A stretch of 64,000 nt of DNA from a virus: positions 3,003 to 67,002 of the IMG/VR virus record IMGVR_UViG_3300046455_000317. The stretch is one strand, 5' to 3'. Below, piece by piece: positions 1-64,000 of this stretch (within the stretch, counting starts at the first letter, position 1; the number at the start of each line of letters is the position of its first letter). The position numbers and the translations under genes were made by a program. Under the pieces are notes generated by a model, which saw only the letters and a program-made list of their open reading frames with translations, made no database searches and was not told where the DNA came from.

Positions 1-103
1 TCTGGACGATCCGGTCCCTGTCGGAGTTCAGGCCTGTTGTCTCCAAGTCCACGACGGCCAGCGGCCGTTCCAGCGCGAGAATCTCGCCCAGATTCACAGA
101 CAT
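1..103 (-). CDS. DnaQ-like (DEDD) 3'-5' exonuclease, N-terminus only (runs off window)
   Basis: Manual translation from ATG at 103: MSVNLGEILALERPLAVVDLETTGLNSDRDRIVQ; ExoI motif DLETTG followed by DRI. Confidence 0.75.
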   Translation of the reverse strand, partial: MSVNLGEILALERPLAVVDLETTGLNSDRDRIVQ

Positions 104-333
104 TGGATTTCCACCGCCCTCTGGGAATTGCCCCCAAAGCTTGGGTCTTCTCTGGGGACGAATGTAACACCCTGTCCTTCGCGGAGGGTGTCGAACGCGA
201 TCTGGGGAACAAAATCCTTGGCATGGGCGAACCGGGACACACCATCGTCCCCACGGACGAAGGCATACCCTTTGTTGGGGAGCACACGAACTACGGTTCC
301 AGTCATCCAATTCCTCCCAAGGTCTTCATTCAT
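94..333 (-). CDS. Cold-shock domain protein
   Basis: MTGTVVRV..KGYAFV (RNP1) ..RFAHAKDF (RNP2-like) ..LREGQGVTF. Confidence 0.8.
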   Translation of the reverse strand: MNEDLGRNWMTGTVVRVLPNKGYAFVRGDDGVSRFAHAKDFVPQIAFDTLREGQGVTFVPREDPSFGGNSQRAVEIQCL

Positions 334-534
334 TCATTTACGCTCAACTTCTTCGGCGCGTGGTCCTTTGGCTGGGGTGGTTGGCGTGAACTCCACGGTG
401 TCCCCAACGTGGACCTCGTTGAAGTCTTGGTTGTCTTTGAAGGCGGAGCGATGGAAGAAATACTCTGTCCCATCGGCTCCCAGAAGGAACCCAAACCCTT
501 TGTCGCCCATCACTCGGAGGATTTTGCCGGTCAT
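334..534 (-). CDS. Cold-shock domain protein
   Basis: KGFGFL, YFFHRSA, GDTVEF, KGPRAEEV; 66 aa canonical CSD. Confidence 0.92.
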   Translation of the reverse strand: MTGKILRVMGDKGFGFLLGADGTEYFFHRSAFKDNQDFNEVHVGDTVEFTPTTPAKGPRAEEVERK

Positions 535-773
535 TTGTTATTGGTCTCCTTCATCCGTTCCCTGAGACGGTGTTGGATCTCCGCGTTGAGATACCATGCC
601 GCCTTCTGTAAGTCTTCGATGTCGTCCACGCCTGGCTTCCGCCCAGCGCGGCAGATATACTTCGTGGCGTTCCCCAAGTGGTAGTTCAGCTTCCAGGCGC
701 GGACCACCTTCTGGTGCTCGTATGGATCCTCGCCACCGCCGTAATGGGCGGGATGGTTCACCGTCTCGCTCAT
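531..773 (-). CDS. DUF3310 family protein (T7 gp1.7-like putative nucleotide kinase)
   Basis: VNHPAHY, GNATKYICRAGRK, EDLQKAAWYL; start moved to 773 (ATGA overlap with upstream stop). Confidence 0.85.
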   Translation of the reverse strand: MSETVNHPAHYGGGEDPYEHQKVVRAWKLNYHLGNATKYICRAGRKPGVDDIEDLQKAAWYLNAEIQHRLRERMKETNNK

Positions 774-1756
774 CGCATCCTCCGGGCAAACCACTCTTGG
801 CCCGCAATGACCCAGTCATTCTTCTTGTCGAGGGTACACGCCAGTTTGTAGGCGTCATCCCGTTTGTCGGCCTTCCAGAGACTATGGGCGCGCAGAAGCC
901 CATAGGCCACGTTGAAGAACGGCTCACTGTCGTCCCATTCCATTATGGGCTCGAAGTGGTGGTCCGCTGCGAACAGGAGACTCTCGATGCGGTGGTCGGC
1001 ATTCTCGACATCCCCATGGAACATCTGGGCTGGGGTGACTTCCTTCTCGTATGGGTTCGCCCCAACAAACCGCTGATCCCGGTAGCGTTCGACGGTGTTG
1101 AGGTATCCGTGCCAGTTGACGCTAATCTGGGTATAGGTTCCAACCTTGCACCCAATCCAAAGCGCCATGTATTCGAGGAGCATCGAGAAGTGGACGGCGT
1201 TCGCCCCATACACTCCCCAGACGATGTCGTTGGACCGACAGAAGACCACGAGGTTGAGTTCACCCGCCAGTCCGCGCTGGAATGTCGCGACGACGTTACA
1301 CGGCACGTCCTTCCCCGTGTGCCCCAAGTCGGCCGTGGCGTCCCACATCTGGAGGACGCATCGCCGGTCATCTGGGTTGTTTGTGAGACCCTCGACAATC
1401 CCAGTCAGCTGGTCGCCGCCTGGGAAGTAGTGGCGCCATCGTCGCCCATACGCCCCATGGAAGATGATTCCATCGTCGGAGAAGTTCGCCATGTTCTTCG
1501 CGTATTTGACGACACCGGCGACATCGGCTCTCCCAGCGAGCATCCAGAGGGACTCATACAGATGGAAGTATGGGTTGGCGTCCCTCTGGGGCCAGAAGAT
1601 CACCCGCTCGGACGGGTGGGAATACACGGTCGTCACCGGCCCAGGCGCAACGAGCACCGGCCCATTCCGACTGTCTCTTGGGATGCCCTCTTCCCAGAGG
1701 TATTCGAGTGCCTTGGGGAAGGCATCGTGGACGTTCCGGGCGTGGATGGTTTTCAC
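770..1756 (-). CDS. Thymidylate synthase-family enzyme, probably dUMP hydroxymethylase
   Basis: Catalytic DVPCN, RSNDIVWG..GANAVHF (Asn typical of dUMP-specific enzymes), NWHGY; hypermodification gene context. Confidence 0.85.
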   Translation of the reverse strand: MKTIHARNVHDAFPKALEYLWEEGIPRDSRNGPVLVAPGPVTTVYSHPSERVIFWPQRDANPYFHLYESLWMLAGRADVAGVVKYAKNMANFSDDGIIFHGAYGRRWRHYFPGGDQLTGIVEGLTNNPDDRRCVLQMWDATADLGHTGKDVPCNVVATFQRGLAGELNLVVFCRSNDIVWGVYGANAVHFSMLLEYMALWIGCKVGTYTQISVNWHGYLNTVERYRDQRFVGANPYEKEVTPAQMFHGDVENADHRIESLLFAADHHFEPIMEWDDSEPFFNVAYGLLRAHSLWKADKRDDAYKLACTLDKKNDWVIAGQEWFARRMR

Positions 1757-2268
1757 TTCAGTCCCACTTCGGTTTTCAGCCGGTTGATTTCCTCCACCAA
1801 CGCTTGGATCTTGGCTTTTGCGGTTTCCACCCGGTCGATAAGAGTGCCTGCCTGGGGAGTTTCAGCGTTGGTTTCGGCTTTGGGCGTTTTCTTTCTCTGG
1901 GCTTTGGTAACTGGCCGAGGAATCCATCCATTATCCCAAGCCCGTTCTCTCATATCCTTCCCCCAAATCGTGGCCTTTCCACGGATAGGGTCTTTCCCAT
2001 AGGTCACGGCGTTCAGCGCGCGGTGTCGATACACCCCAACAGAGGCTCTGGCTTCCTCGACATCGATCCACCACGTCTCGTTGCCTCCTGGGATCTGCGT
2101 AACTGTCCCTGGGCGACAATAGCTATGGAGCGTCTTGGTTGCCGTTGTCCTGGTCGTGGACCCCAAGAGAGGCAGTAACAGGTTGACCCGGATCTTCCCA
2201 TCTACGATGGCGAGAGAATCGAACGGGTCTGGAACTTCGAACAAGAGTGGCGCAGTTGCTTCGCTCAT
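1753..2268 (-). CDS. Hypothetical protein with C-terminal coiled coil
   Basis: ORF with GGAG RBS and overlapping start/stop codons. Confidence 0.6.
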   Translation of the reverse strand: MSEATAPLLFEVPDPFDSLAIVDGKIRVNLLLPLLGSTTRTTATKTLHSYCRPGTVTQIPGGNETWWIDVEEARASVGVYRHRALNAVTYGKDPIRGKATIWGKDMRERAWDNGWIPRPVTKAQRKKTPKAETNAETPQAGTLIDRVETAKAKIQALVEEINRLKTEVGLK

Positions 2269-2399
2269 ACATTCTCCTTCTTGGATTTGGCTTCCTTGGC
2301 TTCCAGCTTCCCCAGGCACTTGAGGCAGATCCGGTCATCCTTCTTGTTGGGGATGAAGTGGAACTTGGCCTTACAGCACTTACAAACGGCGATAATCAT
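2265..2399 (-). CDS. Small Cys-rich (Zn-ribbon-like) protein, 44 aa
   Basis: Manual translation MIIAVCKCCKAKFHFIPNKKDDRICLKCLGKLEAKEAKSKKENV; ATGA overlap with next gene. Confidence 0.55.
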   Translation of the reverse strand: MIIAVCKCCKAKFHFIPNKKDDRICLKCLGKLEAKEAKSKKENV

Positions 2400-2409
2400 A
2401 CATTCACTT

Positions 2410-2649
2410 TCATTCTTTCACTTCTTCCACGTTTTGCCAAAGAATGTCGAGACATTCCCCAGAGGGCAACAAGAACGGAAAGAATCTATCTGGTTGTGAA
2501 CGACCCCAAAACCCTCGAAAACCCTCTGGGCCTTCAATCCCTATTGTTCCCACGACATACTCAGAACGGTATCTGGTTAGATCGACAGTTAGTCGATACT
2601 TTGTTTTGAGCCGTCGTTGTTCCATTTCTTCCCACATTCCTTCACTCAT
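2410..2649 (-). CDS. Hypothetical protein
   Basis: Fills the gap in a tightly packed operon; start MSEGMW. Confidence 0.5.
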   Translation of the reverse strand: MSEGMWEEMEQRRLKTKYRLTVDLTRYRSEYVVGTIGIEGPEGFRGFWGRSQPDRFFPFLLPSGECLDILWQNVEEVKE

Positions 2650-2653
2650 ACAT

Positions 2654-3619
2654 TCACCCTCTCCCGTTGAACTTCGCCCTGGGCTCACCTTCCCCAAAGA
2701 GCACCCGGCAGTATTTGTCGAACTCACAGAGCGAGTGCTCGATGTCGCGCATCTCCAAGGCGGGTAACGCTTGGCCTTTGAAGATGTCTGGCTCTGGGCT
2801 TCCAGCCCACCCAAGCGTTTGCCCGTGGGTGAGGAGTTCTCGCATCGACGCGATGGCGGTCTTGTTCGTATGGGGCAGTCCCAGACGCTGCAATCCGCGC
2901 AACGCCCCAGGCCCAGGGTTCGCCCAGGTATAGATGTCGGTGGCGTCTTCGAGCAGTTGGGTATGCCGCATATCGGTTACCATCTCGTAGGCCATAAAGC
3001 CGCCCACGCAATGGACTGTCGTCAGGACGTTGAATGTCGCGGCCAGACTACGGTGGACCCTCGCGGTATGGGCGATCTTGTCCCTGAGCCCCCAGAGGTC
3101 CGTGCAGACTTGGACGATGGCTTCGATCTTCGATATCCCAGGCGGTGAGTAGACGATATGGGCGCCAGTGAAAACCTGCTTCTTCTCGTACAGCCGCTGT
3201 TCGAGGATGCGTTGGATAACGAGTGGGGTCCAATCGATCTGCCACCCAAGGAACGCGCCGGTGCCACACCAGTTAAACATTCGATACCAACCGATGTTGA
3301 ACGCGAGGAGTTCCAGATTGCGCTTCCCATATGGGCAGTCGCAAGGAATGAACTCCAGGCCTTGCCCGCCGATGGCGCCTTGGGAAGCGCACGAATCGGT
3401 ATGGGTGGCAGCGTCCTTGTGCGGCTCCAAGAAGTTCTCACGGAGCCATACCGTCCCACGGTCATTCTCGCGGAACGGGTTGGTGAACTTATAGTCCAGG
3501 AGGATGGGGTCAGTCGTCCACGGCTTGGGCTGTCCCGCCTGCCGGCGGAGATAGATGGCGTGGCGCTCCGCGATCCAATACCAGAATCGGTCCTCAGTGG
3601 ATTGGGTCAGATCCGCCAC
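2654..3619 (-). CDS. aGPT-Pplase1 family protein (helical domain associated with 5-hmdU DNA kinases)
   Basis: ERHAIYLRR..PWTTDPIL..YKFTNPFRENDR, GGFMAYEMVTD, GPGALRGL, DIEHSLCEFDKY. Confidence 0.85.
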   Translation of the reverse strand: MADLTQSTEDRFWYWIAERHAIYLRRQAGQPKPWTTDPILLDYKFTNPFRENDRGTVWLRENFLEPHKDAATHTDSCASQGAIGGQGLEFIPCDCPYGKRNLELLAFNIGWYRMFNWCGTGAFLGWQIDWTPLVIQRILEQRLYEKKQVFTGAHIVYSPPGISKIEAIVQVCTDLWGLRDKIAHTARVHRSLAATFNVLTTVHCVGGFMAYEMVTDMRHTQLLEDATDIYTWANPGPGALRGLQRLGLPHTNKTAIASMRELLTHGQTLGWAGSPEPDIFKGQALPALEMRDIEHSLCEFDKYCRVLFGEGEPRAKFNGRG

Positions 3620-3785
3620 GGAATGCCTCCTCCCATCTTTTCATTTCCGCTTCTACGCGCTCAATTTTGTCTTCCAACTCCAACAGACGGTTGATGACGA
3701 CCTTCACCAACTCCAAGACAGAACGATCATTTTCAACCGATCTTTGGGCCACTTCCTCCAACGCTTTCACGATATCGTCAAACAT
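3594..3785 (-). CDS. Small coiled-coil protein
   Basis: MFDDIVKALEE... heptad pattern; GGAGG RBS upstream. Confidence 0.5.
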   Translation of the reverse strand: MFDDIVKALEEVAQRSVENDRSVLELVKVVINRLLELEDKIERVEAEMKRWEEAFRGGSDPIH

Positions 3786-4347
3786 TCGTTCCCTCCATCT
3801 CATCCCCAAGGCACGTCCATCCGATACGCTGGCGCCGCGCAAACAACTCGCAGTATGGGCCGTCCACGAGGTGCTCGACAATGTCGTAGAATACGCTGGG
3901 CTTCTCCGAATGCCGCCCCACGCGAGCAGCGAACACCGACCCATCGATGATCTCTACCCCATCGGTCGTGGTAAACGTGGACCGAATCGAATTGGACTTC
4001 ACCAACGGCGTCCCACGTGTCGCGATGAGACATACCTCGTGTTCCATCCGGACCTGTCGCCCCATCCCGAAGTGGCGGTTGCCGTTTACCGTCTTCTTCA
4101 ACCATACCATCTCCGCCTTGGGAACGAAACCCCAAGCCCGGATGACAGCTAGTGCTTCCTCCTGCATCGACGCCACGCGCCAGAGGAACAGGTGGGCCTC
4201 ATAGGCCAACTCTGGGAGTGGGAACGAACAGATGTCTCCCACACTCATCGTTCGATAATTCTTGACGGCTCCTCGTGTTGGGCCTGGGAGCTTGTCCCCA
4301 AAGGACCACCCTGGGTCCGCCACGAGGACACGAAAGCGTTCGCCCAT
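3778..4347 (-). CDS. MT-A70 family adenine methyltransferase
   Basis: VLVADPGW (DPPW variant), LFLW, GMG..R..HE.CLIATRG, HSEKP, ELFARR..GW..LGDE. Confidence 0.88.
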   Translation of the reverse strand: MGERFRVLVADPGWSFGDKLPGPTRGAVKNYRTMSVGDICSFPLPELAYEAHLFLWRVASMQEEALAVIRAWGFVPKAEMVWLKKTVNGNRHFGMGRQVRMEHEVCLIATRGTPLVKSNSIRSTFTTTDGVEIIDGSVFAARVGRHSEKPSVFYDIVEHLVDGPYCELFARRQRIGWTCLGDEMEGTNV

Positions 4348-4766
4348 TAGTTTGGCCTCACAAACTCTTTCGAGCCTTGGCGAAGCTCTCTGAATTCGAG
4401 GAGCCCATGGCTGGCCTGGTCGTCGGTCAAGCCCAGCTTCTCGGTGAGAAACCGATAGACGATTGTGTCTGAGACGGCGGCTTCAATCGCCTGCCCCAAC
4501 ATCTGATGGATCTCACGAGCCTTGTCTAAGTCCCACTGGGACATCTCACTATTCAGTGAGAACTCAATCATCCCACGCTTCGTGCGCCCAGAGATAATCG
4601 TGGAGAACGCGATGTTGTCTGAACGCAGTTCGTCGTGCCGAGCGTGCTTGAGGCGGAGATGCCCCATCAGCGCCTTGGCGATGTAGGACCGAATTAGATC
4701 CTCATCTTGCTTCCCAAGGGATTGTTTGACGTTCCACTCACAGAGCGGGCATTTGGCTTCGATCAT
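4347..4766 (-). CDS. Hypothetical protein with N-terminal C2H2-like motif
   Basis: CPLC...HLRLKH; coupled to neighbours. Confidence 0.55.
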   Translation of the reverse strand: MIEAKCPLCEWNVKQSLGKQDEDLIRSYIAKALMGHLRLKHARHDELRSDNIAFSTIISGRTKRGMIEFSLNSEMSQWDLDKAREIHQMLGQAIEAAVSDTIVYRFLTEKLGLTDDQASHGLLEFRELRQGSKEFVRPN

Positions 4767-5005
4767 TTCTTCCGCTCCAACTCCTCGGTGACGATCCCAT
4801 CATACCGGGTGAAGTAATCCTGGAATGACCGCTCCAATGTCTTCCGATTGATGGGGTCAGCGGTCTGGTAAAGTTTGGCGAGTTGCTTCACGAAGCTGCC
4901 GCCATACTTCCCCATCGCTTCGAGGATGTCCCATATGGGGTGTTGGAACGGCGTGTTATCGTCTTCAAACCCACGGTTCTCTGCGGCGTAGTCGAGTTCA
5001 CCCAC
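4763..5005 (-). CDS. Hypothetical phage protein
   Basis: YGGSFVKQLAKLYQTADPIN; operon packing; GTG start inferred. Confidence 0.55.
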   Translation of the reverse strand: MGELDYAAENRGFEDDNTPFQHPIWDILEAMGKYGGSFVKQLAKLYQTADPINRKTLERSFQDYFTRYDGIVTEELERKK

Positions 5006-5558
5006 GGGCCACCCCCAACGCTTCGGCCACCATCTCGAATGCCGCTTCACGATCCAAGAACCAGGCATCCAGCCCGGCGTCCTTCAATCGGTTGATGGTG
5101 CGCTTATGGCGAACCGCTCTGGCCTCGGTGTTCTTGGGGTCCAATGGGCGAACGTCACCGCGTGCGTCGCGTCTGGCCTGGATCCCGGCGATGCAGATGG
5201 GTATGGGAGTCGTCAGGCCGATTACCAGAACCTTGAAACCCTTGCGATGGAGTTCGACGCACCGTTTGGTATCGTCGCTTACCATAATGCCCTCATAGAG
5301 GACATCGCATCCTTCCAGCGCCGACTGTTCGACCAACTCATACACGGTGTCGGTCTTCGTGATGGTATCGGTCCCACCGCACGGCGTCTCGTAGTGCCCC
5401 AGGACAGTTAGTGTCCTCCCATCGTGGGGCAGCGTATAGCTTATGGGCTGCTTGCGACCCTCGATGAAGTTGGGTGTCTTGTTGGGGCAGAGGTCCATAA
5501 TCCGTCGAACCACGGTGGACTTCCCGCTCCCAGATGTTCCTCTCAGATTCACAATCAT
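4998..5558 (-). CDS. P-loop kinase of the thymidine-hypermodification cluster
   Basis: N-terminal Walker A RGTSGSGKST, GGTDTI, VLYEG; cluster context. Confidence 0.8.
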   Translation of the reverse strand: MIVNLRGTSGSGKSTVVRRIMDLCPNKTPNFIEGRKQPISYTLPHDGRTLTVLGHYETPCGGTDTITKTDTVYELVEQSALEGCDVLYEGIMVSDDTKRCVELHRKGFKVLVIGLTTPIPICIAGIQARRDARGDVRPLDPKNTEARAVRHKRTINRLKDAGLDAWFLDREAAFEMVAEALGVARG

Positions 5559-5577
5559 ACGTTCCTTCCTCCGGACG

Positions 5578-5607
5578 ATTCTACTATGGGGCACTCCCAG
5601 AAAGCAA
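5578..5607 (-). promoter_or_regulatory. Putative sigma70-type internal promoter (TTGCTT-N18-TAGAAT)
   Basis: Read on the minus strand in the short gap upstream of the kinase. Confidence 0.4.
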
Positions 5608-5615
5608 CCCAGATT

Positions 5616-6164
5616 TTAACTGTCGGTCAACCCGCGATAGCAGGTCAGAAACGCTTCCTTGGATTGTCTCCACGACCAAGGCATCCACGCGCCGATACGT
5701 GCCCGCTCATCGAGGGAGACAGGCGGATAGTTGGGGAGCTTCATCAGCCAATCGTTCCAGACTTTGAGCCCATAACCTTCTCCACCCTCGAACCGGAGCA
5801 TCAGTTTGTCGGCGTAGGCCACCTCTGGGGTCATCTCCTCCGGGCACCCATACTTCTGGTAGATGATCCGTTGGAGCTTGTCTTCCACGTCCCGGTAGTG
5901 CCCCAGTTCTGGGCTCTCCTTGAGCCACTTCGTCATGTCCCCAAGGTATGCCTCGGAGGCATCGTGAAGCAAGCCTTGGAGACTGTCCGACACCCTCGCC
6001 ACGTAGACGGAGTGTTGGGCGACGGTAATGGGACGTTTGGTATGGCCGGCGAACCGATTGCAGCACGCCAGCCCATGGGCGATGTCTTCGAGGGTGATGT
6101 CGTCCGGTTTGGGGTCAAACAGGTCGATGAACTTCCCAGAGAAGGTCAGGATAACGGGCTTCAC
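5616..6164 (-). CDS. HD-domain 5'-deoxynucleotidase-like phosphohydrolase
   Basis: EDIAHGLA..NRFAGH, VAQHSV, LLHDASEAYLGD, AD..ML..E. Confidence 0.88.
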   Translation of the reverse strand: MKPVILTFSGKFIDLFDPKPDDITLEDIAHGLACCNRFAGHTKRPITVAQHSVYVARVSDSLQGLLHDASEAYLGDMTKWLKESPELGHYRDVEDKLQRIIYQKYGCPEEMTPEVAYADKLMLRFEGGEGYGLKVWNDWLMKLPNYPPVSLDERARIGAWMPWSWRQSKEAFLTCYRGLTDS

Positions 6165-6772
6165 GGTTTCTTCCCCACGATATGGACTTCTCCGCCGTGG
6201 AAGGGATGTCTCTGGGTATGGACGATTACCAACCCCATAGCGGCCCACTTGTCTCGCCATCCCGCTTCATCGAGGTGGTTCAAGTGGGCTGGCTCATTGT
6301 CTATCGCCATGTTGGGCGTTACGTGGGCGATGTATCCTCCGGGCTTCGTCACCCGGAGGATTTCACGCATCCCAAGGTCCAGGTCGCCCAGATGCTCCAT
6401 CACGTGCCTGGAACAAACGAGGTCAAAGGTCCCAGAGTAGTAGGGCATTCGTTCCACGAAGCCATTGTGGACGATCAACCCACGCTTCTGGGCTTCCGTC
6501 ACCAACGGCTCATACAGATCGATCCCAACGATACGGCCACCTCTCCGGAGCCACTCTGCGAGGAGACTCCATTGGCCCCCAGAGGCAGAGCCGAGTTCCA
6601 GAATGGCTTCTCGTTCAGCCGGAACGTGTCCCAAGAGCGCACGATACGACTGGTCGTCAGTGGCGTCGCGGGATGCGATGCTCCCATCGGCGGTCAGGTC
6701 TGCTCGCATCTTCGCCATACGGCGATGGTGGTCGTAGTTCAAGTCACGAACACGTTCTAGTGGTATCGGCAT
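6161..6772 (-). CDS. Class I SAM-dependent methyltransferase
   Basis: ILELGSASG, IVGID, FDLVCSRHVMEH, EILRVTKPGG. Confidence 0.88.
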   Translation of the reverse strand: MPIPLERVRDLNYDHHRRMAKMRADLTADGSIASRDATDDQSYRALLGHVPAEREAILELGSASGGQWSLLAEWLRRGGRIVGIDLYEPLVTEAQKRGLIVHNGFVERMPYYSGTFDLVCSRHVMEHLGDLDLGMREILRVTKPGGYIAHVTPNMAIDNEPAHLNHLDEAGWRDKWAAMGLVIVHTQRHPFHGGEVHIVGKKP

Positions 6773-6784
6773 GGGGCGGTATCC

Positions 6785-7003
6785 TCAGCTGGCGCGTCGT
6801 CGTTTCTCTGGGAGCGCGAAGTCAGGCTGCTCCTTGATCCCAAAGGCATCGGCCAGGATCTTGGAGATGACCCACGAGGGACGGACACGATGGGTGTCCG
6901 CCAGTTCGCGGACCATGTCTCGAATCTCTGGGATGAGGCAGGAGAGGATGGGCTCACGCCCACCCTTCAGCGGCGGCTGGCGCCTGTATTTGAGTTTACC
7001 CAC
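6785..7003 (-). CDS. Small putative DNA-binding (RHH-like) protein
   Basis: Basic; strand-helix-helix pattern IPEIRDMVRELA..PSWVISKILADAF. Confidence 0.45.
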   Translation of the reverse strand: MGKLKYRRQPPLKGGREPILSCLIPEIRDMVRELADTHRVRPSWVISKILADAFGIKEQPDFALPEKRRRAS

Positions 7004-7241
7004 GGCGCACCTCCTGTTGCAGAATGGCGATTGTGAGCGTGATCTGGTCCCGGCGCTGGCGAAGGAGCTTGATGATGCCGCCCACGCTGGCATGGGTGCC
7101 GTTCTTTCGCTCGTGGGCGACAGCCTTCCCCACGATCTTATGGGCGCGTGTCTTCTTCCTCCGCTTCGCCCAAGCAGACTTCTGGATCACGCTCATCTTC
7201 TCCTTGCCTTCTGGTGTTTGGGTCCAATGTGTCTTACTCAT
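6996..7241 (-). CDS. Small basic hypothetical protein
   Basis: HWTQTPEGKEKMS..AWAKRR; AAGGA RBS. Confidence 0.55.
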   Translation of the reverse strand: MSKTHWTQTPEGKEKMSVIQKSAWAKRRKKTRAHKIVGKAVAHERKNGTHASVGGIIKLLRQRRDQITLTIAILQQEVRRG

Positions 7242-7414
7242 TCATTCCTTCTTTCATTCACTATGTTAGTGACGGACGGCCCCACCACCGCACCCGTCTA
7301 CGAGGATCTCCAAACCCATCGAAAGTGACTTCATCCTCGTGCCTCGGCTGAGTTGCCCCCAGAGAAAACCCACCCAGAACCCTGGAAGCCCACGGTCACT
7401 CGTGGCGATGCCAT

Positions 7415-8812
7415 TTACACCGAGTGAAGTGTTATCGTCTTGGACTTCACCCATGGGTTGCGGAAGTCAGGAAGACGGAGCGCCTTGGCAGCCGTCAACG
7501 TCTCACTTCCACAAAGTGACTCCTCGTGGCCGTCACCGCACCGGAGACACCCGGACGGCGGGCATATTTCCATCTCTGCGAACTGAGTTGCCTCCTTGGA
7601 CTTCTGGAACATGGGAACGCGATGGCCGTGGCATTGGTCGGCGGTCAAAAACTCCGGTCCCATCGACTTCCAGAGGCCACCAGGCTTCTGGGTATACTCG
7701 TAGCACAGCGCGTAGGTCATCCCAAGCGACATGGCCTTCTTCTGGTATCTGGCGTGTCCCTCGCGCCGATACGATTCCACGACGGTCTTCTGGCCGCCGC
7801 ACTGGTTCTCGACAAACAGTTCTTTGAACCGATCGGAGCGTGGCCCAGGGAACTTCTTGGCGATTCTCTCAACCATTGCTTTCGCCCAAGCGTGCCCGGC
7901 TTCCACGAATTTGACGATGACGTGGTCCACGCCGTTGGCGGCCAGCTTCTCAAACAACTCCTCGACATCGTCGTGGGTCACGACCCCAGGGATTATGGGG
8001 TTGCACTGGATGGAAACGTAGATGCCGGCGTCGTGGAGTTCCTTGCACTCTGCAATGGTTTGGTCGAGGGTGATGGCCCCAGGCGACAGCCGGTGCCACG
8101 TCTCTGGGTCTGGGGTATTGATCGACTTCTGGGCGTAGCTGTACTTGTTGAGGCGGAGAAGGTCATACGCCCAGTCTGGGTAGGACAGGCGCGACAGGAA
8201 GAAGATCGGCAGCCCAGCGTCCACGAATGCTTGGGCGCCACGCTCCGTGTTATGGTAGTATTCCTCCAGAGGGAGGAATGGATCCGTGAAGCTGGAGAAG
8301 TAACCAGCCGTGGAGACTTGCATCGACTTCAGCTGCTTCCGGACGTGCGCCCCATAGTCGGTGGGGACGGTAATCAATCCGCTCCCACGATACCCTCGAC
8401 TGCCGGAGTTCACGTAGCAGAACGCGCACCCCACGGAGCACCAGCCCCCATAGGGTTGGGTCAGAATCGCGTCTGTCTCACATGGGCGGTCCCTCTGGCC
8501 CTGTTGCAGCCCATCGTTCTTGGACGAATACCAGCCCTGAAGATCCTTCGCCTTCTCCAAGCGAAGATGGGGGAATGGTTCGAGGAAGACCACGACATCC
8601 TTCATGTTCTCCTCCAGCGCCCCACGGACCATTCCGATCTTGGCCGTCCGCTGGAGAATCTCCCGATTGGTAACCGGATCGTGCTTCCGCTCGATGGGCC
8701 CAAGGAAGTCTCGCATATCCGGGTCCACTTTCATGAAGTGTTGGTATGCGGTCTTCGTTGGGGAGTTGTCGTCGTCATCCTCCAAGTTCAGGAGGTCAAT
8801 CTCACTTTGCAT
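7415..8812 (-). CDS. Radical SAM enzyme (SPL-like), candidate DNA base isomerase/modifier
   Basis: CSVGCAFC (CxxxCxxC), SSFTDPF, NPIIPG; Cys-rich C-terminus; hypermodification cluster. Confidence 0.85.
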   Translation of the reverse strand: MQSEIDLLNLEDDDDNSPTKTAYQHFMKVDPDMRDFLGPIERKHDPVTNREILQRTAKIGMVRGALEENMKDVVVFLEPFPHLRLEKAKDLQGWYSSKNDGLQQGQRDRPCETDAILTQPYGGWCSVGCAFCYVNSGSRGYRGSGLITVPTDYGAHVRKQLKSMQVSTAGYFSSFTDPFLPLEEYYHNTERGAQAFVDAGLPIFFLSRLSYPDWAYDLLRLNKYSYAQKSINTPDPETWHRLSPGAITLDQTIAECKELHDAGIYVSIQCNPIIPGVVTHDDVEELFEKLAANGVDHVIVKFVEAGHAWAKAMVERIAKKFPGPRSDRFKELFVENQCGGQKTVVESYRREGHARYQKKAMSLGMTYALCYEYTQKPGGLWKSMGPEFLTADQCHGHRVPMFQKSKEATQFAEMEICPPSGCLRCGDGHEESLCGSETLTAAKALRLPDFRNPWVKSKTITLHSV

Positions 8813-8999
8813 CTTTCACTCCCAGTTCTTCATCTGAGACCCATATGGTTGCCTCGACAAACGCCCCATCGAGGGTTGGGGCCACGTAAGCCGTTGGAGC
8901 CACACGGATGCCTCCCAAGTTAGCCACGCGCTGAGCCGCCTTCTCACGATATTGTTTCCGCCGTTCTTTGTCGGTCTGGCGCTTGTCGTAGATCGTCAT
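8802..8999 (-). CDS. Hypothetical protein
   Basis: Coupled small ORF. Confidence 0.5.
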   Translation of the reverse strand: MTIYDKRQTDKERRKQYREKAAQRVANLGGIRVAPTAYVAPTLDGAFVEATIWVSDEELGVKDAK

Positions 9000-9838
9000 T
9001 GGGCTCCTATGTGGGACATCTCATTCGCGGCCCATCCAGCGGCGATGCACCCGAATTTGCCCGCCCCAACAGCTACCCATATCCGCTCGTTGACCTGCGC
9101 TAGCAGGCACGGTTTCCGCCCAGACAGATCGAATGACCGAAGCCCTTCACGGATCTGGGTGGGACCGTCTGTTCGCCCCATTGCGGCTTGGATCCGGAGC
9201 TTGGACTGGATCGTTCGCTCATCGGTCCAATTCTCTGGCTTCAGGGCGGAGCCGTCTGCCGCCCATATCTCCGTGGGCGTAATGTTATGGACGGTGACCT
9301 GCTTGTATGGGGCCCAAGTCTGGACGAACGGATGCTCCACCTGTCCGGAGAACCGGAAGCTGACCCCATGCTTCGCCGTCAGCTGAATCTCTGGGATGAG
9401 TCGCATCGTTCCCATACCGGCGGCAACCACGAGGAGCCGGCAGGTCTCCATGATTTCGATCCCATGCTTTATGTAGTGGACCGTTGGGAAACCTGTTCGC
9501 TCTCGGATCCACGAGTCGTCCACTTCTTCGTGGGGTGACCCATAGACACGGTCCATTCCAATACGCCAGACATCCCTTTTCAGAATGTCTCCGCTGGGAT
9601 GAATCTGGAATGTCTCCTTGGTAAGCCCAAACAGGGTGTCGAGGGTATCCAACATGGGCTTTTCCTCATCCTTGGGAAGCCCGGTCAGTGGAGATGGTTT
9701 GACGCTTCCTCCGCATGGGCCGGTCCCAGAGAGTGGACGATGGCTGTCGAGCACTAGGGTGTCTCGCCCTTGGAGCCGGAACATCCCGGCGATGGACGCG
9801 CCCACCACTCCGTTGCCGATGACGATAGCGTCTCTCAT
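8996..9838 (-). CDS. FAD-dependent oxidoreductase (DAO/glycine oxidase-like)
   Basis: N-terminal Rossmann AIVIGNGVVGASIA, VVAAG, C-terminal GLR..GAGKFG; start moved to 9838. Confidence 0.85.
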   Translation of the reverse strand: MRDAIVIGNGVVGASIAGMFRLQGRDTLVLDSHRPLSGTGPCGGSVKPSPLTGLPKDEEKPMLDTLDTLFGLTKETFQIHPSGDILKRDVWRIGMDRVYGSPHEEVDDSWIRERTGFPTVHYIKHGIEIMETCRLLVVAAGMGTMRLIPEIQLTAKHGVSFRFSGQVEHPFVQTWAPYKQVTVHNITPTEIWAADGSALKPENWTDERTIQSKLRIQAAMGRTDGPTQIREGLRSFDLSGRKPCLLAQVNERIWVAVGAGKFGCIAAGWAANEMSHIGAQ

Positions 9839-10041
9839 TTGGGATTTCCTAGTGTGGCGAGTGCACGCCCAAACTTCGCCAAGTCTTCCCCAGTTAGATT
9901 CTGGACGAAGTGAAGACGGATGAGCCCATCCACCGGGATTTCCAAAAGAATGTCGCCGCATTCCGGTGGAAGGTTGAAGCCTTCGTCTTTCAACGCTTGG
10001 TAAAGGTTGGGCGGAAAGTGGTAGTAAGCAGAAAGGCTCAT
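9835..10041 (-). CDS. Hypothetical protein
   Basis: ATGA overlaps on both sides. Confidence 0.55.
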   Translation of the reverse strand: MSLSAYYHFPPNLYQALKDEGFNLPPECGDILLEIPVDGLIRLHFVQNLTGEDLAKFGRALATLGNPK

Positions 10042-10898
10042 CCCATGTTCTCCCTGAGATGCTCTAGATTGTTGGTCCCCACGATGGGCGTTACATGGTT
10101 GTCCTTACACCATTGGAGGATCTGCCGCCGTTCCGCGATGTCCCGGCCTTGCCCCAACGGGCTATGGGCCATCACCGCAACGTTCATCGCGCGGAAGAAA
10201 GGGAGCACCCCAGCGAGCCCATCCAGACGGACCTGAATCGACGCCAATCGAGGGCAGGTGAGACGGGCGGTGTAGAATTGGTCCACGCTGAAGTTACACA
10301 CGCCCACGTAATCGGCCTTGTCTCCCAACAGGTCATTCAGCGCCGCCATTGTTCCCTCGATGGGGACATTGGCGTTGGGCCAGTGGATTTGGAACAGCCC
10401 CAAAGGTCCGCCCAGATTGTAAACGCTCCGAGACGCTGCCCGGAGGACATTCGTGTAGGTCATATGGTTCCGGCTGACCTTAGTGGCGATCCGGATCGGC
10501 GCGTTCTTCCCCAAGACCTCCCCAAGTTCCTTCTCCACGCGCCCATACCCATACGTCTCAGCGGTATCGATCAGCGTGACGCCCAAGCCCATAGCCTCTT
10601 GGGGTAGTCTGGGATCGTATTTCCACCCATAGCTTCCCCAACCGGGACGGGTGGAGAGCGTCAGTGGAACCGTGCATGGGACCGCCACTGTTTCTCTGGG
10701 GAGTTCCCTGAGACGGCGGATGGCGCGACTTCGCGCCTGCTCTTTCATCTGGGACGTGGCGGCGGTGAAGGCTTCGCGCCAGTGGGCTTCATAGAGCGAC
10801 CCATGGACGGCATTGCGGGCGAGGGCCAAGACTTCCTCTGGGACCTCCCCATCTTTGCCCTCCAGGTAGTCAGCGGCGGCACCGAACGGAATTATCAT
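10038..10898 (-). CDS. Aldo/keto reductase with N-terminal extension
   Basis: Tetrad motifs IDTAETYG, IATKV, FQIHWP; VGVCNF; AHSPLGQG. Confidence 0.88.
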   Translation of the reverse strand: MIIPFGAAADYLEGKDGEVPEEVLALARNAVHGSLYEAHWREAFTAATSQMKEQARSRAIRRLRELPRETVAVPCTVPLTLSTRPGWGSYGWKYDPRLPQEAMGLGVTLIDTAETYGYGRVEKELGEVLGKNAPIRIATKVSRNHMTYTNVLRAASRSVYNLGGPLGLFQIHWPNANVPIEGTMAALNDLLGDKADYVGVCNFSVDQFYTARLTCPRLASIQVRLDGLAGVLPFFRAMNVAVMAHSPLGQGRDIAERRQILQWCKDNHVTPIVGTNNLEHLRENMG

Positions 10899-11090
10899 TC
10901 ATTCTCCTAGCTGGAACTCAACGTAGTCACTGACGATTACCAACGCTTCCCCATAGCTCCCAGCGCAAAAGACGCGTGTCGCCATCTCCTCTGCCTTCTC
11001 TTTCTGGCCGGCCTTTCGGAGTGCTTCCTTGGCAGCGGCCAGAACCGCGAAGATGTTCCCATCGATGGGGCCTTTGACGATGGGCCTCAT
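10899..11090 (-). CDS. Small hypothetical phage protein
   Basis: DGNIFAVLA..ALRKAG..SYGEAL pattern. Confidence 0.6.
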   Translation of the reverse strand: MRPIVKGPIDGNIFAVLAAAKEALRKAGQKEKAEEMATRVFCAGSYGEALVIVSDYVEFQLGE

Positions 11091-11944
11091 TGGGCTTCTC
11101 CTCCAGGTGTCGCGTCATACAGACGTTCCGCCGTGGCTGAGTATGGGGCCCACTCCGCCAACCCCATCCGAAGTTCAATAGAGTCATACCCGATGGGGTA
11201 TGCGTAGTTGTTATGGGACTTCCACTTACAGAGGATGGTCTCAATCTCCTGGATCCCAATCGGCCGTTTTCGGTCTGGCGGAGCCATCGCACCTCGGAAG
11301 GTCACCAACAGTTCCTTGGCGACTTTCGCCACCGCGATCTTCTCTGGGGTTTCTGCGTTGTAGCTTGGGGACAGCTTCCACTGGATGAGGGCGGATTTGT
11401 AGGGTTGGTCGTACATCATGACCTCGGTGTCTCCGAAGTCTATGGGAATCCCCATCACTCGCTCCAACATATCTGCCGCCTTGAACGCGATCCATGGGCC
11501 GAACTGGGGAATGGAGATCGCCCGTTCGCGGATGGTGGTAAACTTCGGCGCACCACTTATCAAGAAGTCCACCGCTACCTCTGGGCGTTTATAGACATTG
11601 GAGAATATCTCGGTGGACTCGATGGCTTTCTCCCCACGCCAATGCCGGCGCTCATGGCCTCTGGGCCATCGCCCTCCCATCGGTGTTGGGGACGTGTTGG
11701 ACGCCATGATCTTGAAGAAGTACCAGTAATCGTCCCCAGTATGCTCGCTCAGCCAGCTGGAGACGCCGGCATTGTAGCAACACCAATAGGCGAACAACCA
11801 ACGCTTCAGTTGCTCGCGCTCCAACGCAGCCCCAGCTAACGCGATGTAGAGTGGATCCAGATCGCCGGTGCGAAGGAGATAGTTCCCAAACTCCTCAATG
11901 TTGGGTAGTCGATGGTTCCGATCCATCCTCGTCAATAGGGTCAT
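11087..11944 (-). CDS. Amino acid:DNA transferase (aGPT-Pplase2 family)
   Basis: GDLDPLY, RWLFAYWCCY, RGHERRHWRG, FGPWIAFKAADMLER, QEIETILCKWKSH. Confidence 0.87.
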   Translation of the reverse strand: MTLLTRMDRNHRLPNIEEFGNYLLRTGDLDPLYIALAGAALEREQLKRWLFAYWCCYNAGVSSWLSEHTGDDYWYFFKIMASNTSPTPMGGRWPRGHERRHWRGEKAIESTEIFSNVYKRPEVAVDFLISGAPKFTTIRERAISIPQFGPWIAFKAADMLERVMGIPIDFGDTEVMMYDQPYKSALIQWKLSPSYNAETPEKIAVAKVAKELLVTFRGAMAPPDRKRPIGIQEIETILCKWKSHNNYAYPIGYDSIELRMGLAEWAPYSATAERLYDATPGGEAQ

Positions 11945-12089
11945 TCGTGCCTTCCATCTCCTTCTCCAGCATTTCAAAGATGAGGATTGAGACAGACTTG
12001 CCTGTCTCCAACCGTCTCTGGCGGAGATAGTCTTTGACTGGCTGGGTTACATGGGCCGCGATGTAGACGTTACGATCTGAGGTTATCAT
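11895..12089 (-). CDS. Small RHH-like DNA-binding protein
   Basis: VYIAAHV..VKDYL..GKSVSILIFEML. Confidence 0.45.
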   Translation of the reverse strand: MITSDRNVYIAAHVTQPVKDYLRQRRLETGKSVSILIFEMLEKEMEGTNDPIDEDGSEPSTTQH

Positions 12090-12465
12090 GGTCGTGGACC
12101 TTTCGGATCAGTTCAACTACCCAACGATGGTTGAACCCGCTCACCGTCTCCTTTGCTGATTGCCATTCACTCATTCCCTGGGGAGAGACCACCAGCGTCC
12201 GTTTGGAGCCGCTGTTCTCATCCCATATGATATACCGCGCATGGCTATGGTTCGCCAGACGCAGCATCGTCAACTCTTGAATCCCTTGGGACTTGAAGTT
12301 TGGATTCGCGTGCTTCCCTTCCCACCACGATGTAACTCCGTTCCCAGTAACGGAGAGGTCAGGCACCCCAAAGAGGTGGCGATCCTCGTGGCGGAATATA
12401 ACATACCCTGGAAACGCTTTTCGGACAAGAGTTACCAAAGCTGACTTGAGAGTTGCCTCGGTCAC
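12070..12465 (-). CDS. VRR-NUC / PD-(D/E)xK nuclease (resolvase-like)
   Basis: MTEATL, GVPDL, WEGK, Q. Confidence 0.75.
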   Translation of the reverse strand: MTEATLKSALVTLVRKAFPGYVIFRHEDRHLFGVPDLSVTGNGVTSWWEGKHANPNFKSQGIQELTMLRLANHSHARYIIWDENSGSKRTLVVSPQGMSEWQSAKETVSGFNHRWVVELIRKVHDHDNLRS

Positions 12466-12656
12466 TCCTCCTCCAGATATTGGTTTGGCGTCCCATAATC
12501 CAAGGAGCCTTGCGACTTACAGCGCCGACACTTGGCCTCTCGCCAGTTGTCTGTCTTCTGTCCCTCTGGGGACTTCATGGGCTGGACGTGGCCGCATTCC
12601 TGGCACGTCCTGAGCCAATCAGTCGCTTGGAACCGTGGGTCGCGGAGTTTCATCAT
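12462..12656 (-). CDS. Small Zn-ribbon protein
   Basis: CQEC...CRRC. Confidence 0.55.
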   Translation of the reverse strand: MMKLRDPRFQATDWLRTCQECGHVQPMKSPEGQKTDNWREAKCRRCKSQGSLDYGTPNQYLEEE

Positions 12657-12991
12657 CTGACGAACGTCCCAGTGATTCGTTGAAGCCCAGGCATGGTTCG
12701 CCGGAACTCATCTTGGGCGCTAGAGATATCGACCACTTGGCGGTCTACCTTCAGATCGACCAACAGCCCCACGGAGACGAATTGGCCCGCTGGGTCCTTC
12801 ATGTAGACCTCTGGGCGGTCCCACGCTGGGAGATGCTCTGGATGCCCTGGGCGGCCGATTACCATTCTGGGGTCGATGGACGCCAGCGCCTTGAGCGTCG
12901 TGACTTCCTCTGGGGATGCGATCTGGACCAGCGCCGTCGTGGCCGCTGCCATACCCACGAGGGTGCCTTTCAGGAAGTTGCGGCGGTCCAT
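12653..12991 (-). CDS. Protein with twin-arginine (Tat)-like signal peptide
   Basis: MDRRNFLKG followed by hydrophobic stretch TLVGMAAATTAL. Confidence 0.65.
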   Translation of the reverse strand: MDRRNFLKGTLVGMAAATTALVQIASPEEVTTLKALASIDPRMVIGRPGHPEHLPAWDRPEVYMKDPAGQFVSVGLLVDLKVDRQVVDISSAQDEFRRTMPGLQRITGTFVR

Positions 12992-13060
12992 TATTGCTTC
13001 CTCCGAATCAGGTAGTAAACGCCCAAGAGCGCCAGCCCATAGACCAAGCTGAAGGCAGAA

Positions 13061-14161
13061 TCAATTGGCTTTATAAACGATGGTCCCACTCAACACCGTC
13101 CCGTTTGCGATGTAGCCGGGTGGGAGAGGCTTTGGGGTGGTAACCGGCTGATCCGCCCCATAAAGCATCATTGTTTTTGTCTCAGGAACCCCACGGCCAA
13201 CGAGGGAGATGAGTGGGAGCGCCAAATCCCCAAAGAAGATCGACGCCACGACTGGGACGCCATCGTCGATACTGAAAGGCAACCCTTCGAGGATCACCAT
13301 CGGCTCTGGGAACCGCCCAACACGTCCGACGATCAGCGCGAAGGATGCCATGGTGATCCTCCCAGACTGGACCCACCAGCCGGTTTGCCGGGTGTAGAGG
13401 TGCGTTCCCATCAGCTTGGGCTTCCACGATCCTTCCGCATCCGTCATCGACGCGCCTGGCTCACCCTGCGGTCCTCTGGGACCTTCTGGGCCTTCTTCAC
13501 CCTGCTCGCCTTGGTCGCCCTGCGGTCCTTCCGGACCCTCTGGGCCCTGCTCGCCTTGGTCGCCGTCCCATCCGCGTGGACCCTCTGGGCCTTGGTCGCC
13601 TTCATCGCCCTTGGGTCCGGGTGGGCCTTGTGGGCCTGATGATCCGACTGGACCTTGGGGCCCAGCCGGGCCAGTCGGTCCTGTCCCGTCTCCCATGGGA
13701 CCTTGGGGGCCAGCGGGACCAGGTGGCCCCGCCGGTCCTATGGGGCCTGTTGGGCCTTCCCCATACGGACCCTCTGGGCCTTGCGGCCCCATAACGCCTT
13801 GGGGACCTATGGGGCCCATTGGTCCCGTGGGACCCTCTGGACCTTGGGACCCTGGTTCACCGCCCGGACCCTGCGGCCCGGTTGGCCCTTGGGGCCCAAC
13901 GCCATATGGACCTTCTGGTCCTTGGGGTCCCATGGGACCTTGCGGCCCTTGCTCGCCTGGCGGCCCAATGGCGTATTCTCCGGGTGGCCCCTGTTGGCCG
14001 CGTGGACCCTCCGGACCTGTCGGACCTTGGGGACCGGCTGGGCCTGTTGGACCCGCTGGGCCTTGCGGTCCTTCCGGTCCAGGTGGTCCTTGGGCTCCTG
14101 GTGGCCCAGGCGGTCCTGGGACACCCCCAGGTGCCGTCGGGTCAATATCGCCTTCAGCCAT
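13061..14161 (-). CDS. Collagen-like (Gly-X-Y) protein with C-terminal beta-rich fibre-tip-like domain
   Basis: About 225 aa of GPx/GEx triplets with short interruptions, then [20 protein letters not shown]; start moved to 14161. Confidence 0.88.
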
Positions 14162-14417
14162 TCCGTCTCCGTTTCTGATAATCCATGACCCCGTCCCGCA
14201 TGAACGTGAGTCGAATCTGCTCGATATGGGGAAGCCCAGACCACTCCCCATCCGTCATCTTTCGCATCTGACCGTCGTCTTCCATCACAAGCCAACAGAA
14301 GCAGGCAACGCAAAGAATCAAGACCCCAGGTTGGGGCTTTCCGGTCCCAGTCAGCGCGTCATGGGCTGCCCCACAGACCGGGCATGAGTGGTCTCCACGA
14401 GTGGTCTGGACGCCCAT
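14154..14417 (-). CDS. Small Zn-finger protein
   Basis: CPVC...CVAC. Confidence 0.55.
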
Positions 14418-14644
14418 TAGAGTGGCCTCACCTCGATGGCTCTGGCGCCCTTGGGACCCTCGATGGGCGTAAACTCCACCGGCTGGTCCTGCTGGAGGTC
14501 ATCAAAGCTCAGAAGCGATGTCTTCTCCAACGCACTCCGATGGAAGAAGTAGTCACTACCAGTTGCCTCGTTGGTAATAAACCCATAGCCTTCCATCTTC
14601 TTCATGGTCTTGATCGTCCCACGCAACTTCGTCGCCATCGTCAT
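14417..14644 (-). CDS. Cold-shock domain protein
   Basis: GYGFI, YFFHRSA, VEFTP..GPKGARA. Confidence 0.92.
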   Translation of the reverse strand: MTMATKLRGTIKTMKKMEGYGFITNEATGSDYFFHRSALEKTSLLSFDDLQQDQPVEFTPIEGPKGARAIEVRPL

Positions 14645-14655
14645 CTCCTTCTGGG

Positions 14656-14835
14656 TTACAGAACCTGCTCGATGTGAACCCGCAAGCCGGTGAGCCGTTC
14701 CAGGAACTGCTCCGTGGCTACCACCGTCTCGGTGACTTCCTGAACGGTCAAGCTCCCAGCGTCTTTCCCATCACCCTCGATTTCCGCGATGACCTTGGGA
14801 CCCTTCTTGAACGTGATCTTGAACGCCAGCTTCAT
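14656..14835 (-). CDS. Hypothetical 59-aa protein
   Basis: Manual translation MKLAFKITFKKGPKVIAEIEGDG...; GAGGAG RBS; ATGA overlap. Confidence 0.55.
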   Translation of the reverse strand: MKLAFKITFKKGPKVIAEIEGDGKDAGSLTVQEVTETVVATEQFLERLTGLRVHIEQVL

Positions 14836-15044
14836 ACACTCTCCTCATCTTCCTTGGTAAAGCAAAGCAAACCGGCCTGGAGCGCCATACTATGGAGAAC
14901 TTCCCCAGAGTCATCTTGTTCGAGTCCACCCATAAGAGCCGCCATAATAATGCTCGCCAAGCGGACCTCATGGTCTTCAGTGTCTTCGAGTGCCTTCTGG
15001 GTTAATGGCCCAAGGCTTTCGATCAGTTCCTCGCGCGTCACCAC
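14832..15044 (-). CDS. Hypothetical protein
   Basis: Operon packing. Confidence 0.5.
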   Translation of the reverse strand: MVTREELIESLGPLTQKALEDTEDHEVRLASIIMAALMGGLEQDDSGEVLHSMALQAGLLCFTKEDEESV

Positions 15045-15427
15045 TGCACCGATGCGCTCACGCCCACGCTCTTGCGCCCAACCTGGGGCGCCACGTGGAC
15101 CTTATGGAAGCCTACCAACATCATCCCGCCACCGACGCCCATGGTAATGAGCCCGGCCTTCACGAGTGGCTCACCCTCGCGACAGGCGTGGTTCTGAATC
15201 TCGTAGTGGGCGAGGTTGGGGTTGTTGATAACACACTGTGGCCGCCCATAGACAGTCACATCGGTGGACCCAGGCTCCCTGTAGGGAACCATCAGCGCCG
15301 CGCCCACGATAGCGGTCAACACTCCGCCCCATCCCAACTTCTGGTTGTACGAGCGTGTCTCTGGCGGCGCTGCCGCCGCTGGACCCGCCCATAGAGATAC
15401 CAACAACACCGTCGTCATCGTCTTCAT
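15038..15427 (-). CDS. Signal-peptide/membrane protein
   Basis: N-terminal signal (MKTMTTVLLVSLWAGPAAA), two Gly-rich hydrophobic segments, C-terminal Trp. Confidence 0.6.
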   Translation of the reverse strand: MKTMTTVLLVSLWAGPAAAAPPETRSYNQKLGWGGVLTAIVGAALMVPYREPGSTDVTVYGRPQCVINNPNLAHYEIQNHACREGEPLVKAGLITMGVGGGMMLVGFHKVHVAPQVGRKSVGVSASVQW

Positions 15428-17541
15428 CGTCGTCTCCTTTTTTGTCTCCGGTCATTTGGGTAATCAGGCGTTGTCTTCTTTCGCCTATCATACATCCGAC
15501 GCTCTCCAGATCCTGCCTCTCCTCGTACACCCCCAGATCCCACGAAATGCAAGTCAGTGATCCCTTGCTTCCCACGCGTCTCTTCCACGCTGTTGTAGTT
15601 GTCCTCCTTCCAAGTCTTACACTCCGCCCAGTTCGCACCCGTCTCGGTGTCCCATAGAATCGGCACCCTAGCGAGGGTGGGAAAGCTCTGGGAATTGAGA
15701 ATCTCGGCCACCCTCGCAGCGGTGGTCGTTTCTTGGGCGTCCCCATTCACTTCGTCGTGGACGGTGAACCGGAGGAGCAGCCCGGTGTACTTCCGCTCTC
15801 GGTGGAGTTCCACCAGCTTCTGCTTCATGATATCCGCCCCAGAGCCTTGGTCCACGCTATTGAACGCTTTGTGGAGCCGATACTTGTCTGGGAACCGACT
15901 CCGCCGTCCCATCACTGTCTGGACGTATCCACGGCTCTCAGCGAGGTTCGATGCCCTCCGGAGGAGTGGCTTGACCTCTGGGAGCAGCCGGTTATACAAG
16001 TCGTCAATCTCTTTCGCCTTGGCGAGCTTGGGGTGGTCGTCATGGGCTCTCGATGTCTTGAGATCCTCGTATACGTCTGGGGTGATAAACTCCAGCATCA
16101 GCGCCAGCTTCTTAAGTCCAGCCCCATAGACCTTGGCGAAATTGCAATCCTTGCACCGCCGATACGTCAGGTCAGGCTTGTATGGGCGGAGCATCTCCAA
16201 GACCAAGTTGTGGAACTTCGTCATGGGGTCTTTCGCGTATGCTTCCAAGACCACCGGATTGTTGGCGTAGTTGGCGAAGATCCGATATTCAATCTGCATC
16301 GCGTCTGACGAGAGCCACCGCCCAGACTTGGGAATGTGGAGCTTTCGGATGGGATAGATTTCGTCATCGTGGGTATCGTCATTCTCATCGAAGCCCCACG
16401 CCACCCGCTGCTTCGCCACCTTCATCCGTTGTTGGATATTGACGCCCTCTTTCCCAGAGATGACCGCTGTCGAGGAGAATCGGCCGGTGACCGTCCCAGC
16501 GGCTCCTGGGTATCCTTCTTCCTTCTCGGAGCGCAGCTGATGGAGCGCATAGCGCATGATCCCATTGGGCGAGATGACGACTTTGTCTCGACACAGATAC
16601 TTGCTCCGAAGGCTCGCCAGCTTCCCAGCCATCCGGATGTCTTGGACGATGGGGTTATCCACGGCCTTGAGAACTAGATCCGTGTAGCTTGGGCGTTTCT
16701 TGGAGCCGTCCTCGCCACCTTTGGTCCACGCCGTCGTCGGAAGTTCCAGCTTCTCCCAGACGCGATCCATATCCTTGGGCGAATCTGGGTTGACGTGGAA
16801 GCCCACCGCGTGGTAAATCTTCTGGAGATACCCATCAAGCTTCCGGCCTGACTCCCCAATCCACTTCTCCAGCAGTTCCAAGTCTATGGGTGAGCCATTC
16901 TTCTCCATCTCACAGACGACGTAGATGATCTCATCCTCCAGCTTCCGGACGCGATGAAGACCCTCCGCCGTCAGCTTGGGCCACATCACCTCGATGAGGT
17001 CATGGACCCCACGGACATCACCCTCGGCTCTGGGCGCAACGTCACCCGCGTGGTAGTCCGCCATATTCTCGGCATTCAGTTCCTTCCCCACCTTCTCCCG
17101 GCCAAGATAGTCCTTCATGATGGCGTCCAGGGAGAACTTCTGGCGATGGTCGTCTAGCAGGGCAGCGTAGTGCCCGACATCGCTCACCTCGTTGCCTTGG
17201 GCTTCGAGGTCCACGCCCCACTCGCGGAGCATGTGGACGTCAAACCGGGTATTCAGGTTGGTGATGCGCTTCCCACGGAGTTCACGCTGCGCCCATCGCT
17301 TCACCGTCTCTTCATCGAGGTTCCCACCGCGATGTCCCCATGGGAGATACTGGGTGGAGCCCTCTGGGAGGCAAATCGAGATGCCTATGGGGCGGTTCCC
17401 ATCCCACCAGCGCAGGCCGTTCGTCTCCGTATCGATCTGGATGTCTACAATCCCATCGAGGCATGGCGGTTCCTTGGGAATCCACCTCGTGGGATTGGTG
17501 TATTCCTCGCCCAGAACGTCAAACAGGCTTGGTTCGCGCAT
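15424..17541 (-). CDS. polA: Family A DNA polymerase with 3'-5' exonuclease domain
   Basis: ExoI DTETNG, NTRFD; motif A SDAMQIEYR; motif B KDCNFAKVYG (Phe at the 762-equivalent site); motif C VHDE; start inferred at MREPS. Confidence 0.93.
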   Translation of the reverse strand: MREPSLFDVLGEEYTNPTRWIPKEPPCLDGIVDIQIDTETNGLRWWDGNRPIGISICLPEGSTQYLPWGHRGGNLDEETVKRWAQRELRGKRITNLNTRFDVHMLREWGVDLEAQGNEVSDVGHYAALLDDHRQKFSLDAIMKDYLGREKVGKELNAENMADYHAGDVAPRAEGDVRGVHDLIEVMWPKLTAEGLHRVRKLEDEIIYVVCEMEKNGSPIDLELLEKWIGESGRKLDGYLQKIYHAVGFHVNPDSPKDMDRVWEKLELPTTAWTKGGEDGSKKRPSYTDLVLKAVDNPIVQDIRMAGKLASLRSKYLCRDKVVISPNGIMRYALHQLRSEKEEGYPGAAGTVTGRFSSTAVISGKEGVNIQQRMKVAKQRVAWGFDENDDTHDDEIYPIRKLHIPKSGRWLSSDAMQIEYRIFANYANNPVVLEAYAKDPMTKFHNLVLEMLRPYKPDLTYRRCKDCNFAKVYGAGLKKLALMLEFITPDVYEDLKTSRAHDDHPKLAKAKEIDDLYNRLLPEVKPLLRRASNLAESRGYVQTVMGRRSRFPDKYRLHKAFNSVDQGSGADIMKQKLVELHRERKYTGLLLRFTVHDEVNGDAQETTTAARVAEILNSQSFPTLARVPILWDTETGANWAECKTWKEDNYNSVEETRGKQGITDLHFVGSGGVRGEAGSGERRMYDRRKKTTPDYPNDRRQKRRRR

Positions 17542-17710
17542 GGAGTTGTCGCTTTCGTCCGGTGGTCTTCCCACCCTTTCGCCCAGCGGCAATCGCTTCC
17601 TTCTGGGTCCATCTATGGGCGGTCCCAGCGGCATGCGCCGCCTTTCCTCCCTTACGCGCGATTGCCTGCCGCTTCTCTGGGGTCATCCCAGCGAATCCTC
17701 TGGGGCTCAT
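17519..17710 (-). CDS. KGG-motif stress-induced protein
   Basis: MSPRGFAGMTPEKRQAIARKGGKAAHAAGTAHRWTQKEAIAAGRKGG. Confidence 0.85.
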   Translation of the reverse strand: MSPRGFAGMTPEKRQAIARKGGKAAHAAGTAHRWTQKEAIAAGRKGGKTTGRKRQLHARTKPV

Positions 17711-17865
17711 TTGGGGTCCAATGGGAGAAGTTGGGGGATGTAGATGGCCTGCACGTCGTGGACCTCTGGGACTTCGCGGAGTTTGTGCTCCACCAGTCGC
17801 GCCAGGACACGCTCCAGGAACGGTTGTTGGGCTGCTTCGATTTCCACAAACAATCGGATTCTCAC
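17707..17865 (-). CDS. Hypothetical 52-aa protein
   Basis: Manual translation from GTG: (M)RIRLFVEIEAAQQPFLERVLARL...; overlaps on both sides. Confidence 0.45.
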   Translation of the reverse strand: MRIRLFVEIEAAQQPFLERVLARLVEHKLREVPEVHDVQAIYIPQLLPLDPK

Positions 17866-18110
17866 ACTGTCTCCATATCCTGGTGCTTGGGACGGAAGCT
17901 ATGGGATGCCCTTCGCTTGGGCGTCTGGGACCGCTGGAGGCACCAGAGGTCAAACTCAATCAGATCGATGGACGCTGGGAAGTGGATGCGAGCCCATTCG
18001 TGGACCGTCTTCAGTTCTGAGACGGTGAAGGTCTTCTCCTCGGAACGTCGCTGCCAGCGCCAGAATAGGTGGTCTGGGGATTCACACTCGCTCATCTGGG
18101 GTTCTCCCAT
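17862..18110 (-). CDS. Hypothetical protein
   Basis: First ORF below a putative promoter. Confidence 0.45.
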   Translation of the reverse strand: MGEPQMSECESPDHLFWRWQRRSEEKTFTVSELKTVHEWARIHFPASIDLIEFDLWCLQRSQTPKRRASHSFRPKHQDMETV

Positions 18111-18121
18111 AGTAGAGCCGG

Positions 18122-18150
18122 AGTATAGCCGAGTTAAAAACCTCGCGCAA
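18122..18150 (-). promoter_or_regulatory. Putative promoter TTGCGC-N17-TATACT for the replication/modification arm
   Basis: Minus strand reads TTGCGC GAGGTTTTTAACTCGGC TATACT. Confidence 0.55.
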
Positions 18151-18267
18151 GCCCCATAACACTGACGTCCGGTTTGTTGGGATGGCCCAGACAGATACTC
18201 GAATGGCTCAGCTGCGGCCGGTATGGCTCAGCTGAGAGGTCTACGGTAGAGCTTAGACCGAAGACGA

Positions 18268-18330
18268 TGCCGGCACACCTAGGATTGGTGAGCCCGTAGG
18301 CCTGTAGGGTAGCCCAGCCCGGTTCCCAAT
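18268..18330. repeat. Palindromic intergenic element, copy 1
   Basis: TGCCGGCACACCTAGGATTGG ... CCTGTAGGGTAGCCCAGC ... CCCAAT. Confidence 0.75.
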
Positions 18331-18452
18331 CGCGGTATCGGGCCCACTCCGGGCCAGCGGGCACCACTTTCCCGGCGATGTCCTCGGACGGGCCCACCCA
18401 CCCTCCGGGGTGGGTCCGTCCGGTGAATAGCCGAAACAGCTATAAACCTGAC

Positions 18453-18538
18453 GGGCACAGCCCGGTCAGCTGATTGGAAGATGCCCTGTAGGGTAGCCCA
18501 GCATTTCCTCCAATCATCATTCCTAGGTGTGCCGGCAA
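18453..18538. repeat. Palindromic intergenic element, copy 2 (core reversed)
   Basis: GGCACAGC..TGATTGGA..TGCCCTGTAGGGTAGCCCAGCAT..TCCAATCATCATTCCTAGGTGTGCCGGCAA. Confidence 0.85.
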
Positions 18539-18627
18539 AGCGGGCACGCGGTTCTCGCGGCCATCCCTCCGGCATCCGGGTGGGCTCCAGCCGAAGTCAG
18601 CGCCGACAGTCGAGGTGGACGTGGAAG

Positions 18628-18694
18628 CCTAGATGTAGGCTAGGCCACCCGGAGGTGGCCTAGATGTAGGACGGGCCACCCGAAGGTGGCCCGT
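18628..18694. repeat. Tandem GC hairpins with CCTAGATGTAGG direct repeats
   Basis: TAGGCCACC-CGGA-GGTGGCCTA and ACGGGCCACC-CGAA-GGTGGCCCGT (UUCG loop on the minus strand); no U-tract. Confidence 0.7.
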
Positions 18695-18725
18695 GGTCGA
18701 GGGAGGTGGACTGGCGAGGGACTGG

Positions 18726-19196
18726 CTAGACGGCGGCAGGTTCCGGGGTGGCTTCGGTCGTGGCGATGCCCGCCTTCACCGCAGCCGCCAGAGCCTTGGC
18801 TGCCTTCTCCTGGGCCTTCTGGGCGCGTGCGGTCTGCTTCGCGGCCAGCGCCTGGGCCTTGGCCAACTTCTCCGCGGTCATCTTCGCGCCACCGCCGCCA
18901 CCGACGCGCACCGCGCCAGCCGGGGCAAACACGCCTTCGGGCACTTCCAGGGTAATGGACTCCGGCAGGTCAGCGAACGTCTGGCCGGTGGCGAATGCCG
19001 ACTTGGAGAAGCGCACCGAGCCAGCGCCGAACGAGAAGTACACCTCACCACCCTTGTTGGTCTTCGTCTTCTTGAGCGTCAGATTCATCAGCTTTGCTCC
19101 ATCGTTGGGGTTGCTCGCCGCGACCACCGGGGTGGGGACCACCGCTGCAACCGACTTCACCGCTGCCGCCGTCTTCGCCGTCTTCTGGTTCTTCAT
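18726..19196 (-). CDS. Ala/Lys-rich basic protein (possible nucleoid/DNA-binding)
   Basis: K/A-rich termini; own promoter; strong codon bias. Confidence 0.65.
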   Translation of the reverse strand: MKNQKTAKTAAAVKSVAAVVPTPVVAASNPNDGAKLMNLTLKKTKTNKGGEVYFSFGAGSVRFSKSAFATGQTFADLPESITLEVPEGVFAPAGAVRVGGGGGAKMTAEKLAKAQALAAKQTARAQKAQEKAAKALAAAVKAGIATTEATPEPAAV

Positions 19197-19244
19197 ACAT
19201 TCACTCCATCAAATCCGCGTTAACCAACCAAACCAACTTCGACT

Positions 19245-19274
19245 AGCCTACTGTGCCGTGGAACCGGAGGGCAA
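19245..19274 (-). promoter_or_regulatory. Early-type promoter (TTGCCC-N18-TAGGCT)
   Basis: Member of the repeated promoter family; leader GGTTGGTTAACGCGGA shared with 58784-58799. Confidence 0.55.
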
Positions 19275-19314
19275 GAACTTTTTGACTGTTGGGAACATCC
19301 CATAGCCAAATTCG

Positions 19315-19581
19315 CTACCTGGGGTGCCTCTGGCCACCCCACTCGTCAGGAAACTGACGCCGCAGACGGCGCCACATACGGTCGATTGCCTTGACGAGGG
19401 TGGGCTCCACCGAATCCACGAGGTCCATCTGGAAGCCAAATGCCTCCTTGGCCCACGTCACCATCTCTGAGCGGCCCACCCGAAGGTCCGGGTGGGCGTA
19501 GTTTGGATCCGTGGTCGGCGTTCTGGAGCGCCACCGGCGCTCCATCTCCGCCACGAATCGCTCTATCTGGATGGTCGTCAC
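19315..19581 (-). CDS. Hypothetical protein
   Basis: GTGA overlap with upstream gene. Confidence 0.5.
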   Translation of the reverse strand: MTTIQIERFVAEMERRWRSRTPTTDPNYAHPDLRVGRSEMVTWAKEAFGFQMDLVDSVEPTLVKAIDRMWRRLRRQFPDEWGGQRHPR

Positions 19582-19883
19582 CGGACCACCCAGCCAGTGA
19601 CGCGGCCAGCGCTCACCGGCGGCCACGTCGCCCAATCACACTCCTCCAGGTCATCCGCCTTCACCCGATTGAGCGCCACCCCAATGGTGAGGAAATCGAA
19701 GTTGCGGACATCCGTCTCGCAGTTGGCCTCTTCCACGGTGGCCCGGAAGGCATAGGTGCCCTCGACCACTGGGTCTGGGGAGCACTGGAGGGATTTGATC
19801 TGGCCCAACTCAATCCCCATGTACTCCATAATCGCCAGGCCGATGGTTCCCGTGGTCTTCATCTTGATAGGCATCGTCATCAC
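19578..19883 (-). CDS. Hypothetical protein
   Basis: AAGGAG RBS; operon packing. Confidence 0.55.
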   Translation of the reverse strand: MMTMPIKMKTTGTIGLAIMEYMGIELGQIKSLQCSPDPVVEGTYAFRATVEEANCETDVRNFDFLTIGVALNRVKADDLEECDWATWPPVSAGRVTGWVVR

Positions 19884-20146
19884 ATACGCTCCTTGGCGGC
19901 CTGGTTGGCCGCGGTTTCCGCCTGGTTCACTCGGCTCATCGCTTCATCGAGGAGAGTCATCGCCGCGCTGGTCGCCCAGTCGCCCACTCGCGCGGTTCCA
20001 TCCCACAGGTCGCCATCCACCGTCTCACGGAGGTGGGTCTTGGCGCTGTCGAGGATGGTCGCTGCCTTCATCGCCGTCCGACGCGCAGCCGGATCGAACA
20101 CCGTCTTGGGGCGGTATGGCCAGCCCCCATGGTTCAAGCGGCGCAT
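19880..20146 (-). CDS. Hypothetical protein
   Basis: TAATG overlap with the HNH gene. Confidence 0.5.
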   Translation of the reverse strand: MRRLNHGGWPYRPKTVFDPAARRTAMKAATILDSAKTHLRETVDGDLWDGTARVGDWATSAAMTLLDEAMSRVNQAETAANQAAKERM

Positions 20147-20580
20147 TAGCGTCCACCTCGGCACGCCGCCACGAAGCCACCACGACGGGCAATCAACGCC
20201 TTGGCCGCCACCACGTCGATGGTTCGCTTGGTCGTCTTGGCGACGTGGGCGAGAATCGCGTTGGGCTTTACCCCATGGTCCAGATACGCGGCCACGACGC
20301 CAGCGAACGTCTTCGTGGACCGATTGCCCCGGCTGTCGTTGCAGCGTTTGCAGCAGGTAACCAGATTACCCTCGTGGTTGGAGCCGCCCTTGGACTGGGG
20401 CTTGAGATGGTCGAGCGTCAGGATGACGCCATCCTCGATGGGCGTCCCACACCAGACACAGGCGAGCCCATCCCGCAGGTAAATCGCCAAGCGCTTGGCT
20501 GGGCGAATCCAATTCATACCCTGGCCGTCACGGTTCCGATTCCTCGCCACCATCGCCGTCTTCACCGTCTTCGTCGCCAT
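20146..20580 (-). CDS. HNH endonuclease
   Basis: RDGLACVWCG, LTLDHLKP..GGSN..NLVTCCKRCN. Confidence 0.9.
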   Translation of the reverse strand: MATKTVKTAMVARNRNRDGQGMNWIRPAKRLAIYLRDGLACVWCGTPIEDGVILTLDHLKPQSKGGSNHEGNLVTCCKRCNDSRGNRSTKTFAGVVAAYLDHGVKPNAILAHVAKTTKRTIDVVAAKALIARRGGFVAACRGGR

Positions 20581-20610
20581 CGTCACATCCTCCATAACCG
20601 AACACATCGT

Positions 20611-20668
20611 AAACTCAACGAGTTGAGTTTAACTGTGGGTTCAGTGGAGGGCAAGAAAAATCGTGACG
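20611..20668 (-). promoter_or_regulatory. Early promoter TTGCCC-N17-TAAACT with palindrome over -10 and upstream GTCACGA box
   Basis: Minus strand CGTCACGATTTTTCTTGCCC..TAAACTCAACTCGTTGAGTTT; near-identical copy at 58803-58860. Confidence 0.75.
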
Positions 20669-20775
20669 CCACCGGCAGAAAGTTGCTAAGTTGTGATCGG
20701 GGTGGGACTTCACGGGACCACTTTTGGTGGCCCCGTGGAATCCCTGGGGTTTGATGGGATGGGCGGTGGGAGGCA

Positions 20776-21030
20776 CTACTCCACGACGTGGAACACCACC
20801 TCGTGCGGCATCATCTCCACGAGGGTGCCGTCAGGCCGCATACAGGTGAGCGTCGTCTCCCACTCATCGCTCAGGGCGGTGCCCGCCACCACCAGACGGC
20901 TGGTCTCGTAGCTGTAGGTCTGGGCGCTCACCAGGGTCACGGTCGTGCCCTCATCCTTCTTGGTGGGATGGAGGTCACGCCCATTGTAGCCGTCGAAGTC
21001 CACGCGGACGATGCGAAAGGTCAGTCTCAT
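20776..21030 (-). CDS. Hypothetical protein
   Basis: AAGGAG RBS. Confidence 0.55.
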   Translation of the reverse strand: MRLTFRIVRVDFDGYNGRDLHPTKKDEGTTVTLVSAQTYSYETSRLVVAGTALSDEWETTLTCMRPDGTLVEMMPHEVVFHVVE

Positions 21031-21230
21031 ACATTCTCCTTGAGTAGTTTGCGAAGGCACGGTAGGTGGACGAAGATGGAGCGCATCGAGCCGTCATCGG
21101 CCTGGATGGTGTGGGCCATACAACCCTTGGGCTTGCCGCAGATGGCGCAGGTGCGACCGGCTGGACTTCCGGCTCGCACGAGGGTGCGACCACGGACTAC
21201 GATGGGCGCGGTGGGGTCAAGTCTCATCAC
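21027..21230 (-). CDS. Small Cys/His protein
   Basis: CAIC..HLPC; overlaps both neighbours. Confidence 0.45.
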   Translation of the reverse strand: MMRLDPTAPIVVRGRTLVRAGSPAGRTCAICGKPKGCMAHTIQADDGSMRSIFVHLPCLRKLLKENV

Positions 21231-21388
21231 TTCCTCCGAGCCAGCCCGTAGAGCAACTCCACCCGCTCCCAGCCGGTGGGCGTGCGACGGTCCACCACTG
21301 AGCCCGGACGGGTGGCGCGGATGACCGCTTCCCACCGCTGGTATTCTCTGGTGGTGCCGTCTCTGAAGGTGATTCGATAGCGGCTCAT
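21227..21388 (-). CDS. Hypothetical protein
   Basis: GGAG RBS; ATGA overlap. Confidence 0.45.
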   Translation of the reverse strand: MSRYRITFRDGTTREYQRWEAVIRATRPGSVVDRRTPTGWERVELLYGLARRK

Positions 21389-21780
21389 TCCACTCCCTCC
21401 AGCTTCGGCGCGTAGCCACACCGGATGAGATACTCCGACACGCCGGTGGCGGCCATGGTGGAGAACCGCATCGCCTTGGCGCGGTCTGGACCGTAGCTGA
21501 CCTTGGAAACCGCGTAGCCATCTCCGGGCTTGTAGCTGACCCCGATGACGTACAGGAGTCCACCACGCTTGGCCGCGAGGGAGATGACCTTGTAGCGCCC
21601 ACCGGGTGTTGGTGTCGCCTGGAACGCGGCCACCGCGTTGGCCCTCCGCTCAATCTCTGCCTCCGCTCTGGCGGTATCACGTGCCATGGCCTTCTCCATC
21701 AGGTCCCAAATCCTCTTGGAGTCACCCGATTGGAACGCGGCCAAGGCTTCCTGGCGAAGTGCGCTGTTCTTGGATTTCAT
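21385..21780 (-). CDS. Hypothetical protein
   Basis: AGGAGG RBS; 131 aa. Confidence 0.6.
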   Translation of the reverse strand: MKSKNSALRQEALAAFQSGDSKRIWDLMEKAMARDTARAEAEIERRANAVAAFQATPTPGGRYKVISLAAKRGGLLYVIGVSYKPGDGYAVSKVSYGPDRAKAMRFSTMAATGVSEYLIRCGYAPKLEGVE

Positions 21781-21794
21781 TCATTCCTCCTTGG

Positions 21795-22007
21795 TTACTT
21801 GATTGTCCGCCCACGACGGTCCCAAAGCCCAGCCGCCACCCCATCCTCGTGGCGCTTCCTGGCTTCCTCGATGCGGCGCTGTTCGCCGGGTGAGAGCTTG
21901 GCGAACCAGTTGGCGTAGCGTTTGGCCTTGGTGGCCGCGCGTTTCGCCTCAGCCTCTGGAGACATATCCAGACGCACCCTTGGTGGGAAGTTCATCTCCC
22001 AAGCCAT
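21795..22007 (-). CDS. Small basic hypothetical protein
   Basis: GGAGG RBS. Confidence 0.55.
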   Translation of the reverse strand: MAWEMNFPPRVRLDMSPEAEAKRAATKAKRYANWFAKLSPGEQRRIEEARKRHEDGVAAGLWDRRGRTIK

Positions 22008-22246
22008 TACACACCTCCCTTGGCGCGCTTGGCGCGTGCCTTCTCCACCCGCCGATTCCTCTTGGCCCGCTCCTGGCGTCCCTTCCAGCTACTCCACATC
22101 CGGCAGTTCGCGCAGGCGCACCGATGGGAGTGGGCGCTACGCCCAGCCACCATCGTCCCAAAGTAGCACCCTCCCAGCGGATAGCCATACTCGTTCACTG
22201 GGCCGTCCCCACTCGCGCGTTCCTTCTTCGTCATCGTCTCATTCAT
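22007..22246 (-). CDS. Small basic Cys/His protein
   Basis: HSHRCACANC; GGAGG RBS; directly below a promoter. Confidence 0.5.
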   Translation of the reverse strand: MNETMTKKERASGDGPVNEYGYPLGGCYFGTMVAGRSAHSHRCACANCRMWSSWKGRQERAKRNRRVEKARAKRAKGGV

Positions 22247-22260
22247 TCCAGCCTCCATAA

Positions 22261-22320
22261 TCAAACTCACTACGGTGAGTTTACTGTGACGGCCTGGACC
22301 AAGCAAGCGAAATCGTGACT
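22261..22320 (-). promoter_or_regulatory. Early promoter TTGCTT-N17-TAAACT with palindrome AAACTCAC..GTGAGTTT
   Basis: Same architecture as the 20611 and 58803 copies, including the GTCACGA box. Confidence 0.75.
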
Positions 22321-22466
22321 TCGAGGCAAATAAACCGTAACTTGTGGCTGCTATGTACTTTAGCAGCAACAGTGCACTCCCATATATGGGCCCAACATGG
22401 GGCCCACAAGACCCGTCACCACACCTCGTGATGCACCCAAGGTGGGCCCCATCGTGGGCTGGGTAT

Positions 22467-22739
22467 TCACCGCTCGTCACCCGTCTCCTTGAGAGTGCAG
22501 AGGAGAGCATTCCCAACAAGCATCTGGGCGATGTTCCCGGCGACCATGGTTGCCTCTGGGTTGGGTGGGAGTCGTTTCATCCGTCCGTCTTCGTCCACGA
22601 ACATCACTCGGTGATCGACCACCACCACCGACTCGATGAACCCTCCCACGAGGGTCTGGAGTTCCGTGAGGGTGAAGACCTTGCCGTTGGCGGGCTGGAC
22701 CTCGGTGTGCGTCCCATCGGGTGTTATCAGCGTCGCCAT
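22467..22739 (-). CDS. DUF3846 family protein
   Basis: LTELQTLVGGFIE, VDEDGR..LPPNPEAT, LVGNALL. Confidence 0.8.
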   Translation of the reverse strand: MATLITPDGTHTEVQPANGKVFTLTELQTLVGGFIESVVVVDHRVMFVDEDGRMKRLPPNPEATMVAGNIAQMLVGNALLCTLKETGDER

Positions 22740-22840
22740 CAGCGTGCCTCTTTCTCTTCCATGATCCGCGCGATCTTCTCCAACGCGATGGTGGTGCGCT
22801 CCATCAGTTCGAGGAGTCTCTGGAGTTGCGTTTCAGTCAT
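22739..22840 (-). CDS. Small 33-aa protein
   Basis: AGGAG RBS, TGATG overlap. Confidence 0.4.
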   Translation of the reverse strand: MTETQLQRLLELMERTTIALEKIARIMEEKEAR

Positions 22841-23103
22841 CGTTTCTCCTATGGGATGCCCTTGGGGCATGTTTCCGCGCGTATAGAGTAGCGCGGTTAA
22901 AAACTCCGCCGCAACCTCTACCGGAACTGACGTCAGTTTGTTGGGACTTGCGCGGTTTTTATCTTTCCGGTATCCTATCCGGCTCCCATACGTACCCATA
23001 GAAATCGGTTTCGGAGGTGCCCCATGCCATCCAATTGTGACTCTGTGAAAGAGATCCCTGCTCTGGTGTCTGGTCGGAGCGACCAGTCAATGGAGCAAGC
23101 AGC

Positions 23104-25122
23104 GTGATTCCGGCCGTCTATAAATCCCTGGGCTTCAGGCTTGTCTTCTGGCCGATGATTGGGGATGCGAAAGGCCCCAGAGAACCTGGGTGGAATACCA
23201 AAGTCTACGACATTACCAAGGACTACCACGATGGCTACCGCGTGGGCGTCCTCACTGGCACTGAAATCTCTCCTGGGAAGTTCCTCCACGACGTAGACAT
23301 TGATTGGGCGATAGGGCTTCCCATCGCCAAACTCCTTCCACCGACCCATATGACCTTTGGGCGAGCATCGAAGAAGGTGTCTCATTGCCTCTACACCTGC
23401 CCCGAAGCAGGCCCGGCCAAACGCTTCGAGGACATCGATGGGACATGTCTCATCGAGTTCCGTGGGACCAAGAAAGATATGGAGGTGGGCCTCCAGACGA
23501 TGGTCCCACCGTCGATATGGTCGAAAGAGGGAATGAAAGAGGCTTTGGTATTCGTCAAAGAGGGTATCCCAGACCACTATGAGCTTATCTACCTGATGCA
23601 ACGAGTGACCCTCGTAGCCATTGGGATGATTATTGCGCGTCATCTGGGAGCCAATGGCTTCGGGCACGAGGTCCGTCTGGCTTGGGCGGGATTCCTTCTC
23701 AAGCTTTCCATCGAGCCAGATGACCTCATTTCTATGGGAGAGGGTATCTCCGCCGTCTGTAACAACCTTGAAATTGGCGATGTCCGGACGGCGGTGGAGA
23801 GCACGAGGGACAAGATCAAATCCGGTGGGAAGACCAAGGGTGGACCCGCCCTCGCCAAGTTTATGGGCGAGAATGGGAAGAAGGTTCTGGCCCGGATCTA
23901 CGATTGGCTGGGGCAGGCGTCCGATTTCATCCGCGATGGGAATGGGAAGATCATCAAGGACTCCCAAGAGAACATCCGCCGCGCCTGCGCCAAGCTGGGT
24001 GCCGAGTTTTCCTTCAATGCCTTCGACCATCGGATGATGATTGGGAAGGTGAAGCTGGAAGACGAGCAATCCACGGAGCTATGGCTACGCTTGGATGAAG
24101 AGTTGTTCTTCCGTCCCACAGAGACATTCTTCGAGAAAGTCGTCAATCGAATGTGTTGGGCCAACCCATACCATCCCGTCAAATCCTACCTCGATGCGCT
24201 GGTATGGGACGGAGTGGAACGCATCGACCATTGGTTGGAGGTCTATGGCGGCGCATCTGGGACAACACGCGATGAAGATGACTACCTGAAGGCTGTCTCT
24301 GGGATCGTCTTGGTCGCGGCTGTTCGACGGATTCGAGAGCCTGGCTGTAAGTATGACGAGATGCTCGTGTTGGAGAGCGGCCAAGGGTTATCCAAGTCCA
24401 CAGCGTTGAGAGCGTTGTGCCCCAAAGACGAATGGTTCAGCGATGACCTTCCACTCCACGTAGACGCCAAGGGCGTTATGGAGCGAACAGAAGGCAAGTG
24501 GATCATCGAAGCCTCTGACCTCGCTGGGAAGAAGAAAGCCGATATCGAACATTTGAAAGCGTTGATGTCGAGGCAAATCGACGGCCCAGCGCGGCTCTCA
24601 TACGACCGTCGCCCATCAGAACGTGCCCGCCAGTTCATCCTCGTGGGGACAACCAACTCCAAAGACTATCTCACTGACCCAACAGGCTCCAGGCGATTCT
24701 GGCCCGTAACATGCGGCCGGTTTGACCTGGCCGCCCTGGCGAGGGACAAGGACCAGCTCTGGGCGGAGGCCAATGCTCGCGAGCAACAGGAAGTCAGTAT
24801 CCGACTCCCAGAGCATCTATGGGCGGCAGCGGGTGAAGAGCAGAACAAACGGCGCCAACGTGATCCGTGGGAAGACGATATCGTCAGCTATGTCTCGAAT
24901 ATGACTCCCAGGTCGGATGGGCGAAAGTTCGTCCCATCCTCTCTGATATGGGAGGCGCTGGGAATTGAGAAGGCGCGTCGTGACCGTGTATCTCTCAATC
25001 GCTTTGGGGAGATTATGACGCGTCTGGGCTTCGAGAATACTACCCAACGTTGGGAAGGCGAGCCAGTCAGTGGGTATATTAGTGCTCGAACCCAGTTGGA
25101 CTTGGAGCGTAAGCCAAAGTAA
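23104..25122 (+). CDS. Primase-polymerase-like N-terminal domain fused to VapE/VirE P-loop ATPase (primase-helicase)
   Basis: KGP..GW, DVDID, H.LY (AEP-like); YHPVKSYL..WDGVERID, PGCKYD, GQGLSKST, GTTN..YLTDPTGSRRFWPV. Confidence 0.88.
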   Translation: MIPAVYKSLGFRLVFWPMIGDAKGPREPGWNTKVYDITKDYHDGYRVGVLTGTEISPGKFLHDVDIDWAIGLPIAKLLPPTHMTFGRASKKVSHCLYTCPEAGPAKRFEDIDGTCLIEFRGTKKDMEVGLQTMVPPSIWSKEGMKEALVFVKEGIPDHYELIYLMQRVTLVAIGMIIARHLGANGFGHEVRLAWAGFLLKLSIEPDDLISMGEGISAVCNNLEIGDVRTAVESTRDKIKSGGKTKGGPALAKFMGENGKKVLARIYDWLGQASDFIRDGNGKIIKDSQENIRRACAKLGAEFSFNAFDHRMMIGKVKLEDEQSTELWLRLDEELFFRPTETFFEKVVNRMCWANPYHPVKSYLDALVWDGVERIDHWLEVYGGASGTTRDEDDYLKAVSGIVLVAAVRRIREPGCKYDEMLVLESGQGLSKSTALRALCPKDEWFSDDLPLHVDAKGVMERTEGKWIIEASDLAGKKKADIEHLKALMSRQIDGPARLSYDRRPSERARQFILVGTTNSKDYLTDPTGSRRFWPVTCGRFDLAALARDKDQLWAEANAREQQEVSIRLPEHLWAAAGEEQNKRRQRDPWEDDIVSYVSNMTPRSDGRKFVPSSLIWEALGIEKARRDRVSLNRFGEIMTRLGFENTTQRWEGEPVSGYISARTQLDLERKPK

Positions 25123-25567
25123 GGCAACGTAAGGCAAGCAATAAGAGGAGTTCTATGGGAATTACTCAAGACCAGTATGATACGCTTTTGTTGGAGGTCA
25201 GGCGGATTGCGGAGTTCCAGAGGGAGATGGCGCGACATTTGGGCGTCAAGATCAAACCTGAAAGGATACCAAGCCTCTGGGATATGATGACCGAAGGCGA
25301 GAGAAAAGCTGTTGAAGAGATACCGCGTAAGTCATCGACGTAAGTCATCAGTCCCAAGTCCGTCCCATAAACATTGGGTCGTAAGCTAAGTTTGGGAAGT
25401 AAGGCGTGTCCTCTAGAGGGTCTAGAATCGGAAAAGCTCGGTGCGGGCTTTTCTGGTTCTTCGGCCCGTCTACCCTTTGTCTTACTTGTATTACTGTATT
25501 ACTATTAAAAAATACCCAAAGAAAACCCAGTAAGCAACCGTAAGGCAAGTGAGATTTCTGGCTTACG
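25108..25567. repeat. Cluster of about 11 GTAAG-core motifs plus AT-rich tract (candidate origin or packaging signal)
   Basis: (C/A)GTAAG at 25108, 25118, 25128, 25326, 25339, 25380, 25398, 25529, 25539; inverted at 25481, 25562; AT-rich 25481-25525. Confidence 0.55.
25155..25343 (+). CDS. Hypothetical protein
   Basis: GAGGAG RBS. Confidence 0.55.
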   Translation: MGITQDQYDTLLLEVRRIAEFQREMARHLGVKIKPERIPSLWDMMTEGERKAVEEIPRKSST

Positions 25568-25674
25568 AAATACCACTTGCGCTGTCGCGTGACCTCGATT
25601 AAGCTCCGTCCGGCCTGTGGGAGTCTGCCATCGGCATCGCACCTCGTAACCACCGCCCAGGAGGACGCTCCGCT

Positions 25675-26157
25675 ATGGGTACGACCCATAACGCCCCCAA
25701 AGAGCCTGACGCTATTTCCCCAGGCTATCGGGATTTGCCGCGCGATCCCACGACAAATCGGCCGGTGCTCCCACCGCGCGCTCCCCATATCAAAACCAAA
25801 GGCATGTCTGGGCGGCTCAATGAAGAGCAGCGTGAATTCGCCCGGCGTGTCCTGACTCGTGGGAAAGAAGGCGGGCAAGAGGAATACGAAGCCAATCTGC
25901 GGCGCAGAATGTTGGCCGGAATCCTGGCGCCCCAGCTAGAAATCCTGGTTCTCCACTACATGTATGGGAAGCCGGCAGAGACCGTGGTGGTGAAAAACAA
26001 GGTTCCCAAGGGTTCACCGCTGGGCGAACTCAGCGCCGAAGAACTCCGACTCCGCGCCTTGGCAGTTGCCCAACAAATCGTCGAAGCCCGTACCCAAGCG
26101 GAATCAGCCGATGGGGACCAGGGCGACGACACGGACAATGACGACGCCATCCATTGA
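25675..26157 (+). CDS. terS: Terminase small subunit (putative)
   Basis: Directly upstream of TerL; YMYGKP and LSAEEL motifs; GGAGG RBS. Confidence 0.65.
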   Translation: MGTTHNAPKEPDAISPGYRDLPRDPTTNRPVLPPRAPHIKTKGMSGRLNEEQREFARRVLTRGKEGGQEEYEANLRRRMLAGILAPQLEILVLHYMYGKPAETVVVKNKVPKGSPLGELSAEELRLRALAVAQQIVEARTQAESADGDQGDDTDNDDAIH

Positions 26158-27653
26158 GTAGCGTCTCCATCCCGTTTGGCGAGAGCCCAGAGACTCCCCA
26201 TAGCGCCCCAGGCGCTTATGGGGAGACCCCAAGCCAGCCCTCCTATGGGGAAACGCTCCGCGCTGCCCAACAAGAATTGGACGAAATTGAGGCGGAACTC
26301 GCACGCCGGTCGCTGCTGGTCTTCGTCCGGAAGGCGTGGGACATTGTCGAACCTGACCGCCCATTCGAGACCAACTGGCACATCGAGGTTCTCTGCACGC
26401 TTCTTGAGCGAGTGACCGCTGGGGAACTGCGCCGACTTATCATCAACATTCCGCCTGGGACGATGAAGTCGCTGTTGGTGAGCGTCTTCTGGCCGGCCTG
26501 GGAGATGGCGACCAACCCCAAGCGGCGTTACCTTACGGCGTCCTATGGGAGCCACCTGACGATTCGCGACAACTTACGCTTCCGCGACATCGTCCAGTCT
26601 TCTTGGTACCAGACCCACTATGGGGTAGAGTTCACCTCCGACCAGAACGCGAAGGAACTGCTGAAGACCACGGAAGGCGGGTGGCGCTTCGCGACATCCG
26701 TGGGTGGGGCCGGCACTGGGGAGCACCCAGATAGAATTATCATCGACGATCCCCATACGGCGGAACAGGCCAGATCGGCGGTAGAGCGTGACCGCGCCGC
26801 CAGTTGGTTTGACCGAACCGCGTCCACGCGTGGGGTGATGCGAAATGTCGCCATCCTCCTCATCATGCAGCGGCTCGATGAGGGCGACCTGACGGGTCAT
26901 CTGTTGGAGCGCGATGGGAACTGGATTCACGTCTGCTTCCCCATGCGATTCGAGAAGAATCGCGCAGACTCCCTCGACCACCGCACCGAGGATGGCGCGT
27001 TACTCTGGCCCAAGCTTCTCCCAGAGGAGAAGGTCAGGCAGCTAGAGATAGACCTGGGGCCGTATGGGACGGCCGGGCAGCTGCAGCAGCGTCCCGCCCC
27101 AGAGGGCGGTGGGCTCTTCCAGCGCGATTGGTTCAAGATCGTGGATGCCTCCCCAGCCCAGGCGCGGCGCGTTCGCGGTTGGGATACCGCTGGGACGGAG
27201 GGTGGCGGCGATTGGACCGTTGGGGTCCGGATTGCCGAATATAACGGCCAATTCTTCGTGGAAGACGTCATTCGAGGGCAATGGGGACCGTCTGGGGTCG
27301 ATATGGTGATGCTCCAGACCACGAAGCTGGACGGGCTCAAGTGCGCCCAACGCGAGGAACGCGAGGGTGGGAGCGCGGGCAAGGCGGTCATCGCCGCGCG
27401 AGCCAAGGCGCTGGTCGGGTATGACTACCAGGAAGTCCCCATAAGCGGCTCCAAGATCGTCCGCTCTAAGCCATACCGTTCCCAATGTGCCGCTGGGAAC
27501 GTGTTCCTAGTCCGTGGCGAGTGGAATGAGCCGTACATCTCCGAGCTTTGCACGTTCCCAACCGGCCGCCATGACGACCAGGTAGACGGAAGCAGTGCCG
27601 CGTTCAACGCCGTGCTGCTGGAGCCGGCACTCGATGGGAGTCTGGTATGGTAG
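26154..27653 (+). CDS. terL: Terminase large subunit
   Basis: RLIINIPPGTMKS (Walker A), IIIDDP (Walker B), IMQRL, GWDTA, HDDQVD nuclease motifs. Confidence 0.95.
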   Translation: MSSVSIPFGESPETPHSAPGAYGETPSQPSYGETLRAAQQELDEIEAELARRSLLVFVRKAWDIVEPDRPFETNWHIEVLCTLLERVTAGELRRLIINIPPGTMKSLLVSVFWPAWEMATNPKRRYLTASYGSHLTIRDNLRFRDIVQSSWYQTHYGVEFTSDQNAKELLKTTEGGWRFATSVGGAGTGEHPDRIIIDDPHTAEQARSAVERDRAASWFDRTASTRGVMRNVAILLIMQRLDEGDLTGHLLERDGNWIHVCFPMRFEKNRADSLDHRTEDGALLWPKLLPEEKVRQLEIDLGPYGTAGQLQQRPAPEGGGLFQRDWFKIVDASPAQARRVRGWDTAGTEGGGDWTVGVRIAEYNGQFFVEDVIRGQWGPSGVDMVMLQTTKLDGLKCAQREEREGGSAGKAVIAARAKALVGYDYQEVPISGSKIVRSKPYRSQCAAGNVFLVRGEWNEPYISELCTFPTGRHDDQVDGSSAAFNAVLLEPALDGSLVW

Positions 27654-29149
27654 ATCCAGCGTTCCGCGCGGCCATCTCTGGGCTCGTGAGTCGGCTGTCC
27701 CTCGACCAATCCGGCCAGACCTTTGGGGGCAGGCGCGACATCTACCGTTCTCTTGGGTACCGCCCAATCCTCAAGGCCCCAGACTATTGGGACCGCTACC
27801 GCCGTGGGGGCATCGCCAAGCGGATTGTCGAGACGTTCCCCAAGAGCACCTGGCGCGGTGGCGCGGAGTTGGTGGAGACGGAAGATGCCGAGACATCCAC
27901 GGCCTTCGAGATGGCGTGTGAGGAGTTGGATGACCGCCTGAAGCTCTGGCAGACCTTCCAACGTGCCGACATCCTTTGCGGCCTGGGGCATTACTCGGTC
28001 ATCCTCTTGGGCGCGCCTGGGCGATTCGAGGACCCACTAGAGAAGTGCCCGCCCGACCAACTGGCGTATCTGTCGAGCTTCCCAGAGCGAGACGTCACCA
28101 TCGACACGCTGGTAACCGTCCAAACGGACCCACGCTTTGGGTTCCCAGAGTTCTACACGATCAACTTCGCCAAAGGTGCGGTCACGCGTCCGGTGGGATT
28201 GTCCGAGCGGATCCACTGGAGCCGTATCATCCACGTCGTCGAAGGTGCGCTGGACCATCCGTTGTTTGGGCCGCCACGCCTAGAGGCGGTGTGGAACTAC
28301 CTCGATGACCTCACCAAGGTTGTTGGGGGCGGAAGCGAAGCGTTCTGGAAGCGCGTCGATGGGGGCAAGCAGATTAAGCTGGACCCCAACCTGCCGGTCC
28401 CGTCCCCAGAGGAGAAAGCGGCACTCCACGCCCAAATCGAGGAGTACACGAATGAACTTCGCCGGGTGCTTACCACCCGTGGGGTAGACATCCAAGACCT
28501 CGGCACCAGCGTTTCCTCCTTTGGGTCCCAAGTGGCGTCCATAATGGACTTGATTGCCGCGACGACTGGGATACCCCAACGGATTCTTATGGGGAGCGAG
28601 CGCGGTGAACTGGCGTCCACCGCCGACCAGTCGAATTACGATGACCGCGTGGAGGACCGGCGCAATGACTTCGCCAGTCCCGCCGTCGTGCGCCCGTTCA
28701 TCGACCGGCTCATCCAGCTTGGGACGCTCCCAGAGCCCACGGACTACTATGTGCGCTGGCCGGAGATCAAGAACCTGAATGACGCCCAGCGGATGCTGCT
28801 CGCGACTGGGGCCGCGGACCTCAACGCCAAGGCGGGTGAGACGATTGTAACCCCATCGGAGATTCGCGACAAGATTCTGGGCCTGGAGCCACTGTCCCCA
28901 GAGCAGATCAAGGAAGAACAAGCCAAGGCCATGGCGAAGGCGGATGCGGCGGCCAAACAGTTCGGCTTCCCCAAGCGCCCTGGGGCGCGCCCAGGCGATG
29001 TTGGGGCCGCGCCCAAGGCCGATGGGGAGCCGCCGCCCAAGGAACCCACGACGGCGAATGCTCTGAGCCTCTCCCTGGCGGCTGCCCTCGAAGCCGACAA
29101 CTTCATCCTCGCCCAAGACCTATTGGTGGAGGCGCTCAGTGCAGAGTGA
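27647..29149 (+). CDS. Portal protein (DUF1073-like)
   Basis: Follows TerL; GIAKRIVE, IHWSRII, AATTGIPQRILMGSERGELAS. Confidence 0.9.
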   Translation: MVDPAFRAAISGLVSRLSLDQSGQTFGGRRDIYRSLGYRPILKAPDYWDRYRRGGIAKRIVETFPKSTWRGGAELVETEDAETSTAFEMACEELDDRLKLWQTFQRADILCGLGHYSVILLGAPGRFEDPLEKCPPDQLAYLSSFPERDVTIDTLVTVQTDPRFGFPEFYTINFAKGAVTRPVGLSERIHWSRIIHVVEGALDHPLFGPPRLEAVWNYLDDLTKVVGGGSEAFWKRVDGGKQIKLDPNLPVPSPEEKAALHAQIEEYTNELRRVLTTRGVDIQDLGTSVSSFGSQVASIMDLIAATTGIPQRILMGSERGELASTADQSNYDDRVEDRRNDFASPAVVRPFIDRLIQLGTLPEPTDYYVRWPEIKNLNDAQRMLLATGAADLNAKAGETIVTPSEIRDKILGLEPLSPEQIKEEQAKAMAKADAAAKQFGFPKRPGARPGDVGAAPKADGEPPPKEPTTANALSLSLAAALEADNFILAQDLLVEALSAE

Positions 29150-29567
29150 TGCTGCCCTCGCCACCGCCCAGGCGCTTATGGGGAAAGTCGCCCAACTCCG
29201 CGACTTACGCGAGATGGCGACCCCAGGCTGGGAGCGTCTCCACCACGCGGCGGATCGGAACCGCCCAGCGCTGGAGAGGCACGTGGCTGCCGCGTTCGCC
29301 AAAGCGCTGTTCCGCCTTGGGCCGCTCCCAAGCGATGAAGTGGCCCTCGAAGTCCACATGGACGAACTGATGCAGGAACTGGAGCGCACCCTTCGCTATG
29401 GGCTCCAGGAGTTACTGCTGAAGACTTTGTATGACGGCGCGGATGCCGCCGCCCAAAGCCTGATGCGGTCGCCCATGATGCGAACGTCCCAGGGCTACTA
29501 CCGGCCCACCCTCGTGCTTCTGCGTGCAGCTATCGCCCATCGTGTCCCCAAGGAGTCCCATGTCTGA
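29139..29567 (+). CDS. Probable N-terminal half of MuF/gp7-like head morphogenesis protein
   Basis: Helical ORF directly after portal; the downstream MuF ORF lacks a normal N-terminus. Confidence 0.5.
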   Translation: MQSDAALATAQALMGKVAQLRDLREMATPGWERLHHAADRNRPALERHVAAAFAKALFRLGPLPSDEVALEVHMDELMQELERTLRYGLQELLLKTLYDGADAAAQSLMRSPMMRTSQGYYRPTLVLLRAAIAHRVPKESHV

Positions 29568-31050
29568 GGCGGAACAGTTCGTCACCGTCGCTATAACTGT
29601 CCGTGGAGCCGATGGGGTGCCCCTGGAGGGCGCACAATCGACGCTCAAGCTCGACACCTGGGAGAATCCCTTTGCCGCGTCTGGGTGGCGTCCCGCCTTC
29701 TCCATTCCCGCGTCACGTCTGGGGAACGGTGGGGACATGACCGTCGAAGCGGCTGGCTACGAGACACGCACCGCGCGAGTCATCACGCCGTTCCCAGAGG
29801 ACAATCTGGGAATCCGGGTGGCGAATGCTGCTTCCGAGCAGAAGCCCACGGCGCGTGAAGCCTACGATGTGATGGACCAAGAGTTCATCGTCCAGTTCGA
29901 GGGTACAGATCCGGTTGACCCTGTAGACCCGGTGGACCCGCCCAGCCCCATCGACCTGCTCCCCATATGGGTAGATGGTAAGTGGTTCCGCACCTCGGAT
30001 GGCGTCCCATGGACCCAGATCGGGTGCTCGGATTTCCGCCTGTTGGAGCGTTTCCTTCGTGGGGAGGACATCGGCCAGGTCTTGGCGGAACGGGCGAACA
30101 TCGGCTTCAATCAACTGCGCGTGTTCGCCATGTGCGACCTGATGTTCCACCTGTATCCCCAGGAGCACGCCGACTATCCCCAACGGCTCCGCCAGTTCCT
30201 CGAAATCGTCGCGGACTATGGGCTGCGCGTTGAGCTGACGGTCTTGGTAGACGCCACGCGGGTGATGCCCGATACCGGCTCCCAACAGATCTTCTTCAAC
30301 CAAGTGGTCGATGTCGTCCGTGGGATGCCCCACGTGTTCCTGGAACTGGTGAACGAAAACGACCAGACGATCAACCGTATCAATCCTGACGCATTCTCCC
30401 AGCCAGAAGGCATCATCTCCTCCCACGGCTCCAAAGGCGTGGTGGATGCCGCGGCGGAGCCAGTCTGCGTGACGCCAATCTGGTCGTATGGGACGTTGCA
30501 CCCGTCCCGTCCGCCAGATTGGCCACGCCTGGGCGGGCACAATACCATGGAGGACGTGTCGGACAAGCATGGGACGGCCGGCACCGACAACGAGTCGTGC
30601 CGCCCAGACCAAGGTCGTGGTCCTATCCCGTCAGACTGGTTCGATGCCGCTGGGAACATCGCGCTACTCTGTGCGGGTGGGACCATGCACTCCCAATGTG
30701 GGAAGGATTCACGCCCATTCGACGCCACCGAGCGCCCATGCGCCGAAGCTTGGGTCAAAGGCGCCAAGGTTGTCTCCCTCGACTACCAGCGCGGTGCCTA
30801 TATCGCCGGTCACCTTTCCGGCTACCCCATAAACTGGGCGCCAGGTGACTCCGCGCGAGCCCATGGGCGCTTAGTGGGGAATCGGGCGTGCTGCTCGCTG
30901 CCTCAGATGCGCGATGGGTATACCCCAACGGCTCGCCCTGGGTGGAGAATCACGAAACAGAACGGCTCCATCGTCGAATTGGAAGGCACGGCCAGAGCCG
31001 CGCTGGACCTGATGAAGCAACACACGGCGATGACTTCGACGGCTGACTAA
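29560..31050 (+). CDS. Ig/transthyretin-like domain + DPV linker + clan GH-A-like TIM-barrel glycoside hydrolase
   Basis: GVPLEGA..TVEAAGY; TDPVDPVDPVDPP; VDGKWF, GFNQLRVF, ELVNE (acid/base), DNE (nucleophile candidate). Confidence 0.65.
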   Translation: MSEAEQFVTVAITVRGADGVPLEGAQSTLKLDTWENPFAASGWRPAFSIPASRLGNGGDMTVEAAGYETRTARVITPFPEDNLGIRVANAASEQKPTAREAYDVMDQEFIVQFEGTDPVDPVDPVDPPSPIDLLPIWVDGKWFRTSDGVPWTQIGCSDFRLLERFLRGEDIGQVLAERANIGFNQLRVFAMCDLMFHLYPQEHADYPQRLRQFLEIVADYGLRVELTVLVDATRVMPDTGSQQIFFNQVVDVVRGMPHVFLELVNENDQTINRINPDAFSQPEGIISSHGSKGVVDAAAEPVCVTPIWSYGTLHPSRPPDWPRLGGHNTMEDVSDKHGTAGTDNESCRPDQGRGPIPSDWFDAAGNIALLCAGGTMHSQCGKDSRPFDATERPCAEAWVKGAKVVSLDYQRGAYIAGHLSGYPINWAPGDSARAHGRLVGNRACCSLPQMRDGYTPTARPGWRITKQNGSIVELEGTARAALDLMKQHTAMTSTAD

Positions 31051-31052
31051 CC

Positions 31053-31517
31053 ATGCCCCACCTTGGGTATCGCTTTGACCGCGTCAATCCTGCGGCCGTG
31101 GCTTGGGCGAAAGAACACGCGGGTGAGCTGGTCGAGGGCATTGCCGCGACCACGCGTGACTCGATTCGCGACACGATTACTGGGCTGCTCGAAGGCGACA
31201 TCACTTGGGCGCAGGCACGCCAGGAACTGACGGACCTCTTTGGGGAAGCACGCGTTAAGACCATCGCCCATACGGAAGCGATGGCCGCTGCCAACGAGGG
31301 TCAGAAGCAGCTATGGGAGCAGGCGGCCAAAGACGGGTATCTCACCGGCAAAGAGTCGATGATCTGGATCGTGACCCCAGATGACCGGCTCTGCGACATT
31401 TGCGAAGGCTTGGAGGATATGGTTGTTCCTCTGGGAGAATCGTTCCCAGAAGGCGGGCCACCCGCCCATCCGAACTGCCGTTGTACGATTGGGCTAGTCC
31501 CAGGGAGTACCAAGTAG
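31053..31517 (+). CDS. MuF/SPP1 gp7-like head morphogenesis protein, C-terminal part
   Basis: FDRVNPAAVAWA, TIAHTE, W..TPDDRLCDIC, PPAHPNCRC. Confidence 0.88.
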   Translation: MPHLGYRFDRVNPAAVAWAKEHAGELVEGIAATTRDSIRDTITGLLEGDITWAQARQELTDLFGEARVKTIAHTEAMAAANEGQKQLWEQAAKDGYLTGKESMIWIVTPDDRLCDICEGLEDMVVPLGESFPEGGPPAHPNCRCTIGLVPGSTK

Positions 31518-33103
31518 TGGGAACCGAAACACGCGCCGTCCATCTCGTGGGAGCCGCTGGAAAGATCCGGACAGCGGAATACCAGGGACGAACCCACGTT
31601 GTGATGGGCGTGACCGCCCTCGTGGAAGGTGTCCTCCACGCCGTCAACTCCGAGGTCCCAGAACTGGTCTTGGCCGAGGAGTTCACCATCTCCGCCCCAA
31701 GCTGGAATGGGCGGCCGGTGATGTTGGACCACCCGGAGGTCAAGGGCCAGAAGGTATCGGCCAACCATCCCAGGATTCTGGAAGAGTTCTCCATGGGGCA
31801 GGTGTTTAACACCGAGGTCCGCGATGAGGCGCTTACCATGGAGGCCTGGATCGACACCGCCAGGGTGGTGGGTATGGGCGGAGACGCCCAGCGAACCCTG
31901 GAGCGAATCCAGGCCGCAGACCCCAAAGACCCCATCGAGGTGTCGGTTGGGGTGTATATGGTCTCTGAGGAAACCAAGGGCACCAAGGACGGAAAGCCCT
32001 ACAAGGCCATCTGGCGACACATTACCCCAGACCATCTCGCCCTCCTCCCAGAAGGGAAAGTGGGCGCGTGCAGTGTCGAGATGGGATGCGGGACACGGTA
32101 TCTGGCCACCGCCCAAGGCTATCAGGAGGTTGGAATGAGCGAGAAGCCCAAGACGCTTTGGGACCGTCTCAAGGCATTGGTGAAAGGCGACACGTCCCCA
32201 AGCGATGCCGCGATACGTGTCGCCATCAGTGAGACGGAGAGCGACCAGGACCAGCGGATTGCCCTCGATGCGCTCCTCCGGAATGTGGAGCCTAGTGCGT
32301 ATGGGATCACGGCGGTGTATTCTGACCGCGTGGTCTACGCCTGTATGGCGCCTGGGGGCGACACGTGCTACTACCAGCGAACCTACTCTGGCGATGCTAC
32401 CGCTGGGTATGCGTTGGGCGATACGCGAACTGAAGTGGAGCAAGTCACGACATTCGAGCCTGTGGGAGAGCCCAAACAAGTAACCGCAGCGGCCGACTGC
32501 CGCTGCCACGAAGGAGAACCAGATATGACGAAGGCTGATCGTATCAAGGCGCTGTTGGCGCTTCCCAACAACCCGGTCAAGGACCAGAAGGTGTTGGAAG
32601 CGGCACCCGATGACGTCTTGAAGACCCTCGAAGACCACGCGGCCACGCTCGATGCCGCCCAGAAGACCGCCAAGGACGCAGCGGACAAGGCGGCCAAGGA
32701 AGCGGCTGACGCGGCAGCGGTCCAGGCCGCGACTCTGGCGGCAGCGGCAGCGGCTCCCAAGGAACTCAGCGAGGAGGAGTTCATGAAGGCGGCACCGGCT
32801 CCGCTCCGGACGATGCTCCAGCGCCACAAGGATGCCGACGCCAAGGCCCACGCCGCTCTGGTGACGTCGCTGAAGACGGCCCAGAAGGTTCACAACGAAG
32901 ACGCGCTCAAGGCCAAGACCTTGGAGCAGTTGGAGGAAATCGCCGCGCTGCTCCAGATGCCGCCGGTGGACTACTCGCTGCGCGCTGTCCCACGTGCGGC
33001 GGAAGCGACCACCGATGGGGAGTACAAGTCCCAGCCGCCACCGGACGGCTACAAGCTGGCGCTCGAAAAGCGCGCAGCGGCAGCGGCCCAGGCGCGGCAC
33101 TAG
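31517..33103 (+). CDS. Capsid maturation protease-scaffold (DUF2213-like)
   Basis: WNGRPVMLDHP, EVSVG, PDHLALLP..GACS..GCG; Ala-rich coiled-coil C-terminus. Confidence 0.85.
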   Translation: MGTETRAVHLVGAAGKIRTAEYQGRTHVVMGVTALVEGVLHAVNSEVPELVLAEEFTISAPSWNGRPVMLDHPEVKGQKVSANHPRILEEFSMGQVFNTEVRDEALTMEAWIDTARVVGMGGDAQRTLERIQAADPKDPIEVSVGVYMVSEETKGTKDGKPYKAIWRHITPDHLALLPEGKVGACSVEMGCGTRYLATAQGYQEVGMSEKPKTLWDRLKALVKGDTSPSDAAIRVAISETESDQDQRIALDALLRNVEPSAYGITAVYSDRVVYACMAPGGDTCYYQRTYSGDATAGYALGDTRTEVEQVTTFEPVGEPKQVTAAADCRCHEGEPDMTKADRIKALLALPNNPVKDQKVLEAAPDDVLKTLEDHAATLDAAQKTAKDAADKAAKEAADAAAVQAATLAAAAAAPKELSEEEFMKAAPAPLRTMLQRHKDADAKAHAALVTSLKTAQKVHNEDALKAKTLEQLEEIAALLQMPPVDYSLRAVPRAAEATTDGEYKSQPPPDGYKLALEKRAAAAAQARH

Positions 33104-33244
33104 GATTGACGCCCTCATCCGCCAGACTTGCCTCATTGGGTCTGGGACCGGGATGCACGGTGCACCGTGTAGGTGGGATAAAAACACCTGGGGCGATACC
33201 AGACACGACCAGTTCTCGGATTCACTGAAAGGATAGGTGTAGGT

Positions 33245-33712
33245 ATGGCCATCACGAAGTATCCACCGCGCACGGTGTTGCTCGGTGGGCCCGATGGCGG
33301 TCACGCGGTGATCGTCAATGACCTGAACGCTGGGGAGGATATCATCCCTGGCGCTCTGGTGAAGCGGGTGCAGAAGTCTCCTGGGGTTCCGGTCTTCAAG
33401 AAGCACTCGTCAGCGGCCGCCACCGTGGCGTCGAAGGCCGTGGCGCTGAACGCTTCGATGCTGAACCGCGATTGCAACACCCCATACGTCTCTGGGGAAC
33501 TCATCGAGGTCGGCATCCTGTCGCCTGGGGCGACTGCATGGATGTTGATTGCATCGGGCGCACCGGCCGTCGTGGCGGGTGACTCGCTCGAATCGGCTGG
33601 TGACGGCACGCTCCGAAAGGGCAACGCTGCGCTCTTCATCGCGGTGGAAGACACGGACAACAGCACGGGAGCGCTGGGCGCACCTGGGCGTATCAAGGCG
33701 GAGGCAATCTAA
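33245..33712 (+). CDS. Head decoration/cement protein
   Basis: Between scaffold and MCP; AGEDIIPGALV, GDSLESAGDGTLR. Confidence 0.75.
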   Translation: MAITKYPPRTVLLGGPDGGHAVIVNDLNAGEDIIPGALVKRVQKSPGVPVFKKHSSAAATVASKAVALNASMLNRDCNTPYVSGELIEVGILSPGATAWMLIASGAPAVVAGDSLESAGDGTLRKGNAALFIAVEDTDNSTGALGAPGRIKAEAI

Positions 33713-33713
33713 C

Positions 33714-34709
33714 ATGGCTATCGAACGTGCCTATGCTGGAGCCTCCAACGCCATGGCGTTTCGGCTCCTCAATTCTGGGCTCAGCGTCCCAGAGCTTCGT
33801 GCGGCGTCACCTCTCCCAGACAACGCCCAGCGCATCGTCGATCAGACGGTCGCTGAAGTGGGTCTGGAGCGGTTGGTCGTCGCTGGCGATATCATCGCCG
33901 CTGGGCTGACCTTCCCGCTGACTGACCCACTGTCGGTCATGGAAGTCGCCTGGGAATCGGTCTCCAAGACGGGTGGGGCGCAGCGCACGATGAACCCATC
34001 GGCTCGTGGAGAGAACCAGCTGCCGGACCGCAAGATGGCGACCATCCCGGTCTATCTCACGACTGACGACTTCAGCATGGGAATCCGCACGCTGAAGATG
34101 TCGGAGCGCGTGGGGATGCCGCTGGATACCACCCTCGTGGCGTCGGCCACCCGGCGTGTCAACGAAGCCATCGAAGACGCGACCATCAACGGTGCCGGCA
34201 TCACCATCGGCGCTGGGAAGACGCCTGGGCTCCTGAATGCGCCCAACGCCAACCAGTACCAGCTGACCGCCGATTGGACCGGCGCCAACGTCATCGGGAC
34301 CACGGGACCGGCGATGGTGAACGACATCCTCAACATGGTGGGAATCGAGCAGGCCGATAAGCACTTTGGGCCTTACACCGTGTATGTCGGCACCAAGGCC
34401 GGTCTGGGCGTCTCTGGGGACTACAAAGCCAACACGACCGACACGATCCTGAATCGGATTCTCCAGATTCCGGGCATCGCGGCGGTGAAGGTGGCGGACC
34501 AGTTCCCGAACAACCCCACCGGACCCCAGGTGGCGATGGTGCAGCTCACCTCTGACGTGGTCGACATGATTACCGGCCAGGCGCCCACGGTCATCCCGTG
34601 GACGTCCAACGACGGCTTCACGCTGTTCTGGCTCGTCATGGCGATCATGATTCCGCGTTTCCGCGCGGACTACGATGGCAATTCTGGGATTGTCATTGGG
34701 AACAAGTAG
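33714..34709 (+). CDS. Major capsid protein (HK97 fold, encapsulin-like family)
   Basis: Position, size, strong codon bias; DFSMGIRTL..PLDTT..ATRRVNEAIE..GLLNAPN. Confidence 0.88.
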   Translation: MAIERAYAGASNAMAFRLLNSGLSVPELRAASPLPDNAQRIVDQTVAEVGLERLVVAGDIIAAGLTFPLTDPLSVMEVAWESVSKTGGAQRTMNPSARGENQLPDRKMATIPVYLTTDDFSMGIRTLKMSERVGMPLDTTLVASATRRVNEAIEDATINGAGITIGAGKTPGLLNAPNANQYQLTADWTGANVIGTTGPAMVNDILNMVGIEQADKHFGPYTVYVGTKAGLGVSGDYKANTTDTILNRILQIPGIAAVKVADQFPNNPTGPQVAMVQLTSDVVDMITGQAPTVIPWTSNDGFTLFWLVMAIMIPRFRADYDGNSGIVIGNK

Positions 34710-34788
34710 CACGGCCCGGTGACAGTGGGTGGTCCGCGTGGGTGGTTAGTCCTCTTTCCATCCACGCGGAATCACTTGGGAGAGACCC

Positions 34789-34971
34789 ATGGGATTGATT
34801 GACCTCGTCATTGTCCTCATCGTCGTCGGAGTCCTACTCTGGCTCGTGGAGACGCAGCTTCCCATCGCCCAACCCATCAAGTCGATCATCCGTGTGGTCG
34901 TCATTGTCGTCGTGGTTCTTTGGCTCCTCCGCGCGTTCGTTGGGGACATCCCAGTCGTGCGAATCCGATGA
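34789..34971 (+). CDS. Small two-TM membrane protein (Thivi_2564-like); possible holin
   Basis: LIVVGVLLWLV..PIAQPIKSII.VVVIVVVVLWLL. Confidence 0.7.
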   Translation: MGLIDLVIVLIVVGVLLWLVETQLPIAQPIKSIIRVVVIVVVVLWLLRAFVGDIPVVRIR

Positions 34972-35153
34972 CGAAATTGGACGTTCAAGGAACAACTGGG
35001 GGCAAGGCAACGGTGGAAACCGTTGCCCCCAAACGTGAATTCGATAAGCGGACGATCTTTGTCCCCCAGGAGAGTCCCCAGGGATTCTTCCGGACCTCAG
35101 ACAAGCAGGCGTATCGTCGTGGGAAGAATGGCGTGATTCGGAAGGTGAAGTGA
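34968..35153 (+). CDS. Small basic hypothetical protein
   Basis: ATGA overlaps on both sides. Confidence 0.5.
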   Translation: MTKLDVQGTTGGKATVETVAPKREFDKRTIFVPQESPQGFFRTSDKQAYRRGKNGVIRKVK

Positions 35154-36163
35154 TGCCTCTGGTAACGACACCGGGTGCTCCTGACGCCAACTCATATGCA
35201 TCGGTCGCTGAGGCGGATGCGTACAACGCGGCCAGACCCTTTGGGACGGCGTGGGCGGCTCTCACCCAAGCCCAGAAGGAGGGTGCGCTGCAATATGCGT
35301 TGCTCCTCCTCGATGCGTCTTTCCAGTGGACGGGCCAGGCGACTGGCGCGGTGGCCGTCGGGACTCAAGCGGCTCCCACGCCCAGAGACGTTTTCATGTA
35401 CCAGTATCGGTACAGCGACAAGAATACCACGCCGCCTGGGTCCGGGCAGTTCCAGATCAACGGCGACAATGTCTACCCATATGTGGGCGTCACGACGATT
35501 GAGTTCCATATCCTGACGGATGATGGGGTGGATATCCGGACGTGGCTGTCGTCTTTCCCCATCGGAACAATCATCTACGCCCAAGACCAGAACGATGGGA
35601 CACGCTTCGTCCGGTTCCAGACGACGGCGGTGGGAGTCGAAACGGCGACAACGGTTCAATTGGCGGTCACCATCCTGAGTATCGGCGCGTTTGGGCTGAT
35701 TAACAATCAGGCGTGCGAGATCGCGTTCATCATGCAAGACCCAGACGGCGGTGGGCCGGGCCCAGGCCCAGGCGAACCCAACCCCAAGCAGGTGCTTTGT
35801 TGGCCGCGTGTGGGGATGTTTACGCGGAATGGGACGCCCATCGACTCGATGGTGCTGCCGTTTGAGCTGCGCGCCGCTCAGTGCGAGTATGCCCGCCAAG
35901 CGGCCACGACGGATCTCACGGCGGACAATGAGGCCGCCAAGCAAGGGCTGAAATCGGTCAAGGCCGGTTCGGTGGCCGTGGAGTTCCACCCACGAGACGC
36001 CGCGACTGGGATCGCTATGGCGAGTTCGGATTATGCCTATCTGGGCGCGTCTGTCCCGGCGGCAGTCCGGATTCTGCTTGTACCCTCGTGGTATACACAA
36101 CAGCGACCGCTCCTGGCCGCTTTGGGAGCGCGCAGTGGATTCGTCTTTGAGGCCCAGCGATGA
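35150..36163 (+). CDS. Head-tail adaptor (DnaT-like family) with internal inserted domain
   Basis: ANSYASVAEADAY ... Q.L.WPR ... AAQCEYA ... KSVKAGSVAVEF; about 140 extra aa in the middle. Confidence 0.8.
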   Translation: MMPLVTTPGAPDANSYASVAEADAYNAARPFGTAWAALTQAQKEGALQYALLLLDASFQWTGQATGAVAVGTQAAPTPRDVFMYQYRYSDKNTTPPGSGQFQINGDNVYPYVGVTTIEFHILTDDGVDIRTWLSSFPIGTIIYAQDQNDGTRFVRFQTTAVGVETATTVQLAVTILSIGAFGLINNQACEIAFIMQDPDGGGPGPGPGEPNPKQVLCWPRVGMFTRNGTPIDSMVLPFELRAAQCEYARQAATTDLTADNEAAKQGLKSVKAGSVAVEFHPRDAATGIAMASSDYAYLGASVPAAVRILLVPSWYTQQRPLLAALGARSGFVFEAQR

Positions 36164-36549
36164 GTCTCCTCGATGTCCTCCGCTCTGGGGTTGCCGTGGC
36201 GGACTCAATTCTGAAGCCACTTCAGGCTGACGTTTCAGTGGAGCGTTATCTGGGGACAGACGGCTATGGGACGGATCTATGGGCCCCAGCTGTGTTGATG
36301 AAGGCTCTGGTTGATTACACGACTCGTGCCCCAGACACGTATAGTGGCGACCCATTCGTGAAAGTTATTCTCACGTTCATCGACATCAACGAGATGGTCG
36401 CCAAGACGGATGGGAAGGGCATCAACGACCAAGACAAGATTACGCTCCCAGACGGAGTCACCGGGCCGATTCTCAACTTGGCGGGATTCATGGACGCCGG
36501 CACGGGCAGGCTCCTCGCCACTGAGGTCTTCTTGGGTGGGTCTGACTGA
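36160..36549 (+). CDS. Head-closure/neck protein
   Basis: Position; GTDGYG, DKITLPDG. Confidence 0.65.
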   Translation: MSLLDVLRSGVAVADSILKPLQADVSVERYLGTDGYGTDLWAPAVLMKALVDYTTRAPDTYSGDPFVKVILTFIDINEMVAKTDGKGINDQDKITLPDGVTGPILNLAGFMDAGTGRLLATEVFLGGSD

Positions 36550-37076
36550 TGGGGACAATCTCCGGCAGGTCGCCGCACCATAAGGTCTTGGGAGAGTTGG
36601 CGCGCGAAGCGGTTTCATATCTTGAAGTTGGCGTCCAAGATGGGGACTCGGTGGCGGCAGTCGTCAATCAAAATCCGAGGATTGCTCTCACGCTGTGCGA
36701 TACTTGGGGACCGCATCATGGGGGAACTGATCGAAAGTCGCATAGCCATGTTGAGGAACGGCTCGTTGGGATGGGCCACGAAGGGTCACGAGTCTACTTG
36801 GATGGATCGTCCCACGATCTCATCCCAAAGCTTCCCAAGGGCGGGTTTGACCTCGTCCACATCGATGCCGACCACTCCTTTGAGGGTTGCAAAGCGGACC
36901 TCAGGAACTGTTGGCCCTTGACCAACAAATTCTTAGTCGTCCACGACATCTTCTTTCGTGAAGTGCGAGACGCGGTGTTCCAGTTCCTCGAATGGAATAT
37001 GCCGGACATCGCCGCCATCGTGATGTCGGCCTACGACCATGGGACAATCGTCATCGAAAGGTTTGGGAGAGCCTGA
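36549..37076 (+). CDS. Class I SAM methyltransferase (Methyltransf_24-like)
   Basis: YLEVGVQDGDS, FDLVHIDADHS, LVVHD. Confidence 0.88.
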   Translation: MGTISGRSPHHKVLGELAREAVSYLEVGVQDGDSVAAVVNQNPRIALTLCDTWGPHHGGTDRKSHSHVEERLVGMGHEGSRVYLDGSSHDLIPKLPKGGFDLVHIDADHSFEGCKADLRNCWPLTNKFLVVHDIFFREVRDAVFQFLEWNMPDIAAIVMSAYDHGTIVIERFGRA

Positions 37077-38290
37077 TGCGGCGTTTGCTCTGGATTGGCG
37101 ATGCGGCGTGCCCTAGCGGTTTCGCCAAGGGCACCCACGGTGTGCTTGACTACCTCGATTATCGCGCCAATCCCGCGAACCCAAACCCATGGGATGTGAC
37201 GGTCTTGGGTATCAACTATCGGGGTGACCCCCATGAATACCCATACCCAATCTTTGCTGCTGGTGCTGGTGGGGACGGCTTTGGGATTGGTCGCACGGTT
37301 TGGATGTGCGATCACGTGCTTCCTACGGCGATTGCTATCCAACAGGACCCATGGAACTTCCCGGCGTATCTCAACCTTCTCCAGACGATCCCAGAGTACA
37401 AGGATGTTCCTGTCGTCGGTTTTGTGGCTGTCGATGGGCTCAACTGTCGCGGGATGGACCTCGAAGGGTTGAGATTGGCCGTCTTCTGGACCCAGTTTGG
37501 GAAGGAACAGGCTGTCCTTGGTGGGTATACAGGCCCATCCGCTGTGGTTCCGCTTGGGGTGGACCTGTCGGTTTACACCCCAGGAAACCAACAGGAAGCC
37601 CGGCGCGAGATGGGTTTCCCAGAGAAGATGGCGAATGCCTTTGTGGTTGGGAATGTGAATCGGAACCAGCCCAGGAAACGGCTGGACCTTACCATTCGGT
37701 ATTTCGCAGAGTTCTGGAAGTCGATGGACCGGCCGGCCAACGTGTTCCTGTACCTCCACGTGGCGCCGACTGGGGACAACGGCTACAACGTCAAGCAGCT
37801 GTGCCAATACTATGGGATACTCTCCCAACTGGTCCTCATGGAGCCGTCTGCGTGGTATGGGGAGTCTGAGGAGCGAATGGTTCAAACCTATCGCACCTTT
37901 GACCTCCAGGTAACCACGACCCAAGGCGAGGGTGATGGCCTGACGACCAAGGAGGGCATGGCCTGCGGAATCCCGCAGATTGTCCCAGAGTGGGCGGCAC
38001 TTGGGGAGTGGGCGAAAGGCTATGCCGTCACGGTCCCATGTACCTCGACAGCCGCGACGATTGGCCGCGCCAACGCGATTGGGGGCATTCCGGATGAAGC
38101 CATCTTCGTCCAGCGTCTCCGGAACCTGTATGGGAACCGGGCGATGCGGATCGCGGTGGCGGAGAAGTGTTTGGAGTGCGTCGCCCAACCTCAGTATCGT
38201 TGGGAAGCGGTTGGGCGTGGGTTTGCTGATGCCCTCGATGCGGAGCTTGTCCCCAGACAGATTTCTCTCCTCCAGGAGCAAGAGGCGTGA
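37076..38290 (+). CDS. Glycosyltransferase (GT-B, GT4-like)
   Basis: LLWIGD..SGF, VPLGVD, GNVNRNQPRKRLD, GEGDGL..KEGMACGIPQI. Confidence 0.9.
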   Translation: MRRLLWIGDAACPSGFAKGTHGVLDYLDYRANPANPNPWDVTVLGINYRGDPHEYPYPIFAAGAGGDGFGIGRTVWMCDHVLPTAIAIQQDPWNFPAYLNLLQTIPEYKDVPVVGFVAVDGLNCRGMDLEGLRLAVFWTQFGKEQAVLGGYTGPSAVVPLGVDLSVYTPGNQQEARREMGFPEKMANAFVVGNVNRNQPRKRLDLTIRYFAEFWKSMDRPANVFLYLHVAPTGDNGYNVKQLCQYYGILSQLVLMEPSAWYGESEERMVQTYRTFDLQVTTTQGEGDGLTTKEGMACGIPQIVPEWAALGEWAKGYAVTVPCTSTAATIGRANAIGGIPDEAIFVQRLRNLYGNRAMRIAVAEKCLECVAQPQYRWEAVGRGFADALDAELVPRQISLLQEQEA

Positions 38291-38682
38291 TTACCTGGAA
38301 GGGTGTCGAGGAGATGTCGCGAAAGATTCTTGCCGTCGCTGGGAAGTTCCCAGATGAGGTCTTACGCGCACTGTTCCAGGAAGCCCAGATCGAAGTCACT
38401 GAGATGAAGAGACGCTGCCCGGTAGACACCTCGGAGGATGCGCCTCATCCTGGGAACCTCCGGGCGTCCATCCATGCGGAGCGCCCAGAACGCAATGGGC
38501 GGAAGTTGATCCAGATGTTTGCGACGGGCGTTCAGGCCCCATACGCGGTCTACGTCCATGAAGACCCGGATGCGTTCCATCCCATCGGACAGTGGAAGTT
38601 TATGGAGAGCGTGTTGAACGAGTCGGGCCCATATATGATTCAGCGTGTTGGGGCGCGAGTCACTTTCAATAGGGCGGCGTGA
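38287..38682 (+). CDS. HK97 gp10-like neck protein
   Basis: CPVDT..GNLRAS, YAVYVHE, GQWKFME. Confidence 0.8.
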   Translation: MITWKGVEEMSRKILAVAGKFPDEVLRALFQEAQIEVTEMKRRCPVDTSEDAPHPGNLRASIHAERPERNGRKLIQMFATGVQAPYAVYVHEDPDAFHPIGQWKFMESVLNESGPYMIQRVGARVTFNRAA

Positions 38683-39089
38683 TGCCTTTCCTTGATGAGA
38701 TTGCCGACCGAATTGTCTCCCAAGGCGCTGGGGTCATCGGTCAGAATCTGTTTCTCAGTACCAAGGCGAGTATCCCAAGCGGTTCTGGGCCGTATACCAC
38801 GCTCATCGAGAGTGGGGGCACGACCTCCAGACGGACCCATAATGGGACGGCTACCCAACGTCCCAGCGCGCAGATCGTCGTGCGAGCGTCAACGTATCCA
38901 ATAGCGAGAGCCCAAGCAGTTCTGGTCTATGAGGCGCTTGGGGGCGACAACGGGTTGCATAACACCGTTCTCATGGGGACGTTCTACCAGTACATCGTTC
39001 CCATTCAGCAGATCAACGATTTGGGCTTGGACGAATTGGCCCGGCCCAGATTGGTATTCAACATCAACGCAGAAAAGGTTCCATCTTGA
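38679..39089 (+). CDS. Tail terminator/minor structural protein
   Basis: Position; RPSAQIVVRA, LGLDE..RP..VFN. Confidence 0.75.
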   Translation: MMPFLDEIADRIVSQGAGVIGQNLFLSTKASIPSGSGPYTTLIESGGTTSRRTHNGTATQRPSAQIVVRASTYPIARAQAVLVYEALGGDNGLHNTVLMGTFYQYIVPIQQINDLGLDELARPRLVFNINAEKVPS

Positions 39090-39104
39090 GAAGGAGAGTG
39101 AGTA

Positions 39105-39557
39105 ATGGGAGCACAGGCAAAGTCCGGCCACGGCGCACTTATCGCGTGGCAGCCAAGCGGCTCTGGGGCGTTCGTCACTATCGCGGAACTCCGCGATCTG
39201 ACGACCCCAGGACTGTCGCGGAATGAGTTCGACGCCACCACGCAGAACGTCGATATCGACACCTACGTTCTGGGCGTGCTACGTCGTGAGGCGCTGTCCT
39301 TCTCGATGAACTTCATCGAATCGGGCGAGCCCACGCACGACCACATCACCGGCATCCAGAAGGGCATCATCGACAACCTGATGACCGGCTGGCGGTATTC
39401 GTTCCCCAACGGTCTCCAGTGGATCATGTCCGGTCAGGTCCAGGCGATCAAGATGACTGACCCCGTCGATGGTCTCCAGTCGGCTGACGTGACGATCCGG
39501 ATGTCCGGCGTGATGTCGATTGCCGGCCAAGTGATCGGAGCCGGGGCAGGCGGTTAG
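39105..39557 (+). CDS. Major tail tube protein (lambda gpV-like)
   Basis: FVTIAEL..PGLSR..DAT, WRYSFP, VTIRMSG. Confidence 0.85.
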   Translation: MGAQAKSGHGALIAWQPSGSGAFVTIAELRDLTTPGLSRNEFDATTQNVDIDTYVLGVLRREALSFSMNFIESGEPTHDHITGIQKGIIDNLMTGWRYSFPNGLQWIMSGQVQAIKMTDPVDGLQSADVTIRMSGVMSIAGQVIGAGAGG

Positions 39558-39561
39558 GCAT

Positions 39562-39641
39562 TGCCGGCACATCGAGGGAGCATGATTGGTGCTACAACTG
39601 GGCTACCCTACAGGCCCGGTTCCAATCATGCTTCCTAGCTG
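39562..39641. repeat. Palindromic intergenic element, copy 3
   Basis: TGCCGGCAC..GGAGCATGATTGG..CTGGGCTACCCTACAGG..CCAATCATGCTTCCTAGCTG. Confidence 0.85.
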
Positions 39642-39689
39642 GTTCTCGTGAGCTTGTTTGGAGGCACCGTGAAAAGAGGAGACATCGCT

Positions 39690-40034
39690 ATGGCAGATGA
39701 ACCGAAAGTCTTTGAAACGATGGACGAAATCCTGGCCGCGCCAGATGTGGAGTATGCCGTCATCGAGGGTTGGAACGGCTCCATTCGCATCGGCTCACTC
39801 TCGGCTGGGGACATGATCGAGTGGTCGGAAGCCAACGAGGGTGAAGCCAAGCGCACCGCTGGGCTCCGACTGATCGTCAAATCCATCGTCAACTCCAAGG
39901 GCGAACGCATTGGAAACGACAAGCACATCCCCATGCTCCGCGCCAAGAGCCACAAGGTCACCGAGAAGATTGTGCGTGAAATCCTCCGGCTCAATGGGAT
40001 GAATACCAAGGTGGACGAGCCAAAAAAAGACTGA
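39690..40034 (+). CDS. Tail assembly chaperone (gpG-like)
   Basis: Between tail tube and tape measure; ends at a slippery A-run. Confidence 0.82.
   Translation: MADEPKVFETMDEILAAPDVEYAVIEGWNGSIRIGSLSAGDMIEWSEANEGEAKRTAGLRLIVKSIVNSKGERIGNDKHIPMLRAKSHKVTEKIVREILRLNGMNTKVDEPKKD
40022..40029 (+). other. Programmed -1 frameshift site (A AAA AAA G)
   Basis: CCA AAA AAA GAC TGA; the -1 frame is open (RLTRNPARRFAYQM...) and joins ORF 40067-40438. Confidence 0.8.
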
Positions 40035-40438
40035 CGCGTAATCCTGCCAGGCGGTTCGCGTACCAGATGGCCGTGCGGTTGGGGAGAGTGAATGTTGATG
40101 CGATGCTCCGCAGCCTCACGGCCAAGCAGTTCGCAGAGTGGCAGGCTTACGCGCGACTGGAACCGTTTGGGGAGACGCGGGCAGATTGGCGTGCCGCTTC
40201 CATCTCCAAGGCGATATTCGACCAGACCCAGAAGCTCACCGATACGTTGTTCGCTGTTAATGGGGCGGAGAAGAGCAAGCGCCCCAAGATGGTTGCTACC
40301 AAATTGGATGATTTCTTGTTGACTTGGAAGGAGGCAGAATCCACGCCGCCCAAGGAGAGGAAGCGCCAGACCTGGCAGGAACAACTCGCCATCGTGGAGA
40401 TGATCGTGCACGCCCATTCGGTTCCTGGGAAGAATTAG
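40028..40438 (+). CDS. Tail assembly chaperone frameshift extension (gpT-like)
   Basis: LTAKQFAEWQAY..LEPFGE.RADWR. Confidence 0.8.
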   Translation, partial: RLTRNPARRFAYQMAVRLGRVNVDAMLRSLTAKQFAEWQAYARLEPFGETRADWRAASISKAIFDQTQKLTDTLFAVNGAEKSKRPKMVATKLDDFLLTWKEAESTPPKERKRQTWQEQLAIVEMIVHAHSVPGKN

Positions 40439-43400
40439 ATGGATATAGGAACACTCACCGGCTACATCATCCTCGAAGACAATCTGACGCCAGCGTTGGC
40501 GACAGCCCAGAAGAGTCTTGAGACGTTTGGGAGAGGCGCGAAGGATGCTGGTATTGCCCTTACAGCCGGTCTTTCAGTTCCCATCGCTGCGGTTGGGGGA
40601 TTCGCGATCAAAGCCGCCATAGACTTTGAGTCGTCTTTCGCCGGTGTTCGTAAGACAGTGGATGGCGCCGTCGATGACTTTGGGAATCTTACCAAAGTGG
40701 GCGCGGATTTACAGAATGCATTCCGAGGGTTAGCCAAGGAAATCCCGGTCAGCGTCAATGAGCTCAACGCCATCGCGGAAGCTGGCGGACAGTTAGGCGT
40801 CAAGAGCCAAGATCTGGTTTTGTTTACCCGCACCATGGCCGACATGGGCGTGGCTACCAACCTTTCCTCCGATCAAGCGGCGACCAGTCTCGCCCAGATC
40901 GCGAACATTATTAACAACGAAGCCGGTCCCCAGTATGATCGTTTGGGCGCCACCGTTGTTGACTTAGGTAACAAATCGGCCGCGACAGAATCTGATATCG
41001 TTGAATTTGGTCTCCGTCTGGCAGGCGCTGGTAAAGTCGCCGGCATGTCTGAGCCGGAAATCTTGGGGATTGGTTCTGCCCTCGCGTCCGTGGGTATCAA
41101 CGCTGAGGCCGGTGGCTCTGCCTTCTCCAAGGTAATGATCCAACTGGCGACGGCAGCCGACCAAGGTGGCGCCAAGCTTGAGAGCTTTGCGACAGTCGCT
41201 GGGGTCTCCGCCGATACGTTCAAGAAGAAGTTTGAGACCGATGCCGCTGGCGCTCTCACGATGTTCGTCCAGGGTCTGGGGAAGGTTGAGGCCCAAGGTG
41301 GGAGTCTCTTTGGGACCCTCGAACAGTTGGGGATCACCGAGCAGCGCATGCGAGATGCCCTCCTCCGGACGGCTGGGGCGGGTGACCTTCTCGCCCAGTC
41401 GATCAAGGATGGGCGAGCCGCTTGGGAGGCGAACACTGCACTAACCAAGGAAGCGGAACAACGCTACAAGACCACTGAGTCCCAACTCCAGTTACTTGGG
41501 AATAAACTGAACGATGTAGCCATCACCCTTGGGTCAGCGTTACTCCCCATCGTCATTGATCTCGTGAAAGCGTTGGAGCCGTTGATCGCGCATCTGGCGG
41601 ATGCAGCCAGGTGGTTCGCGGATTTACCTGCGCCTATCAAATACGTCACCATCGGCTTCCTCGCCATCGTGGCGGCGATTGGGCCCATGTTGATTGGCCT
41701 GGGGTTGATGGCGAGCGGTTGGGCGGCGATTATCCCACTCTTTGCCGCTGGGACGGTTGGGGGCACTGCCCTCGCTGGAACGATGACGTTCCTGAATTCC
41801 ACGCTCATCCCACTCGCTGTGACGTTGGCGCCGTTTGTCCTCGCCTTGGGCGCGCTCTACTACGCGGTCAACCAACTCATCCCAGCGTTCCATGGGCTCG
41901 CCACGGCTTGGGCGGAAGGAAAGACATGGGAGTTCCTGAGTGCGAGGGATGAAGACAACTTCGTCCGTCGTTGGTTGGGGATGTCTACCGGGGTGAAGAC
42001 GGCGAAGGATGGGATTCTCCCAGATATCAAAGCCATCAATGAGGCTGTTGCGGGATTGGCCGACCAACGGACCTCGGTCAACCCAGATCTTTCCAAACTG
42101 GAAAGTGCGCTCAAGAAGGCGGCTGACGAGGGTGAACTCACCGCGCCCATCATCGAGGATGTTGGGAATGCGATGAAGGCCGCTGGGCTTCACGCCAACA
42201 AGTCAACGCCCTATCTCTTGGCGGTTGCGGATCAATTGGCGGCTGTCGCGGCCGCAGGGAAACCAGCCGCGAAAGTGGTGGCGGAGACGGTAACTGAGGA
42301 ACAGAAAGCGGCCAAGGCAGCTGCTGATATGCAGCGCCAATTGGAGACACTCCGCAAAGAGGGACTGACTCCACTTACTGCCGCCCAGAAGACGTACATT
42401 ACTGAAGCCAAGAGGCTTGGGGATGAAGAATCCAACATCGCCAAGGTCACTGGCGTAAGTGAGCGTGCGATTCGTGCTTACTTGGACGCCAGTAAGGAAG
42501 CCGCCAAGAAGACTGAGGAGCACGCGAAGGCTGTCGCCAAGATGACGTCAGCCTATGAGGGGACCAACAAAGAACTCCATGAGTTGCCTAACTCCGTGCG
42601 TTGGGTGATTGAGGCCCAACTCAAAGCGGGCAAGAGTGTCGCGGATGTTGCCAAAGCCTACAACTTGACTGAGGAGACGGTCCAGGCTGTTGGCGATCAG
42701 ATGAAGATGCTGATTGACCTCCACGCGTTTGAGGCGTCGGCTTTGGGTATCACTGAGAGCACCCTTGGGAAAGTGAGTCGAGCAGAAGAGGAATACCTGA
42801 AGCTCTTGGGGCAGAACGTCACGCTGTATGCGACGTTGTCCCCAGCGCATCAGAAGGAAATTGATTTCTACCGGACCCAAACAAAAGCCACGGAAGCTCA
42901 GATCGCGGCGGCCATCGACCGGCTGCGCGTCTTGGAGTTGTTGGCGAGGGTGGAGAACGCGAGCAATGCTGGCTTACTGAGTGCGTTGACGTCCATAGGT
43001 GAGAAGGTCAACGTGATGGATACGTTGACCCTCGGCCAACAGGCTTACGTCCGAGAGGTTAAGAACACGACTGACGCCGTCGATGGGTGGGCGAGTGCGA
43101 TGTCTGCGGTTGGTGGAGCGTTCCCAGATACCTCGAAGTTTGGGAAAGCGATTGCGGGCATCGGCCAAGCGTTTACTGTCGCATCCGCGAGCCAGAAAGC
43201 GGCTGAGCGTGTCGCCAACAGATACAATGCGACTCGTGGGGTGAATCCTCCTGCGGGAGCCGATTGGGGTTATGGGAGCGTTGCGTTTGGCCCTGGTTCG
43301 ACACCTGGGGAGCGAGCCGGTGCTGTCGGACAGATCGCGTCGTCGTCTATCAGCGGTTATTACAACGCTCGTGGGGCACTCGACCAGGCGAGCCGCGTGG

Positions 43401-46264
43401 ATCGCACGCTTGGGATGGCTCAAACTGGCGCCCAAGTTGGTAGCGCCTTCGGTCCCCAAGGTGCCCTCATCGGGATGGGCGTTGGTGCGATTATTGGCGC
43501 GGTCTCTGAAGACCCAGGATGGGCGAAGGCCCAACACGCCGTTGCAGAAGCCTTTGGCGTTGAGATTTCAGAGGAATTAGGTCGCACGATTGCGGACAGT
43601 GCGGAGGAACTTGGAGGGAGGATCTACGGCATCTGGGATAACTTGGGAGCGATTATTTCAGAAGCTGGTGGGCTGGATGATGCGAATCTTGGTGACTATG
43701 AGGGCCATCTCATAGGGATGATGGAGGCTGTTAAGCAAGGAAACTTGGACGCGGCCATCGCCGTGGATACGCTGGATGAGACCTGGTCCCAGTTCGTGGA
43801 GGCTGGTACGTCTGACGTCGGTGTACTAAACCAGGCCTTGGTAAGTATCATCGACTACATGAATGAATTGGGCGTAGAAAGTCAAGCGGTCACTGCGTAT
43901 CTGGGAGCGCAGGGCCAAGCTGGTGCAAGTGCGTTTGGCGATGCGATGACCGTTGGGGGTGGCGCCATAACGGAACGGCTCCGACTGACGACCGAACTCC
44001 AAGTGGCGGAATCGGATCTCATGTTAGCGCGAGAGGATGGGAGCCAACGGTCCAAGGAGCAAGCGGAGGAGCTTGAAGCCAAGATTGAGGGTTTGAACGA
44101 GCAATTGGCCGTTCAAAACGGTATCATAGCAGCGACAGCCTTATCGTCCCAGGCAGCGGCGGATGCTATCGCGGCTGGAGTCGCGGCTGACTTCGACGCG
44201 ATGATAAACTCTGGGATGTCCTTCCATGACGCGGTGGAAGCGATTCAGCCAGCCATCGAGGGACTCCAACTTCAGATAACAGAGGCCGGTCTTACTGGGA
44301 GTGAGGTCTTTGATGTCCTCCAGGAGCAAGTGGCGCTCTACTCTGACGCTGTCGCTGGGCCCGCACTGACCGCCGTAGATGGTTTGTCTGCTGGGATGGT
44401 TAACCTCAGTAACATGGGGCAATTGAACCAAACGTCGTTTGCTGCACTGTCCGGGCAAATCGGATCCACGTTTGAATCGCTGGTTGCCCAAGGCAACGAT
44501 AGCGAAGTGGTAATGATTGGAATGAAGGATTCTATCCAACGGATGTGGGAGGAGCAACAGGAGTTTGGCTTCCATACGGACGAAGCGACCCAGGCGTTGA
44601 TCGACGAAGCTGTCGCCCAAGGGGTTGTGGGTGAGAAGCATAAGTCTATCTCAGACCAGATGTTGGACGCCACGAATCGTATCGCGGGTGCTATGGAAGG
44701 TCTTGCGAGAGCGATGGGCGTTGACATCCCAAATGCAGCGAACAATGCCGCGTATACGACGCGTGGCGCCGCTGACTCCATGGAGAGGGACTGGAACCGC
44801 GTCCATGATGCCGCGACTGGGGCCGCTGAAGGACACTCACCCTCTGGGATCAAGCAAGTCACCGTTCGCACTGCTGAAGCCCAACACGCGGTTGAAGTCG
44901 CGGCAGGCCAGATGATTGCGGCGTTCGGCCAGATCTTCCTCGTAGTGACTGGCTTGGGCGATGCGGTAATGGATACGTTTGAGAGCGTCCACCAACAGAT
45001 CGTGGATTACCAGAACGTCGATGCTGCGATTAGGTCATTGACCGTCGCCCAAAAGAACTTCATCGAGCTTGCTTTGGTATCTGGGGTATCAATTGCAGAT
45101 ATCGCTGCATTGCTTGGTACGAGCACTATTGCGATTCAGTCTTATGTGGACGCCAATAAGAAGGCAGCTGCTGCAGTGGCAGCGACAGCGGCAGCGACCG
45201 CTCAACACGCCCAGGTGATTGCAGATATCAACCAAGCCATAGCGGACCATGCGGATGCCGCAAATGCTATGGCAAGACTCACCGCCGGGCAGCGAAGTTT
45301 CATCGACAGTGCGATTGCCGCTGGCGTCTCAGTGAGTACGCTCGCTGGGGCATTAGGCACAACTGTTGAGGCCATTAGTCTCTATGTGGCCGCCCAGAAG
45401 GCAGCCGCTGACGCGGCTGATGCAACGGCTGCAGCGACCGCCAGGCACGTGGAGGTGGTCGAGGGCATTATCAAGGCCGTGGCAAACTACAAGGGCGCAG
45501 CCGATGAGATGGCGAAGCTCACCGCTGACCAACAGATTTTCATTACTGATGCCCTCCAGGCTGGGGTCTCGGTCAGTTCCCTCGCGGAAGCGTTGGGGAC
45601 AACGGTTGACGCTATCAACCTCTATGTGGCCGCCCAGAAAGCGGCAGCGGATGCCTCGAAAGCGACTGAGAAGGCGGCATTGGATGCAGCAGCTGCGGCT
45701 GCCAAGGAAGCCCAGAAGATTACGGACATTAACACCGCCATAGCGCAGAACAAAGGTGCTGCGGATGAGGCCGCGAAGTTCACGGAGGACCAGCGCACCT
45801 TCATCAAGGATGCCGTGGACGCGGGTGTCTCTGTAGCCGCTCTGGCTGACGTGATGGATACGACAACGTATGCGATCCAATACTTCATCGACTCCCAGAG
45901 GAAGATAACTGGCGCCCAGGAACCGACCATCGCACCGCCGCTGACTGGGTCCGAGGCATTTGAGCGTTGGCGAGAAGACTACAGCAGAAGTGTGGCGTCA
46001 CCCGTGGAATACTATGCGACTGGCGCGGATGTTATTCCATTCCCCAGCCGTGGGACGGATACCGTGCCCGCCATGTTGACCCCAGGCGAGGGTGTTCTCA
46101 CCGTCGAACAGAACAAAGAATACCACCAGACCATCGAGGGTCCGTCCAACCAGGAAGTCGTGGACGCCGTTAATGGGCTCCGCGTAGACATGACGACTAA
46201 GATGCCTCGCGCGTTGGCGCGCTCGCTCCATACCGGGCTTGTTGGGCTGAGGACGGCGTCATAG
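40439..46264 (+). CDS. Tape measure protein (1941 aa)
   Basis: TP901-type N-terminal domain (FESSFAGVRKT), Ala/Gly-rich, hydrophobic segments, C-terminal GTDTVPAMLTPGE. Confidence 0.93.
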   Translation: MDIGTLTGYIILEDNLTPALATAQKSLETFGRGAKDAGIALTAGLSVPIAAVGGFAIKAAIDFESSFAGVRKTVDGAVDDFGNLTKVGADLQNAFRGLAKEIPVSVNELNAIAEAGGQLGVKSQDLVLFTRTMADMGVATNLSSDQAATSLAQIANIINNEAGPQYDRLGATVVDLGNKSAATESDIVEFGLRLAGAGKVAGMSEPEILGIGSALASVGINAEAGGSAFSKVMIQLATAADQGGAKLESFATVAGVSADTFKKKFETDAAGALTMFVQGLGKVEAQGGSLFGTLEQLGITEQRMRDALLRTAGAGDLLAQSIKDGRAAWEANTALTKEAEQRYKTTESQLQLLGNKLNDVAITLGSALLPIVIDLVKALEPLIAHLADAARWFADLPAPIKYVTIGFLAIVAAIGPMLIGLGLMASGWAAIIPLFAAGTVGGTALAGTMTFLNSTLIPLAVTLAPFVLALGALYYAVNQLIPAFHGLATAWAEGKTWEFLSARDEDNFVRRWLGMSTGVKTAKDGILPDIKAINEAVAGLADQRTSVNPDLSKLESALKKAADEGELTAPIIEDVGNAMKAAGLHANKSTPYLLAVADQLAAVAAAGKPAAKVVAETVTEEQKAAKAAADMQRQLETLRKEGLTPLTAAQKTYITEAKRLGDEESNIAKVTGVSERAIRAYLDASKEAAKKTEEHAKAVAKMTSAYEGTNKELHELPNSVRWVIEAQLKAGKSVADVAKAYNLTEETVQAVGDQMKMLIDLHAFEASALGITESTLGKVSRAEEEYLKLLGQNVTLYATLSPAHQKEIDFYRTQTKATEAQIAAAIDRLRVLELLARVENASNAGLLSALTSIGEKVNVMDTLTLGQQAYVREVKNTTDAVDGWASAMSAVGGAFPDTSKFGKAIAGIGQAFTVASASQKAAERVANRYNATRGVNPPAGADWGYGSVAFGPGSTPGERAGAVGQIASSSISGYYNARGALDQASRVDRTLGMAQTGAQVGSAFGPQGALIGMGVGAIIGAVSEDPGWAKAQHAVAEAFGVEISEELGRTIADSAEELGGRIYGIWDNLGAIISEAGGLDDANLGDYEGHLIGMMEAVKQGNLDAAIAVDTLDETWSQFVEAGTSDVGVLNQALVSIIDYMNELGVESQAVTAYLGAQGQAGASAFGDAMTVGGGAITERLRLTTELQVAESDLMLAREDGSQRSKEQAEELEAKIEGLNEQLAVQNGIIAATALSSQAAADAIAAGVAADFDAMINSGMSFHDAVEAIQPAIEGLQLQITEAGLTGSEVFDVLQEQVALYSDAVAGPALTAVDGLSAGMVNLSNMGQLNQTSFAALSGQIGSTFESLVAQGNDSEVVMIGMKDSIQRMWEEQQEFGFHTDEATQALIDEAVAQGVVGEKHKSISDQMLDATNRIAGAMEGLARAMGVDIPNAANNAAYTTRGAADSMERDWNRVHDAATGAAEGHSPSGIKQVTVRTAEAQHAVEVAAGQMIAAFGQIFLVVTGLGDAVMDTFESVHQQIVDYQNVDAAIRSLTVAQKNFIELALVSGVSIADIAALLGTSTIAIQSYVDANKKAAAAVAATAAATAQHAQVIADINQAIADHADAANAMARLTAGQRSFIDSAIAAGVSVSTLAGALGTTVEAISLYVAAQKAAADAADATAAATARHVEVVEGIIKAVANYKGAADEMAKLTADQQIFITDALQAGVSVSSLAEALGTTVDAINLYVAAQKAAADASKATEKAALDAAAAAAKEAQKITDINTAIAQNKGAADEAAKFTEDQRTFIKDAVDAGVSVAALADVMDTTTYAIQYFIDSQRKITGAQEPTIAPPLTGSEAFERWREDYSRSVASPVEYYATGADVIPFPSRGTDTVPAMLTPGEGVLTVEQNKEYHQTIEGPSNQEVVDAVNGLRVDMTTKMPRALARSLHTGLVGLRTAS

Positions 46265-49200
46265 TGGCTGTTATCCTGAATGTTATTGAAACGACATCGG
46301 TCAATACCTCTGGGGTATTTGGTGCGTGGCTTACAGCGGTTGTATCTGGTGGCCCAGGTCACCCTGGGGACAGACTCATCCTCTATAACACTGATAACAC
46401 CATCCTCGATTGGTTCTTCCTGAATGGGACAAAAGCTCCACCGGCTGCTGGTCTCACCTCGGGCCAGTGTACTTTTGGAAGACCAAGCGCCGCTGGGAAA
46501 TACAAGGTTCAGTTCGTCCACTTCTATCAACCCAGGGCAAACTACCAAGATACGGTTCTTGCGGATGGGGTCACCTATTACTGGCAGATGGACGAAACCT
46601 CTGGGGTCACTGCCGTTGATATGAAGGCCGGTTTGAATGGGACGATTTCCGGTGGCGTCACGCTCGGCACGCCCCATATCTTCCCAGGCACGCACGATAC
46701 CCCAGTGATGACGTTCAATGGGGTGGACGGGCAAATCGTGACTTCCGCTCCCATAACACTACCCTCTGGGGCGGTCACTTTTGAGGCATGGATTCGACAG
46801 ACGAAGACAATTCCCACGCCAACAGTTCGCTATCATTGTATATGGACGAATCGTCGGAGCCCAGGCTTATCAACTACCACTGATGTGTTCTTTGTTGGGA
46901 CCGTGGAATCCAATGGTGTCCTCCACGCCATTCTCGCCTATGGGCCTAACCAATACCAAGGCGTCACCGACATTGGCGACGGTCAGTGGCACCATATCGT
47001 AGTGGCGGTTGCTGCCCCCCAGATGGTGATTTTTGTTGATGGGAAGATCGATGCGAGCCTTGGTACCCTCGCGCGATTGCCGGCAGACCCAGGTGGCCCA
47101 CCGGCGATTGGACGCGATCTCACAAACGCCACGGTTACTCAGTTCAATGGGGCGTTGGGGAAGGTTGCGGTTTACTACTCCAATCTCTCCCACCAGAAAA
47201 TCACCGAGCACGCGGCGTATGGGTTCCAAACGACGGTTCTGGCGGTAGAGACTGTAACCGTCCATCTGAGTGAACCCCAAGTCTGCTTGGAGATGGAGTT
47301 CCTGGGGAAGAACCAGGGCTGGACGATTGTCCGTGATTGGTATGTGAATCCCGGCTTGGTATGGCACCGAGGTCTACCTGGGATTGGGATTCTGGATCTG
47401 ATTGCGGACATTGGAACGCTCCACTTCACCCTCGACAATAGTGAGAAGAACAGCGTTGGGAAAGTCGGGTATTACAGCCCAGACCACGCCAACAAACGGT
47501 ATGGGTTCTACCTGAATATTGGCGTCCGTGTTCGTATCGGGCAGTCCAAACGGTTCACCGGCGTCATCTCCTCGATTGACCCCGTCCCAGGGAAGTTTGG
47601 GACGCGCACCGTCCAAGTTGAGTGTACGGATTGGATGGGTATCGCAGACCGGACACGCATCGAGAATCTCCCAGTTCTGGTAAACAAGCGCGGTGATGAG
47701 GTCTTCCGGACACTTCTCGATTCGCTCCCAGGGTCAGCCCACCCAGATGGAGTTCAAGCCGATTCCAGCCCAGACATTTACCCATACACGTTGGACCGGA
47801 CACGTGACGAACAAACGGTCCTCCGCGATGAGTTGTACCGGCTCTGTACGAGTGGGATGGCCCGCATCTATGTTCTGGGCGATGGGACGCTGGTCTATGA
47901 GAATCGGGGCAGACGCGCCGCCATAACATCGAGCGTTGATACGTTCACTGACTCCCATGGCTTCACCTCTTCCCATGGGCGCGAAGCCATTGTGAACCGG
48001 GCCCAGGCGACCATCCACCCTCGGCTCCCATCAGCGACCGATGTTGTGTTGTACTCGATGCCGCAGCCCATGGAACTCGTGGCGGGAACTCCGCTGACGA
48101 TTATGGGCCCATGGTCTGACCCGGCCAACCCCAATACGCGTGTGGGAGCGGTCAGTCTAGTGTCCCCACTAGTCCGTGGGACCGACTATGTCGCCAACTC
48201 ACTCGCCAATGGGACAGGGACGGATCTTACAGCGTCAGTAGTGATTCTCGCTGGGCTCTCTGGGAACGCGACATCCTTCACGGTCTCACTTCCCCAGGGT
48301 GGGTTTCTCATAAAGCTCCAACAACGTGGGAAGCCGTTGTATGACTACGGCCAAGCGGTTCTCACTTGGGAGGACACAACATCTATCGCCCAGTTCGGAG
48401 TTGCCTCGACCCAGATTGATATGCCCTATACGGCCGACCCAAATCTGGCCTTGGAGGTCGCCCAGTTTACGGTTTACAATGGGGCGTTCCCACTGACGAA
48501 TGTTGCTGGATTCAGTCGTATCGTAGACCTGAAGAATCCCACGGAACTCCAACGGAGTATTGGGCGTCTCATCAGCGACCGGATTAGCATCATTGACCCG
48601 GTGACTGGATTGTCGAAGCCATTCTTCATCAACGCAGTTGATGAGACTATCTCCGAGAATCGAGTCACGACACAGTGGATGTTGACCCCAGGCGATGCGA
48701 CGGGCTATTGGCTCTTGGAAGTCGATGGGTTCACCGAGCTTGATATTACGACGCGTCTGGGATTCGGGCAGATTCTCGGCCATGTGGATATCGTTCACCA
48801 AGATATCCATGGAGACCAAATCCATTACGATTCGATCCACATTGATACCCACTCGGACAACGTCCACGTTGATTTGACGCACGTCGATTTTGTTACCCAT
48901 ACGGACGTTACCGATCACCACGACCAGAGCACCCATGTGGATGATCCCGGGCACTCAGATTCGGTCGCCCATACGGACTACTCCGACCATGTGGATGTGA
49001 CGACCCATGATGACGTAACACACCAAGACGTTCCCCATACGGATGGCGCCCATACCGATATCGCGCAGGTGTATTGGCACACGGACATCCCCCATACGGA
49101 CATCGCCCATTACGATGTCTACTATGATTCGCCGCACCAAGACATCGCTCACCAGGATAGCCACGATGACTGGCGAGATAATGTCCCTGGGATCAATTTC

Positions 49201-49803
49201 CTCGACCATATCGACTGCAATCCGCAATACAATGGAACTGGTAAGTGGCATCTGGATTGTAACTCGAAACCCTATGGGCCGCCCTACGGTGACCCAAATC
49301 CCAACGGGTCATTCCATAACGACCAGAACCATGTGGACGGGCATTACGACCAGAGTGGTCTCCACTACGACCAGAACGATCACGTAGACTACGCGCACCA
49401 AGACGCCCATGGGGACTCCCATGCGGACTACCACGCGGACCAACGCCACGTGGATGAGGGCTATTTCGATCCGCACCAGGACGTGCCTTACCAAGCTGCC
49501 CATGGGGATACACCGCACTATGATGTGCCCCATTACGATACCGCGCAGGTCTATGTGCCCCATACGGATGTGTATCCACATTCCGATAGTGGCGCCCATC
49601 ACGACCAAAACATCCATACGGACACGTCGAACCACTCCGATGCGATCCTCCACGACGATGTAACGTCCCACGCAGACAATAACGTCCACTCGGACACTCC
49701 CCATACCGACATTACCCATGGGGATACGCCGCACCAAGACATAGCCCACTCGGATGTCCCACACCAAGATACGCACCAAGACTTCCATGGAGACTCGAAT
49801 TGA
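46264..49803 (+). CDS. Large tail protein: LamG/ConA-like domain, baseplate/hub-like middle, C-terminal His-x-Asp repeat domain
   Basis: YYWQMDE..TFEAW..DGQWHHIV..FVDG (LamG); LDNS..YSP, GRLISDRISI (tail hub-like); about 55 HxD. Confidence 0.8.
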   Translation: MAVILNVIETTSVNTSGVFGAWLTAVVSGGPGHPGDRLILYNTDNTILDWFFLNGTKAPPAAGLTSGQCTFGRPSAAGKYKVQFVHFYQPRANYQDTVLADGVTYYWQMDETSGVTAVDMKAGLNGTISGGVTLGTPHIFPGTHDTPVMTFNGVDGQIVTSAPITLPSGAVTFEAWIRQTKTIPTPTVRYHCIWTNRRSPGLSTTTDVFFVGTVESNGVLHAILAYGPNQYQGVTDIGDGQWHHIVVAVAAPQMVIFVDGKIDASLGTLARLPADPGGPPAIGRDLTNATVTQFNGALGKVAVYYSNLSHQKITEHAAYGFQTTVLAVETVTVHLSEPQVCLEMEFLGKNQGWTIVRDWYVNPGLVWHRGLPGIGILDLIADIGTLHFTLDNSEKNSVGKVGYYSPDHANKRYGFYLNIGVRVRIGQSKRFTGVISSIDPVPGKFGTRTVQVECTDWMGIADRTRIENLPVLVNKRGDEVFRTLLDSLPGSAHPDGVQADSSPDIYPYTLDRTRDEQTVLRDELYRLCTSGMARIYVLGDGTLVYENRGRRAAITSSVDTFTDSHGFTSSHGREAIVNRAQATIHPRLPSATDVVLYSMPQPMELVAGTPLTIMGPWSDPANPNTRVGAVSLVSPLVRGTDYVANSLANGTGTDLTASVVILAGLSGNATSFTVSLPQGGFLIKLQQRGKPLYDYGQAVLTWEDTTSIAQFGVASTQIDMPYTADPNLALEVAQFTVYNGAFPLTNVAGFSRIVDLKNPTELQRSIGRLISDRISIIDPVTGLSKPFFINAVDETISENRVTTQWMLTPGDATGYWLLEVDGFTELDITTRLGFGQILGHVDIVHQDIHGDQIHYDSIHIDTHSDNVHVDLTHVDFVTHTDVTDHHDQSTHVDDPGHSDSVAHTDYSDHVDVTTHDDVTHQDVPHTDGAHTDIAQVYWHTDIPHTDIAHYDVYYDSPHQDIAHQDSHDDWRDNVPGINFLDHIDCNPQYNGTGKWHLDCNSKPYGPPYGDPNPNGSFHNDQNHVDGHYDQSGLHYDQNDHVDYAHQDAHGDSHADYHADQRHVDEGYFDPHQDVPYQAAHGDTPHYDVPHYDTAQVYVPHTDVYPHSDSGAHHDQNIHTDTSNHSDAILHDDVTSHADNNVHSDTPHTDITHGDTPHQDIAHSDVPHQDTHQDFHGDSN
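48781..49800 (+). repeat. About 55 His-x-Asp tripeptide repeats (mostly 4-6 residue period)
   Basis: Counted by hand from the translation; extra YxD, WxD and FxD variants. Confidence 0.95.
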
Positions 49804-51107
49804 CGATTGAGCTGACTCCCAACGGCGTGGCCTGCAATTTGGACTGTCCCTATTGCTACCAGAAGCCCATGAGAGACGCCGGAAACATCTCCCAAGGTTA
49901 CGACATGGAGAAGATGATCGCCGGGCTCAAACGCGAGGGTGGGCCATTCGCGGTCTTCGGTGGGGAAGCCTTGACGATGCCGCTCGATGATTTGGTCCAA
50001 ATCTTTGAGTTCGGGTATAAGACCTATGGGTCCAACGGCGTCCAGACGAATGGGACGCTGATTACTGAGGAACACTTGGACGTGTTCCAGAAATACAAAG
50101 TCCACGTGGGACTCTCCATCGATGGCCCAGACGAATTGAACGACAGCCGATGGGTCAAAGACCTTCCCACGACGCGAGAAGCCACGGCCAAGAGCCATGC
50201 GGCGCTCCAAGCTCTCGTGAAGCGGAAGCAATCTCCAAGTATTATCGTCACCCTCTACCGTGGGAATGCCGTGGGGCAGCGCTTGGACCGGCTCATTACC
50301 TGGTTCAAGGAGCTTGACCGTATGGGCGTGCGAAACGTCCGTCTCCATCTCCTCGAAGTGGAGAACCGCGAAGTGGCGGAGACGATGGCGATGACGACAG
50401 AGGAGAATATCACGGCGCTGATGCGCCTCTATGAGTTCCAGAGGAAGACCAAGATCAACTTTGACCTCTTTGGGGAGATTGCCCGGCTCCTCCAAGCCAA
50501 CGATGACGCGGTAACGTGTACGTGGAACGCGTGCGACCCATACACGACATCCGCCGTCCGTGGGGTCAGCGGGCAAGGTGAGTCGTCCAACTGTGGGCGA
50601 ACCAACAAAGAAGGAATCAATTGGCAGAAAGCCAACACGCCTGGGTTTGAGCGGCAGGTCGCGCTTTACAACACGCCCCAGGAAGATCTGGGGTGCAAAG
50701 GGTGCCGGTTCTTCTTCGCCTGTAAGGGCCAATGCCCTGGGACGGCGGAGGGTGGTGACTGGCGGAACCGAAGCGAGCACTGCGGCATCTGGATGGCGTT
50801 GTTCGAGCGCATCGAGGGAGATATGATTGGGCTTGGCCAACAGCCTGTCTCCCGCGCGGAGTGGCTTCCCAAGCTCGAACGGATTATGGTTGATACCTGG
50901 GACAGCGGCCGGAACATAACCATCAGGGAAGCGATGCATCGTCTCAACGGCTCCCCATGCGCTGAGACCGGCGATGGGGGCAACCGGCCCCATGGCGACC
51001 ATTGGGATGCTCCGGAAGGCGCGTCCCACTCTGATGGGATATGGGATGTCCATGGGGACAAAGGCACCACAGTCCACGGCGACTCTGGGAGAGAAGACAA
51101 TGCGTGA
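49800..51107 (+). CDS. Radical SAM/SPASM maturase with C-terminal HxD tail
   Basis: CNLDCPYC, FGGEAL, QTNGTL, SIDGP; SPASM Cys: CTWNAC..NC..CKGCRFFFACKGQC..HC; ends with HGD, HWD, HSD, HGD, HGD. Confidence 0.92.
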   Translation: MTIELTPNGVACNLDCPYCYQKPMRDAGNISQGYDMEKMIAGLKREGGPFAVFGGEALTMPLDDLVQIFEFGYKTYGSNGVQTNGTLITEEHLDVFQKYKVHVGLSIDGPDELNDSRWVKDLPTTREATAKSHAALQALVKRKQSPSIIVTLYRGNAVGQRLDRLITWFKELDRMGVRNVRLHLLEVENREVAETMAMTTEENITALMRLYEFQRKTKINFDLFGEIARLLQANDDAVTCTWNACDPYTTSAVRGVSGQGESSNCGRTNKEGINWQKANTPGFERQVALYNTPQEDLGCKGCRFFFACKGQCPGTAEGGDWRNRSEHCGIWMALFERIEGDMIGLGQQPVSRAEWLPKLERIMVDTWDSGRNITIREAMHRLNGSPCAETGDGGNRPHGDHWDAPEGASHSDGIWDVHGDKGTTVHGDSGREDNA

Positions 51108-52218
51108 TTGGACGCGGATTATCTGGGTGAGCGCCAGAGCACGCGCTGTCTGGGAACCCAGGCTCACCCTCATCCAGAAGGCGTGGCTCCAAGTCGAGGT
51201 GGATAGTGTCCTCCTTGGGCTGCGCCCAGCGGGTCTTGTCTTCGGCCAACCCACGGTTGCGGGTCTTCCCATAACGCCAGTGGCTCCGAATCGCTATGCG
51301 ATTGGCCCAGCGGCAGCGGATCTCGTCATGGCGTTCCGCCAGAGTAACAATCAACTCATTGGAGAACTCCTTGGGTATCCTCCATGCTGCCGCGACTTCT
51401 TTGACCGCACCTGGGGCCTGGGACTCCTTGATACTACGGCGCAGATGGAAGGAGATGGGAATGGACCGCTGGACTGCAATATTCTTGGTCGGTGGTTGGG
51501 TGTGCGCTTCATTATGCATCTACCATGCAGTTGGACGTGCGAGCATACCATCGTCTGTGCCGAGCGTTGGAAGCCCTTGTGGCCCAGAGAGGCTCTCCAA
51601 TGGGCCACTGAGATACTCTCTTGGCCCGCTCAATGGTCCGCTCGAAATGGAATCGCTGAGATCACCTTCCCAGTCTGTAAGATGTCTACCCGGACAACGC
51701 CTGGTGAGACGGCGATTATTCGACGACATGGGATATCCCCAGAGGAAGCCGCGACGGGCGTTCAGTTCCCATTCAATGAGCCACGCCGACGATCCCAAGT
51801 CGAGCCATTGATCCAACTCACTGACCCCGCCAAGGCCAATGGGTTCTCCTCCCTCGAAGCAATGACTGCCGCCCATGCAATGGTCCTCGAAGAATTGGAG
51901 ATGTCGCCGCCCCAAGGGTTGACGGTAGACCTTGGGTGTGGGAACGGTCGGTTAATGCGACAGATTGGGAAGAAATTCACGGTCCCAGTTCTGGGCGTTG
52001 AGGTGGACCCAAGCCGCGCCCAAGGCGCTGCCGATATCCGTTTGACGAACCTGGAAGCCTTGGATACACTTCCCCACGATGCCGACACCCTCGTGGTCTC
52101 CATGCGGCGGTTCGAGGAGATTCCAGAACTGGAACGTTGGGCGGCTTCCCATGCCCGGCAAGTGTTGGTCTACAGTTACGATCCACCGATGTTTGCTGAG
52201 ATGAAGCGAGGACAGTAA
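51100..52218 (+). CDS. Cys-rich (DUF483-like) domain fused to class I methyltransferase
   Basis: GELLGYPPCC..FF, HLPCSWTC; C-terminal VDLGCGNG, VLGVEVD; start at MRDWTR. Confidence 0.7.
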   Translation: MRDWTRIIWVSARARAVWEPRLTLIQKAWLQVEVDSVLLGLRPAGLVFGQPTVAGLPITPVAPNRYAIGPAAADLVMAFRQSNNQLIGELLGYPPCCRDFFDRTWGLGLLDTTAQMEGDGNGPLDCNILGRWLGVRFIMHLPCSWTCEHTIVCAERWKPLWPREALQWATEILSWPAQWSARNGIAEITFPVCKMSTRTTPGETAIIRRHGISPEEAATGVQFPFNEPRRRSQVEPLIQLTDPAKANGFSSLEAMTAAHAMVLEELEMSPPQGLTVDLGCGNGRLMRQIGKKFTVPVLGVEVDPSRAQGAADIRLTNLEALDTLPHDADTLVVSMRRFEEIPELERWAASHARQVLVYSYDPPMFAEMKRGQ

Positions 52219-52700
52219 TGGCGAGTTGGCCTGCACGAACGTGGGTTCCAGCGGAACGTGTGACAGCGGGCATGATGAATGGGGTGCGAGACCAACTCAA
52301 TGAACTCCATTCATTCGGTCAGTGGCTCGACCAACCGTTCAATGCGGCCGATTATGGGGCGAGTGCTGGCGCGACATGGACTCTAGGTCTGGCAGCGATT
52401 CTCAGAAATCGCTATACCATTATCCAGAAAACGTTGATTTGGAACTTCTACGTTTCGTGGTTTTCCGGGTCCAATAATCTCATCGGTGCTCCCAGTACGC
52501 TCACGATCAAACTCCCTGGGAACTGTACCTGCCCTGGGAATATCATTATGCCTACGGCCTACAACATCGATGGCGGAGCACGAGTTGATGTTGACGCGAG
52601 TCCCAACGGGGCCACCTGTTCGTTCACGAAAAGAAATGGGAGCAACTTCACGGCCGGTTCTCCTGGGATAATTGGGACATTGACTTTTGAGATTCTCTAA
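52218..52700 (+). CDS. Short tail fibre / receptor-binding-like protein
   Basis: N-terminal WPARTW..ERVT.GMMNGVRDQLNELH anchor shared with the next gene; beta-rich C-terminus. Confidence 0.7.
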   Translation: MASWPARTWVPAERVTAGMMNGVRDQLNELHSFGQWLDQPFNAADYGASAGATWTLGLAAILRNRYTIIQKTLIWNFYVSWFSGSNNLIGAPSTLTIKLPGNCTCPGNIIMPTAYNIDGGARVDVDASPNGATCSFTKRNGSNFTAGSPGIIGTLTFEIL

Positions 52701-54403
52701 TGGCTGACGAACCACGCAAGAGTCTCTTTGAGACCCAGCGGGATTTTGTTCGCCAACAGGCGGAGGTTTCACCCTTCGCGGCGAACTGGCCTGCGCGGAC
52801 CTGGATGCCTGGGGAGCGTGTTACCTCTGGGATGATGAATGGCGTCCGAGACCAGCTCAACGAACTCCATAACACGGTTGGTGGACTCGATGCAACCAAC
52901 GTCGCCTATAAGAACCAGGCGAACGTTTTCACAGTGAACCAGGTCCTCAACAATGCTGCACTTTTCATCCAGGGTAGTAATCCCAGTCTCTACCTGTATG
53001 ATCCTACCCAGCCAGTAAACCTTCGTAACTTCCGCCTCATGAACCAAACCCAGTTGCTCCGGATCTACGCCCAGGATGATGGGGAGAGTGGGTTTGTAAA
53101 CGCGATGTCGCTGTCTCGCTCAGGACAGTTAATGGTGCGAGGAACGATTCAGATTGGTAAAGCGGACATTATCAGTCCAACCGTCCCAGGTCTTCGGAAC
53201 ACCGACAACCGATTGGATATTGTGCTTGGGGACCAAACCAACTGGGCGCCAGTGCAAGCGCTGAGTTACTATGCCGTGGGTGTCGGAAACAGCTTTGCAG
53301 ATCTGACTGTCCGTGGGGCGACGAACTTCCAGAGTAACATCTCTGTCTCCAATGGCGCGGTGATCTCCCAGGGCCCAGTGTATCCTGGCTTTGTTGATAC
53401 TGGTGCGGCGCAGGTATCGTACTACATTGGCGCCCATACCGGCTATGCTGGCCTCTATACCAATGCGAGTTTGACCGCCCAAGGTGAACTGTACGCAATT
53501 GGAAACATTTTCAGTAACAGCCCGGTCTACCCTGGCCGCATTGATACGGGATGGACCAAGCAAACGAGTCTGTATCTTGGGTCCCATGGGAGCTATGGGC
53601 TCTACTCTAACACGGGCCTCTATCTGGAAGGCCCAGTGTGGATGTCTTCCTTCGCGTCTCGTGGCCCTGGGACCATCGCTGGGAATCTAACAATTACAAC
53701 GGGCGGCGCAAGTATCACCGGCACCCTCGTGGTAAATACTGTCGTGGTTAATGTGGGTCCACTGACCGTGGCGACTGGTGGGGCAGACATTACGGGTTAC
53801 TCATACGTCCGGACACCCGGTGGCGCTGGTGATGCTTCGTTGTTCCTCATGAATCCCGCCGCTGGTGGCGCAACCCAAAACTTCCGACTTATGAGCTATG
53901 GGGGTTACTTCCGCGTATGGAATGCGGATAATGGCGCGGAATTACTTCTAGTCCATGGCTCTGGCTCTGTCACTCTCCCTGGTGGTGGTGGGGTGATGAG
54001 CGCCCAAGTGTACTACGAGCGTGGCCGCACTGTCCCCATGGGAGGGCTCACAGCCGTCGATCCAGCTGTCTATATGCACGGCCAAGTGGTTGGTGTAAGT
54101 GGAACGATGATGTATGCCCTCGTGGGCCGCATGATGCACCTGACGTTCAATATCGCAGCCACTTGCGTGACTGGCGGCGGTAACCAGATCAATATGACTA
54201 TTCCATTCCCAGCTGGGCAACTCCCAGCGATTACGTGTCACGTGGGAATCTGGACGGCGCACGCCCAACGTTATTGGCACTCTTCATTCGCGGCTTATGC
54301 AGCCAATCAATATTTCTTGACCTTCTACGATGAGGGTCTGGCTGGATGGCCAGACGGTGCAATCTATCTCTATGGGTCCATCGACATTCCGTTCAGTCCG
54401 TAA
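52700..54403 (+). CDS. Tail fibre protein
   Basis: Same anchor motif; NVFTVNQ; internal repeat PVYPG..DTG..Q.S.Y.G.H..Y.GLY; Gly/Thr-rich beta segments. Confidence 0.8.
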   Translation: MADEPRKSLFETQRDFVRQQAEVSPFAANWPARTWMPGERVTSGMMNGVRDQLNELHNTVGGLDATNVAYKNQANVFTVNQVLNNAALFIQGSNPSLYLYDPTQPVNLRNFRLMNQTQLLRIYAQDDGESGFVNAMSLSRSGQLMVRGTIQIGKADIISPTVPGLRNTDNRLDIVLGDQTNWAPVQALSYYAVGVGNSFADLTVRGATNFQSNISVSNGAVISQGPVYPGFVDTGAAQVSYYIGAHTGYAGLYTNASLTAQGELYAIGNIFSNSPVYPGRIDTGWTKQTSLYLGSHGSYGLYSNTGLYLEGPVWMSSFASRGPGTIAGNLTITTGGASITGTLVVNTVVVNVGPLTVATGGADITGYSYVRTPGGAGDASLFLMNPAAGGATQNFRLMSYGGYFRVWNADNGAELLLVHGSGSVTLPGGGGVMSAQVYYERGRTVPMGGLTAVDPAVYMHGQVVGVSGTMMYALVGRMMHLTFNIAATCVTGGGNQINMTIPFPAGQLPAITCHVGIWTAHAQRYWHSSFAAYAANQYFLTFYDEGLAGWPDGAIYLYGSIDIPFSP

Positions 54404-54415
54404 AAAGAGGAGCAC

Positions 54416-54799
54416 ATGGCGACATACACGATTACCACGACAGACGACCAGGAAACGGCGCTGGTCTATGCTTTCGAGCATCTGGTTGCTCCGCCGACTA
54501 TCCCAGGATTCCCTCCACCTCCGGCACTACCAGCGACCCAGCAAGAGTATCTCCAACAGCAAGTGGATGTTCTTGTCCTCACCCCGATGGGGACACGCTA
54601 CGGGCAAGCGGTGACGACAGCCGTCCAGAACTCCCTCGCCTCAGTCCCCATCGAGAACCAAGAGGCCGCGCTGGAGAGCATCAAGCAGGTCATCACCGAT
54701 AGCGGTGGGACCGTCGTGGAACCGGGTGACCCGGCTCCGCCCATTACTGACCCAGCGAAACAGCACACGCTCCCATGGGACAAGGAGCGTGGTCGATGA
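54416..54799 (+). CDS. Hypothetical protein (possible fibre chaperone)
   Basis: GAGGAG RBS; follows tail fibre. Confidence 0.55.
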   Translation: MATYTITTTDDQETALVYAFEHLVAPPTIPGFPPPPALPATQQEYLQQQVDVLVLTPMGTRYGQAVTTAVQNSLASVPIENQEAALESIKQVITDSGGTVVEPGDPAPPITDPAKQHTLPWDKERGR

Positions 54800-55140
54800 C
54801 GCGCGCATTGACCTTTGATGGCCCACGTGGCCCCAAGCGATTTGAACTTCTCTACACCGCGCTGATGAGTGCTGGCGATGGGAAAGGTGATCGCACAGCG
54901 CCCACCATCCGGAAGGAAGCACGCCTGTTTGACTCCCTCGATGAGATCAGCGAGGTCAATCCAGAGGCTGCCCCAGGGAACGTGGACCGTCGGCTGACGG
55001 CTCCAGCGTCCATCGAGGTGTCTCAGGAAGACCACGAACTACTCGTCAAATACGCGGAGACAACCCCATGGGCCCCCAGAGCATCCCGCGAAGCGGTGGA
55101 CCTCTGGGATTGGCTCAGCGCCGCAGAACGTCGTGACTGA
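54796..55140 (+). CDS. Hypothetical protein
   Basis: ATGA overlap; AGGAG RBS. Confidence 0.55.
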   Translation: MTRALTFDGPRGPKRFELLYTALMSAGDGKGDRTAPTIRKEARLFDSLDEISEVNPEAAPGNVDRRLTAPASIEVSQEDHELLVKYAETTPWAPRASREAVDLWDWLSAAERRD

Positions 55141-55161
55141 TTCGTAAACCAGGAGGGACCA

Positions 55162-55446
55162 ATGGCCGAACACAAACCGTCACCGTCACCCGAACCACCG
55201 GGCCCAGATCGTCCGGGCCAGGGACTGCCCGACCGTCCAGGGCGTGGGCCCAGTCCAGAGCATCCCATCGCCGTCCCACCTCGCAAGCAGCCCAAGGAGC
55301 AGCCGGATGGACCGGACCTCCAGAGCGCGGCCCCAACGGACGATGGGAGCACAATCCAGACCTCCGCTGGTCCGCTGGACCGTGAGACCGTGCTCGCCCA
55401 TCGAGTGGGAGGCACCGGCTGGGTCTCCGTCCAGGAGGAACCCTAG
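55162..55446 (+). CDS. Pro-rich hypothetical protein
   Basis: AGGAGG RBS; last plus-strand ORF. Confidence 0.5.
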   Translation: MAEHKPSPSPEPPGPDRPGQGLPDRPGRGPSPEHPIAVPPRKQPKEQPDGPDLQSAAPTDDGSTIQTSAGPLDRETVLAHRVGGTGWVSVQEEP

Positions 55447-55522
55447 CCACCACCTGCGCCGGTGAGTTCCTCCGCTGGGTCTCCTCCGCTCCAGAGGATA
55501 TCGCTAGGACGGCGGAGGAGCT

Positions 55523-55610
55523 TGCCGGCACAGCCGGGGCAAATGATTGGGCGTCGGGCTGGGCTACCCTACAGGCCGATTCCCAATCATCGCTCCTAGC
55601 TGTGCCGGCA
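55523..55610. repeat. Palindromic intergenic element, copy 4 (most complete)
   Basis: TGCCGGCACAGC..ATGATTGGG..GCTGGGCTACCCTACAGG..CCCAATCAT..GCTGTGCCGGCA. Confidence 0.88.
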
Positions 55611-55728
55611 CAGTTCTCGCCTTACAGCCGAGCTTAGACCCCACCCGCGATTCTGGACCCACACCCTCGGCATCCGGCGACAGGTGTAGCCGGCACCGTC
55701 CGGGTGTCTAGCTGTTGATAGGGCAAAA

Positions 55729-55795
55729 GATTGGGACTTATGCTGGGCTACCCTACAGGGCAGGTTCCAATCATCATTCCTAGGTGTGCCGGCAA
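55729..55795. repeat. Palindromic intergenic element, copy 5
   Basis: GATTGGGA..ATGCTGGGCTACCCTACAGGGCA..TCCAATCATCATTCCTAGGTGTGCCGGCAA. Confidence 0.88.
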
Positions 55796-55815
55796 GGTAT
55801 TGTGGGAATGCTGGA

Positions 55816-55843
55816 CGGGCCCAAGAGGATTCTCCTGGGCCCG
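55816..55843. terminator. GC-rich hairpin between convergent arms
   Basis: CGGGCCCAAGAG-GATT-CTCCTGGGCCCG; no U-tract. Confidence 0.4.
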
Positions 55844-55871
55844 CCAGTCTAACCTGTTACGAGGATGGTGT

Positions 55872-56096
55872 TTAGACCGGACCAATCCAATGGATGAGGT
55901 GGTTCTCTACCCTGATGAGGCCAGCCGCCTTCAGGGTATCGACGATGGCCTGGTAGTTGGAGAGGGAGAGGCTAGCCTGTAGCCTAGCGTATAGTTCACC
56001 GGACGGAACCACCTTCACCGTCCGGATGGTTTCCGCCAGTGTCGTAATCAACTCCAACATCGCTTGGCGCTGCTCTGGGGTTGGTTGGGCTCTCAT
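55872..56096 (-). CDS. Small winged-helix-like protein
   Basis: VPSGELYARL..YQAIVDTLKAAGLIRVENHLIHW; GGAGG RBS. Confidence 0.55.
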   Translation of the reverse strand: MRAQPTPEQRQAMLELITTLAETIRTVKVVPSGELYARLQASLSLSNYQAIVDTLKAAGLIRVENHLIHWIGPV

Positions 56097-56371
56097 TTGT
56101 CCTCCGCTCGGAAGCATTCGTTGCAGATGGTCTCGTGCGTATCGACGGTCCACGCGGCTGCCGCTCTCACCCTCGTGGGGACACCGCAGACGGCGCAGCG
56201 AACGTAGTCACCAGTGGCGAGGTTGGCTTGGTCGTGGTGCTCGCTGGAGAGCACTTCCTCCGGGCTGACCTCCGGGCATTCCGGAGACAGGTGGTCGAGT
56301 GCGGAGCAGAATCCGCACCGGCGTGGAATCTCGCTCATCGCCTCAGAGACGCGAGTGGTAGGGTGGATCAT
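56093..56371 (-). CDS. Zinc-knuckle (CCHC) + Zn-ribbon protein
   Basis: CGFCSALDHLSPEC; CAVC..CNEC. Confidence 0.6.
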   Translation of the reverse strand: MIHPTTRVSEAMSEIPRRCGFCSALDHLSPECPEVSPEEVLSSEHHDQANLATGDYVRCAVCGVPTRVRAAAAWTVDTHETICNECFRAEDK

Positions 56372-57228
56372 TATTGGTCCTCCCAGCGGTCCCAGCGAGG
56401 GTGCCTGTAGTTGCCGTCGGTGGTCTTCTCCTGGTACTCAATCCGCAGCCGCCGACCAATGGCCGGGTGGGCCCCAGCCTTCTTGGCCTGCCGCTCGAAT
56501 GCGGCCAGTTCCATATCGTTCAGCGTCTTCACCGTCGTCTCGATGCCGGCGTCATCGCGGAGCATCACCGTCGCATACGGGCCACGGTCCACGATGGTCC
56601 CTTTGCCGGCCTGGAAGCCAACCACCGTCAGAACCGCTGAGCGCAGGTCTTTCATCTTCAGGAAGTCTTTGGAACGCTTCCCGGCCACGTAGATGCCCTT
56701 GCGCCGTTTGACGATCAGACCCTCGCCATCAGCGTCCCAGACCGTCTGGCAGGCGGTGCGAATCTGGTCGAGCGTATCGACGTTCCACGAGGGAGCAAGG
56801 ACCACCGCCGTCTCACCGGCGAACAGCTTATGGCCGAAGATGGTCGTCAGGTAGGCACGCCTGGCGTCGTATGGTTCCTTGGTGACGTCCTTGAAGAGCA
56901 CCGAGAGGATGTCGAACACGGTATACACCAGGTCGCCACCATTCGCCAGTTCGGTGACCCCGTAGGAGCGTTTCCCAGGCACCACCAGCTCACCATCGTA
57001 GATGCCGACTGGAAGGAGCGCCAGAGCCGCGTTGAGGTGGGCCGGCAAATCCCTCGTGAGCCCGTTCCGGCTCCACGCCTGGACGACTGGGATGCCGTCC
57101 TTGAGGTGGGTTATCTGGACGAGCAGCCGGTGGCCGTCATACTTCTGCTCGATGGCCCACTGGCCCGGTGTTGGCTTCCAGCCTTCTGGGATGGGGCTGG
57201 CGAGCATTGGTTTCAGGAAGGAAGACAT
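56371..57228 (-). CDS. ATP-dependent DNA ligase
   Basis: KPMLA, EQKYDGHR (adenylated Lys), YDGEL, FDIL, EGLIVK, K.K; start moved to MSSFLK. Confidence 0.92.
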   Translation of the reverse strand: MSSFLKPMLASPIPEGWKPTPGQWAIEQKYDGHRLLVQITHLKDGIPVVQAWSRNGLTRDLPAHLNAALALLPVGIYDGELVVPGKRSYGVTELANGGDLVYTVFDILSVLFKDVTKEPYDARRAYLTTIFGHKLFAGETAVVLAPSWNVDTLDQIRTACQTVWDADGEGLIVKRRKGIYVAGKRSKDFLKMKDLRSAVLTVVGFQAGKGTIVDRGPYATVMLRDDAGIETTVKTLNDMELAAFERQAKKAGAHPAIGRRLRIEYQEKTTDGNYRHPRWDRWEDQ

Positions 57229-57449
57229 CAGCGCACTTCCTTCCAGGGCCATCCGAGGTCCAGCAGCCCGTCGTGGAGGACACGCGCCAGCAGTTCGGTG
57301 AGGGCATCGTCGCTGAGCTTGCTCTTCATCTCGTGGAACCAGGCGTCCAACCACCGTCCCTGGCGCCCACTCTCGGTGAACGAGTAGAGGATGGCGAGCA
57401 GGTGGTGGTTGTTGGCGTTGGCGTTCGGGTTGGGCGTTGCAGACATCAT
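57228..57449 (-). CDS. Hypothetical protein
   Basis: AAGGAG RBS; TGATG overlap. Confidence 0.5.
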   Translation of the reverse strand: MMSATPNPNANANNHHLLAILYSFTESGRQGRWLDAWFHEMKSKLSDDALTELLARVLHDGLLDLGWPWKEVR

Positions 57450-57466
57450 TCATTCTCCTTGGAAGG

Positions 57467-57685
57467 CTAGATGCAGTCTCGGACGAAGTTGACTTCAGCG
57501 ACCACTCCGCTCTCGGTGGTCTCGTTGGCGTTGGTGTAGAGCCACGACATCGCGCGGTTCAGGTCTTCGGTGGGCGTCCCACCGAGGTTGGCGGCGGCCA
57601 CGAGGGCCAGCCGCCGGTAACGGTCGTCAGTGGAGGCCAGCTGGCGTAGCTGGGAGAGTGAGCGGACCTTGGGAATGAGCTTCAC
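57467..57685 (-). CDS. Hypothetical protein
   Basis: GTGA overlap. Confidence 0.45.
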   Translation of the reverse strand: MKLIPKVRSLSQLRQLASTDDRYRRLALVAAANLGGTPTEDLNRAMSWLYTNANETTESGVVAEVNFVRDCI

Positions 57686-57939
57686 AGGCCCATCTCCTCG
57701 CACCGGGTGCAAACGCGGAGGGCACCGGGGCAGGTCTTCTTGCACGTCTCACAGAGGTGGACCGTATGGCCGCACTTCGTCGCTGGGGCCGTCTTCTTCA
57801 CCACGTCGCCACAAATCTCGCAGGTCTTGGTCGCCATCATTCGCTCTCCCGTGAAGTATTCAGAATCCGCCGCCATCCACCCAAGCATCGAACCGGCCCA
57901 CCGTAAGGTGGGACCGGCCGTTTTCTTGCTCGCCATCAT
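57682..57939 (-). CDS. Small Cys-rich Zn-finger protein
   Basis: CEIC..CGH..CETC..C..CTRC; start could be 57840. Confidence 0.5.
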   Translation of the reverse strand: MMASKKTAGPTLRWAGSMLGWMAADSEYFTGERMMATKTCEICGDVVKKTAPATKCGHTVHLCETCKKTCPGALRVCTRCEEMGL

Positions 57940-58769
57940 TCCCTCACCAGCCGCACCGCGGTCACCGAGTCACCGATCTTCTCCTGGGCCAACTCCATCG
58001 CGGCCAACCAGTTGGCGGCCACCACCTTCGCCACCACCACCCGGTCAGCGTACACCGCGAACGTCTTCTTGGCGGTCGCCACCGTCTTGGTGGCGCCGTC
58101 CGTGACCGTCACCGAGACAGCGCCGGTGCACTTCTGGAGGCTCTCAGCGAGGTCCACGACGATCTGGCTACGCAGTTCCGCCACGGTGCCCTTGGCGAAT
58201 CCCTGGCCCTTGGAGTTGGCGATGTAGAGCATCACTTCGTCATCGTTCTGGTAGCTGAACCGCCCACTCCAGTTGAGGCCCAGTGAGTCGGAACGGCCCA
58301 CCATAAACTTGTCGCCTGGGAACCGGCGGAGCCCAAACACGTCTGGGAACGTCGCCATCACACGCTTGCACCGCGTCTCGTCATCCTCGCGCACCGGCTC
58401 TGGGGCCGCTGGCGGCGTGCGCTTTTCCTGCGTTGTCGTCAACGCCCTGCCGGTATCGACGGTCAGCCACGCCTGGTAGCCAGCTTCGGTCATCCCGATG
58501 GCCGCGTCATTCGGCTCACCCCGACGGCTGGTGTTCTCTTGGCTCCACGCCAGACCCTTCTGGACCAGCGACGACATCACCCCGGAGAAGGTCCGCTTGG
58601 GGTGCCGCCAACAATCGGCCACCGACCACGTCCACACGCCGCCCACCACGTCGTCGAATGACTCTGGGCGCTGCCCATTCGATGGGTTGTAAAGGTCATA
58701 CGCCATCAGGTTCAGAGCCTCAGCTTCCATCGCCGTAACCACCACCGCCGCATTCGTCTTAGCCATCAT
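57936..58769 (-). CDS. Hypothetical early protein (N-terminal wHTH-like)
   Basis: FSGVMSSLVQKGL..MTEAG; first gene below a promoter. Confidence 0.6.
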   Translation of the reverse strand: MMAKTNAAVVVTAMEAEALNLMAYDLYNPSNGQRPESFDDVVGGVWTWSVADCWRHPKRTFSGVMSSLVQKGLAWSQENTSRRGEPNDAAIGMTEAGYQAWLTVDTGRALTTTQEKRTPPAAPEPVREDDETRCKRVMATFPDVFGLRRFPGDKFMVGRSDSLGLNWSGRFSYQNDDEVMLYIANSKGQGFAKGTVAELRSQIVVDLAESLQKCTGAVSVTVTDGATKTVATAKKTFAVYADRVVVAKVVAANWLAAMELAQEKIGDSVTAVRLVRE

Positions 58770-58802
58770 ACACTCTCCATCATTCCGCGTTAACCAACCG
58801 TC

Positions 58803-58860
58803 AAACTCAACGAGTTGAGTTTAATTGTGATTCTGGTGGAGGGCAAGGGAAATCGTGACG
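58803..58860 (-). promoter_or_regulatory. Early promoter TTGCCC-N17-TAAACT with palindrome and GTCACGA box
   Basis: Palindrome AAACTCAACGAGTTGAGTTT identical to the 20611 copy. Confidence 0.78.
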
Positions 58861-59102
58861 GGAGGAGCAGAAACTTCATAACTGGTTTATTCACTACAGG
58901 TTCACGTCAGTTGGTTGGGGACCGCTGGATATGGTACAGCGCCGTAAGTCCCAGAATCGAAACAACTTAACCGACAGCGGATAGTCGGGCCGTCTAGAGG
59001 CTCTAGGACGCATCGAGGGAGGTGGCCATACCCTAGCCCAGCCCGTCTTCCAATCATCATTTCTAGCCCACTTCTAGCTGGGAGAAATCCCACAGCGGTT
59101 CG

Positions 59103-59312
59103 TCAACCCTCCACGATACGGGCCTGGAACCGCGCGACCAGCGTGGCTTCCTCCGGTTTGCCCTTCACCCTCGTACACCGCCACACGAGAACAATGTCTC
59201 GGACGGCGGCCAGTTCCAAGGCCCACGCCCTGGCGTCCACCTCAGTGGAGAACCGGCCATTGGGCCGGTTCTTGCCTCCCTCGATGCTCTCCACCCTCCA
59301 ACTGAGGGTCAT
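59103..59312 (-). CDS. Hypothetical protein
   Basis: Coupled ORF. Confidence 0.45.
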   Translation of the reverse strand: MTLSWRVESIEGGKNRPNGRFSTEVDARAWALELAAVRDIVLVWRCTRVKGKPEEATLVARFQARIVEG

Positions 59313-59440
59313 TTCTTCTCCGGTGGCGGCGCCACCACCCGCTCGCAGGCGCGGCAGACGAAGACCCTCTCAGCCATCTCCCAGAGGATGATGGGGTATC
59401 GCTGGCCGTTGTCGCAGCTGAAACAATACCGCTGGGCCAT
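59309..59440 (-). CDS. Small Zn-ribbon protein, 43 aa
   Basis: Manual translation MAQRYCFSCDNG...VCRACE; overlaps both neighbours. Confidence 0.45.
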   Translation of the reverse strand: MAQRYCFSCDNGQRYPIILWEMAERVFVCRACERVVAPPPEKK

Positions 59441-60582
59441 CACTTCTCCCCCAGCAGCCCACGAGGGCCAGCCGCTGCGTTGACTCCACGACGGCCCAAC
59501 ACCATCTGGTCGGCGGCTGAGCGTCCATCGCTCCGCCCTTGGACGTTCCGGAGGGACCCACCGTTCAACACCTGCGCGTAACTGCGCTTGCCGGTGAACT
59601 TGTCGTCGATGTATTTCCGGACCTTCACCAGCGCGCCATCGAGCCGCATCAGGCCGGTCTGGGGCCCACCAGGAGCTTCAGCGACAGCCACCCGGCGTGA
59701 CTCGTTGAATCGCTCCTCGATGCGCTGGACGAACGCGGCCAACCAGGCTTCCTTGTACCCAGCGGACAAATGGGGCTGGGGTGGGTTCATATGGCGGCAC
59801 TTGTATTCCCAGTTCACGTAGGCACGCCGGGCCATCAGCGCCGTCGCAGGCACGAGGGTTCCATACGCATACTCCGCTACCACCGCGTGGGACTTGGTCC
59901 CAACGAAGACGATATGGTTGGATCCCGGACGGATGAGGAACGAGCAGAGATGGGCCTTGGAGACGACACGCGCCAATGACTCCTCCCACGCGATGCGGGT
60001 CTTCTTTGGGGTGATCCCATAGCGCCGGATATCCACCGTCACCTCGATGACTGGGTCGTGGTCGGTTGCTCTGGCGTAGTCCAGATCGCTGGGGTTGAGC
60101 TCATACTCCACCAGCATCTTGTTAATCATCCCGGCGAACGCTTCGGCAGCCGCCTCATTCCCCAACTGGGCCTCACCCTCCCTGGCCTTCTGGAGTTTGA
60201 GGAGCTTGTTGATGACCTTCTGGGTATGGTCTTCCTGCCGGTTCTTGATCGCTGAGCGCATCTCCTCCTCAAACTCCTGGAACTTGAGTCCGTGGTCGAA
60301 GTGGCGAAGGTGGGCCAGTTCGTGCGCGGCGGTGTCCCAGACCTCCGCTGGGCTCATCGGTTCCTCGCACCACTCGCCATTCACCGTGCACCGGAGGACC
60401 AGACGGATATGGCCGTTGGCGCTGCAGTCTCCGAGACGGTTTGCCATACCCTTCTGGGGCATCGGATATCCGGTTATGGACTGGAGTGGGAGGTCATACA
60501 GTTTCGCCACCTTCCGCATAATCTCCGCCACTTCGTTGAAGAACAGGAGGTCATCGGGGTGGACCGGGAGTCTCTGCATCAT
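59440..60582 (-). CDS. Zincin (SprT/WLM-like HExxH) domain fused to DUF2786-like domain
   Basis: AAHELAHLRHFDHG..F; KVINKLLKL..EAAAEAFA..KMLVEY. Confidence 0.75.
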   Translation of the reverse strand: MMQRLPVHPDDLLFFNEVAEIMRKVAKLYDLPLQSITGYPMPQKGMANRLGDCSANGHIRLVLRCTVNGEWCEEPMSPAEVWDTAAHELAHLRHFDHGLKFQEFEEEMRSAIKNRQEDHTQKVINKLLKLQKAREGEAQLGNEAAAEAFAGMINKMLVEYELNPSDLDYARATDHDPVIEVTVDIRRYGITPKKTRIAWEESLARVVSKAHLCSFLIRPGSNHIVFVGTKSHAVVAEYAYGTLVPATALMARRAYVNWEYKCRHMNPPQPHLSAGYKEAWLAAFVQRIEERFNESRRVAVAEAPGGPQTGLMRLDGALVKVRKYIDDKFTGKRSYAQVLNGGSLRNVQGRSDGRSAADQMVLGRRGVNAAAGPRGLLGEK

Positions 60583-60625
60583 CGTTCATTCTCCTCTGGG
60601 CGTATCGCCCAACCGACAGTTACCA

Positions 60626-60683
60626 AAGCTCACGTCCGTGAGCTTATCCTGTGATTCTGGACGGAGCAAGGTAATTCGTGACG
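60626..60683 (-). promoter_or_regulatory. Early promoter TTGCTC-N17-TAAGCT with palindrome AAGCTCAC..GTGAGCTT
   Basis: Same architecture including the GTCACGA box. Confidence 0.72.
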
Positions 60684-60849
60684 GACAGGGCAGAAAGTCA
60701 TTAAGTCGTTTCACTGCTACAAGTTCACAAACTGGCTCTGGGCCTCTATGGGTTGGGTCAGCGGAGTTTTTAACCGACCAGAAAGAAATTGGCTGGGACG
60801 GTCCCAGCCAACTCCCTCTGGTGGTCCCTACGGAACCACCACTACGAAG

Positions 60850-61674
60850 CTACATCGATGGAGCGAAGCCCACCCCATCACCCTCTGGGTTGGCGCCCAT
60901 CGAGTCATCCGCGTCTGGCGTCCGGTTGATGTCGATGATCCGTCCCTTGAGGTTCTGGTACATCTGGGCCGCCACCGCGCGATCCTCATCGTTGGTCTTG
61001 CCGGCGTTCTTCACCCGGTAGACCTTGAAGACGCCCTTGGCGTTCTTGCCCTCTCCGCTGGTGAGGGCATACTTCCCAGAGTAACACGGCGCGTTCCGCA
61101 TCACCATCAGCGCGTTCAACTGCTTGGCGACTGGGATGCCGGTGGACTTGAGCGAGAGGCTCACCACTTCCTGCGACGGGAGGAGCATCACCACGAAGTC
61201 ATAGAACTTGGTGGCGACGGGTGGGATGCTCCGTCCGTTGGCGTCCTTGGTGAAGAGCGTTCTGGGGTCACCCTCGGGCACGTCCATATCCTTGACGCCC
61301 CCACCCTCCGTGCGAGGGAGGAACTCAATCCAGTGCGGGGCATCGGCGCGCACGACGGTGAATTCCAGCGGCTGGTCGTACACCATCTGGGTCAGGTCGT
61401 TGAAGAGGTCACCCACTCTGAGCCCGTCGATGTAGCGCGGGTCATCCGGGTCCACCTCGTGGGACATCTTCTGGGCCAACGCCAGACGGGGCATCTTCAG
61501 GTCGGACTGCTGCAGGTGGTCCAGGCCAGCGCGGTTGCCGGCTTCGGCGTCTGGGACGGCCAGGCTCTGGTCGGCTCGCTTGACGAGGGACTGCTTCCCA
61601 GCTTCCAGTTCTTGCGGAGTGTTTGCTCTCTCAGCCATCGGTGGTGTCTCCTTGGTCGGTGCTTTTTTAGCCAT
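60850..61674 (-). CDS. Putative ssDNA-binding/annealing protein
   Basis: DLKMPRLALAQ..S.EV..GDLFN; acidic C-terminal tail; replication context. Confidence 0.6.
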   Translation of the reverse strand: MAKKAPTKETPPMAERANTPQELEAGKQSLVKRADQSLAVPDAEAGNRAGLDHLQQSDLKMPRLALAQKMSHEVDPDDPRYIDGLRVGDLFNDLTQMVYDQPLEFTVVRADAPHWIEFLPRTEGGGVKDMDVPEGDPRTLFTKDANGRSIPPVATKFYDFVVMLLPSQEVVSLSLKSTGIPVAKQLNALMVMRNAPCYSGKYALTSGEGKNAKGVFKVYRVKNAGKTNDEDRAVAAQMYQNLKGRIIDINRTPDADDSMGANPEGDGVGFAPSM

Positions 61675-61694
61675 CGTTCTTGGTCCTCATACGT

Positions 61695-61925
61695 TCACTT
61701 GGTACAGAGCACGTTTGCGCGGATTCCTCGCGTAACCAGCTTCCAGAAATCTGACTCGGTGAGGATGGGCGCGCAGGGCATCATCTTCCCGTTCTTGCGC
61801 CACGACACGCGAATCTCCTCAGTGTTGGTGGCTTTGATTCTGAGCCGTTCGATTCTCACCTCCTGGTTGTTCTCTAGGCTGATGGCCGTCTGCTCGATGA
61901 CTTCTGCGTAGTTGGTGTCGCTCAT
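61695..61925 (-). CDS. Small hypothetical protein (PC4-like fold possible)
   Basis: Beta-rich EVRIERL..EIRVSW followed by a helix. Confidence 0.45.
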   Translation of the reverse strand: MSDTNYAEVIEQTAISLENNQEVRIERLRIKATNTEEIRVSWRKNGKMMPCAPILTESDFWKLVTRGIRANVLCTK

Positions 61926-61929
61926 ACAT

Positions 61930-62418
61930 TCACTTCCGGAGGGTGATCTTGGGTCGCGCGTAGGACGTGACGCCGTCTGGTTCCGGCTCACCCTCCAAGA
62001 GCCGTTCCTTGACGACGGACTGCGTGGTGGACGGGTGGAGAACCATTCGCTTCTCATACCCGTTGGCAAGGCACCAGAGACGGAATGCCTCTGGGTCCTC
62101 CACCTTCGCCACTGGCTCGAAGTTGACGCCCACCGACATCCCATCCTCCAGGCGGAGGAAGGTGGTGCCCTCCGCCTCATACTGGTCTACCAGAATCGTC
62201 TCGATGGCGTCCAGGCGCGTCTGGATTTCTGCGAGGACAGCTTCCACGGCTGCCTTCTCCAGACGGATGTCGGCGTAGGCACTCGCCACCGCGCTGGCGT
62301 TCGTGACGCCCAGCGCTTCGCGGAAGGCCAATCTGGCCCGCTCCACCGCCTCATCCCGCTCGGTGGGAAGGCGTGGGAGGTTGGGCGTGACGTTTGCGTA
62401 GGTGCTTTTCTTCGCCAT
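61930..62418 (-). CDS. Conserved phage replication-region protein (coiled coil + C-terminal domain)
   Basis: DPEAFRLW..VKERLLEGEPEPDGV; usually found beside SSB-like genes. Confidence 0.6.
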   Translation of the reverse strand: MAKKSTYANVTPNLPRLPTERDEAVERARLAFREALGVTNASAVASAYADIRLEKAAVEAVLAEIQTRLDAIETILVDQYEAEGTTFLRLEDGMSVGVNFEPVAKVEDPEAFRLWCLANGYEKRMVLHPSTTQSVVKERLLEGEPEPDGVTSYARPKITLRK

Positions 62419-62419
62419 C

Positions 62420-62818
62420 TCAGTTCTCGGTGGGAAGGTCTTCCAGGGTGCCGAGGAGAGTCTCACCCTCACCAAAATCGATCTCAGGCGCAGCGTAGCT
62501 CATCTCTGGCTCCATAGAGGCATTCTCCCACTCCTCGATGAAGCTGTTGGCTTCCTGGCCCTTGTCTCCCTCCTGCCACCCATCACTCTTTTCGTCCCAC
62601 TCCTCTCGCAGCCGCCCAGCCACCTCCTCTCGGAATGCCTCCGCCTCAGAAACCACCTTCTGGTAGGCTTCCAGGAACACGTTCAGTTCCTCCAGCGCCG
62701 TCCGGATCTTGTCCTCCGCGCCAGCCTTGGCGTCTTCCAGTGCGTCCCAGCTAGCCTGGAGACTGGCCTGGATCTTGGTCTTCTGGGTTTGTTCGTCCTT
62801 GGTGAGTCTAAACGCCAT
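62420..62818 (-). CDS. Acidic coiled-coil hypothetical protein
   Basis: GGAGG RBS; DEKSDGWQEGDKG. Confidence 0.6.
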   Translation of the reverse strand: MAFRLTKDEQTQKTKIQASLQASWDALEDAKAGAEDKIRTALEELNVFLEAYQKVVSEAEAFREEVAGRLREEWDEKSDGWQEGDKGQEANSFIEEWENASMEPEMSYAAPEIDFGEGETLLGTLEDLPTEN

Positions 62819-62874
62819 CCACTCCTCCATTCATCGTCCGTTCCTCGCTGTCTCCTAGAACCGCTCTAGAACCG

Positions 62875-62927
62875 TGCCGGCACAGCCCGGAGGCATCAGG
62901 CACCTCCGGGCTGGGCTACTCTACAGG
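62875..62927. repeat. Palindromic intergenic element, degenerate copy 6
   Basis: TGCCGGCACAGCCCGGAGG..CCTCCGGGCTGGGCTACTCTACAGG. Confidence 0.65.
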
Positions 62928-64000
62928 CTACTTGACGCCAATGACGTAGACCAATTCAAGCTTGGCCCTCGTGATGGCGACATAGCTGATATTGTCTTCC
63001 TCCACGGAGTTGGCCCGGAGGGTGTCGCGGAGCACGAACACCCGATTGGCCTCCAGACCCTTGGCGCGGTGGACGGAGGAGCAGGTCACCAAGCCCGCAT
63101 CGCCCAGCCCATCGTCCGTGAAGAGTGCCTCGATGCGCGCCGTGATCTCATCGACGTTCTTGGCCCCATCCGAAAGGGCCACCAGCATTTCCGCCTGGTC
63201 CTTGATGGCGTCGATCTTGGCTGGGTCGCGCTTGGCGGCCGTCAGGCGGAGCACTTCCCGCTCTTCCCACGCGGACACGCGGGTGAGGAACTCAGGGACT
63301 GACCGCGCCTTGAACTTGCGGACCAGCGTCTTGAGCCCACCACCGATATCGCGGCCTGCGATCCTGGTTCGCTTGCCGGCTCTGAGAAGGGACATCGCCG
63401 TGGAGACCAGTGGGGCGTTGAGTCGGGAGAGGATGAAGTCACCCACCCCAGCCGCCGCCACCAGTTTGTCGCTGCCGATGACCGCCACTGAACCCTCTGG
63501 GTTGCCCTCACCAGCGAGGAAGTCTGGGACAAACCGCTGGGCCTCTCCCACGATCACCCGGCCACAGCGATAGGTGGTCTTGAGCCCGAACTCAACTGCC
63601 TTGAGTTCCTCCTTCAGACGGCTCAGCGACTCACTGTCTGCTCCTCGGAAGGCATAGATGGCCTGACGGTCGTCACCGACCACGCAGATCCGGCCACGAC
63701 AAACGCCCTGGGCGATCTCCAACTGGGCCGTCGTCATATCCTGGGCCTCATCGACGACCACCAAGTCATACGAGGGAACCAACCACTGGTTCCGGACTGG
63801 GAGGAAGATCATATCGCTGAAGTCGATGGTCCCGCCTGAGGCTACCTGGGACGCCAGTTCCATCGCTTCGATGGCCTTGGCGCACACGTAGTCGAGGGTG
63901 AACTGCGTATTGGCCCACTCCTCGCCTGGCTCGCACTCGAACTGGACCGCGATGTCGATGAGTTCAGCCGCCTTGGTCGCGTGAGGCACCATCTCGCGTC
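62928..64000 (-). CDS. UvrD/Rep SF1 helicase, C-terminal part (start outside window)
   Basis: VVDEAQD, VGDDRQAIYAFRGA, TYRC, SVHRAKGLE, YVAITRA. Confidence 0.93.
   Translation of the reverse strand, partial: REMVPHATKAAELIDIAVQFECEPGEEWANTQFTLDYVCAKAIEAMELASQVASGGTIDFSDMIFLPVRNQWLVPSYDLVVVDEAQDMTTAQLEIAQGVCRGRICVVGDDRQAIYAFRGADSESLSRLKEELKAVEFGLKTTYRCGRVIVGEAQRFVPDFLAGEGNPEGSVAVIGSDKLVAAAGVGDFILSRLNAPLVSTAMSLLRAGKRTRIAGRDIGGGLKTLVRKFKARSVPEFLTRVSAWEEREVLRLTAAKRDPAKIDAIKDQAEMLVALSDGAKNVDEITARIEALFTDDGLGDAGLVTCSSVHRAKGLEANRVFVLRDTLRANSVEEDNISYVAITRAKLELVYVIGVK

Follow-up and report, generated by a model that had tools for sequence, protein, structure and literature searches.

The window, a stretch of 64,000 nucleotides (positions 3,003 to 67,002 of IMG/VR record IMGVR_UViG_3300046455_000317), carries a tightly packed thymidine hypermodification operon on the minus strand. 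The uncultured phage genome has 67,002 bp with 127-bp terminal repeats. The original prediction had named nine gene types: a dUMP-hydroxymethylase-like thymidylate synthase (TS), aGPT-Pplase1, a P-loop kinase, an HD phosphatase, an amino acid:DNA transferase, an SPL-like radical SAM enzyme (rSAM), an FAD oxidoreductase, an aldo/keto reductase (AKR) and a class I methyltransferase (MTase). This observation was confirmed, as all nine are present at the predicted place. An MT-A70 gene was not on that list. The gp numbers below are proteins of the phages M6 and PaMx11; L numbers denote the loci and contigs used for comparison.

Table. Features of the operon (window coordinates) with their sequence support.
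Position	Strand	Assignment	Support
770..1756	-	TS-family enzyme, presumed dUMP hydroxymethylase (makes 5-hmdUMP)	PF00303, E 5.8e-19; over the full length 45% identical to M6 gp58 and 49% to PaMx11 gp51; hydroxymethylase activity inferred from these relatives
1753..2268	-	Unknown ORF, 171 aa from the ATG at 2268 with a good ribosome-binding site; stop overlaps the TS start	No Pfam, PHROG or NCBIfam hit; ESM Atlas gave only sub-threshold helix-turn-helix-like leads
2410..2649	-	Small unknown ORF, 79 aa from the ATG at 2649	No family hit
2654..3619	-	5-hmdU DNA kinase helical-domain protein (formerly aGPT-Pplase1)	PF18723, E 9.7e-47; 35% identical to M6 gp55
3778..4347	-	MT-A70-family methyltransferase-like protein, probably separate from the thymidine pathway	PF05063, E 3.4e-20; 58% identical homologue at the same place in L014/L015/L018; motif DPGW where L014 has DPPW
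4347..4766	-	Unknown ORF, 139 aa	No family hit
4763..5068	-	Unknown small ORF, start uncertain; overlaps the kinase stop region	No family hit; 46% identical homologue in L006
4998..5558	-	P-loop 5-hmdU DNA kinase (5-HMUDK), start at the ATG at 5558	Weak Pfam match (PF18748, 21.9 bits, below its cut-off); 44% identical to PaMx11 gp49 (E 5e-48), 30% to M6 gp54; Walker A motif GTSGSGKS
5616..6164	-	HD-type dNMP phosphatase-like enzyme (nucleotide-pool remodelling, inferred); likely GTG start overlaps the MTase stop	No Pfam hit; phrog_318 dNMP phosphatase, E 2e-46; H...HD motif; homologues in the syntenic relatives L013 and L014
6161..6772	-	Class I SAM methyltransferase; membership in the pathway doubtful	PF08241, E 3.1e-16; best NCBIfam hit BioC-like, far below its cut-off
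6785..7241	-	Two small unknown ORFs (about 6785-7003 and 6996-7241)	No family hits
7415..8812	-	SPL-like rSAM, predicted N-alpha-GlyT to C-alpha-GlyT isomerase	PF04055; phrog_9252, E 4.9e-182; 58% identical to M6 gp53 (E 5e-172); cluster motif CSVGCAFC at residue 125, as in gp53, plus a C-terminal Cys group
8802..8999	-	Small ORF, 65 aa, function unknown; overlaps the FAD stop and the rSAM start	
8996..9838	-	gp47/NGTO-type flavin amine oxidase with a remodelled base pocket; the longest ORF (to 9961) probably starts at the ATG at 9838	DAO match at 27.6 bits, just under the cut-off; 33% identical to PaMx11 gp47 over the full length; only PDB matches 8z2o and 8z79 (E 2.6e-38 to the solved gp47 structure)
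10038..10898	-	AKR of a subfamily found only in viral or metagenome contigs, with an N-terminal three-helix extension	PF00248, E 7.1e-28; catalytic tetrad D111/Y116/K140/H172 invariant in 16 sequences; model pLDDT 90.2, pTM 0.90; Foldseek matches AKR structures at probability 1.0
10899..11090	-	Small unknown ORF, 63 aa, between the transferase and the AKR	
11087..11944	-	Amino acid:DNA transferase, predicted to be glycine-specific	PF18724, E 3.3e-18; 42-43% identical to M6 gp51 and PaMx11 gp46

The operon holds homologues of every characterised step up to the rSAM isomerisation of glycinyl-thymidine of the M6 type. For the transferase, all glycine-binding and catalytic residues of gp46 are conserved, and 11 of the 12 active-site and pocket residues of gp46 that were checked. 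The exception, K261, also varies in M6 gp51.

No PLP enzyme or GNAT acetyltransferase is detectable. The original prediction had noted this for the window, with a search of the remaining genome as a check; it holds for the whole 67,002-bp genome, for which CheckV lists a completeness of 80. Searches by tblastn with M6 gp52, the Bhz59 PLP enzyme and PaMx11 gp48 gave only noise or nothing. Six-frame Pfam searches for PF00291, PF02784, PF00282, PF00155, PF00583, PF13508 and PF13673 gave 0 matches at E <= 1, whereas the same searches detected these families in 12-14 of 14 control genomes. Custom HMMs for PLP enzymes and acetyltransferases also gave 0 hits in the genome.

The slot of the PLP decarboxylase is occupied by AKR and FAD enzyme. 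The closest syntenic relatives, L013 and L014/L015/L018 (rSAM 71-74%, polA about 50% identical), have the order polA-u131-transferase-PLP-rSAM. The genome studied here has polA-...-u131-transferase-AKR-FAD-rSAM. Of 11 rSAM-bearing viral loci, 10 have a gp52-like PLP gene near the rSAM, and the eleventh contig begins inside the rSAM gene; L014, L015 and L018 are near-identical to each other. The rSAM tree (19 rows) shows the exchange of PLP and FAD+AKR at least twice. The rSAMs of this genome and of L024, both linked to FAD+AKR, are sister to the PLP-linked L013 and L014 (support 100/99), and L031 (FAD+AKR) pairs with L020 (PLP; support 98/98). Only 2 of 516 alignment columns separate the two rSAM groups. 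Both lie in the variable C-terminal tail, and 142 columns are invariant.

The neighbourhood is not due to chance, and AKR and FAD enzyme recur together with the rSAM in independent lineages. L024 has AKR (68%), FAD enzyme (74%) and rSAM (89%) in the order of this genome. L029 and L031 have rSAM-transferase-FAD-AKR followed by TS, without a PLP hit in the DNA retrieved. Of 20 viral loci with this AKR subfamily, 20 have an SPL-like rSAM within one or two genes, 8 have the FAD gene adjacent, 1 has a PLP enzyme and 0 have an acetyltransferase. The number of independent cases is lower than these counts, because the loci include duplicates: the contigs of L110 and L029 are equally long, as are those of L115 and L043; L113 is close to L031; L117, L118 and L121 give identical values, as do L128 and L129. 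PLP and AKR are not strictly exclusive, as shown by L026 (rSAM-AKR-PLP) and L124 (FAD-AKR plus PLP). No published description of an AKR in such clusters was found, although the Figure 2 image and the supplements of Lee et al. 2021, which were not covered, may already depict such contigs.

The flavoenzyme differs from gp47 in the base pocket. PaMx11 gp47 oxidises the glycine N-C-alpha bond, and R242 is proposed to bind the carboxylate. The FAD enzyme of this genome keeps the residues equivalent to Y180, Q182, R242 and K268, including the carboxylate Arg and the DNA wedge Tyr, but has Pro in place of W51. Trp51, which stacks on the flipped base in gp47, is present in 6 of 6 FAD homologues from AKR-less phages and absent in 12 of 12 AKR-linked rows. 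The Arg is conserved in all 18 rows, which shows only that the FAD substrate still bears a carboxylate.

The best explanation is an M6-type post-replicative pathway in which the PLP decarboxylase has been replaced by a flavin amine oxidase plus an AKR. The TS-like enzyme would make 5-hmdUMP, which is incorporated as 5-hmdU, with the HD phosphatase helping to remodel the nucleotide pool. The P-loop kinase, with its helical-domain partner, would phosphorylate 5-hmdU in DNA. The transferase would replace the phosphate with glycine, giving N-alpha-glycinylthymidine, and the rSAM would isomerise this to C-alpha-glycinylthymidine, an alpha-amino acid attached to the base. The gp47-like enzyme would then oxidise the C-alpha-N bond. 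Because the carbon skeleton is now bonded to the base, hydrolysis of the imine would release ammonia and leave a 2-oxo acid on the DNA. Reduction of the 2-oxo group by the AKR with NAD(P)H would yield 5-(2-carboxy-2-hydroxyethyl)-2′-deoxyuridine, with a calculated nominal nucleoside mass of 316. The known bases are 5-hmdU, N-alpha/C-alpha-GlyT (315), 5-NmdU (257) and 5-NedU (271); the product is probably a DNA base not yet described. The gene content, the slot replacement, the co-occurrence and the residue patterns are results of the sequence comparison. The steps up to the isomerisation rest on homology to characterised enzymes, whereas oxidation and reduction are inferred from gene replacement, co-occurrence and residue patterns, and catalysis and the identity of the base remain predictions. 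This reading is about as likely as not. AKRs more commonly reduce aldehydes and ketones than 2-oxo acids, and gp47 itself acts on N-alpha-GlyT, so that its homologue might do the same and compete with the rSAM.

The interpretation in the original prediction, glycyl-T isomerisation, oxidative deamination to a keto acid, reduction to a hydroxy acid and methylation, was partly supported. Comparative evidence supports an M6-type pathway with a finishing chemistry that differs from both known routes and fits the order up to the hydroxy acid, but the final methylation is not supported. Homologues of the class I MTase (51-67% identical) are located in 7 viral contigs, none with an rSAM, transferase, kinase or TS gene within about 8 kb. 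None of the 20 viral AKR loci carries an MTase of this family. Together with the two small ORFs beside it, the MTase gene forms an insertion of about 1.25 kb relative to L013, where rSAM and HD abut. The only argument for a role is its position inside the operon. The MTase is probably a mobile passenger, and its participation in the pathway is unlikely.

A branched, MnmC-like route is an improbable alternative. The FAD enzyme may work as in PaMx11 on N-alpha-GlyT and give 5-aminomethyl-dU plus glyoxylate. The class I MTase may then make 5-methylaminomethyl-dU, as MnmC does on tRNA, while the rSAM makes C-alpha-GlyT in parallel and the AKR merely detoxifies glyoxylate or has another side role. 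The DNA would carry mixed modifications. The full-length homology to gp47 with the retained residues and the overlap of the MTase stop with the HD start agree with this route. Lee et al. 2021 compare gp47 with MnmC1 and title a section on phages tolerating mixed modifications. However, the loss of Trp51 in the AKR-linked rows and the unrelated contexts of the MTase homologues speak against it. The AKR follows the rSAM rather than the FAD gene, and FAD-bearing cultured phages have no AKR: a tblastn search of the phage collection with the AKR hit only 10 records, none of them a hypermodification phage, and PaMx11, Ab18, Epa5, Sonora, Simon and RHph_TM26 have none in the stretches examined. PF05430, the MnmC-type MTase domain, is absent from the genome.

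A decarboxylating variant is equally improbable. The 2-oxo acid may lose CO2, either spontaneously or driven by the H2O2 that the oxidase produces, and the AKR would reduce the resulting aldehyde to 5-(2-hydroxyethyl)-dU (calculated mass 272). Alternatively, oxidative decarboxylation would give 5-carboxymethyl-dU (286), which the MTase could esterify (300). The comparative evidence is the same as for the hydroxy acid. AKRs typically prefer aldehydes, and 2-oxo acids are decarboxylated by H2O2. The combination of AKR and PLP enzyme in L124 and L026 would fit a decarboxylation followed by amine oxidation and aldehyde reduction, and the best, though weak, NCBIfam hit of the MTase is to the carboxyl O-methyltransferase BioC. 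Yet no decarboxylase of any searched family is encoded in this genome, and non-enzymatic decarboxylation on DNA is speculative.

The AKR may also be a partner of the rSAM, with a separate role for the FAD enzyme. It might reduce a carbonyl or imine generated by the rSAM reaction or act as a dehydrogenase, and the product would differ from the proposed hydroxy acid. This is suggested by the 12 of 20 viral AKR-rSAM loci without FAD gene. In the four low-GC loci in which all four genes were compared (L043, L112, L117, L127), the block comprises a second rSAM (CEADCxHC motif; hhalign 97.9% against the rSAM core), an ORF of roughly 240 aa without family match in the FAD slot, the AKR and the SPL-like rSAM. 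L122 has the FAD gene in the slot of this ORF. The custom HMMs found no transferase, kinase or TS in the low-GC loci. This explanation is unlikely: in the M6-type clade the rSAMs linked to FAD+AKR cannot be told apart from the PLP-linked ones, PLP-linked systems including M6 itself work without any AKR (Lee et al. 2021), and FAD and AKR genes are adjacent in every locus that has both.

Inactive passengers are the least likely reading, in which AKR, FAD enzyme and MTase have no function and C-alpha-GlyT or N-alpha-GlyT is the final base. No direct evidence supports it. The ORFs are intact and show coding-type GC3, the catalytic residues are conserved, and the stop/start overlaps point to translational coupling. 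The module recurs across contigs with GC from 0.32 to 0.66.

The phage genome is a 67,002-bp virus record with 127-bp direct terminal repeats. Genes from about position 23000 of the window down to position 1, and on into the 3 kb outside the window, lie on the minus strand. Searches against Pfam, PHROGs and NCBIfam, together with direct comparison to annotated reference phages, confirmed the observation: every gene type named in the original prediction is present. An MT-A70 gene and several small unknown ORFs are interspersed. Stop/start overlaps link the FAD enzyme to a 65-aa ORF, that ORF to the radical SAM (rSAM) enzyme, and the methyltransferase (MTase) to the HD-type phosphatase, so the block is tightly packed. 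A promoter and terminator scan of 500-13200 gave counts at or below shuffled expectation and supports no claim. By its DNA polymerase, the phage is far from any cultured phage, with 27% as the best identity, and the phage collection contained no near-identical DNA.

Coordinates of the modification genes of the phage and of further features on the record and on related loci (handles starting with L)
Feature	Sequence	Coordinates	Strand	Matches
Thymidylate synthase (TS)-family enzyme	window	770-1756	-	PF00303; 45% identical to M6 gp58
5-hmdU-kinase helical-domain protein	window	2654-3619	-	PF18723, E 9.7e-47
MT-A70-family protein	window	3778-4347	-	DPGW motif
P-loop kinase	window	4998-5558	-	44% identical to PaMx11 gp49, 30% to M6 gp54; Walker A motif
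HD-type dNMP phosphatase	window	5616-6164	-	
Class I methyltransferase	window	6161-6772	-	Methyltransf_11
SPL-like radical SAM enzyme	window	7415-8812	-	58% identical to M6 gp53; CxxxCxxC motif at residue 125
FAD enzyme	window	8996-9838	-	33% identical to PaMx11 gp47 over the full length, E 4e-40; PDB 8z2o and 8z79, E 2.6e-38
Aldo/keto reductase (AKR)	window	10038-10898	-	D111, Y116, K140, H172
Amino acid:DNA transferase	window	11087-11944	-	42% identical to M6 gp51, 43% to PaMx11 gp46
112-aa ORF	window	12653-12991	-	Twin-arginine signal, PF10518, E 6.2e-06
396-aa ORF	window	13061-14251	-	Collagen triple-helix repeats, PF01391, E 5.9e-29
SNF2-family helicase (527 aa) and RNase T-type exonuclease (340 aa)	whole record, outside the window	710-3312	-	
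rSAM gene with Hint/intein domains	L117	10937-11929 and the adjacent 11926-13770		PF07591, E 1.2e-19; PF14890, E 3e-17
TS-like gene in two pieces	L016	13693-15579 (13693-14334 and 15007-15579)		
MTase homologue followed by GT4-type glycosyltransferase-like gene	L008	6817-8040		Weak Pfam matches (glycosyltransferase-like gene)
MTase homologue followed by GT4-type glycosyltransferase-like gene	L010	884-2230		Weak Pfam matches (glycosyltransferase-like gene)
ORF downstream of the AKR-rSAM block	L112	13208-13966		LPG_synthase_C, E 0.0011
ORF downstream of the AKR-rSAM block	L127	13630-14403		LPG_synthase_C, E 0.016

The closest characterised systems are the 5-NedU pathway of Pseudomonas phage M6 (gp51 transferase, gp52 PLP decarboxylase, gp53 rSAM isomerase, gp54 kinase; Lee et al. 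2021, PMC8989533) and the 5-AcNmdU pathway of Pseudomonas phage PaMx11 (gp46 transferase, gp47 flavin oxidase NGTO, gp48 acetyltransferase; PMC8989533, PMC11472151). With M6, the phage shares the TS-like enzyme, the kinase with a helical-domain protein, the glycine-type transferase and the rSAM isomerase homologue. The gene order relative to polA differs from M6. Both M6 gp51 and PaMx11 gp46 transfer glycine. The residues described for gp46 (PMC11472151), including the catalytic Cys and the glycine-binding Asp, Trp and Lys, are conserved: D41, W162, K166, E246, T247 and C250 align with gp46 D24, W146, K150, E243, T244 and C247. The cluster motif of the rSAM sits at the same residue as in gp53, and a C-terminal Cys group could hold a second cluster. 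With PaMx11, the phage shares the transferase, the kinase and the FAD enzyme, whose only solved relative is gp47. PaMx11 lacks an rSAM and an AKR.

The finishing enzymes of both pathways are missing. M6 gp52 belongs to the PALP family and PaMx11 gp48 is a GNAT. A tblastn search of the whole genome with gp52, the Bhz59 PLP enzyme and gp48 gave only noise or nothing; gp48 produced no row at E <= 10. Six-frame Pfam searches for four PLP families (PF00291, PF02784, PF00282, PF00155) and three GNAT families (PF00583, PF13508, PF13673) gave 0 matches at E <= 1, whereas control searches detected these families in 12-14 of 14 genomes. HMMs built here for the PLP enzyme and the acetyltransferase also gave 0 hits. 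CheckV lists the completeness of the record as 80 despite the terminal repeats, so a small residual doubt remains. The 3 kb outside the window encode the helicase and the exonuclease, which continue the minus-strand gene block beyond the left edge.

A scan of IMG/VR with the rSAM gave 11 loci. In 10 of the 11, a gp52-like PLP gene lies within about 2 kb of the rSAM; the eleventh contig starts inside the rSAM gene. Three of these loci, L014, L015 and L018, are near-identical to each other. The closest relatives of the phage, L013 (rSAM 74%, polA 52%) and L014 (rSAM 71%), read polA-u131-transferase-PLP-rSAM-HD/kinase-helical domain-TS. The phage reads polA-...-u131-transferase-AKR-FAD-rSAM-[two small ORFs + MTase]-HD-kinase-...-helical domain-TS. 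AKR and FAD therefore stand exactly where the PLP decarboxylase stands in the relatives. The MTase with two small ORFs is a separate insertion of about 1.25 kb at a junction where rSAM and HD abut in L013. In locus L016, about 670 bp separate the two pieces of the TS-like gene, suggesting an intervening element such as an intron, intein or homing endonuclease.

The AKR has 65-76% identical relatives and a wider family at 30-42% identity. The family shares an N-terminal extension and an Asp-Tyr-Lys-His tetrad, assigned by AKR motifs and invariant in an alignment of 16 sequences. The AKR differs from the superfamily in this three-helix extension of about 65-85 residues and in a shortened C-terminus. 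An AlphaFold2 model predicted the (alpha/beta)8 barrel with confidence (pLDDT 90.2, pTM 0.90). Foldseek matched it at probability 1.0 and a TM of about 0.6 to many structures of the AKR superfamily, which includes 2,5-diketo-D-gluconate reductases and perakine reductase. The subfamily was found only in viral or metagenome contigs. In 185,579 species-representative genomes, only 6 distant AKRs without the extension were found, which gave no clue to the host. A tblastn search with the AKR revealed no isolate with the AKR-FAD-rSAM trio in the 50,697-record phage collection. A complex prediction for AKR and FAD returned a score of 0.00, which is not evidence either way.

The AKR is a recurrent partner of the rSAM. 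A metagenome scan retained 80 loci of 214 relatives. After tblastn over all 80 and HMM searches over the best 20 (L024-L043), an rSAM was present beside the AKR in 9 of the 20 and a DAO-type FAD gene was adjacent in 5 of the 20; the remaining loci are short contigs or have distant AKRs without the extension. L024 repeats the order AKR-FAD-rSAM of the phage at 68%, 74% and 89% identity. L029 and L031 read rSAM-transferase-FAD-AKR followed by TS, with no PLP hit in the DNA fetched. Scans of viral contigs with the single AKR and FAD sequences found nothing, but an IMG/VR scan with the AKR alignment yielded 20 loci. By HMM search, an SPL-like rSAM is located within one or two genes in 20 of 20, the FAD gene is adjacent in 8 of 20, a transferase is present in 3 of 20, PLP in 1 of 20, and an acetyltransferase or an MTase of the family in the phage in 0 of 20 each. 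Some loci are duplicates: L110 appears to duplicate L029, and L115 appears to be the same contig as L043. L117, L118 and L121 give identical values, as do L128 and L129.

The replacement happened more than once while the rSAM stayed the same. A maximum-likelihood tree was built from 19 rSAMs, leaving out L015 and L018, which duplicate L014, and the short fragment of L026. The phage and L024 grouped with the PLP-linked L013 and L014 (support 100/99), and L031 grouped with the PLP-linked L020 (98/98). A comparison of 10 PLP-linked with 5 FAD+AKR-linked rSAMs of the M6-type clade showed disjoint residue sets in only 2 of 516 columns. Both are located in the variable C-terminal tail, with no common residue in the AKR group, and 142 columns are invariant. 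The rSAM therefore most likely does the same job, and PLP and FAD+AKR are alternative ways of processing its product.

The FAD pocket changes with the gene context. In the gp47 structure, W51 and K268 flank the flipped base, Y180 is the wedge, Q182 reads the base and R242 is the likely carboxylate binder (PMC11472151). In an alignment of 18 FAD homologues, W51 is present in 6 of 6 from phages without an AKR in the stretch examined (PaMx11, Ab18, Epa5, Sonora, Simon and RHph_TM26). It is replaced by Pro, Ala, Thr or Arg in 12 of 12 AKR-linked rows, or 10 rows after merging two probable duplicate pairs; the phage has Pro in place of this base-stacking Trp. Y180 and R242 are conserved in all 18. 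The FAD enzyme of the phage is closer to gp47 than to the L029-L031 type (20-24%), thus the same positional change is seen in two divergent FAD lineages. Rhizobium phage RHph_TM26 was considered as a cultured phage with FAD and rSAM. It has FAD, transferase, kinase, helical domain and TS, but no rSAM or AKR in the 22 kb examined. Together with Stenotrophomonas phage Sonora and phage Simon, it carries the gp47-type FAD enzyme with the transferase, kinase and TS, without acetyltransferase, rSAM or AKR in the stretches examined. These phages may stop at 5-aminomethyl-dU.

gp47 oxidises the N-C-alpha bond of the glycine adduct. Hydrolysis of the imine then releases glyoxylate and leaves an aminomethyl group on the base (PMC8989533, PMC11472151). 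After the rSAM step, C-alpha would be bonded to the base and the nitrogen would be a free primary amine. The same oxidation would then release ammonia and leave a 2-oxo acid on the DNA. An AKR is the natural enzyme to reduce that carbonyl. The predicted base is 5-(2-carboxy-2-hydroxyethyl)-dU, with nominal nucleoside masses of 315, 315, 314 and 316 along the route; the first value is published and the others were calculated. The original prediction of a route by glycyl-T isomerisation, oxidative deamination, reduction and methylation is supported in part. The comparative evidence is strong that rSAM-FAD-AKR is a functional tailoring module, whereas the specific product is a reasoned prediction held with moderate confidence. 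The hydroxymethylase rather than methylase activity of the TS homologue, rSAM activity, NAD(P)H-dependent carbonyl reduction by the AKR and the chemistry of the route are inferred.

Some observations weaken this route. Of the 20 viral AKR-rSAM loci, 12 have no FAD gene, and L026 and L124 combine the AKR with a PLP enzyme. The AKR may therefore serve the rSAM in a way not yet understood, or the route may include a decarboxylation. An AKR acting as a glyoxylate reductase on the by-product of the FAD enzyme was rejected, since FAD-bearing cultured phages lack the AKR and the AKR tracks the rSAM instead.

The cluster also resembles MnmC of tRNA wobble-uridine modification, in which the FAD domain converts cmnm5U to nm5U (PMC8989533). 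The MTase domain of MnmC converts nm5U to mnm5U. In both cases, a glycine-oxidase-type flavoenzyme for a glycine adduct at C5 of uracil is encoded with a SAM methyltransferase nearby. However, the MnmC-type methyltransferase domain (PF05430) had 0 matches in the genome at E <= 1, while the control search detected the family in 10 of 14 genomes. The MTase of the phage is a generic Methyltransf_11 protein. Its best NCBIfam hit, BioC, is far below the cut-off, and PDB sequence matches are weak. Homologues with 51-67% identity sit in 7 viral contigs, between an unidentified 505-aa ORF and a portal gene, beside glycosyltransferases, beside another methyltransferase, or beside a C5 DNA methylase and an exonuclease. 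None has a hypermodification gene within about 8 kb. The directly following glycosyltransferase-like genes in L008 and L010 hint at a different, non-DNA role for this MTase family. An MTase-like ORF between AKR and rSAM in locus L034 is unrelated to the MTase of the phage (E 5.7). Membership of the MTase in the pathway is unlikely, though not excluded.

Lee et al. (2021) mention metagenomic combinations of rSAM, PLP and flavin enzymes. Their main text contains neither 'aldo' nor 'reductase', although their Figure 2, which together with other figures and supplements was outside this survey, may already depict such contigs. In the literature surveyed (including Wen et al. 2024, PMC11472151; PMC13458397; PMC11946847; PMC12686479; PMC11955845), full-text searches revealed no paper with both AKR and hypermodification terms, and among the thymidine-hypermodification papers since 2022 that were surveyed, no title or abstract was on this route. 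Papers of 2021 and 2026 list rSAM isomerase, PLP decarboxylase, flavin lyase and acetyltransferase as tailoring enzymes; an AKR would be a fifth class. The characterised thymidine hypermodifications reviewed here carry amine or amide side chains (5-NedU, 5-NeOmdU, 5-AcNmdU, putrescinyl- and diaminopropanyl-thymine), and the glutamyl-thymine of SP10 also carries carboxylates. A hydroxy-acid side chain with no nitrogen would add a chemically different base, which would likely interact differently with restriction enzymes, glycosylases, polymerases and sequencing chemistries. It is possible, though somewhat less likely than not, that the AKR-rSAM(-FAD) module defines a widespread, unrecognised family of phage DNA-base tailoring systems, which in this phage converts DNA-borne C-alpha-glycinylthymidine into a previously unknown alpha-hydroxy-acid thymidine, 5-(2-carboxy-2-hydroxyethyl)-dU, possibly methylated. 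This would be the first aldo/keto reductase, and the first amino-acid-oxidase-type deamination, known to act on a nucleobase within DNA.

The AKR-rSAM pairing also points to low-GC phage systems whose target is entirely unknown. The viral contigs L112, L114-L121 and L125-L127 (GC 0.32-0.45) share a conserved block of a second rSAM (about 350 aa, CEADCxHC motif), an unknown ORF of about 240 aa, the extended AKR and an SPL-like rSAM. No transferase, kinase or TS was detected by the HMMs within 10 kb. The first two genes were verified in L112, L117, L127 and the metagenome locus L043. The second rSAM matched the rSAM core in hhalign at 97.9%. The roughly 240-aa ORF occupies the FAD slot; Pfam gave no family for it, and hhalign against the cluster families found nothing. 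In L117, the rSAM gene carries Hint/intein domains. Downstream of the block, ORFs in L112 and L127 give weak matches to the aminoacyl-transferase fold LPG_synthase_C.

Within the window, a 188-aa ORF gave only sub-threshold helix-turn-helix-like leads in the ESM Atlas. The ORF with collagen triple-helix repeats lies inside the replication/modification gene block, but was not selected by the GC3-based gene call and may not be a real gene. The twin-arginine signal match is unusual for a gene between a polymerase and DNA-modification genes. The MT-A70-family protein has DPGW where its 58% identical relative in L014 has the canonical DPPW, and may be a variant or a weakened adenine methyltransferase.

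Follow-up and report, generated by a model that had tools for sequence, protein, structure and literature searches.

We analysed a 64,000-nucleotide window (positions 3,003 to 67,002 of IMG/VR virus record IMGVR_UViG_3300046455_000317) and found a probable protein-maturation cassette inside the tail module of a siphophage. A radical SAM (rSAM)/SPASM enzyme, acting in complex with a DUF483-domain protein, would crosslink [His/Phe]-x-[Asp/Asn] triplets of a tail-module protein by triceptide-type chemistry, a reading of the sequence to which we assign a probability of roughly 0.6. The features concerned, all on the + strand, are the following, in window coordinates.

40439-46264, + strand: tape measure protein (TMP), from phrog_13339.
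46264-49803, + strand: 1179-aa tail-module protein with a repeat array at its C-terminus, from the ORF listing.
46723-47202, + strand: Laminin_G_3/concanavalin-like lectin domain (residues 154-313), from Pfam PF13385.
48754-49800, + strand: His-x-Asp array (residues 831-1179), from motif counts and a shuffle test.
49800-51107, + strand: rSAM/SPASM enzyme of 435 aa with a TTG start, the proposed maturase, from PF04055 and its Cys set.
50991-51104, + strand: C-terminal tail of the rSAM with five HxD, from the motif count.
51100-52218, + strand: DUF483-like domain (51100-51774) and a fused, predicted class I SAM methyltransferase (about 51814-52215), from Pfam, homologues and an AF2 model.
52218-52700 and 52700-54403, + strand: two downstream ORFs of 160 aa and 567 aa with a common N-terminal motif, from their translations.

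The TMP, which matched phrog_13339 (E 6e-111) and 13 further TMP phrogs, places the cassette within the tail module of a siphophage, with the array gene directly after the tape measure as the first-pass annotation had stated. All junctions were read directly. The TMP stop and the GTG start of the array gene share 1 nt at 46264, the TGA of the array gene (49801-49803) overlaps the TTG with which the rSAM begins at 49800, and the rSAM stop (51105-51107) overlaps the ATG at 51100, confirming the series of overlapping genes, from array to rSAM to Cys-rich/methyltransferase fusion, that had been described. The array gene is translationally coupled to the genes for the rSAM/SPASM enzyme and the DUF483-methyltransferase fusion. 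The two ORFs beyond them, which gave no Pfam, NCBIfam, PHROG or cultured-phage match, are possible fibre proteins.

The last 349 residues of the 1179-aa protein contain 55 HxD, 4 YxD, 1 WxD and 1 FxD, in agreement with the earlier estimate of about 340 aa with some 55 HxD plus YxD, WxD and FxD, while residues 1-830 contain only one HxD. Asp stands at +2 after 55 of the 57 His in this segment, which also has 67 Asp; in 2000 shuffles of the same 349 residues the HxD count averaged 10.9 (sd 2.7) and never exceeded 20. The distance from one His to the next is mainly 5 (21 times), 6 (15 times) or 4 (9 times), and the repeats form two arms around a non-repeat centre that holds the only two Cys of the segment. 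Upstream of the array, the Laminin_G_3 domain was clear (E 9.9e-15, 55.4 bits against a Pfam cut-off of 27.6), and residues ~340-830 were 46-48% identical to array-bearing proteins of four viral contigs (L004, L005, L007, L070). Searches of residues 1-830 against the PDB and cultured phages found no match, and the whole protein matched no PHROG tail family. Its closest Atlas clusters were viral, one being named 'putative tail protein' (score 0.94; as a language-model look-alike, a lead only). The gene order after the TMP, the Laminin_G_3 domain and these look-alikes suggest a tail-tip or other virion part, and membership of the virion itself is suggested by the gene order.

The enzyme belongs to the radical SAM superfamily, with 50.9 bits to PF04055 against a cut-off of 29.5, and its CxxxCxxC residues (C12, C16 and C19) were nearly invariant in 20 relatives. 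The SPASM subgroup is recognised by a seven-Cys pattern, CX9-15GX4C, a gap, CX2CX5CX3C, a gap and C. The rSAM conforms to it, with C245-X14-G260-X4-C265, C299-X2-C302-X5-C308-X3-C312 and C328, each invariant or nearly so in the 20 relatives; the full SPASM Cys set reported earlier is thus intact, and the Pfam search listed no match to a SPASM model. A database gene call (P0001, 412 aa) is 23 aa shorter and 100% identical over 95% of the query. If the missing 23 aa are N-terminal, P0001 would lack CxxxCxxC, and for this reason we prefer the TTG start.

A comparison of 49800-51107 with family models, proposed in the first-pass annotation, did place cyclophane maturases and anaerobic sulfatase maturases (anSME) among the best NCBIfam matches, but none came near its cut-off, and HxsB and HxsC were not among the matches listed. 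The best matches were AmcB (67.9 bits, cut-off 425), DynA, GrrM/OscB (59.3, cut-off 310), anSME (TIGR03942; 58.9, cut-off 349.45) and YhhB (56.6, cut-off 445), and XyeB (40.1, cut-off 450) and FxsB (30.7, cut-off 370) scored lower still. The rSAM is therefore a member neither of the curated cyclophane-maturase families AmcB, GrrM/OscB, YhhB, XyeB and FxsB nor of anSME. AmcB, DynA, GrrM/OscB, YhhB and anSME were also among the best matches of 20 of 20 family members, with E-values of similar order and with anSME scoring about as well as the cyclophane maturases. Since all curated maturase scores lie far below their cut-offs, the rSAM forms a family of its own; since, in addition, anSME fits equally well, its chemistry is not fixed by sequence. 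Among PDB sequences, anSME was the best match (4K36-4K39, E 8.4e-11, residues 5-174), and the triceptide synthase ChlB was also found (E 2e-4). The enzyme matched phrog_1802 (E 7e-26) and was 48.6% identical over 93% of its length to the rSAM of the Thermus phages phiMa and Cumys.

The third ORF was listed from 50974 (414 aa), and its homologues start at the ATG at 51100 (372 aa). The fusion protein scored 19 bits against Pfam DUF483, below the cut-off of 25, and its methyltransferase matches were weak and below their cut-offs. PF04467 (DUF483) is precomputed on the homologues P0124, P0131, P0175 and P0204, a homologue from the cyanobacterial locus L073 reached 24.6 bits, and Atlas DUF483 clusters matched the fusion protein with a score of 0.93. 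L073 also has a neighbour with a match to tRNA_Me_trans (E 1.5e-70) plus a weak QueC-domain match (E 4.7e-5). In the AF2 model of the fusion protein (pLDDT 92), the C-terminal half gave 340 Foldseek matches at E <= 0.001 (best 7.9e-6), and all but one of those listed were SAM-dependent methyltransferases or close kin. With the invariant D277, G279 and G281 of its glycine-rich SAM motif DLGCGNG, this half is predicted to be a class I SAM-dependent methyltransferase. The DUF483 domain is Cys-rich, with C96, C97, C143 and C147 invariant and H140 nearly so; modelled alone (AF2 pLDDT 91.8), it had no fold match in the PDB.

DUF483 was present in 145 of 153 loci, and the other eight are all cut on the side where their relatives have the gene. 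It was fused to the rSAM in 20 loci, and a methyltransferase was part of the module in 92 of the 153. By this distribution, DUF483 is a near-obligate partner of the rSAM. A modelled rSAM-DUF483 complex scored 0.88, compared with 0.01 for the best of three controls; 58 of 80 solved complexes score this high, as do 2 of 110 mismatched pairs, a calibration that holds roughly here, where our own alignments were used. The model runs gave a contact agreement of at least 42% and a partner pLDDT of at least 89. The modelled complex thus supports binding of the two proteins.

We surveyed the module from both directions. The forward survey started from rSAM relatives alone, in 69 viral loci, 80 genome loci retained out of 203, and 3 Thermus phage records; a dense array was defined as a same-strand ORF within 4.5 kb of the rSAM with at least 8 HxD per 100 aa. 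A dense HxD ORF lay near the rSAM in 117 of 152 loci and in 87 of the 104 with full flanks (viral 41/45, genomes 46/59); among ORFs more than 4.5 kb away, 6 of 3265 reached this density. The remaining 17 full-flank loci had no dense same-strand array. The phage phiLo, one of these 17, is a miss by the same-strand rule and has an ORF with 101 HxD on the opposite strand, at a distance of 5.8 kb. A proteobacterial clade with fused enzymes (L080, L102, L106, L112, L117) had no array within 6.5 kb, which indicates that the enzyme pair can exist without one nearby. The reverse scan took no account of the enzyme: it searched viral contigs for a DNA pattern encoding four HxD spaced at period 5 and returned at least 119 viral loci. 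Of these, 29 had a strong HxD ORF: 21 with an rSAM in the locus, 3 that look genuine and are cut by the locus end, and 5 perfect simple tandem repeats. The co-occurrence expected in the first-pass annotation was therefore seen from either side. It strongly indicates that the array, the rSAM/SPASM enzyme and the Cys-rich/methyltransferase protein form one widespread module. Its putative substrates include peptides as short as 88 aa and proteins exceeding 2600 aa, with up to ~100 motifs. In three acidobacterial loci (L126, L146, L149) the layout is RiPP-like, with HxD peptides of 88-95 aa directly upstream of rSAM-DUF483 fusions; these peptides would be convenient minimal substrates, and the Thermus phages Cumys and phiMa are cultivable. 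In L094 and L152, HxD proteins have signal-peptide-like N-termini, as judged from the printed sequences.

The repeated motif varies among relatives. Arrays dominated by FxN occur in L033 (37 FxN, 6 HxD) and L040 (38 FxN, 2 HxD), HxN-rich arrays in L026 and L051, and HxD, HxN and FxN are mixed within one protein in L017 and L023. The variant arrays share the N-terminal repeat domain and the C-terminal end motif, and the variants fall in particular enzyme clades. Thus, the repeated unit is [His/Phe]-x-[Asp/Asn]. An exchange of His for Phe retains the aromatic ring and loses metal ligation, and Asp-to-Asn retains the C-beta methylene; such a unit resembles triceptide substrates and, as far as the motif indicates, not a metal site. 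Across eight relatives, identity was 66% at His and 68% at Asp compared with 14% at the middle residue and 11% in the spacers, in an alignment that used His and Asp as anchors and so makes them look more conserved than they are.

In the crosslinking reaction we favour, the rSAM/SPASM enzyme, bound to the DUF483 domain protein, would modify the C-terminal triplets of the tail-module protein post-translationally. A 5'-deoxyadenosyl radical would take a hydrogen from residue 3, here Asp, at C-beta, and the C-beta radical would attack the ring of the aromatic residue 1, here His and probably at its C2, giving a three-residue cyclophane with a change of -2 Da. Up to 55 such closures could turn a flexible segment rich in His and Asp into a rigid ladder, resistant to proteases and heat, on a tail or fibre structure; the fused methyltransferase may be an optional tailoring activity. 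That the array is the substrate, that the crosslink is of this type and that sites are modified in such number is what the sequence comparisons make most likely. The wider proposal, that numerous phage lineages and a variety of bacteria make protein-sized 'polycyclophane ladders', in which dozens of successive [His/Phe]-x-[Asp/Asn] triplets of tail or fibre proteins are each cyclised by a dedicated rSAM-DUF483 holoenzyme with DUF483 docked on SPASM, has in our view an even chance of being correct. Under it, the rSAM would carry in its own HxD tail an internal substrate or a mimic for docking. Tails with 2-9 HxD end the rSAM in many relatives, and three loci (L089, L113, L152) keep HxD substrates with an rSAM that has no such tail.

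The same co-occurrence evidence would fit a different radical chemistry on the array, such as C-alpha epimerisation, oxidation or hydroxylation of Asp/Asn at C-beta, a bond of the C-N or C-O type, or crosslinks from one motif to another in place of those inside a triplet. The enzyme falls outside every characterised family, anSME, a C-beta oxidase, scores like the cyclophane maturases and is the best PDB sequence match, and DUF483, being obligate and without a known fold, could bring chemistry absent from triceptide systems. We nevertheless consider this unlikely: an aromatic residue is strictly paired with Asp/Asn at i/i+2, and this, together with the His-to-Phe and Asp-to-Asn swaps, is what a ring-to-C-beta link calls for, whereas epimerisation or simple oxidation of a single residue does not require equal conservation of the aromatic partner.

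The abundance of His and Asp in the array would also suit metal ligation. The tip of the phage T4 fibre coordinates iron through His-x-His motifs, and the array could similarly form a fibre or needle that binds metal ions through His and Asp in an oligomer, the rSAM, DUF483 and methyltransferase acting otherwise, as an assembly factor or on another target; the rSAM/DUF483 pairs without a nearby array fit this. Yet the FxN arrays of L033 and L040, which occupy the same slot beside the same enzyme family, are unable to ligate metals, and the two-way co-occurrence is difficult to account for if array and enzyme are not directly connected, so that we regard this alternative as improbable; metal binding and crosslinking are compatible with each other. 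Modification of phage DNA, proposed for Cumys and phiMa (PMC11437467), would agree with the methyltransferase found at many loci and with the rSAM and DUF483 homologues that the available text of that paper places beside deazapurine DNA-modification genes in some cyanobacteria. Against it, the module lies among tail genes and not replication genes, the gene that regularly accompanies it encodes a repeat protein or peptide, the nearest enzyme families act on peptides or proteins, and in L073, the single cyanobacterial locus without an array that was inspected, no deazapurine cluster lay within 8 kb. DNA modification is thus highly improbable.

If the crosslinks are real, this would be, as far as literature searches show, the first case of a virion structural protein modified by a radical SAM enzyme in the manner of RiPPs; no other ribosomal product proposed to date would come close to its degree of cyclisation, at 55 sites per chain here and ~100 in some relatives. 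Triceptide chemistry would then reach from short peptides to whole proteins, and a virus particle would be structurally modified by chemistry that has until now been known from small peptide natural products alone. DUF483, which occurs in archaea as well, would gain a function as a new class of obligate rSAM partner. The ladder would represent a natural route to rigid or armoured protein fibres, of relevance to phage host recognition, thermostability and protein engineering.

The first-pass annotation knew of no such phage system, a claim that does not hold, as an 'rSAM module' in Cumys and phiMa is in print (Kolesnik et al., 2024, Viruses, PMC11437467). The available text of that paper proposes DNA modification, reports the module in prophages, notes DUF483 fusions, and mentions histidine 0 times. 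The cassette described here has the same phage neighbours (unknown protein, rSAM, DUF483 protein) in the same order and on the same strand. In Cumys and phiMa, too, a protein with 53 or 54 HxD in 343 aa, designated Cumys_13 or phiMa_29, is followed by the rSAM and then the DUF483 protein, and the unit ends the baseplate/fibre genes. Their array, however, is carried by a separate small protein that has three repeats at its N-terminus, whereas here 830 aa of a tail-module protein, encoded after the TMP, precede it in one chain, and the Thermus DUF483 proteins lack the methyltransferase domain that is fused here.

In the Hxs system, the His-Xaa-Ser repeat protein HxsA is paired with the radical SAM maturases HxsB and HxsC. 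The cassette shares with it a His-x-X repeat protein and an rSAM maturase, but one rSAM with DUF483 replaces the two rSAM enzymes, and HxS occurs 0 times in the array and once in the remainder of the protein. Among the best 25 of 49 NCBIfam matches for the window and the best 25 of 28 for the 20 relatives there was no Hxs model, and the analogy drawn earlier falls away. Like anSME, the enzyme would abstract a hydrogen at C-beta of a folded or large protein; unlike in anSME substrates, the residue to be modified is neither Cys nor Ser, and formylglycine cannot arise from Asp/Asn.

Triceptide synthases (HaaB, YhhB, HtkB, XncB, OscB, ChlB) likewise stand beside a repeated aromatic-x-X substrate, as does this rSAM/SPASM enzyme with its HxD array and its relatives with HxD, HxN or FxN arrays. 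The triceptide reading of the first-pass annotation is thus supported by module linkage, by the aromatic-x-X unit and by the nearest families, and falls short at the curated cyclophane-maturase models, missed with 40-68 bits against cut-offs of 310-450. His-C2-to-C-beta cyclophanes are established on HAA, HNR and HTK motifs (PMC11499958). In the available part of the same source, Asp at position 3 of a His motif lies outside the characterised HAA, HNR, HTK and YDR, and HxD, HxN and FxN pentapeptide ladders are absent among the triceptide motifs. The phage rSAM also differs in having no N-terminal recognition domain, its CxxxCxxC beginning at residue 12. Triceptide precursors are short, with few motifs, whereas the putative array substrates extend to whole proteins, and an obligate DUF483 partner, not described for triceptides, is present here.

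The window is a segment of a siphovirus-type phage genome, and the candidate cassette lies in its tail module. The genes needed for orientation are as follows.

Genes of the window that frame and form the cassette
26154-27653, large terminase
27647-29149, portal
33549-34709, head protein
40439-46264, tape measure protein, 1941 aa
46264-49803, tail-module ORF, 1179 aa, its start overlapping the tape-measure stop by 1 nt; residues 154-313 form a Laminin_G_3 lectin-like domain
49800-51107, radical SAM enzyme (rSAM), 435 aa; its TTG start is overlapped by the stop of the 1179-aa ORF
51100-52218, DUF483-methyltransferase protein, 372 aa; its ATG at 51100 is overlapped by the rSAM stop
52218-52700 and 52700-54403, two ORFs 3' of the cassette with a common N-terminal motif of ~30 residues

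The first-pass annotation had described about 55 His-x-Asp (HxD) motifs, a radical SAM/SPASM enzyme, a methyltransferase fusion and overlapping genes, and every one of these countable details was correct. It had also called the two ORFs that follow the cassette tail fibres; this label found no confirmation, and neither ORF matched a family or a cultured phage. The 567-aa downstream ORF and the body of the 1179-aa protein (residues 1-830) likewise gave no match in cultured phages or the PDB. The body matched no family; it resembled viral "putative tail protein" clusters by language model only, which we treat as a lead only. By its gene position, the 1179-aa protein is a putative virion component. 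When large upstream ORFs of six related viral loci were scanned against PHROG (E <= 1e-10), a tape measure protein could be named in only one.

Other genes of the window gave observations of their own. Apart from its matches to tape-measure families, the tape measure protein (40439-46264) has two regions (residues ~1515-1830 and ~616-756) with weak PHROG matches to families of helix-turn-helix proteins, small terminases and transcription regulators, suggesting that helix-turn-helix-like units are repeated inside it. A collagen-like "tail fiber protein" of 396 aa (13061-14251, minus strand; phrog_5073, E 5e-54) lies far from the tail module. A glycosyltransferase-like gene is found within the structural block (36992-38290; phrog_2170, E 1.4e-20), and together with the rSAM cassette it may indicate a phage that modifies its own structural proteins in more than one way.

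The C-terminal 349 residues of the 1179-aa protein contain 55 HxD motifs, with Asp at position +2 for 55 of the 57 His residues. Chance clustering of His and Asp was ruled out, as 2000 shuffles of the segment averaged 10.9 motifs and never exceeded 20. An origin of this array in simple-repeat DNA was excluded because the spacers and middle residues vary. In an alignment with eight relatives, conservation was 66% for His and 68% for Asp, values that partly reflect the anchoring of repeat alignments on these very residues, versus 14% for the middle residue and 11% for the spacers. The two arms of the array flank a non-repeat center (residues ~970-1020; region 49600-49770 of the window) that holds the only two Cys residues of the segment, and a non-repeat stretch in the middle of the array is also present in phiMa_29 and several relatives.

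To relate the array to the enzyme, we used searches in both directions. Single-protein queries for related loci returned nothing, while alignment-based queries succeeded; a search of 5.8 billion proteins with the array only gave just 12 matches. In the forward test, rSAM relatives were the sole bait; the loci came from 3 Thermus phage records, 69 contigs of viral origin and, across many phyla, 80 of the 203 genome contigs. A dense array was defined as a same-strand ORF within 4.5 kb of the rSAM gene with at least 8 HxD per 100 residues. Of the 152 loci, 117 had one, as did 87 of the 104 with full flanks, so that homologues of the enzyme mostly do not occur apart from a repeat protein. Only 6 of 3265 ORFs located farther away attained this HxD level. 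The array gene preceded the enzyme gene in 71 cases and followed it in 16. In the reverse test, which was blind to the enzyme, viral contigs were searched with a DNA pattern for four HxD at period 5, and a strong array was present in 29 of at least 119 pattern loci. Among the matches listed, 21 of these 29 had an rSAM gene in the locus, 3 were cut by the locus end and 5 were perfect simple tandem repeats of another kind. Because the forward and reverse tests both link array and rSAM, neither of the co-occurrence patterns that the first-pass annotation had named as counting against a cassette speaks against it here.

The remaining 17 full-flank loci had no dense same-strand array. One group among these 17 is a clade of proteobacterial fusion enzymes whose loci lack any array over 6.5 kb. 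Another of the 17 is Thermus phage phiLo (7815-8944, 16256-18661), in which an array lies on the other strand, 5.8 kb off, in phiLo_136, a stop-to-stop ORF with 101 HxD; directly upstream of the phiLo rSAM gene, in the slot of the array gene in other phages, is an IS605-type transposase. Two Bacteroidota loci have an upstream 1000-aa protein with only sparse HxD.

Comparison of the arrays also revealed what is constant in the repeat. In one viral clade, the arrays are HxN-rich or FxN-dominated, and bacterial relatives include very short carriers.

Variant and minimal arrays in related loci
L033, 2896-3942, 37 FxN and 6 HxD
L040, 6196-7983, 38 FxN and 2 HxD
L017, 5650-6924, HxD, HxN and FxN mixed in one chain
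L023, 5425-6636, HxD, HxN and FxN mixed in one chain
L126, 7686-7949; L146, 7664-7948; L149, 7710-7949, Acidobacteria peptides of 80-95 aa with 9 HxD, directly upstream of rSAM-DUF483 fusions

The N-terminal triple repeat of the Thermus phage proteins recurs in the proteins with FxN, HxN and mixed arrays, as does their C-terminal end motif (His-x-Asp-Gln-Pro-Val...). Since relatives swap HxD for HxN and FxN, the repeat unit is better written as [His/Phe]-x-[Asp/Asn], recurring every 5-6 residues. The residue at position 1 remains aromatic, and position 3 retains a C-beta methylene beside a carbonyl. Judged from these substitutions, the unit follows the logic of triceptide substrates and not that of a metal site, because Phe and Asn lack the metal-ligating capacity of His and Asp.

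The carriers of the arrays are diverse. The acidobacterial peptides have what reads as a classical, minimal RiPP-like layout and would make convenient test substrates, and two other HxD proteins (in loci L094 and L152) have N-termini that resemble signal peptides in sequence. Large carriers reach 1400-2667 aa. Pfam was mostly blank on six large bacterial array proteins, with tectonin/tachylectin lectin domains in one and a sub-threshold coiled-coil in another. The former, a myxobacterial 1420-aa protein (L108, 3735-7994), carries its HxD array at the C-terminus, alongside tachylectin, tectonin and DUF7910 domains, and adjoins an rSAM gene. Its lectin domains and the Laminin_G_3 domain in the window suggest that arrays are attached to carbohydrate-binding proteins. 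Phage arrays come last among the baseplate or fibre genes, according to the Cumys annotation, or, in the window, on the protein after the tape measure.

In the rSAM enzyme, the CxxxCxxC motif spans residues 12-19 and the SPASM-type Cys pattern is complete; both are invariant or nearly so across 20 relatives. The family is large and well conserved: at E <= 1e-20, it comprised 2578 proteins among the 6313 candidates scored, the best 120 all falling below E 1e-137. None of the curated NCBIfam models came near its own cut-off. The best matches were the cyclophane maturases AmcB, DynA, GrrM/OscB and YhhB, together with the anaerobic sulfatase maturase (anSME); each of these models matched 20 of 20 members, with best E-values of 1e-17 to 1e-23. 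In a PDB sequence search, matches were limited to anSME (E 8e-11) and one triceptide synthase, ChlB (E 2e-4). Because the curated models score far below their cut-offs and the best of them are of these two kinds, the rSAM forms a separate family neighboring the protein- and peptide-modifying SPASM enzymes, a placement relative to triceptide synthases, HxsB/C and anSME that is based on HMM scores. Many members carry a short C-terminal tail with 2-9 HxD (five in the window, 50991-51104). The tail is present in L012, a short contig with no detectable array, and absent in several relatives with HxD substrates (L089, L113, L152); it may serve as a self-substrate, imitate a docking partner or bind metal.

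The third gene product is DUF483-like over residues 1-225. The window copy scored just below the Pfam cut-off, which homologues reached, and Atlas clusters scored 0.93. DUF483 was detected in 145 of 153 loci, and all eight misses were truncated on the side that bears the gene in relatives. Across the 153 loci, it was methyltransferase-fused in 92, stand-alone in 53 and fused to the rSAM itself in 20. Four Cys residues (C96, C97, C143, C147) are invariant, and H140 almost so, suggesting a putative metal site. The domain alone was modeled confidently (pLDDT 91.8) but had no convincing counterpart among solved folds, the best matches being a Foldseek E of 0.11 and a VIA-align Z of 4.2 (87 residues, rmsd 3.6), which does not imply a novel fold. 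The modeled complex of rSAM and DUF483 domain scored 0.88 versus 0.01 for the best of three controls; 58 of the 80 solved complexes scored this high, as did 2 of the 110 mismatched pairs, a calibration that is only rough here since we supplied our own alignments for the modeling. Runs agreed in at least 42% of contacts, and the partner pLDDT was at least 89. In the modeled interface, the SPASM region (rSAM residues 246-298 and 320-323) is contacted by the N-terminal strand and a beta-sheet of DUF483. Residues ~239-372 are modeled as a class I SAM methyltransferase fold. The methyltransferase is an optional part of the module, being absent in the Thermus phages and 53 loci. Because it also occurs with FxN-dominated arrays, its acceptor need be neither the His ring nor the Asp carboxylate.

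The feature is real, and comparative genomics supports the three genes well as a maturation cassette. Characterized triceptide synthases, which form three-residue cyclophanes, are described as making His-C2-to-C-beta links on HAA, HNR and HTK motifs (PMC11499958). By analogy, the rSAM-DUF483 holoenzyme would most likely modify the triplets post-translationally, abstracting hydrogen at C-beta of Asp or Asn and then closing a ring onto the aromatic residue two positions earlier. That another radical chemistry acts on the same motifs is a serious rival to this best-supported one, because the scores of anSME match those of the cyclophane maturases and the DUF483 partner is uncharacterized. A different target was proposed in 2024 for the "rSAM module" of Thermus phages Cumys and phiMa: the authors noted its spread to prophages as well as DUF483 fusions, and suggested DNA modification, with histidine unmentioned (PMC11437467). 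We disfavor phage DNA as the target, given the location in the tail module, the repeat protein as constant neighbor and the relatives of the enzyme. In the single cyanobacterial locus without an array that we inspected, the surrounding 8 kb held no deazapurine cluster.

Triceptide-like ring closure on the array would amount to radical SAM maturation at protein scale on a putative phage structural protein. We found neither HxD-type arrays as rSAM substrates nor radical-SAM modification of a phage structural protein in the full-text literature, here main texts mostly outside subscription journals (supplements to triceptide papers may list HxD-type precursors). The enzyme family and its DUF483 partner domain are both uncharacterized. 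The three-gene unit itself is already in print, as the Cumys/phiMa module is the same unit of array protein, rSAM and DUF483 protein (PMC11437467). Two features are particular to the window: the array is fused to an 830-aa protein with a lectin domain right after a siphophage tape measure, and DUF483 is fused to a methyltransferase, whereas in the Thermus phages the DUF483 protein stands without a methyltransferase.

Follow-up and report, generated by a model that had tools for sequence, protein, structure and literature searches.

A mirror-spaced His-x-Asp repeat domain on a phage tail-tip protein and its co-encoded radical SAM/SPASM enzyme: a candidate enzymatically modified fold-back needle

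The stretch of viral DNA analyzed here (the window; 64,000 nucleotides, positions 3,003 to 67,002 of IMG/VR record IMGVR_UViG_3300046455_000317) contains a tape measure gene whose end, at 46264, is also the start of an ORF for a protein with a C-terminal domain crowded with His-x-Asp (HxD) triads. No separate Dit gene lies between the two, and the order of tape measure gene and HxD-type gene was also found in loci L003-L007. This part of the window comprises:

40439..46264, + strand: tape measure protein, 1941 aa (PHROG tape-measure families, best phrog_13339, E 6e-111)
46264..49803, + strand: tail-tip protein, 1179 aa, with N-terminal decoration, hub (Tal-like) core and C-terminal HxD domain
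46723..47202, + strand: LamG/concanavalin-like lectin domain, residues 154-313 (Pfam PF13385, E 9.9e-15, 55.4 bits, cutoff 27.6)
47281..48708, + strand: baseplate-hub/Tal core, residues about 340-815 (AlphaFold2 pLDDT ~90), common to homologues of 650-870 aa
48781-49800, + strand: C-terminal HxD repeat domain, residues 840-1179 (340 aa), in frame with ORF 46264-49803

Laminin_G_3 was the sole Pfam match of the tail-tip protein at E ≤0.01. In an alignment of hub homologues (A1), conservation begins at residue 345, and Foldseek matched the hub core to the Milano baseplate (8fqc, E 2.6e-11), MuSo2 (3cdd) and Mu gp44 (1wru), and further to an 80alpha baseplate model (6v8i), VgrG, 3gs9 and 4mtk (E from 2.6e-11 to 3e-07; TM on target up to 0.69). 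Since the HxD domain is fused to a hub of the Tal/Mu gp44 type, and since its gene directly follows the tape measure gene, it is expected to form a fiber or needle at the tail tip. A comparable arrangement exists in siphophage Tal proteins (lambda gpJ, SPP1 gp21, T5 pb3), where the central fiber is formed by a long C-terminal extension of a gp27/gp44-like trimeric hub encoded in the tape-measure tail module (PMC7291167). Tals of known structure are trimeric and vary in their C-terminal extensions (PMC7291167). The extensions known so far are of fibronectin-like, lysin or carbohydrate-binding type; none is known to be an HxD repeat or to be paired with a maturase. In our reading, the HxD domain is the C-terminal extension of the Tal-like hub protein of a long-tailed phage, and because relatives of the hub with known structures form trimers, we infer that it is trimeric as well.

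The HxD domain contains 55 HxD and 0 HxH motifs, 57 His and 67 Asp (counted in the translation), His and Asp together making up 36% of its residues. This corresponds to 0.16 HxD per residue (55 in 340 aa), compared with 0.0011 (7 in 6144 aa) in nine other stretches of virion genes within the 64-kb window. The repeat unit has five residues with the consensus V-A-H-x-D. His-to-His intervals run 5,4,5,5,4,5,5, then seven times 6, then 5,5,5,9,5,5,9,5,4 in the first part; 15,14,22 in the center; and 5,4,7,6,5,4,4,4,5,9,9,5,5,10, then seven times 6, then 5,5,5,5,5,4,4 in the second part. The mirror spacing noticed in the original prediction is thus borne out by the translation: the first seven intervals add up to 33 and precede a run of seven 6s, and 4,4,5,5,5,5,5, read backward from the C-terminal end, do the same. 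AQVY indeed occurs once in each half, but its copies are ∼15 residues out of mirror register and therefore do not lie opposite each other. The center contains the segment CNPQYNGTGKWHLDC and a Pro/Gly/Asn-rich stretch, and an irregular zone rich in aromatic residues, Gly, Pro and Asn extends around the putative turn, roughly over residues 967-1040. Placing the turn at the 22-residue gap gives arms of 159 and 160 residues:

48781..49257, + strand: N-arm, residues 840-998, 26 HxD, directly after a conserved TRLGFGxxxG motif
49258..49314, + strand: residues 999-1017, CNSKPYGPPYGDPNPNGSF, which may form the turn or tip loop; midway between the arms, in the longest stretch free of motifs (gap of 22)
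49315..49800, + strand: C-arm, residues 1018-1179, 29 HxD, the protein ending 2 residues after the last HxD

The mirror spacing of the HxD domain is not due to chance. When the interval list of the window protein was compared with its own reverse, the score was 21 (shuffle mean −0.5, z 4.3), which none of 300 shuffles reached; as the shuffles preserve interval composition only, part of this signal stems from the large gaps sitting in the middle. The mirror score exceeded all 300 shuffles in 21 of the 51 family proteins, with a median z of 2.5 for mirror order versus 0.6 for direct order. In a gapless antiparallel register, with the first His opposite the last Asp, 15 of a maximum of 27 rungs were exact H-opposite-D pairs in the window protein, a count reached by 1 of 500 shuffles. 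The same register was applied to eight homologues. It gave 24/24 rungs for P0022, 20/21 for P0027 and 21/26 for P0041 (0/500 shuffles each) and 14/26 for P0002 (reached by 1/500), and was weaker for P0003, P0010, P0011 and P0026, where 18 to 341 of 500 shuffles reached the count. Two proteins of Thermus phages, phiMa_29 and phiLo_137, whose N-terminal parts are unlike the Tal family of the window, were also mirrored (z 4.6 and 4.4; 0/300 shuffles each). No DNA-level inverted repeat was found across the HxD region, and His and Asp codons, when reverse-complemented, would not encode HxD; thus, the symmetry was selected at the protein level. Direct DNA repeats of the region have diverged (60-85%).

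Homologues whose domains range from 145 to 353 aa kept arms of equal length. Gains and losses were paired between the halves, as the original prediction had required: residues absent from the N-arm and C-arm numbered 12/12 in the comparison with P0002, 26/24 in that with P0003 and 35/34 in that with P0004, and the number of 6-residue intervals co-varied between the arms (7/7, 5/5, 2/2, 1/1). The center varied in length and sequence, but among the 31 proteins having a gap of at least 11, the motif-free stretch was centered at a fractional position of 0.45-0.55 along the domain in 24, and the last HxD was no more than 3 aa from the chain end in 50 of the 56 family proteins. Such a combination of mirror-spacing and paired-indel analysis may offer a cheap way of detecting fold-back fibers from sequence where structure predictors fail.

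The antiparallel out-and-back hairpin that had been proposed for the domain is partly supported by these data: equal arms, paired indels and the register argue for it, whereas AlphaFold2, applied to the monomer using an alignment of 39 rows, yielded no fold for residues 840-1179 (pLDDT ∼30, no secondary structure). Such a low pLDDT is equally compatible with disorder and with a fold that depends on trimerization, metal or modification. A domain lacking a defined fold, whether a disordered charged His/Asp-rich tail (serving as metal sponge, pH sensor or spacer) or a parallel pentapeptide-type solenoid, would agree with that prediction, with the high His and Asp content and with the five-residue repeat. 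It gives no reason to expect that arms would be equal in length, that indels would be paired or that a first-His/last-Asp register would be kept across three lineages, and we regard it as very improbable. A pentapeptide-repeat β-helix was rejected in particular, given that no pentapeptide family matched in Pfam (E ≤0.01) and that mirror spacing and paired indels are unexpected for a parallel solenoid.

Directly downstream of the HxD gene lie two enzyme genes, followed by two further ORFs:

49800..51107, + strand: radical SAM (rSAM)/SPASM enzyme, 435 aa, TTG start overlapping the HxD gene stop (Pfam Radical_SAM)
50973..51104, + strand: enzyme C-terminal tail with its own HxD motifs (HGDHW..., HSD, HGD, HGD; alignment A2)
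51100..52218, + strand: protein with DUF483 and a class I methyltransferase domain, 372 aa, ATG at 51100 (longest ORF from 50974)
52218..54403, + strand: two downstream genes, 160 aa and 567 aa, with a common N-terminal motif (from the ORF list)

Searches of PHROG and NCBIfam with the 160-aa and 567-aa proteins gave no matches; their products are probably side fibers or receptor-binding proteins, which would place the enzyme genes inside the tail module. The first enzyme matched Pfam Radical_SAM (PF04055; 50.9 bits, cutoff 29.5) and the family phrog_1802 and, in the PDB, the anaerobic sulfatase maturase anSME (4k36, E 8e-11) and ChlB (9gm3). It has a cluster motif Cx3Cx2C at C12/C16/C19 and a SPASM motif Cx2Cx5Cx3C at C299, C302, C308 and C312, which is invariant in alignment A2 and was found in 120 of 120 homologues; in A2, the homologues also share the N-terminal start position. 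At least two HxD motifs occurred in the tail of 92 of the 120, whereas the median in the core was 0. Pfam DUF483 and Methyltransf_25 were weak in the second protein of the window and were present in 27/46 and 35/46 of its aligned homologues, respectively. Its AlphaFold2 model had a pLDDT of 90.5, and residues 238-372 matched methyltransferases (Z up to 11.6). C96, C97, H140, C143 and C147 were invariant. Many DUF483 partners do not have the methyltransferase part, their matches ending near residue 270. DUF483 has, to our knowledge, no known function.

Linkage between the HxD gene and these enzymes was tight. In the window, the enzyme start codon sits on the HxD stop codon, and the order HxD gene, rSAM, DUF483 was found in 9/9 IMG/VR loci with the whole gene and downstream DNA, which amount to eight independent loci because L006 and L007 look like one phage. 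A survey from the enzyme side, in which HxD-rich ORFs were sought within 8 kb of the enzyme gene, revealed one in 60 of 80 genome loci (54 with at least 10 HxD and 6 more with 8-9); the other 20 had none within that distance, at least 3 of them being short loci. DUF483 adjoined rSAM in 72 of the 80. In locus L013, a hub homologue had a LamG-type C-terminus in place of the HxD domain, and rSAM was absent (n = 1). The rSAM proteins of the Thermus phages Cumys and phiMa are 47-49% identical to that of the window, and a DUF483 protein follows in each; phiMa also has the same order of all three genes, its HxD gene (phiMa_29) lying after baseplate wedge genes in the tail-fiber slot. In phiLo, rSAM adjoins a methyltransferase gene, and the opposite strand carries two HxD-rich ORFs ∼4.5 kb downstream. 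Both phiMa and Cumys grow on Thermus thermophilus HB8, a laboratory strain. In bacteria, HxD proteins adjoining the same enzyme family carried Tat-like export signals; seven of them had no mirror symmetry (z −4.1 to 0.9), the one at L033 being a direct duplication.

In the original prediction, the paired motifs were to serve metal binding or crosslinking. Co-encoding of the rSAM/SPASM enzyme and the DUF483-methyltransferase shifts this notion toward enzymatic modification, and gene linkage suggests that the rSAM enzyme probably modifies the HxD motifs chemically. The metal-based alternative, a trimeric fold-back needle whose HxD motifs bind Fe or another divalent metal on the axis while rSAM and DUF483 act elsewhere, for example on DNA, deserves consideration because 2-oxoglutarate dioxygenases use His-x-Asp to bind metal within their 2-His-1-carboxylate triad and because the arms are in mirror register. 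It also has a structural precedent: in T4 gp37, to which the domain had been likened, the chain doubles back, so that the needle has six strands, and Fe is bound by its HxH motifs (PMC12609058). As an analogy, the comparison is fair, given that the gp37 tip needle (PDB 2XGF) and the Bas63 fibers run out, turn at a head and run back, with His-x-residue motifs on both arms that face the core and hold metal (PMC12609058), and phiMa_29 likewise occupies a tail-fiber slot. It does not extend to sequence, however. A PDB sequence search with the HxD domain returned no gp37 match and only two chance-level chitosanase matches (E 0.76); gp37 has seven HxH, compared with 55 HxD and 0 HxH here; and the domain is fused to a hub protein on the tail axis and co-encoded with a maturase. 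Moreover, the HxH motifs of gp37 (at 883, 915, 929 and at 966, 980, 989, 998) are mirrored only locally, with head-adjacent intervals of 14/14, so that gp37 is a weak precedent for reading a fold-back from spacing.

The three-gene module itself was described as the "rSAM module" of Cumys and phiMa by Kolesnik et al. (2024, Viruses), who noted rSAM-DUF483 fusions, listed the third protein as "unknown" and proposed DNA modification (PMC11437467), which would accord with enzymes acting away from the needle. In the running text of that paper, the word "histidine" occurs 0 times and His/Asp repeats are not mentioned (PMC11437467). A needle that relies on metal alone leaves the linkage at the viral and genome loci, the overlapping start and stop codons and the placement in the tail module unexplained, and Tat-like export signals misfit a partner of DNA modification. 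SPASM enzymes, furthermore, mostly act on peptides or proteins. Together with a motif that is HxD rather than HxH, this makes the metal-only needle appear quite unlikely.

On balance, and with slightly better than even confidence, we favor a needle at the tail tip that folds back on itself and whose HxD triads serve the rSAM/SPASM enzyme and its DUF483-methyltransferase partner as substrates, possibly becoming linked within each triad. As judged from the repeat pattern, the chain would run out for ∼160 residues, turn in the irregular aromatic/Gly/Pro-rich tip, which might bind a receptor or pierce as the original prediction proposed, and return over ∼160 residues, placing the first His opposite the last Asp, so that the triads of both arms may form H-opposite-D rungs. 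The geometry is not obvious, for in a flat strand triads repeating every five residues would point alternately to one face and the other. The most likely chemistry, although speculative, would be a within-triad side-chain link from the His ring to the Asp C-β, as in three-residue cyclophanes. We know of no characterized example of such a cyclophane with Asp at position 3. By locking the triads in strand geometry, these links could yield a stiff, heat- and protease-resistant needle, and imidazole nitrogens and carboxylates left free might, again speculatively, hold metal ions.

Two kinds of known system come close to this proposal. Characterized triceptide synthases link His-C2 to the C-β of residue 3 in HTK, HAA and HNR motifs (PMC11499958), and the triceptide RiPP systems (with the synthases HtkB, HaaB, YhhB, XyeB and OscB/GrrM) share with the window a repeated aromatic-x-residue motif, His-first motifs included, and a substrate gene adjoining an rSAM/SPASM gene (PMC11499958). 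In contrast to their short leader-core peptides, the candidate substrate here belongs to the virion, is 1179 aa long and offers 55 sites; a DUF483 partner is present, Asp is at position 3, and scores are far below the family cutoffs. In the HXS antiphage system, His-x-Ser repeats of HxsA are matured by the rSAM enzymes HxsB/HxsC, with HxsD in addition (PMC13128918). Common to both are a His-x-small-residue repeat protein as (here putative) rSAM substrate and a phage-host setting. HXS differs in its five HxS repeats, its pair of rSAM enzymes and HxsD, and in acting as a bacterial periplasmic defense effector, the change described there being +8 Da at one SHRSS site (PMC13128918), whereas the window combines an HxD motif with one rSAM enzyme and a DUF483-methyltransferase. 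No Hxs model was among the best 25 of the enzyme's 44 NCBIfam matches.

Within those same 25, the best matches were maturases of peptides in which an aromatic residue becomes linked to residue +2, together with anSME, all far below their cutoffs: AmcB scored 67.9 (cutoff 425), GrrM/OscB 59.3 (310), YhhB 56.6 (445) and XyeB 40.1 (450). As the anSME model scored about equally (58.9 bits), neither the chemistry nor the enzyme family can be assigned from these scores. This leaves room for the same architecture and enzyme-substrate pair with another chemistry, namely C-α epimerization, C- or N-methylation or nested cross-strand His-Asp links, which we consider unlikely, though by no means negligible. 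The methyltransferase domain fused to DUF483 in most aligned homologues would suit methylation, and cross-strand links are geometrically possible because each His faces an Asp of the other arm in the inferred register; the nested thioether bridges of sactipeptide hairpins provide a model for arms zipped in this way. However, since the seven bacterial partners are not mirrored, the enzyme apparently does not need a mirrored arm, which favors the within-triad reaction, and the many DUF483 partners without a methyltransferase part argue against methylation as the common activity.

A broader reading, put forward tentatively and at somewhat less than even confidence, is that an uncharacterized rSAM/SPASM and DUF483 system of phages and many bacteria installs dozens of covalent modifications on HxD repeat proteins, in a RiPP-like fashion but on the scale of whole proteins. 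In the window, this would mean up to 55 crosslinks per needle chain, be they i-to-i+2 staples or the rungs of a cross-strand His-Asp ladder zipping the hairpin, with the HxD tail of the enzyme docking on the growing array. If true, a phage structural protein would be matured by radical chemistry at dozens of sites, which would represent a novel route to a stiff, heat-stable tail fiber (the cultured carriers being Thermus phages), and three-residue crosslink chemistry would reach beyond short peptides, to whole proteins and to a His motif that contains Asp. A widespread module of so far unexplained role would also gain a function; 2762 proteins from many phyla matched the enzyme at E ≤0.001.

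The window is a phage genome, with genes for DNA polymerase, primase-helicase, large terminase, portal, head maturation protease, capsid, head-tail adaptor, major tail protein and tape measure protein. The tape measure gene (1941 aa) ends where the ORF of the HxD tail-tip protein starts, and the region reads as follows.

46264-49803, + strand: HxD protein, 1179 aa; residues 840-1179 (48781-49800, in frame) are the HxD domain
Residues 154-313 of the HxD protein: LamG domain
49800-51107: radical SAM/SPASM enzyme (rSAM), TTG start overlapping the stop codon of the HxD gene
51100-52218: DUF483 plus class I methyltransferase domain, with invariant Cys/His in the DUF483 part
52218-52700 and 52700-54403: two genes with an N-terminal motif of ~30 aa in common and no family matches

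All genes between 46264 and 54403 overlap or abut, in an operon-like manner. The HxD domain contains 57 His, 67 Asp and 55 HxD motifs, and no HxH; its motif density (55 in 340 aa) compares with 7 in 6144 aa in nine other virion-gene stretches of the window. Across the family, the repeat consensus is V-A-H-x-D. Translation reproduced exactly the His-to-His intervals on which the original prediction of a mirror-symmetric array was built: 5,4,5,5,4,5,5 (sum 33) and then seven intervals of 6 from the N-side, and seven intervals of 6 and then 5,5,5,5,5,4,4 (sum 33) towards the C-terminus. The centre shows irregular intervals, including gaps of 15, 14 and 22, and mid-domain the two-Cys segment was present as described, together with a Pro/Gly/Asn-rich stretch. 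AQVY does occur once in each half, the copies lying ~15 residues off the mirror register.

When the interval list was aligned to its own reverse, the score was 21, whereas shuffling the order gave −0.5 on average (z ~3.9-4.3), and none of 300 shuffles equaled it. In a gapless antiparallel register with the first His facing the last Asp, 15 of a maximum of 27 His-versus-Asp rungs were formed, which was matched by 1 of 500 shuffles. A palindrome in the DNA could be ruled out as the source of this symmetry, as the DNA coding for the domain was searched for an inverted repeat and none was found. Because His and Asp codons, read as their reverse complement, do not give HxD, the symmetry must be maintained at the protein level. 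Direct duplication of the halves was likewise ruled out: the z score for direct order was 2.0 versus ~3.9-4.3 for mirror order, and the blocks of one half recur in reverse sequence in the other. Direct DNA repeats within the domain are only 60-85% alike. Taking the largest gap as the turn failed in proteins where a degenerate motif leaves a gap of 9-10, and arm lengths taken in this simple way correlated negatively (−0.47); tests based on shuffles, on the centre of the gap and on the register were therefore used in its place. T4 gp37, which holds Fe through HxH according to the accessible text of PMC12609058, has too few motifs to validate the spacing method (seven HxH, at residues 883, 915 and 929 on one side and 966, 980, 989 and 998 on the other, with only the head-flanking intervals being equal, 14/14).

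A word-indexed search identified 56 HxD-domain proteins, and scanning all 1.84 billion cluster representatives gave 64 at E ≤0.001, which makes this a rare family. In 50 of the 56, the last HxD is followed by three residues at most, and the intervals start with 5,4,5,5,4 in 28 of the 51 family proteins with a C-terminal domain. Among these 51, the observed mirror score was reached by none of 300 shuffles in 21 proteins, and the family median z was 2.5 for mirror order versus 0.6 for direct order. Rungs in the first-His/last-Asp register numbered 24/24, 20/21 and 21/26 in the homologues P0022, P0027 and P0041, respectively. The single-register test was non-significant for P0003 (reached by 341 of 500 shuffles) and P0011 (141 of 500), in which one-residue shifts break the gapless register. 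Paired indels, which the original prediction had named as a check, were indeed observed: relative to the window, 12 and 12 residues (P0002), 26 and 24 (P0003) and 35 and 34 (P0004) are absent from the N-arm and the C-arm, respectively. In proteins with a motif-free gap of at least 11 (n = 31; the 20 without such a gap were excluded), this gap lies at 0.45-0.55 of the domain in 24, while domain lengths range from 145 to 353 aa. The HxD proteins phiMa_29 and phiLo_137 of Thermus phages are mirror-symmetric as well (z 4.6 and 4.4; 0 of 300 shuffles each). Mirror symmetry was absent from all seven bacterial HxD carriers tested, which makes mirror spacing a property of the phage fibre domain and not a requirement of the enzyme. 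At locus L033 (2626-4275), a 550-aa protein with 50 HxD has directly duplicated intervals (direct z 3.6, mirror z −1.5).

AlphaFold2, run with a 39-row alignment, predicted residues 340-815 of the HxD protein with pLDDT ~90, and Foldseek matched this part to baseplate hub/Tal folds (E down to 2.6e-11), namely those of the Milano baseplate, MuSo2 3cdd, Mu gp44, Listeria gp18, the 80alpha baseplate model 6v8i and VgrG. No gene of its own for a distal tail protein (Dit) intervenes between the tape measure gene and this ORF; instead, the ORF opens with ~340 residues ahead of the hub (46264-47280), made up of a beta-sandwich and LamG and absent from most homologues. In solved Tals, which are trimers, the C-terminal extensions make up the central fibre, as the available text of PMC7291167 describes. 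A natural negative control (n = 1) is locus L013, where the hub homologue encoded at 7989-10250 matches residues 339-805 and has a LamG-type domain at its C-terminus; this locus has no HxD and no rSAM. For the HxD domain itself, this whole-protein AlphaFold2 run gave pLDDT ~30 and no secondary structure; the fold-back is thus derived from comparison and not from a model. Complex prediction for three copies of residues 845-1174 with four Fe, using the alignment of HxD protein homologues, scored 0.00 in both runs at a partner pLDDT <50, which counts neither for nor against such a complex. A PDB sequence search with the domain returned only chance-level matches. Judged by spacing and homologue comparison, the HxD arms very probably fold back and pair antiparallel, and the attached hub would make the needle trimeric.

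Searching IMG/VR with the HxD-protein alignment yielded 13 loci, 9 of which contain the entire gene and downstream DNA (L003 is cut within the gene; L014 and L015 are partial). In all nine, rSAM and then DUF483 follow directly after the HxD gene, with L006 and L007 looking like one phage. A viral-contig search with a single rSAM sequence found no loci; alignment queries did. Among GenBank phages, only the Thermus phages phiMa, Cumys and phiLo carry the enzyme (47-49% identity). phiMa_29, with 53 HxD, is encoded directly upstream of it, in the tail-fibre slot after the baseplate wedge genes, and in phiLo two ORFs rich in HxD (72 motifs in one, at least 51 in the other) lie ~4.5 kb downstream of the rSAM/methyltransferase genes on the opposite strand. 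From the enzyme side, 185,579 species genomes were surveyed; relatives were encoded in 180 of 184 pattern matches. Among the best 80 of these 180 loci, 54 have an ORF containing 10 or more HxD within 8 kb, 6 more have one with 8-9 HxD, and in 72 DUF483 lies beside rSAM. The enzyme loci span many phyla, and the HxD carriers are large proteins, peptides of 80-96 aa or proteins with Tat-like signals. Six loci (L018, L019, L038, L039, L055 and L062) have HxD-rich bacterial proteins adjoining the enzyme pair, with Tat-like signals (e.g. RRALLRAG...) and unmirrored spacing; these signals would suggest export following cytoplasmic maturation. The 80-96-aa ORFs (L069 7686-7949, L079 3288-3575, L090 7664-7948 and L093 7710-7949) lie directly upstream of rSAM, each with 9 HxD spaced 6-7 residues apart, and resemble classical RiPP precursors belonging to this system. 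A proline-rich variant upstream of rSAM (L036, 7385-7912) contains twelve PPHSDQPP units with an exact 12-residue period.

The rSAM protein carries Cx3Cx2C and the SPASM motif Cx2Cx5Cx3C. Its best NCBIfam matches, all far under their cutoffs, were the cyclophane-forming maturases AmcB, DynA, GrrM/OscB, YhhB and XyeB and the anaerobic sulfatase maturase; among solved structures, anSME and the triceptide synthase ChlB are nearest in sequence. The database entry of this rSAM (P0057, 412 aa) starts ~23 residues downstream and would lose C12, C16 and C19; homologues back the TTG start at 49800. The C-terminal tail of the enzyme (50973-51104) carries conserved HxD itself (HGDHWDAPDG...HxD...HGD...HGD), and among its homologues (P0057-P0176) 92 of 120 have at least two HxD in this tail of ~56 aa, the median for the catalytic core being 0. 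Possible roles for this tail are docking, acting as a pseudo-substrate, or serving as a site at which the enzyme modifies itself. One rSAM ORF (L084) comprises 621 aa and 31 HxD.

Structural matches of the DUF483-methyltransferase protein (Foldseek/VIA-align) were confined to the methyltransferase half, and an Atlas search for DUF483 returned DUF483 clusters alone. Single ORFs of 678-704 aa at L022, L023, L074 and L082 cover both the rSAM and the DUF483 match, and P0129 (706 aa) aligns as such a fusion. The accessible text of Kolesnik et al. 2024 (PMC11437467) reports this 'rSAM module' for Cumys and phiMa, mentions that DUF483 fusions exist and guesses at DNA modification as the role of the module; that text does not mention histidine. 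Downstream of the enzyme pair, the genes at 52218-52700 and 52700-54403 probably encode fibre proteins, either alternative or paired, which places the enzymes inside the tail module.

The HxD triads are likely the substrate of the rSAM/SPASM enzyme, as linkage to it suggests. Triceptide synthases join His-C2 to C-beta of residue 3 in HTK, HAA and HNR motifs, as the available part of PMC11499958 reports. By analogy, a His-C2 to C-beta link within H-x-D would couple a pair of side chains on one strand face and thereby stiffen the strand; this specific crosslink chemistry is speculative and somewhat less likely than not, and epimerisation, methylation or cross-strand His-Asp links would be other options. 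The combined proposal, a fold-back needle whose HxD triads are enzyme substrate and become crosslinked, is one that we favor slightly. HxD is the metal-binding portion of the 2-His-1-carboxylate triad, and metal binding by the leftover N and O donors is plausible by analogy. The nearest studied His-x-small-residue repeat protein with rSAM maturation is that of the HXS defence system, as far as the accessible text of PMC13128918 goes. A search of the openly accessible article literature turned up no paper that deals with fibres made of HxD repeats or with the HxD domain. Elsewhere in the window, between the head-tail adaptor gene and the tail genes, 36549-38290 contains a methyltransferase-like ORF (weak PHROG matches) and a glycosyltransferase-like ORF (phrog_2170, E 1.4e-20), which may be further virion-modifying enzymes.
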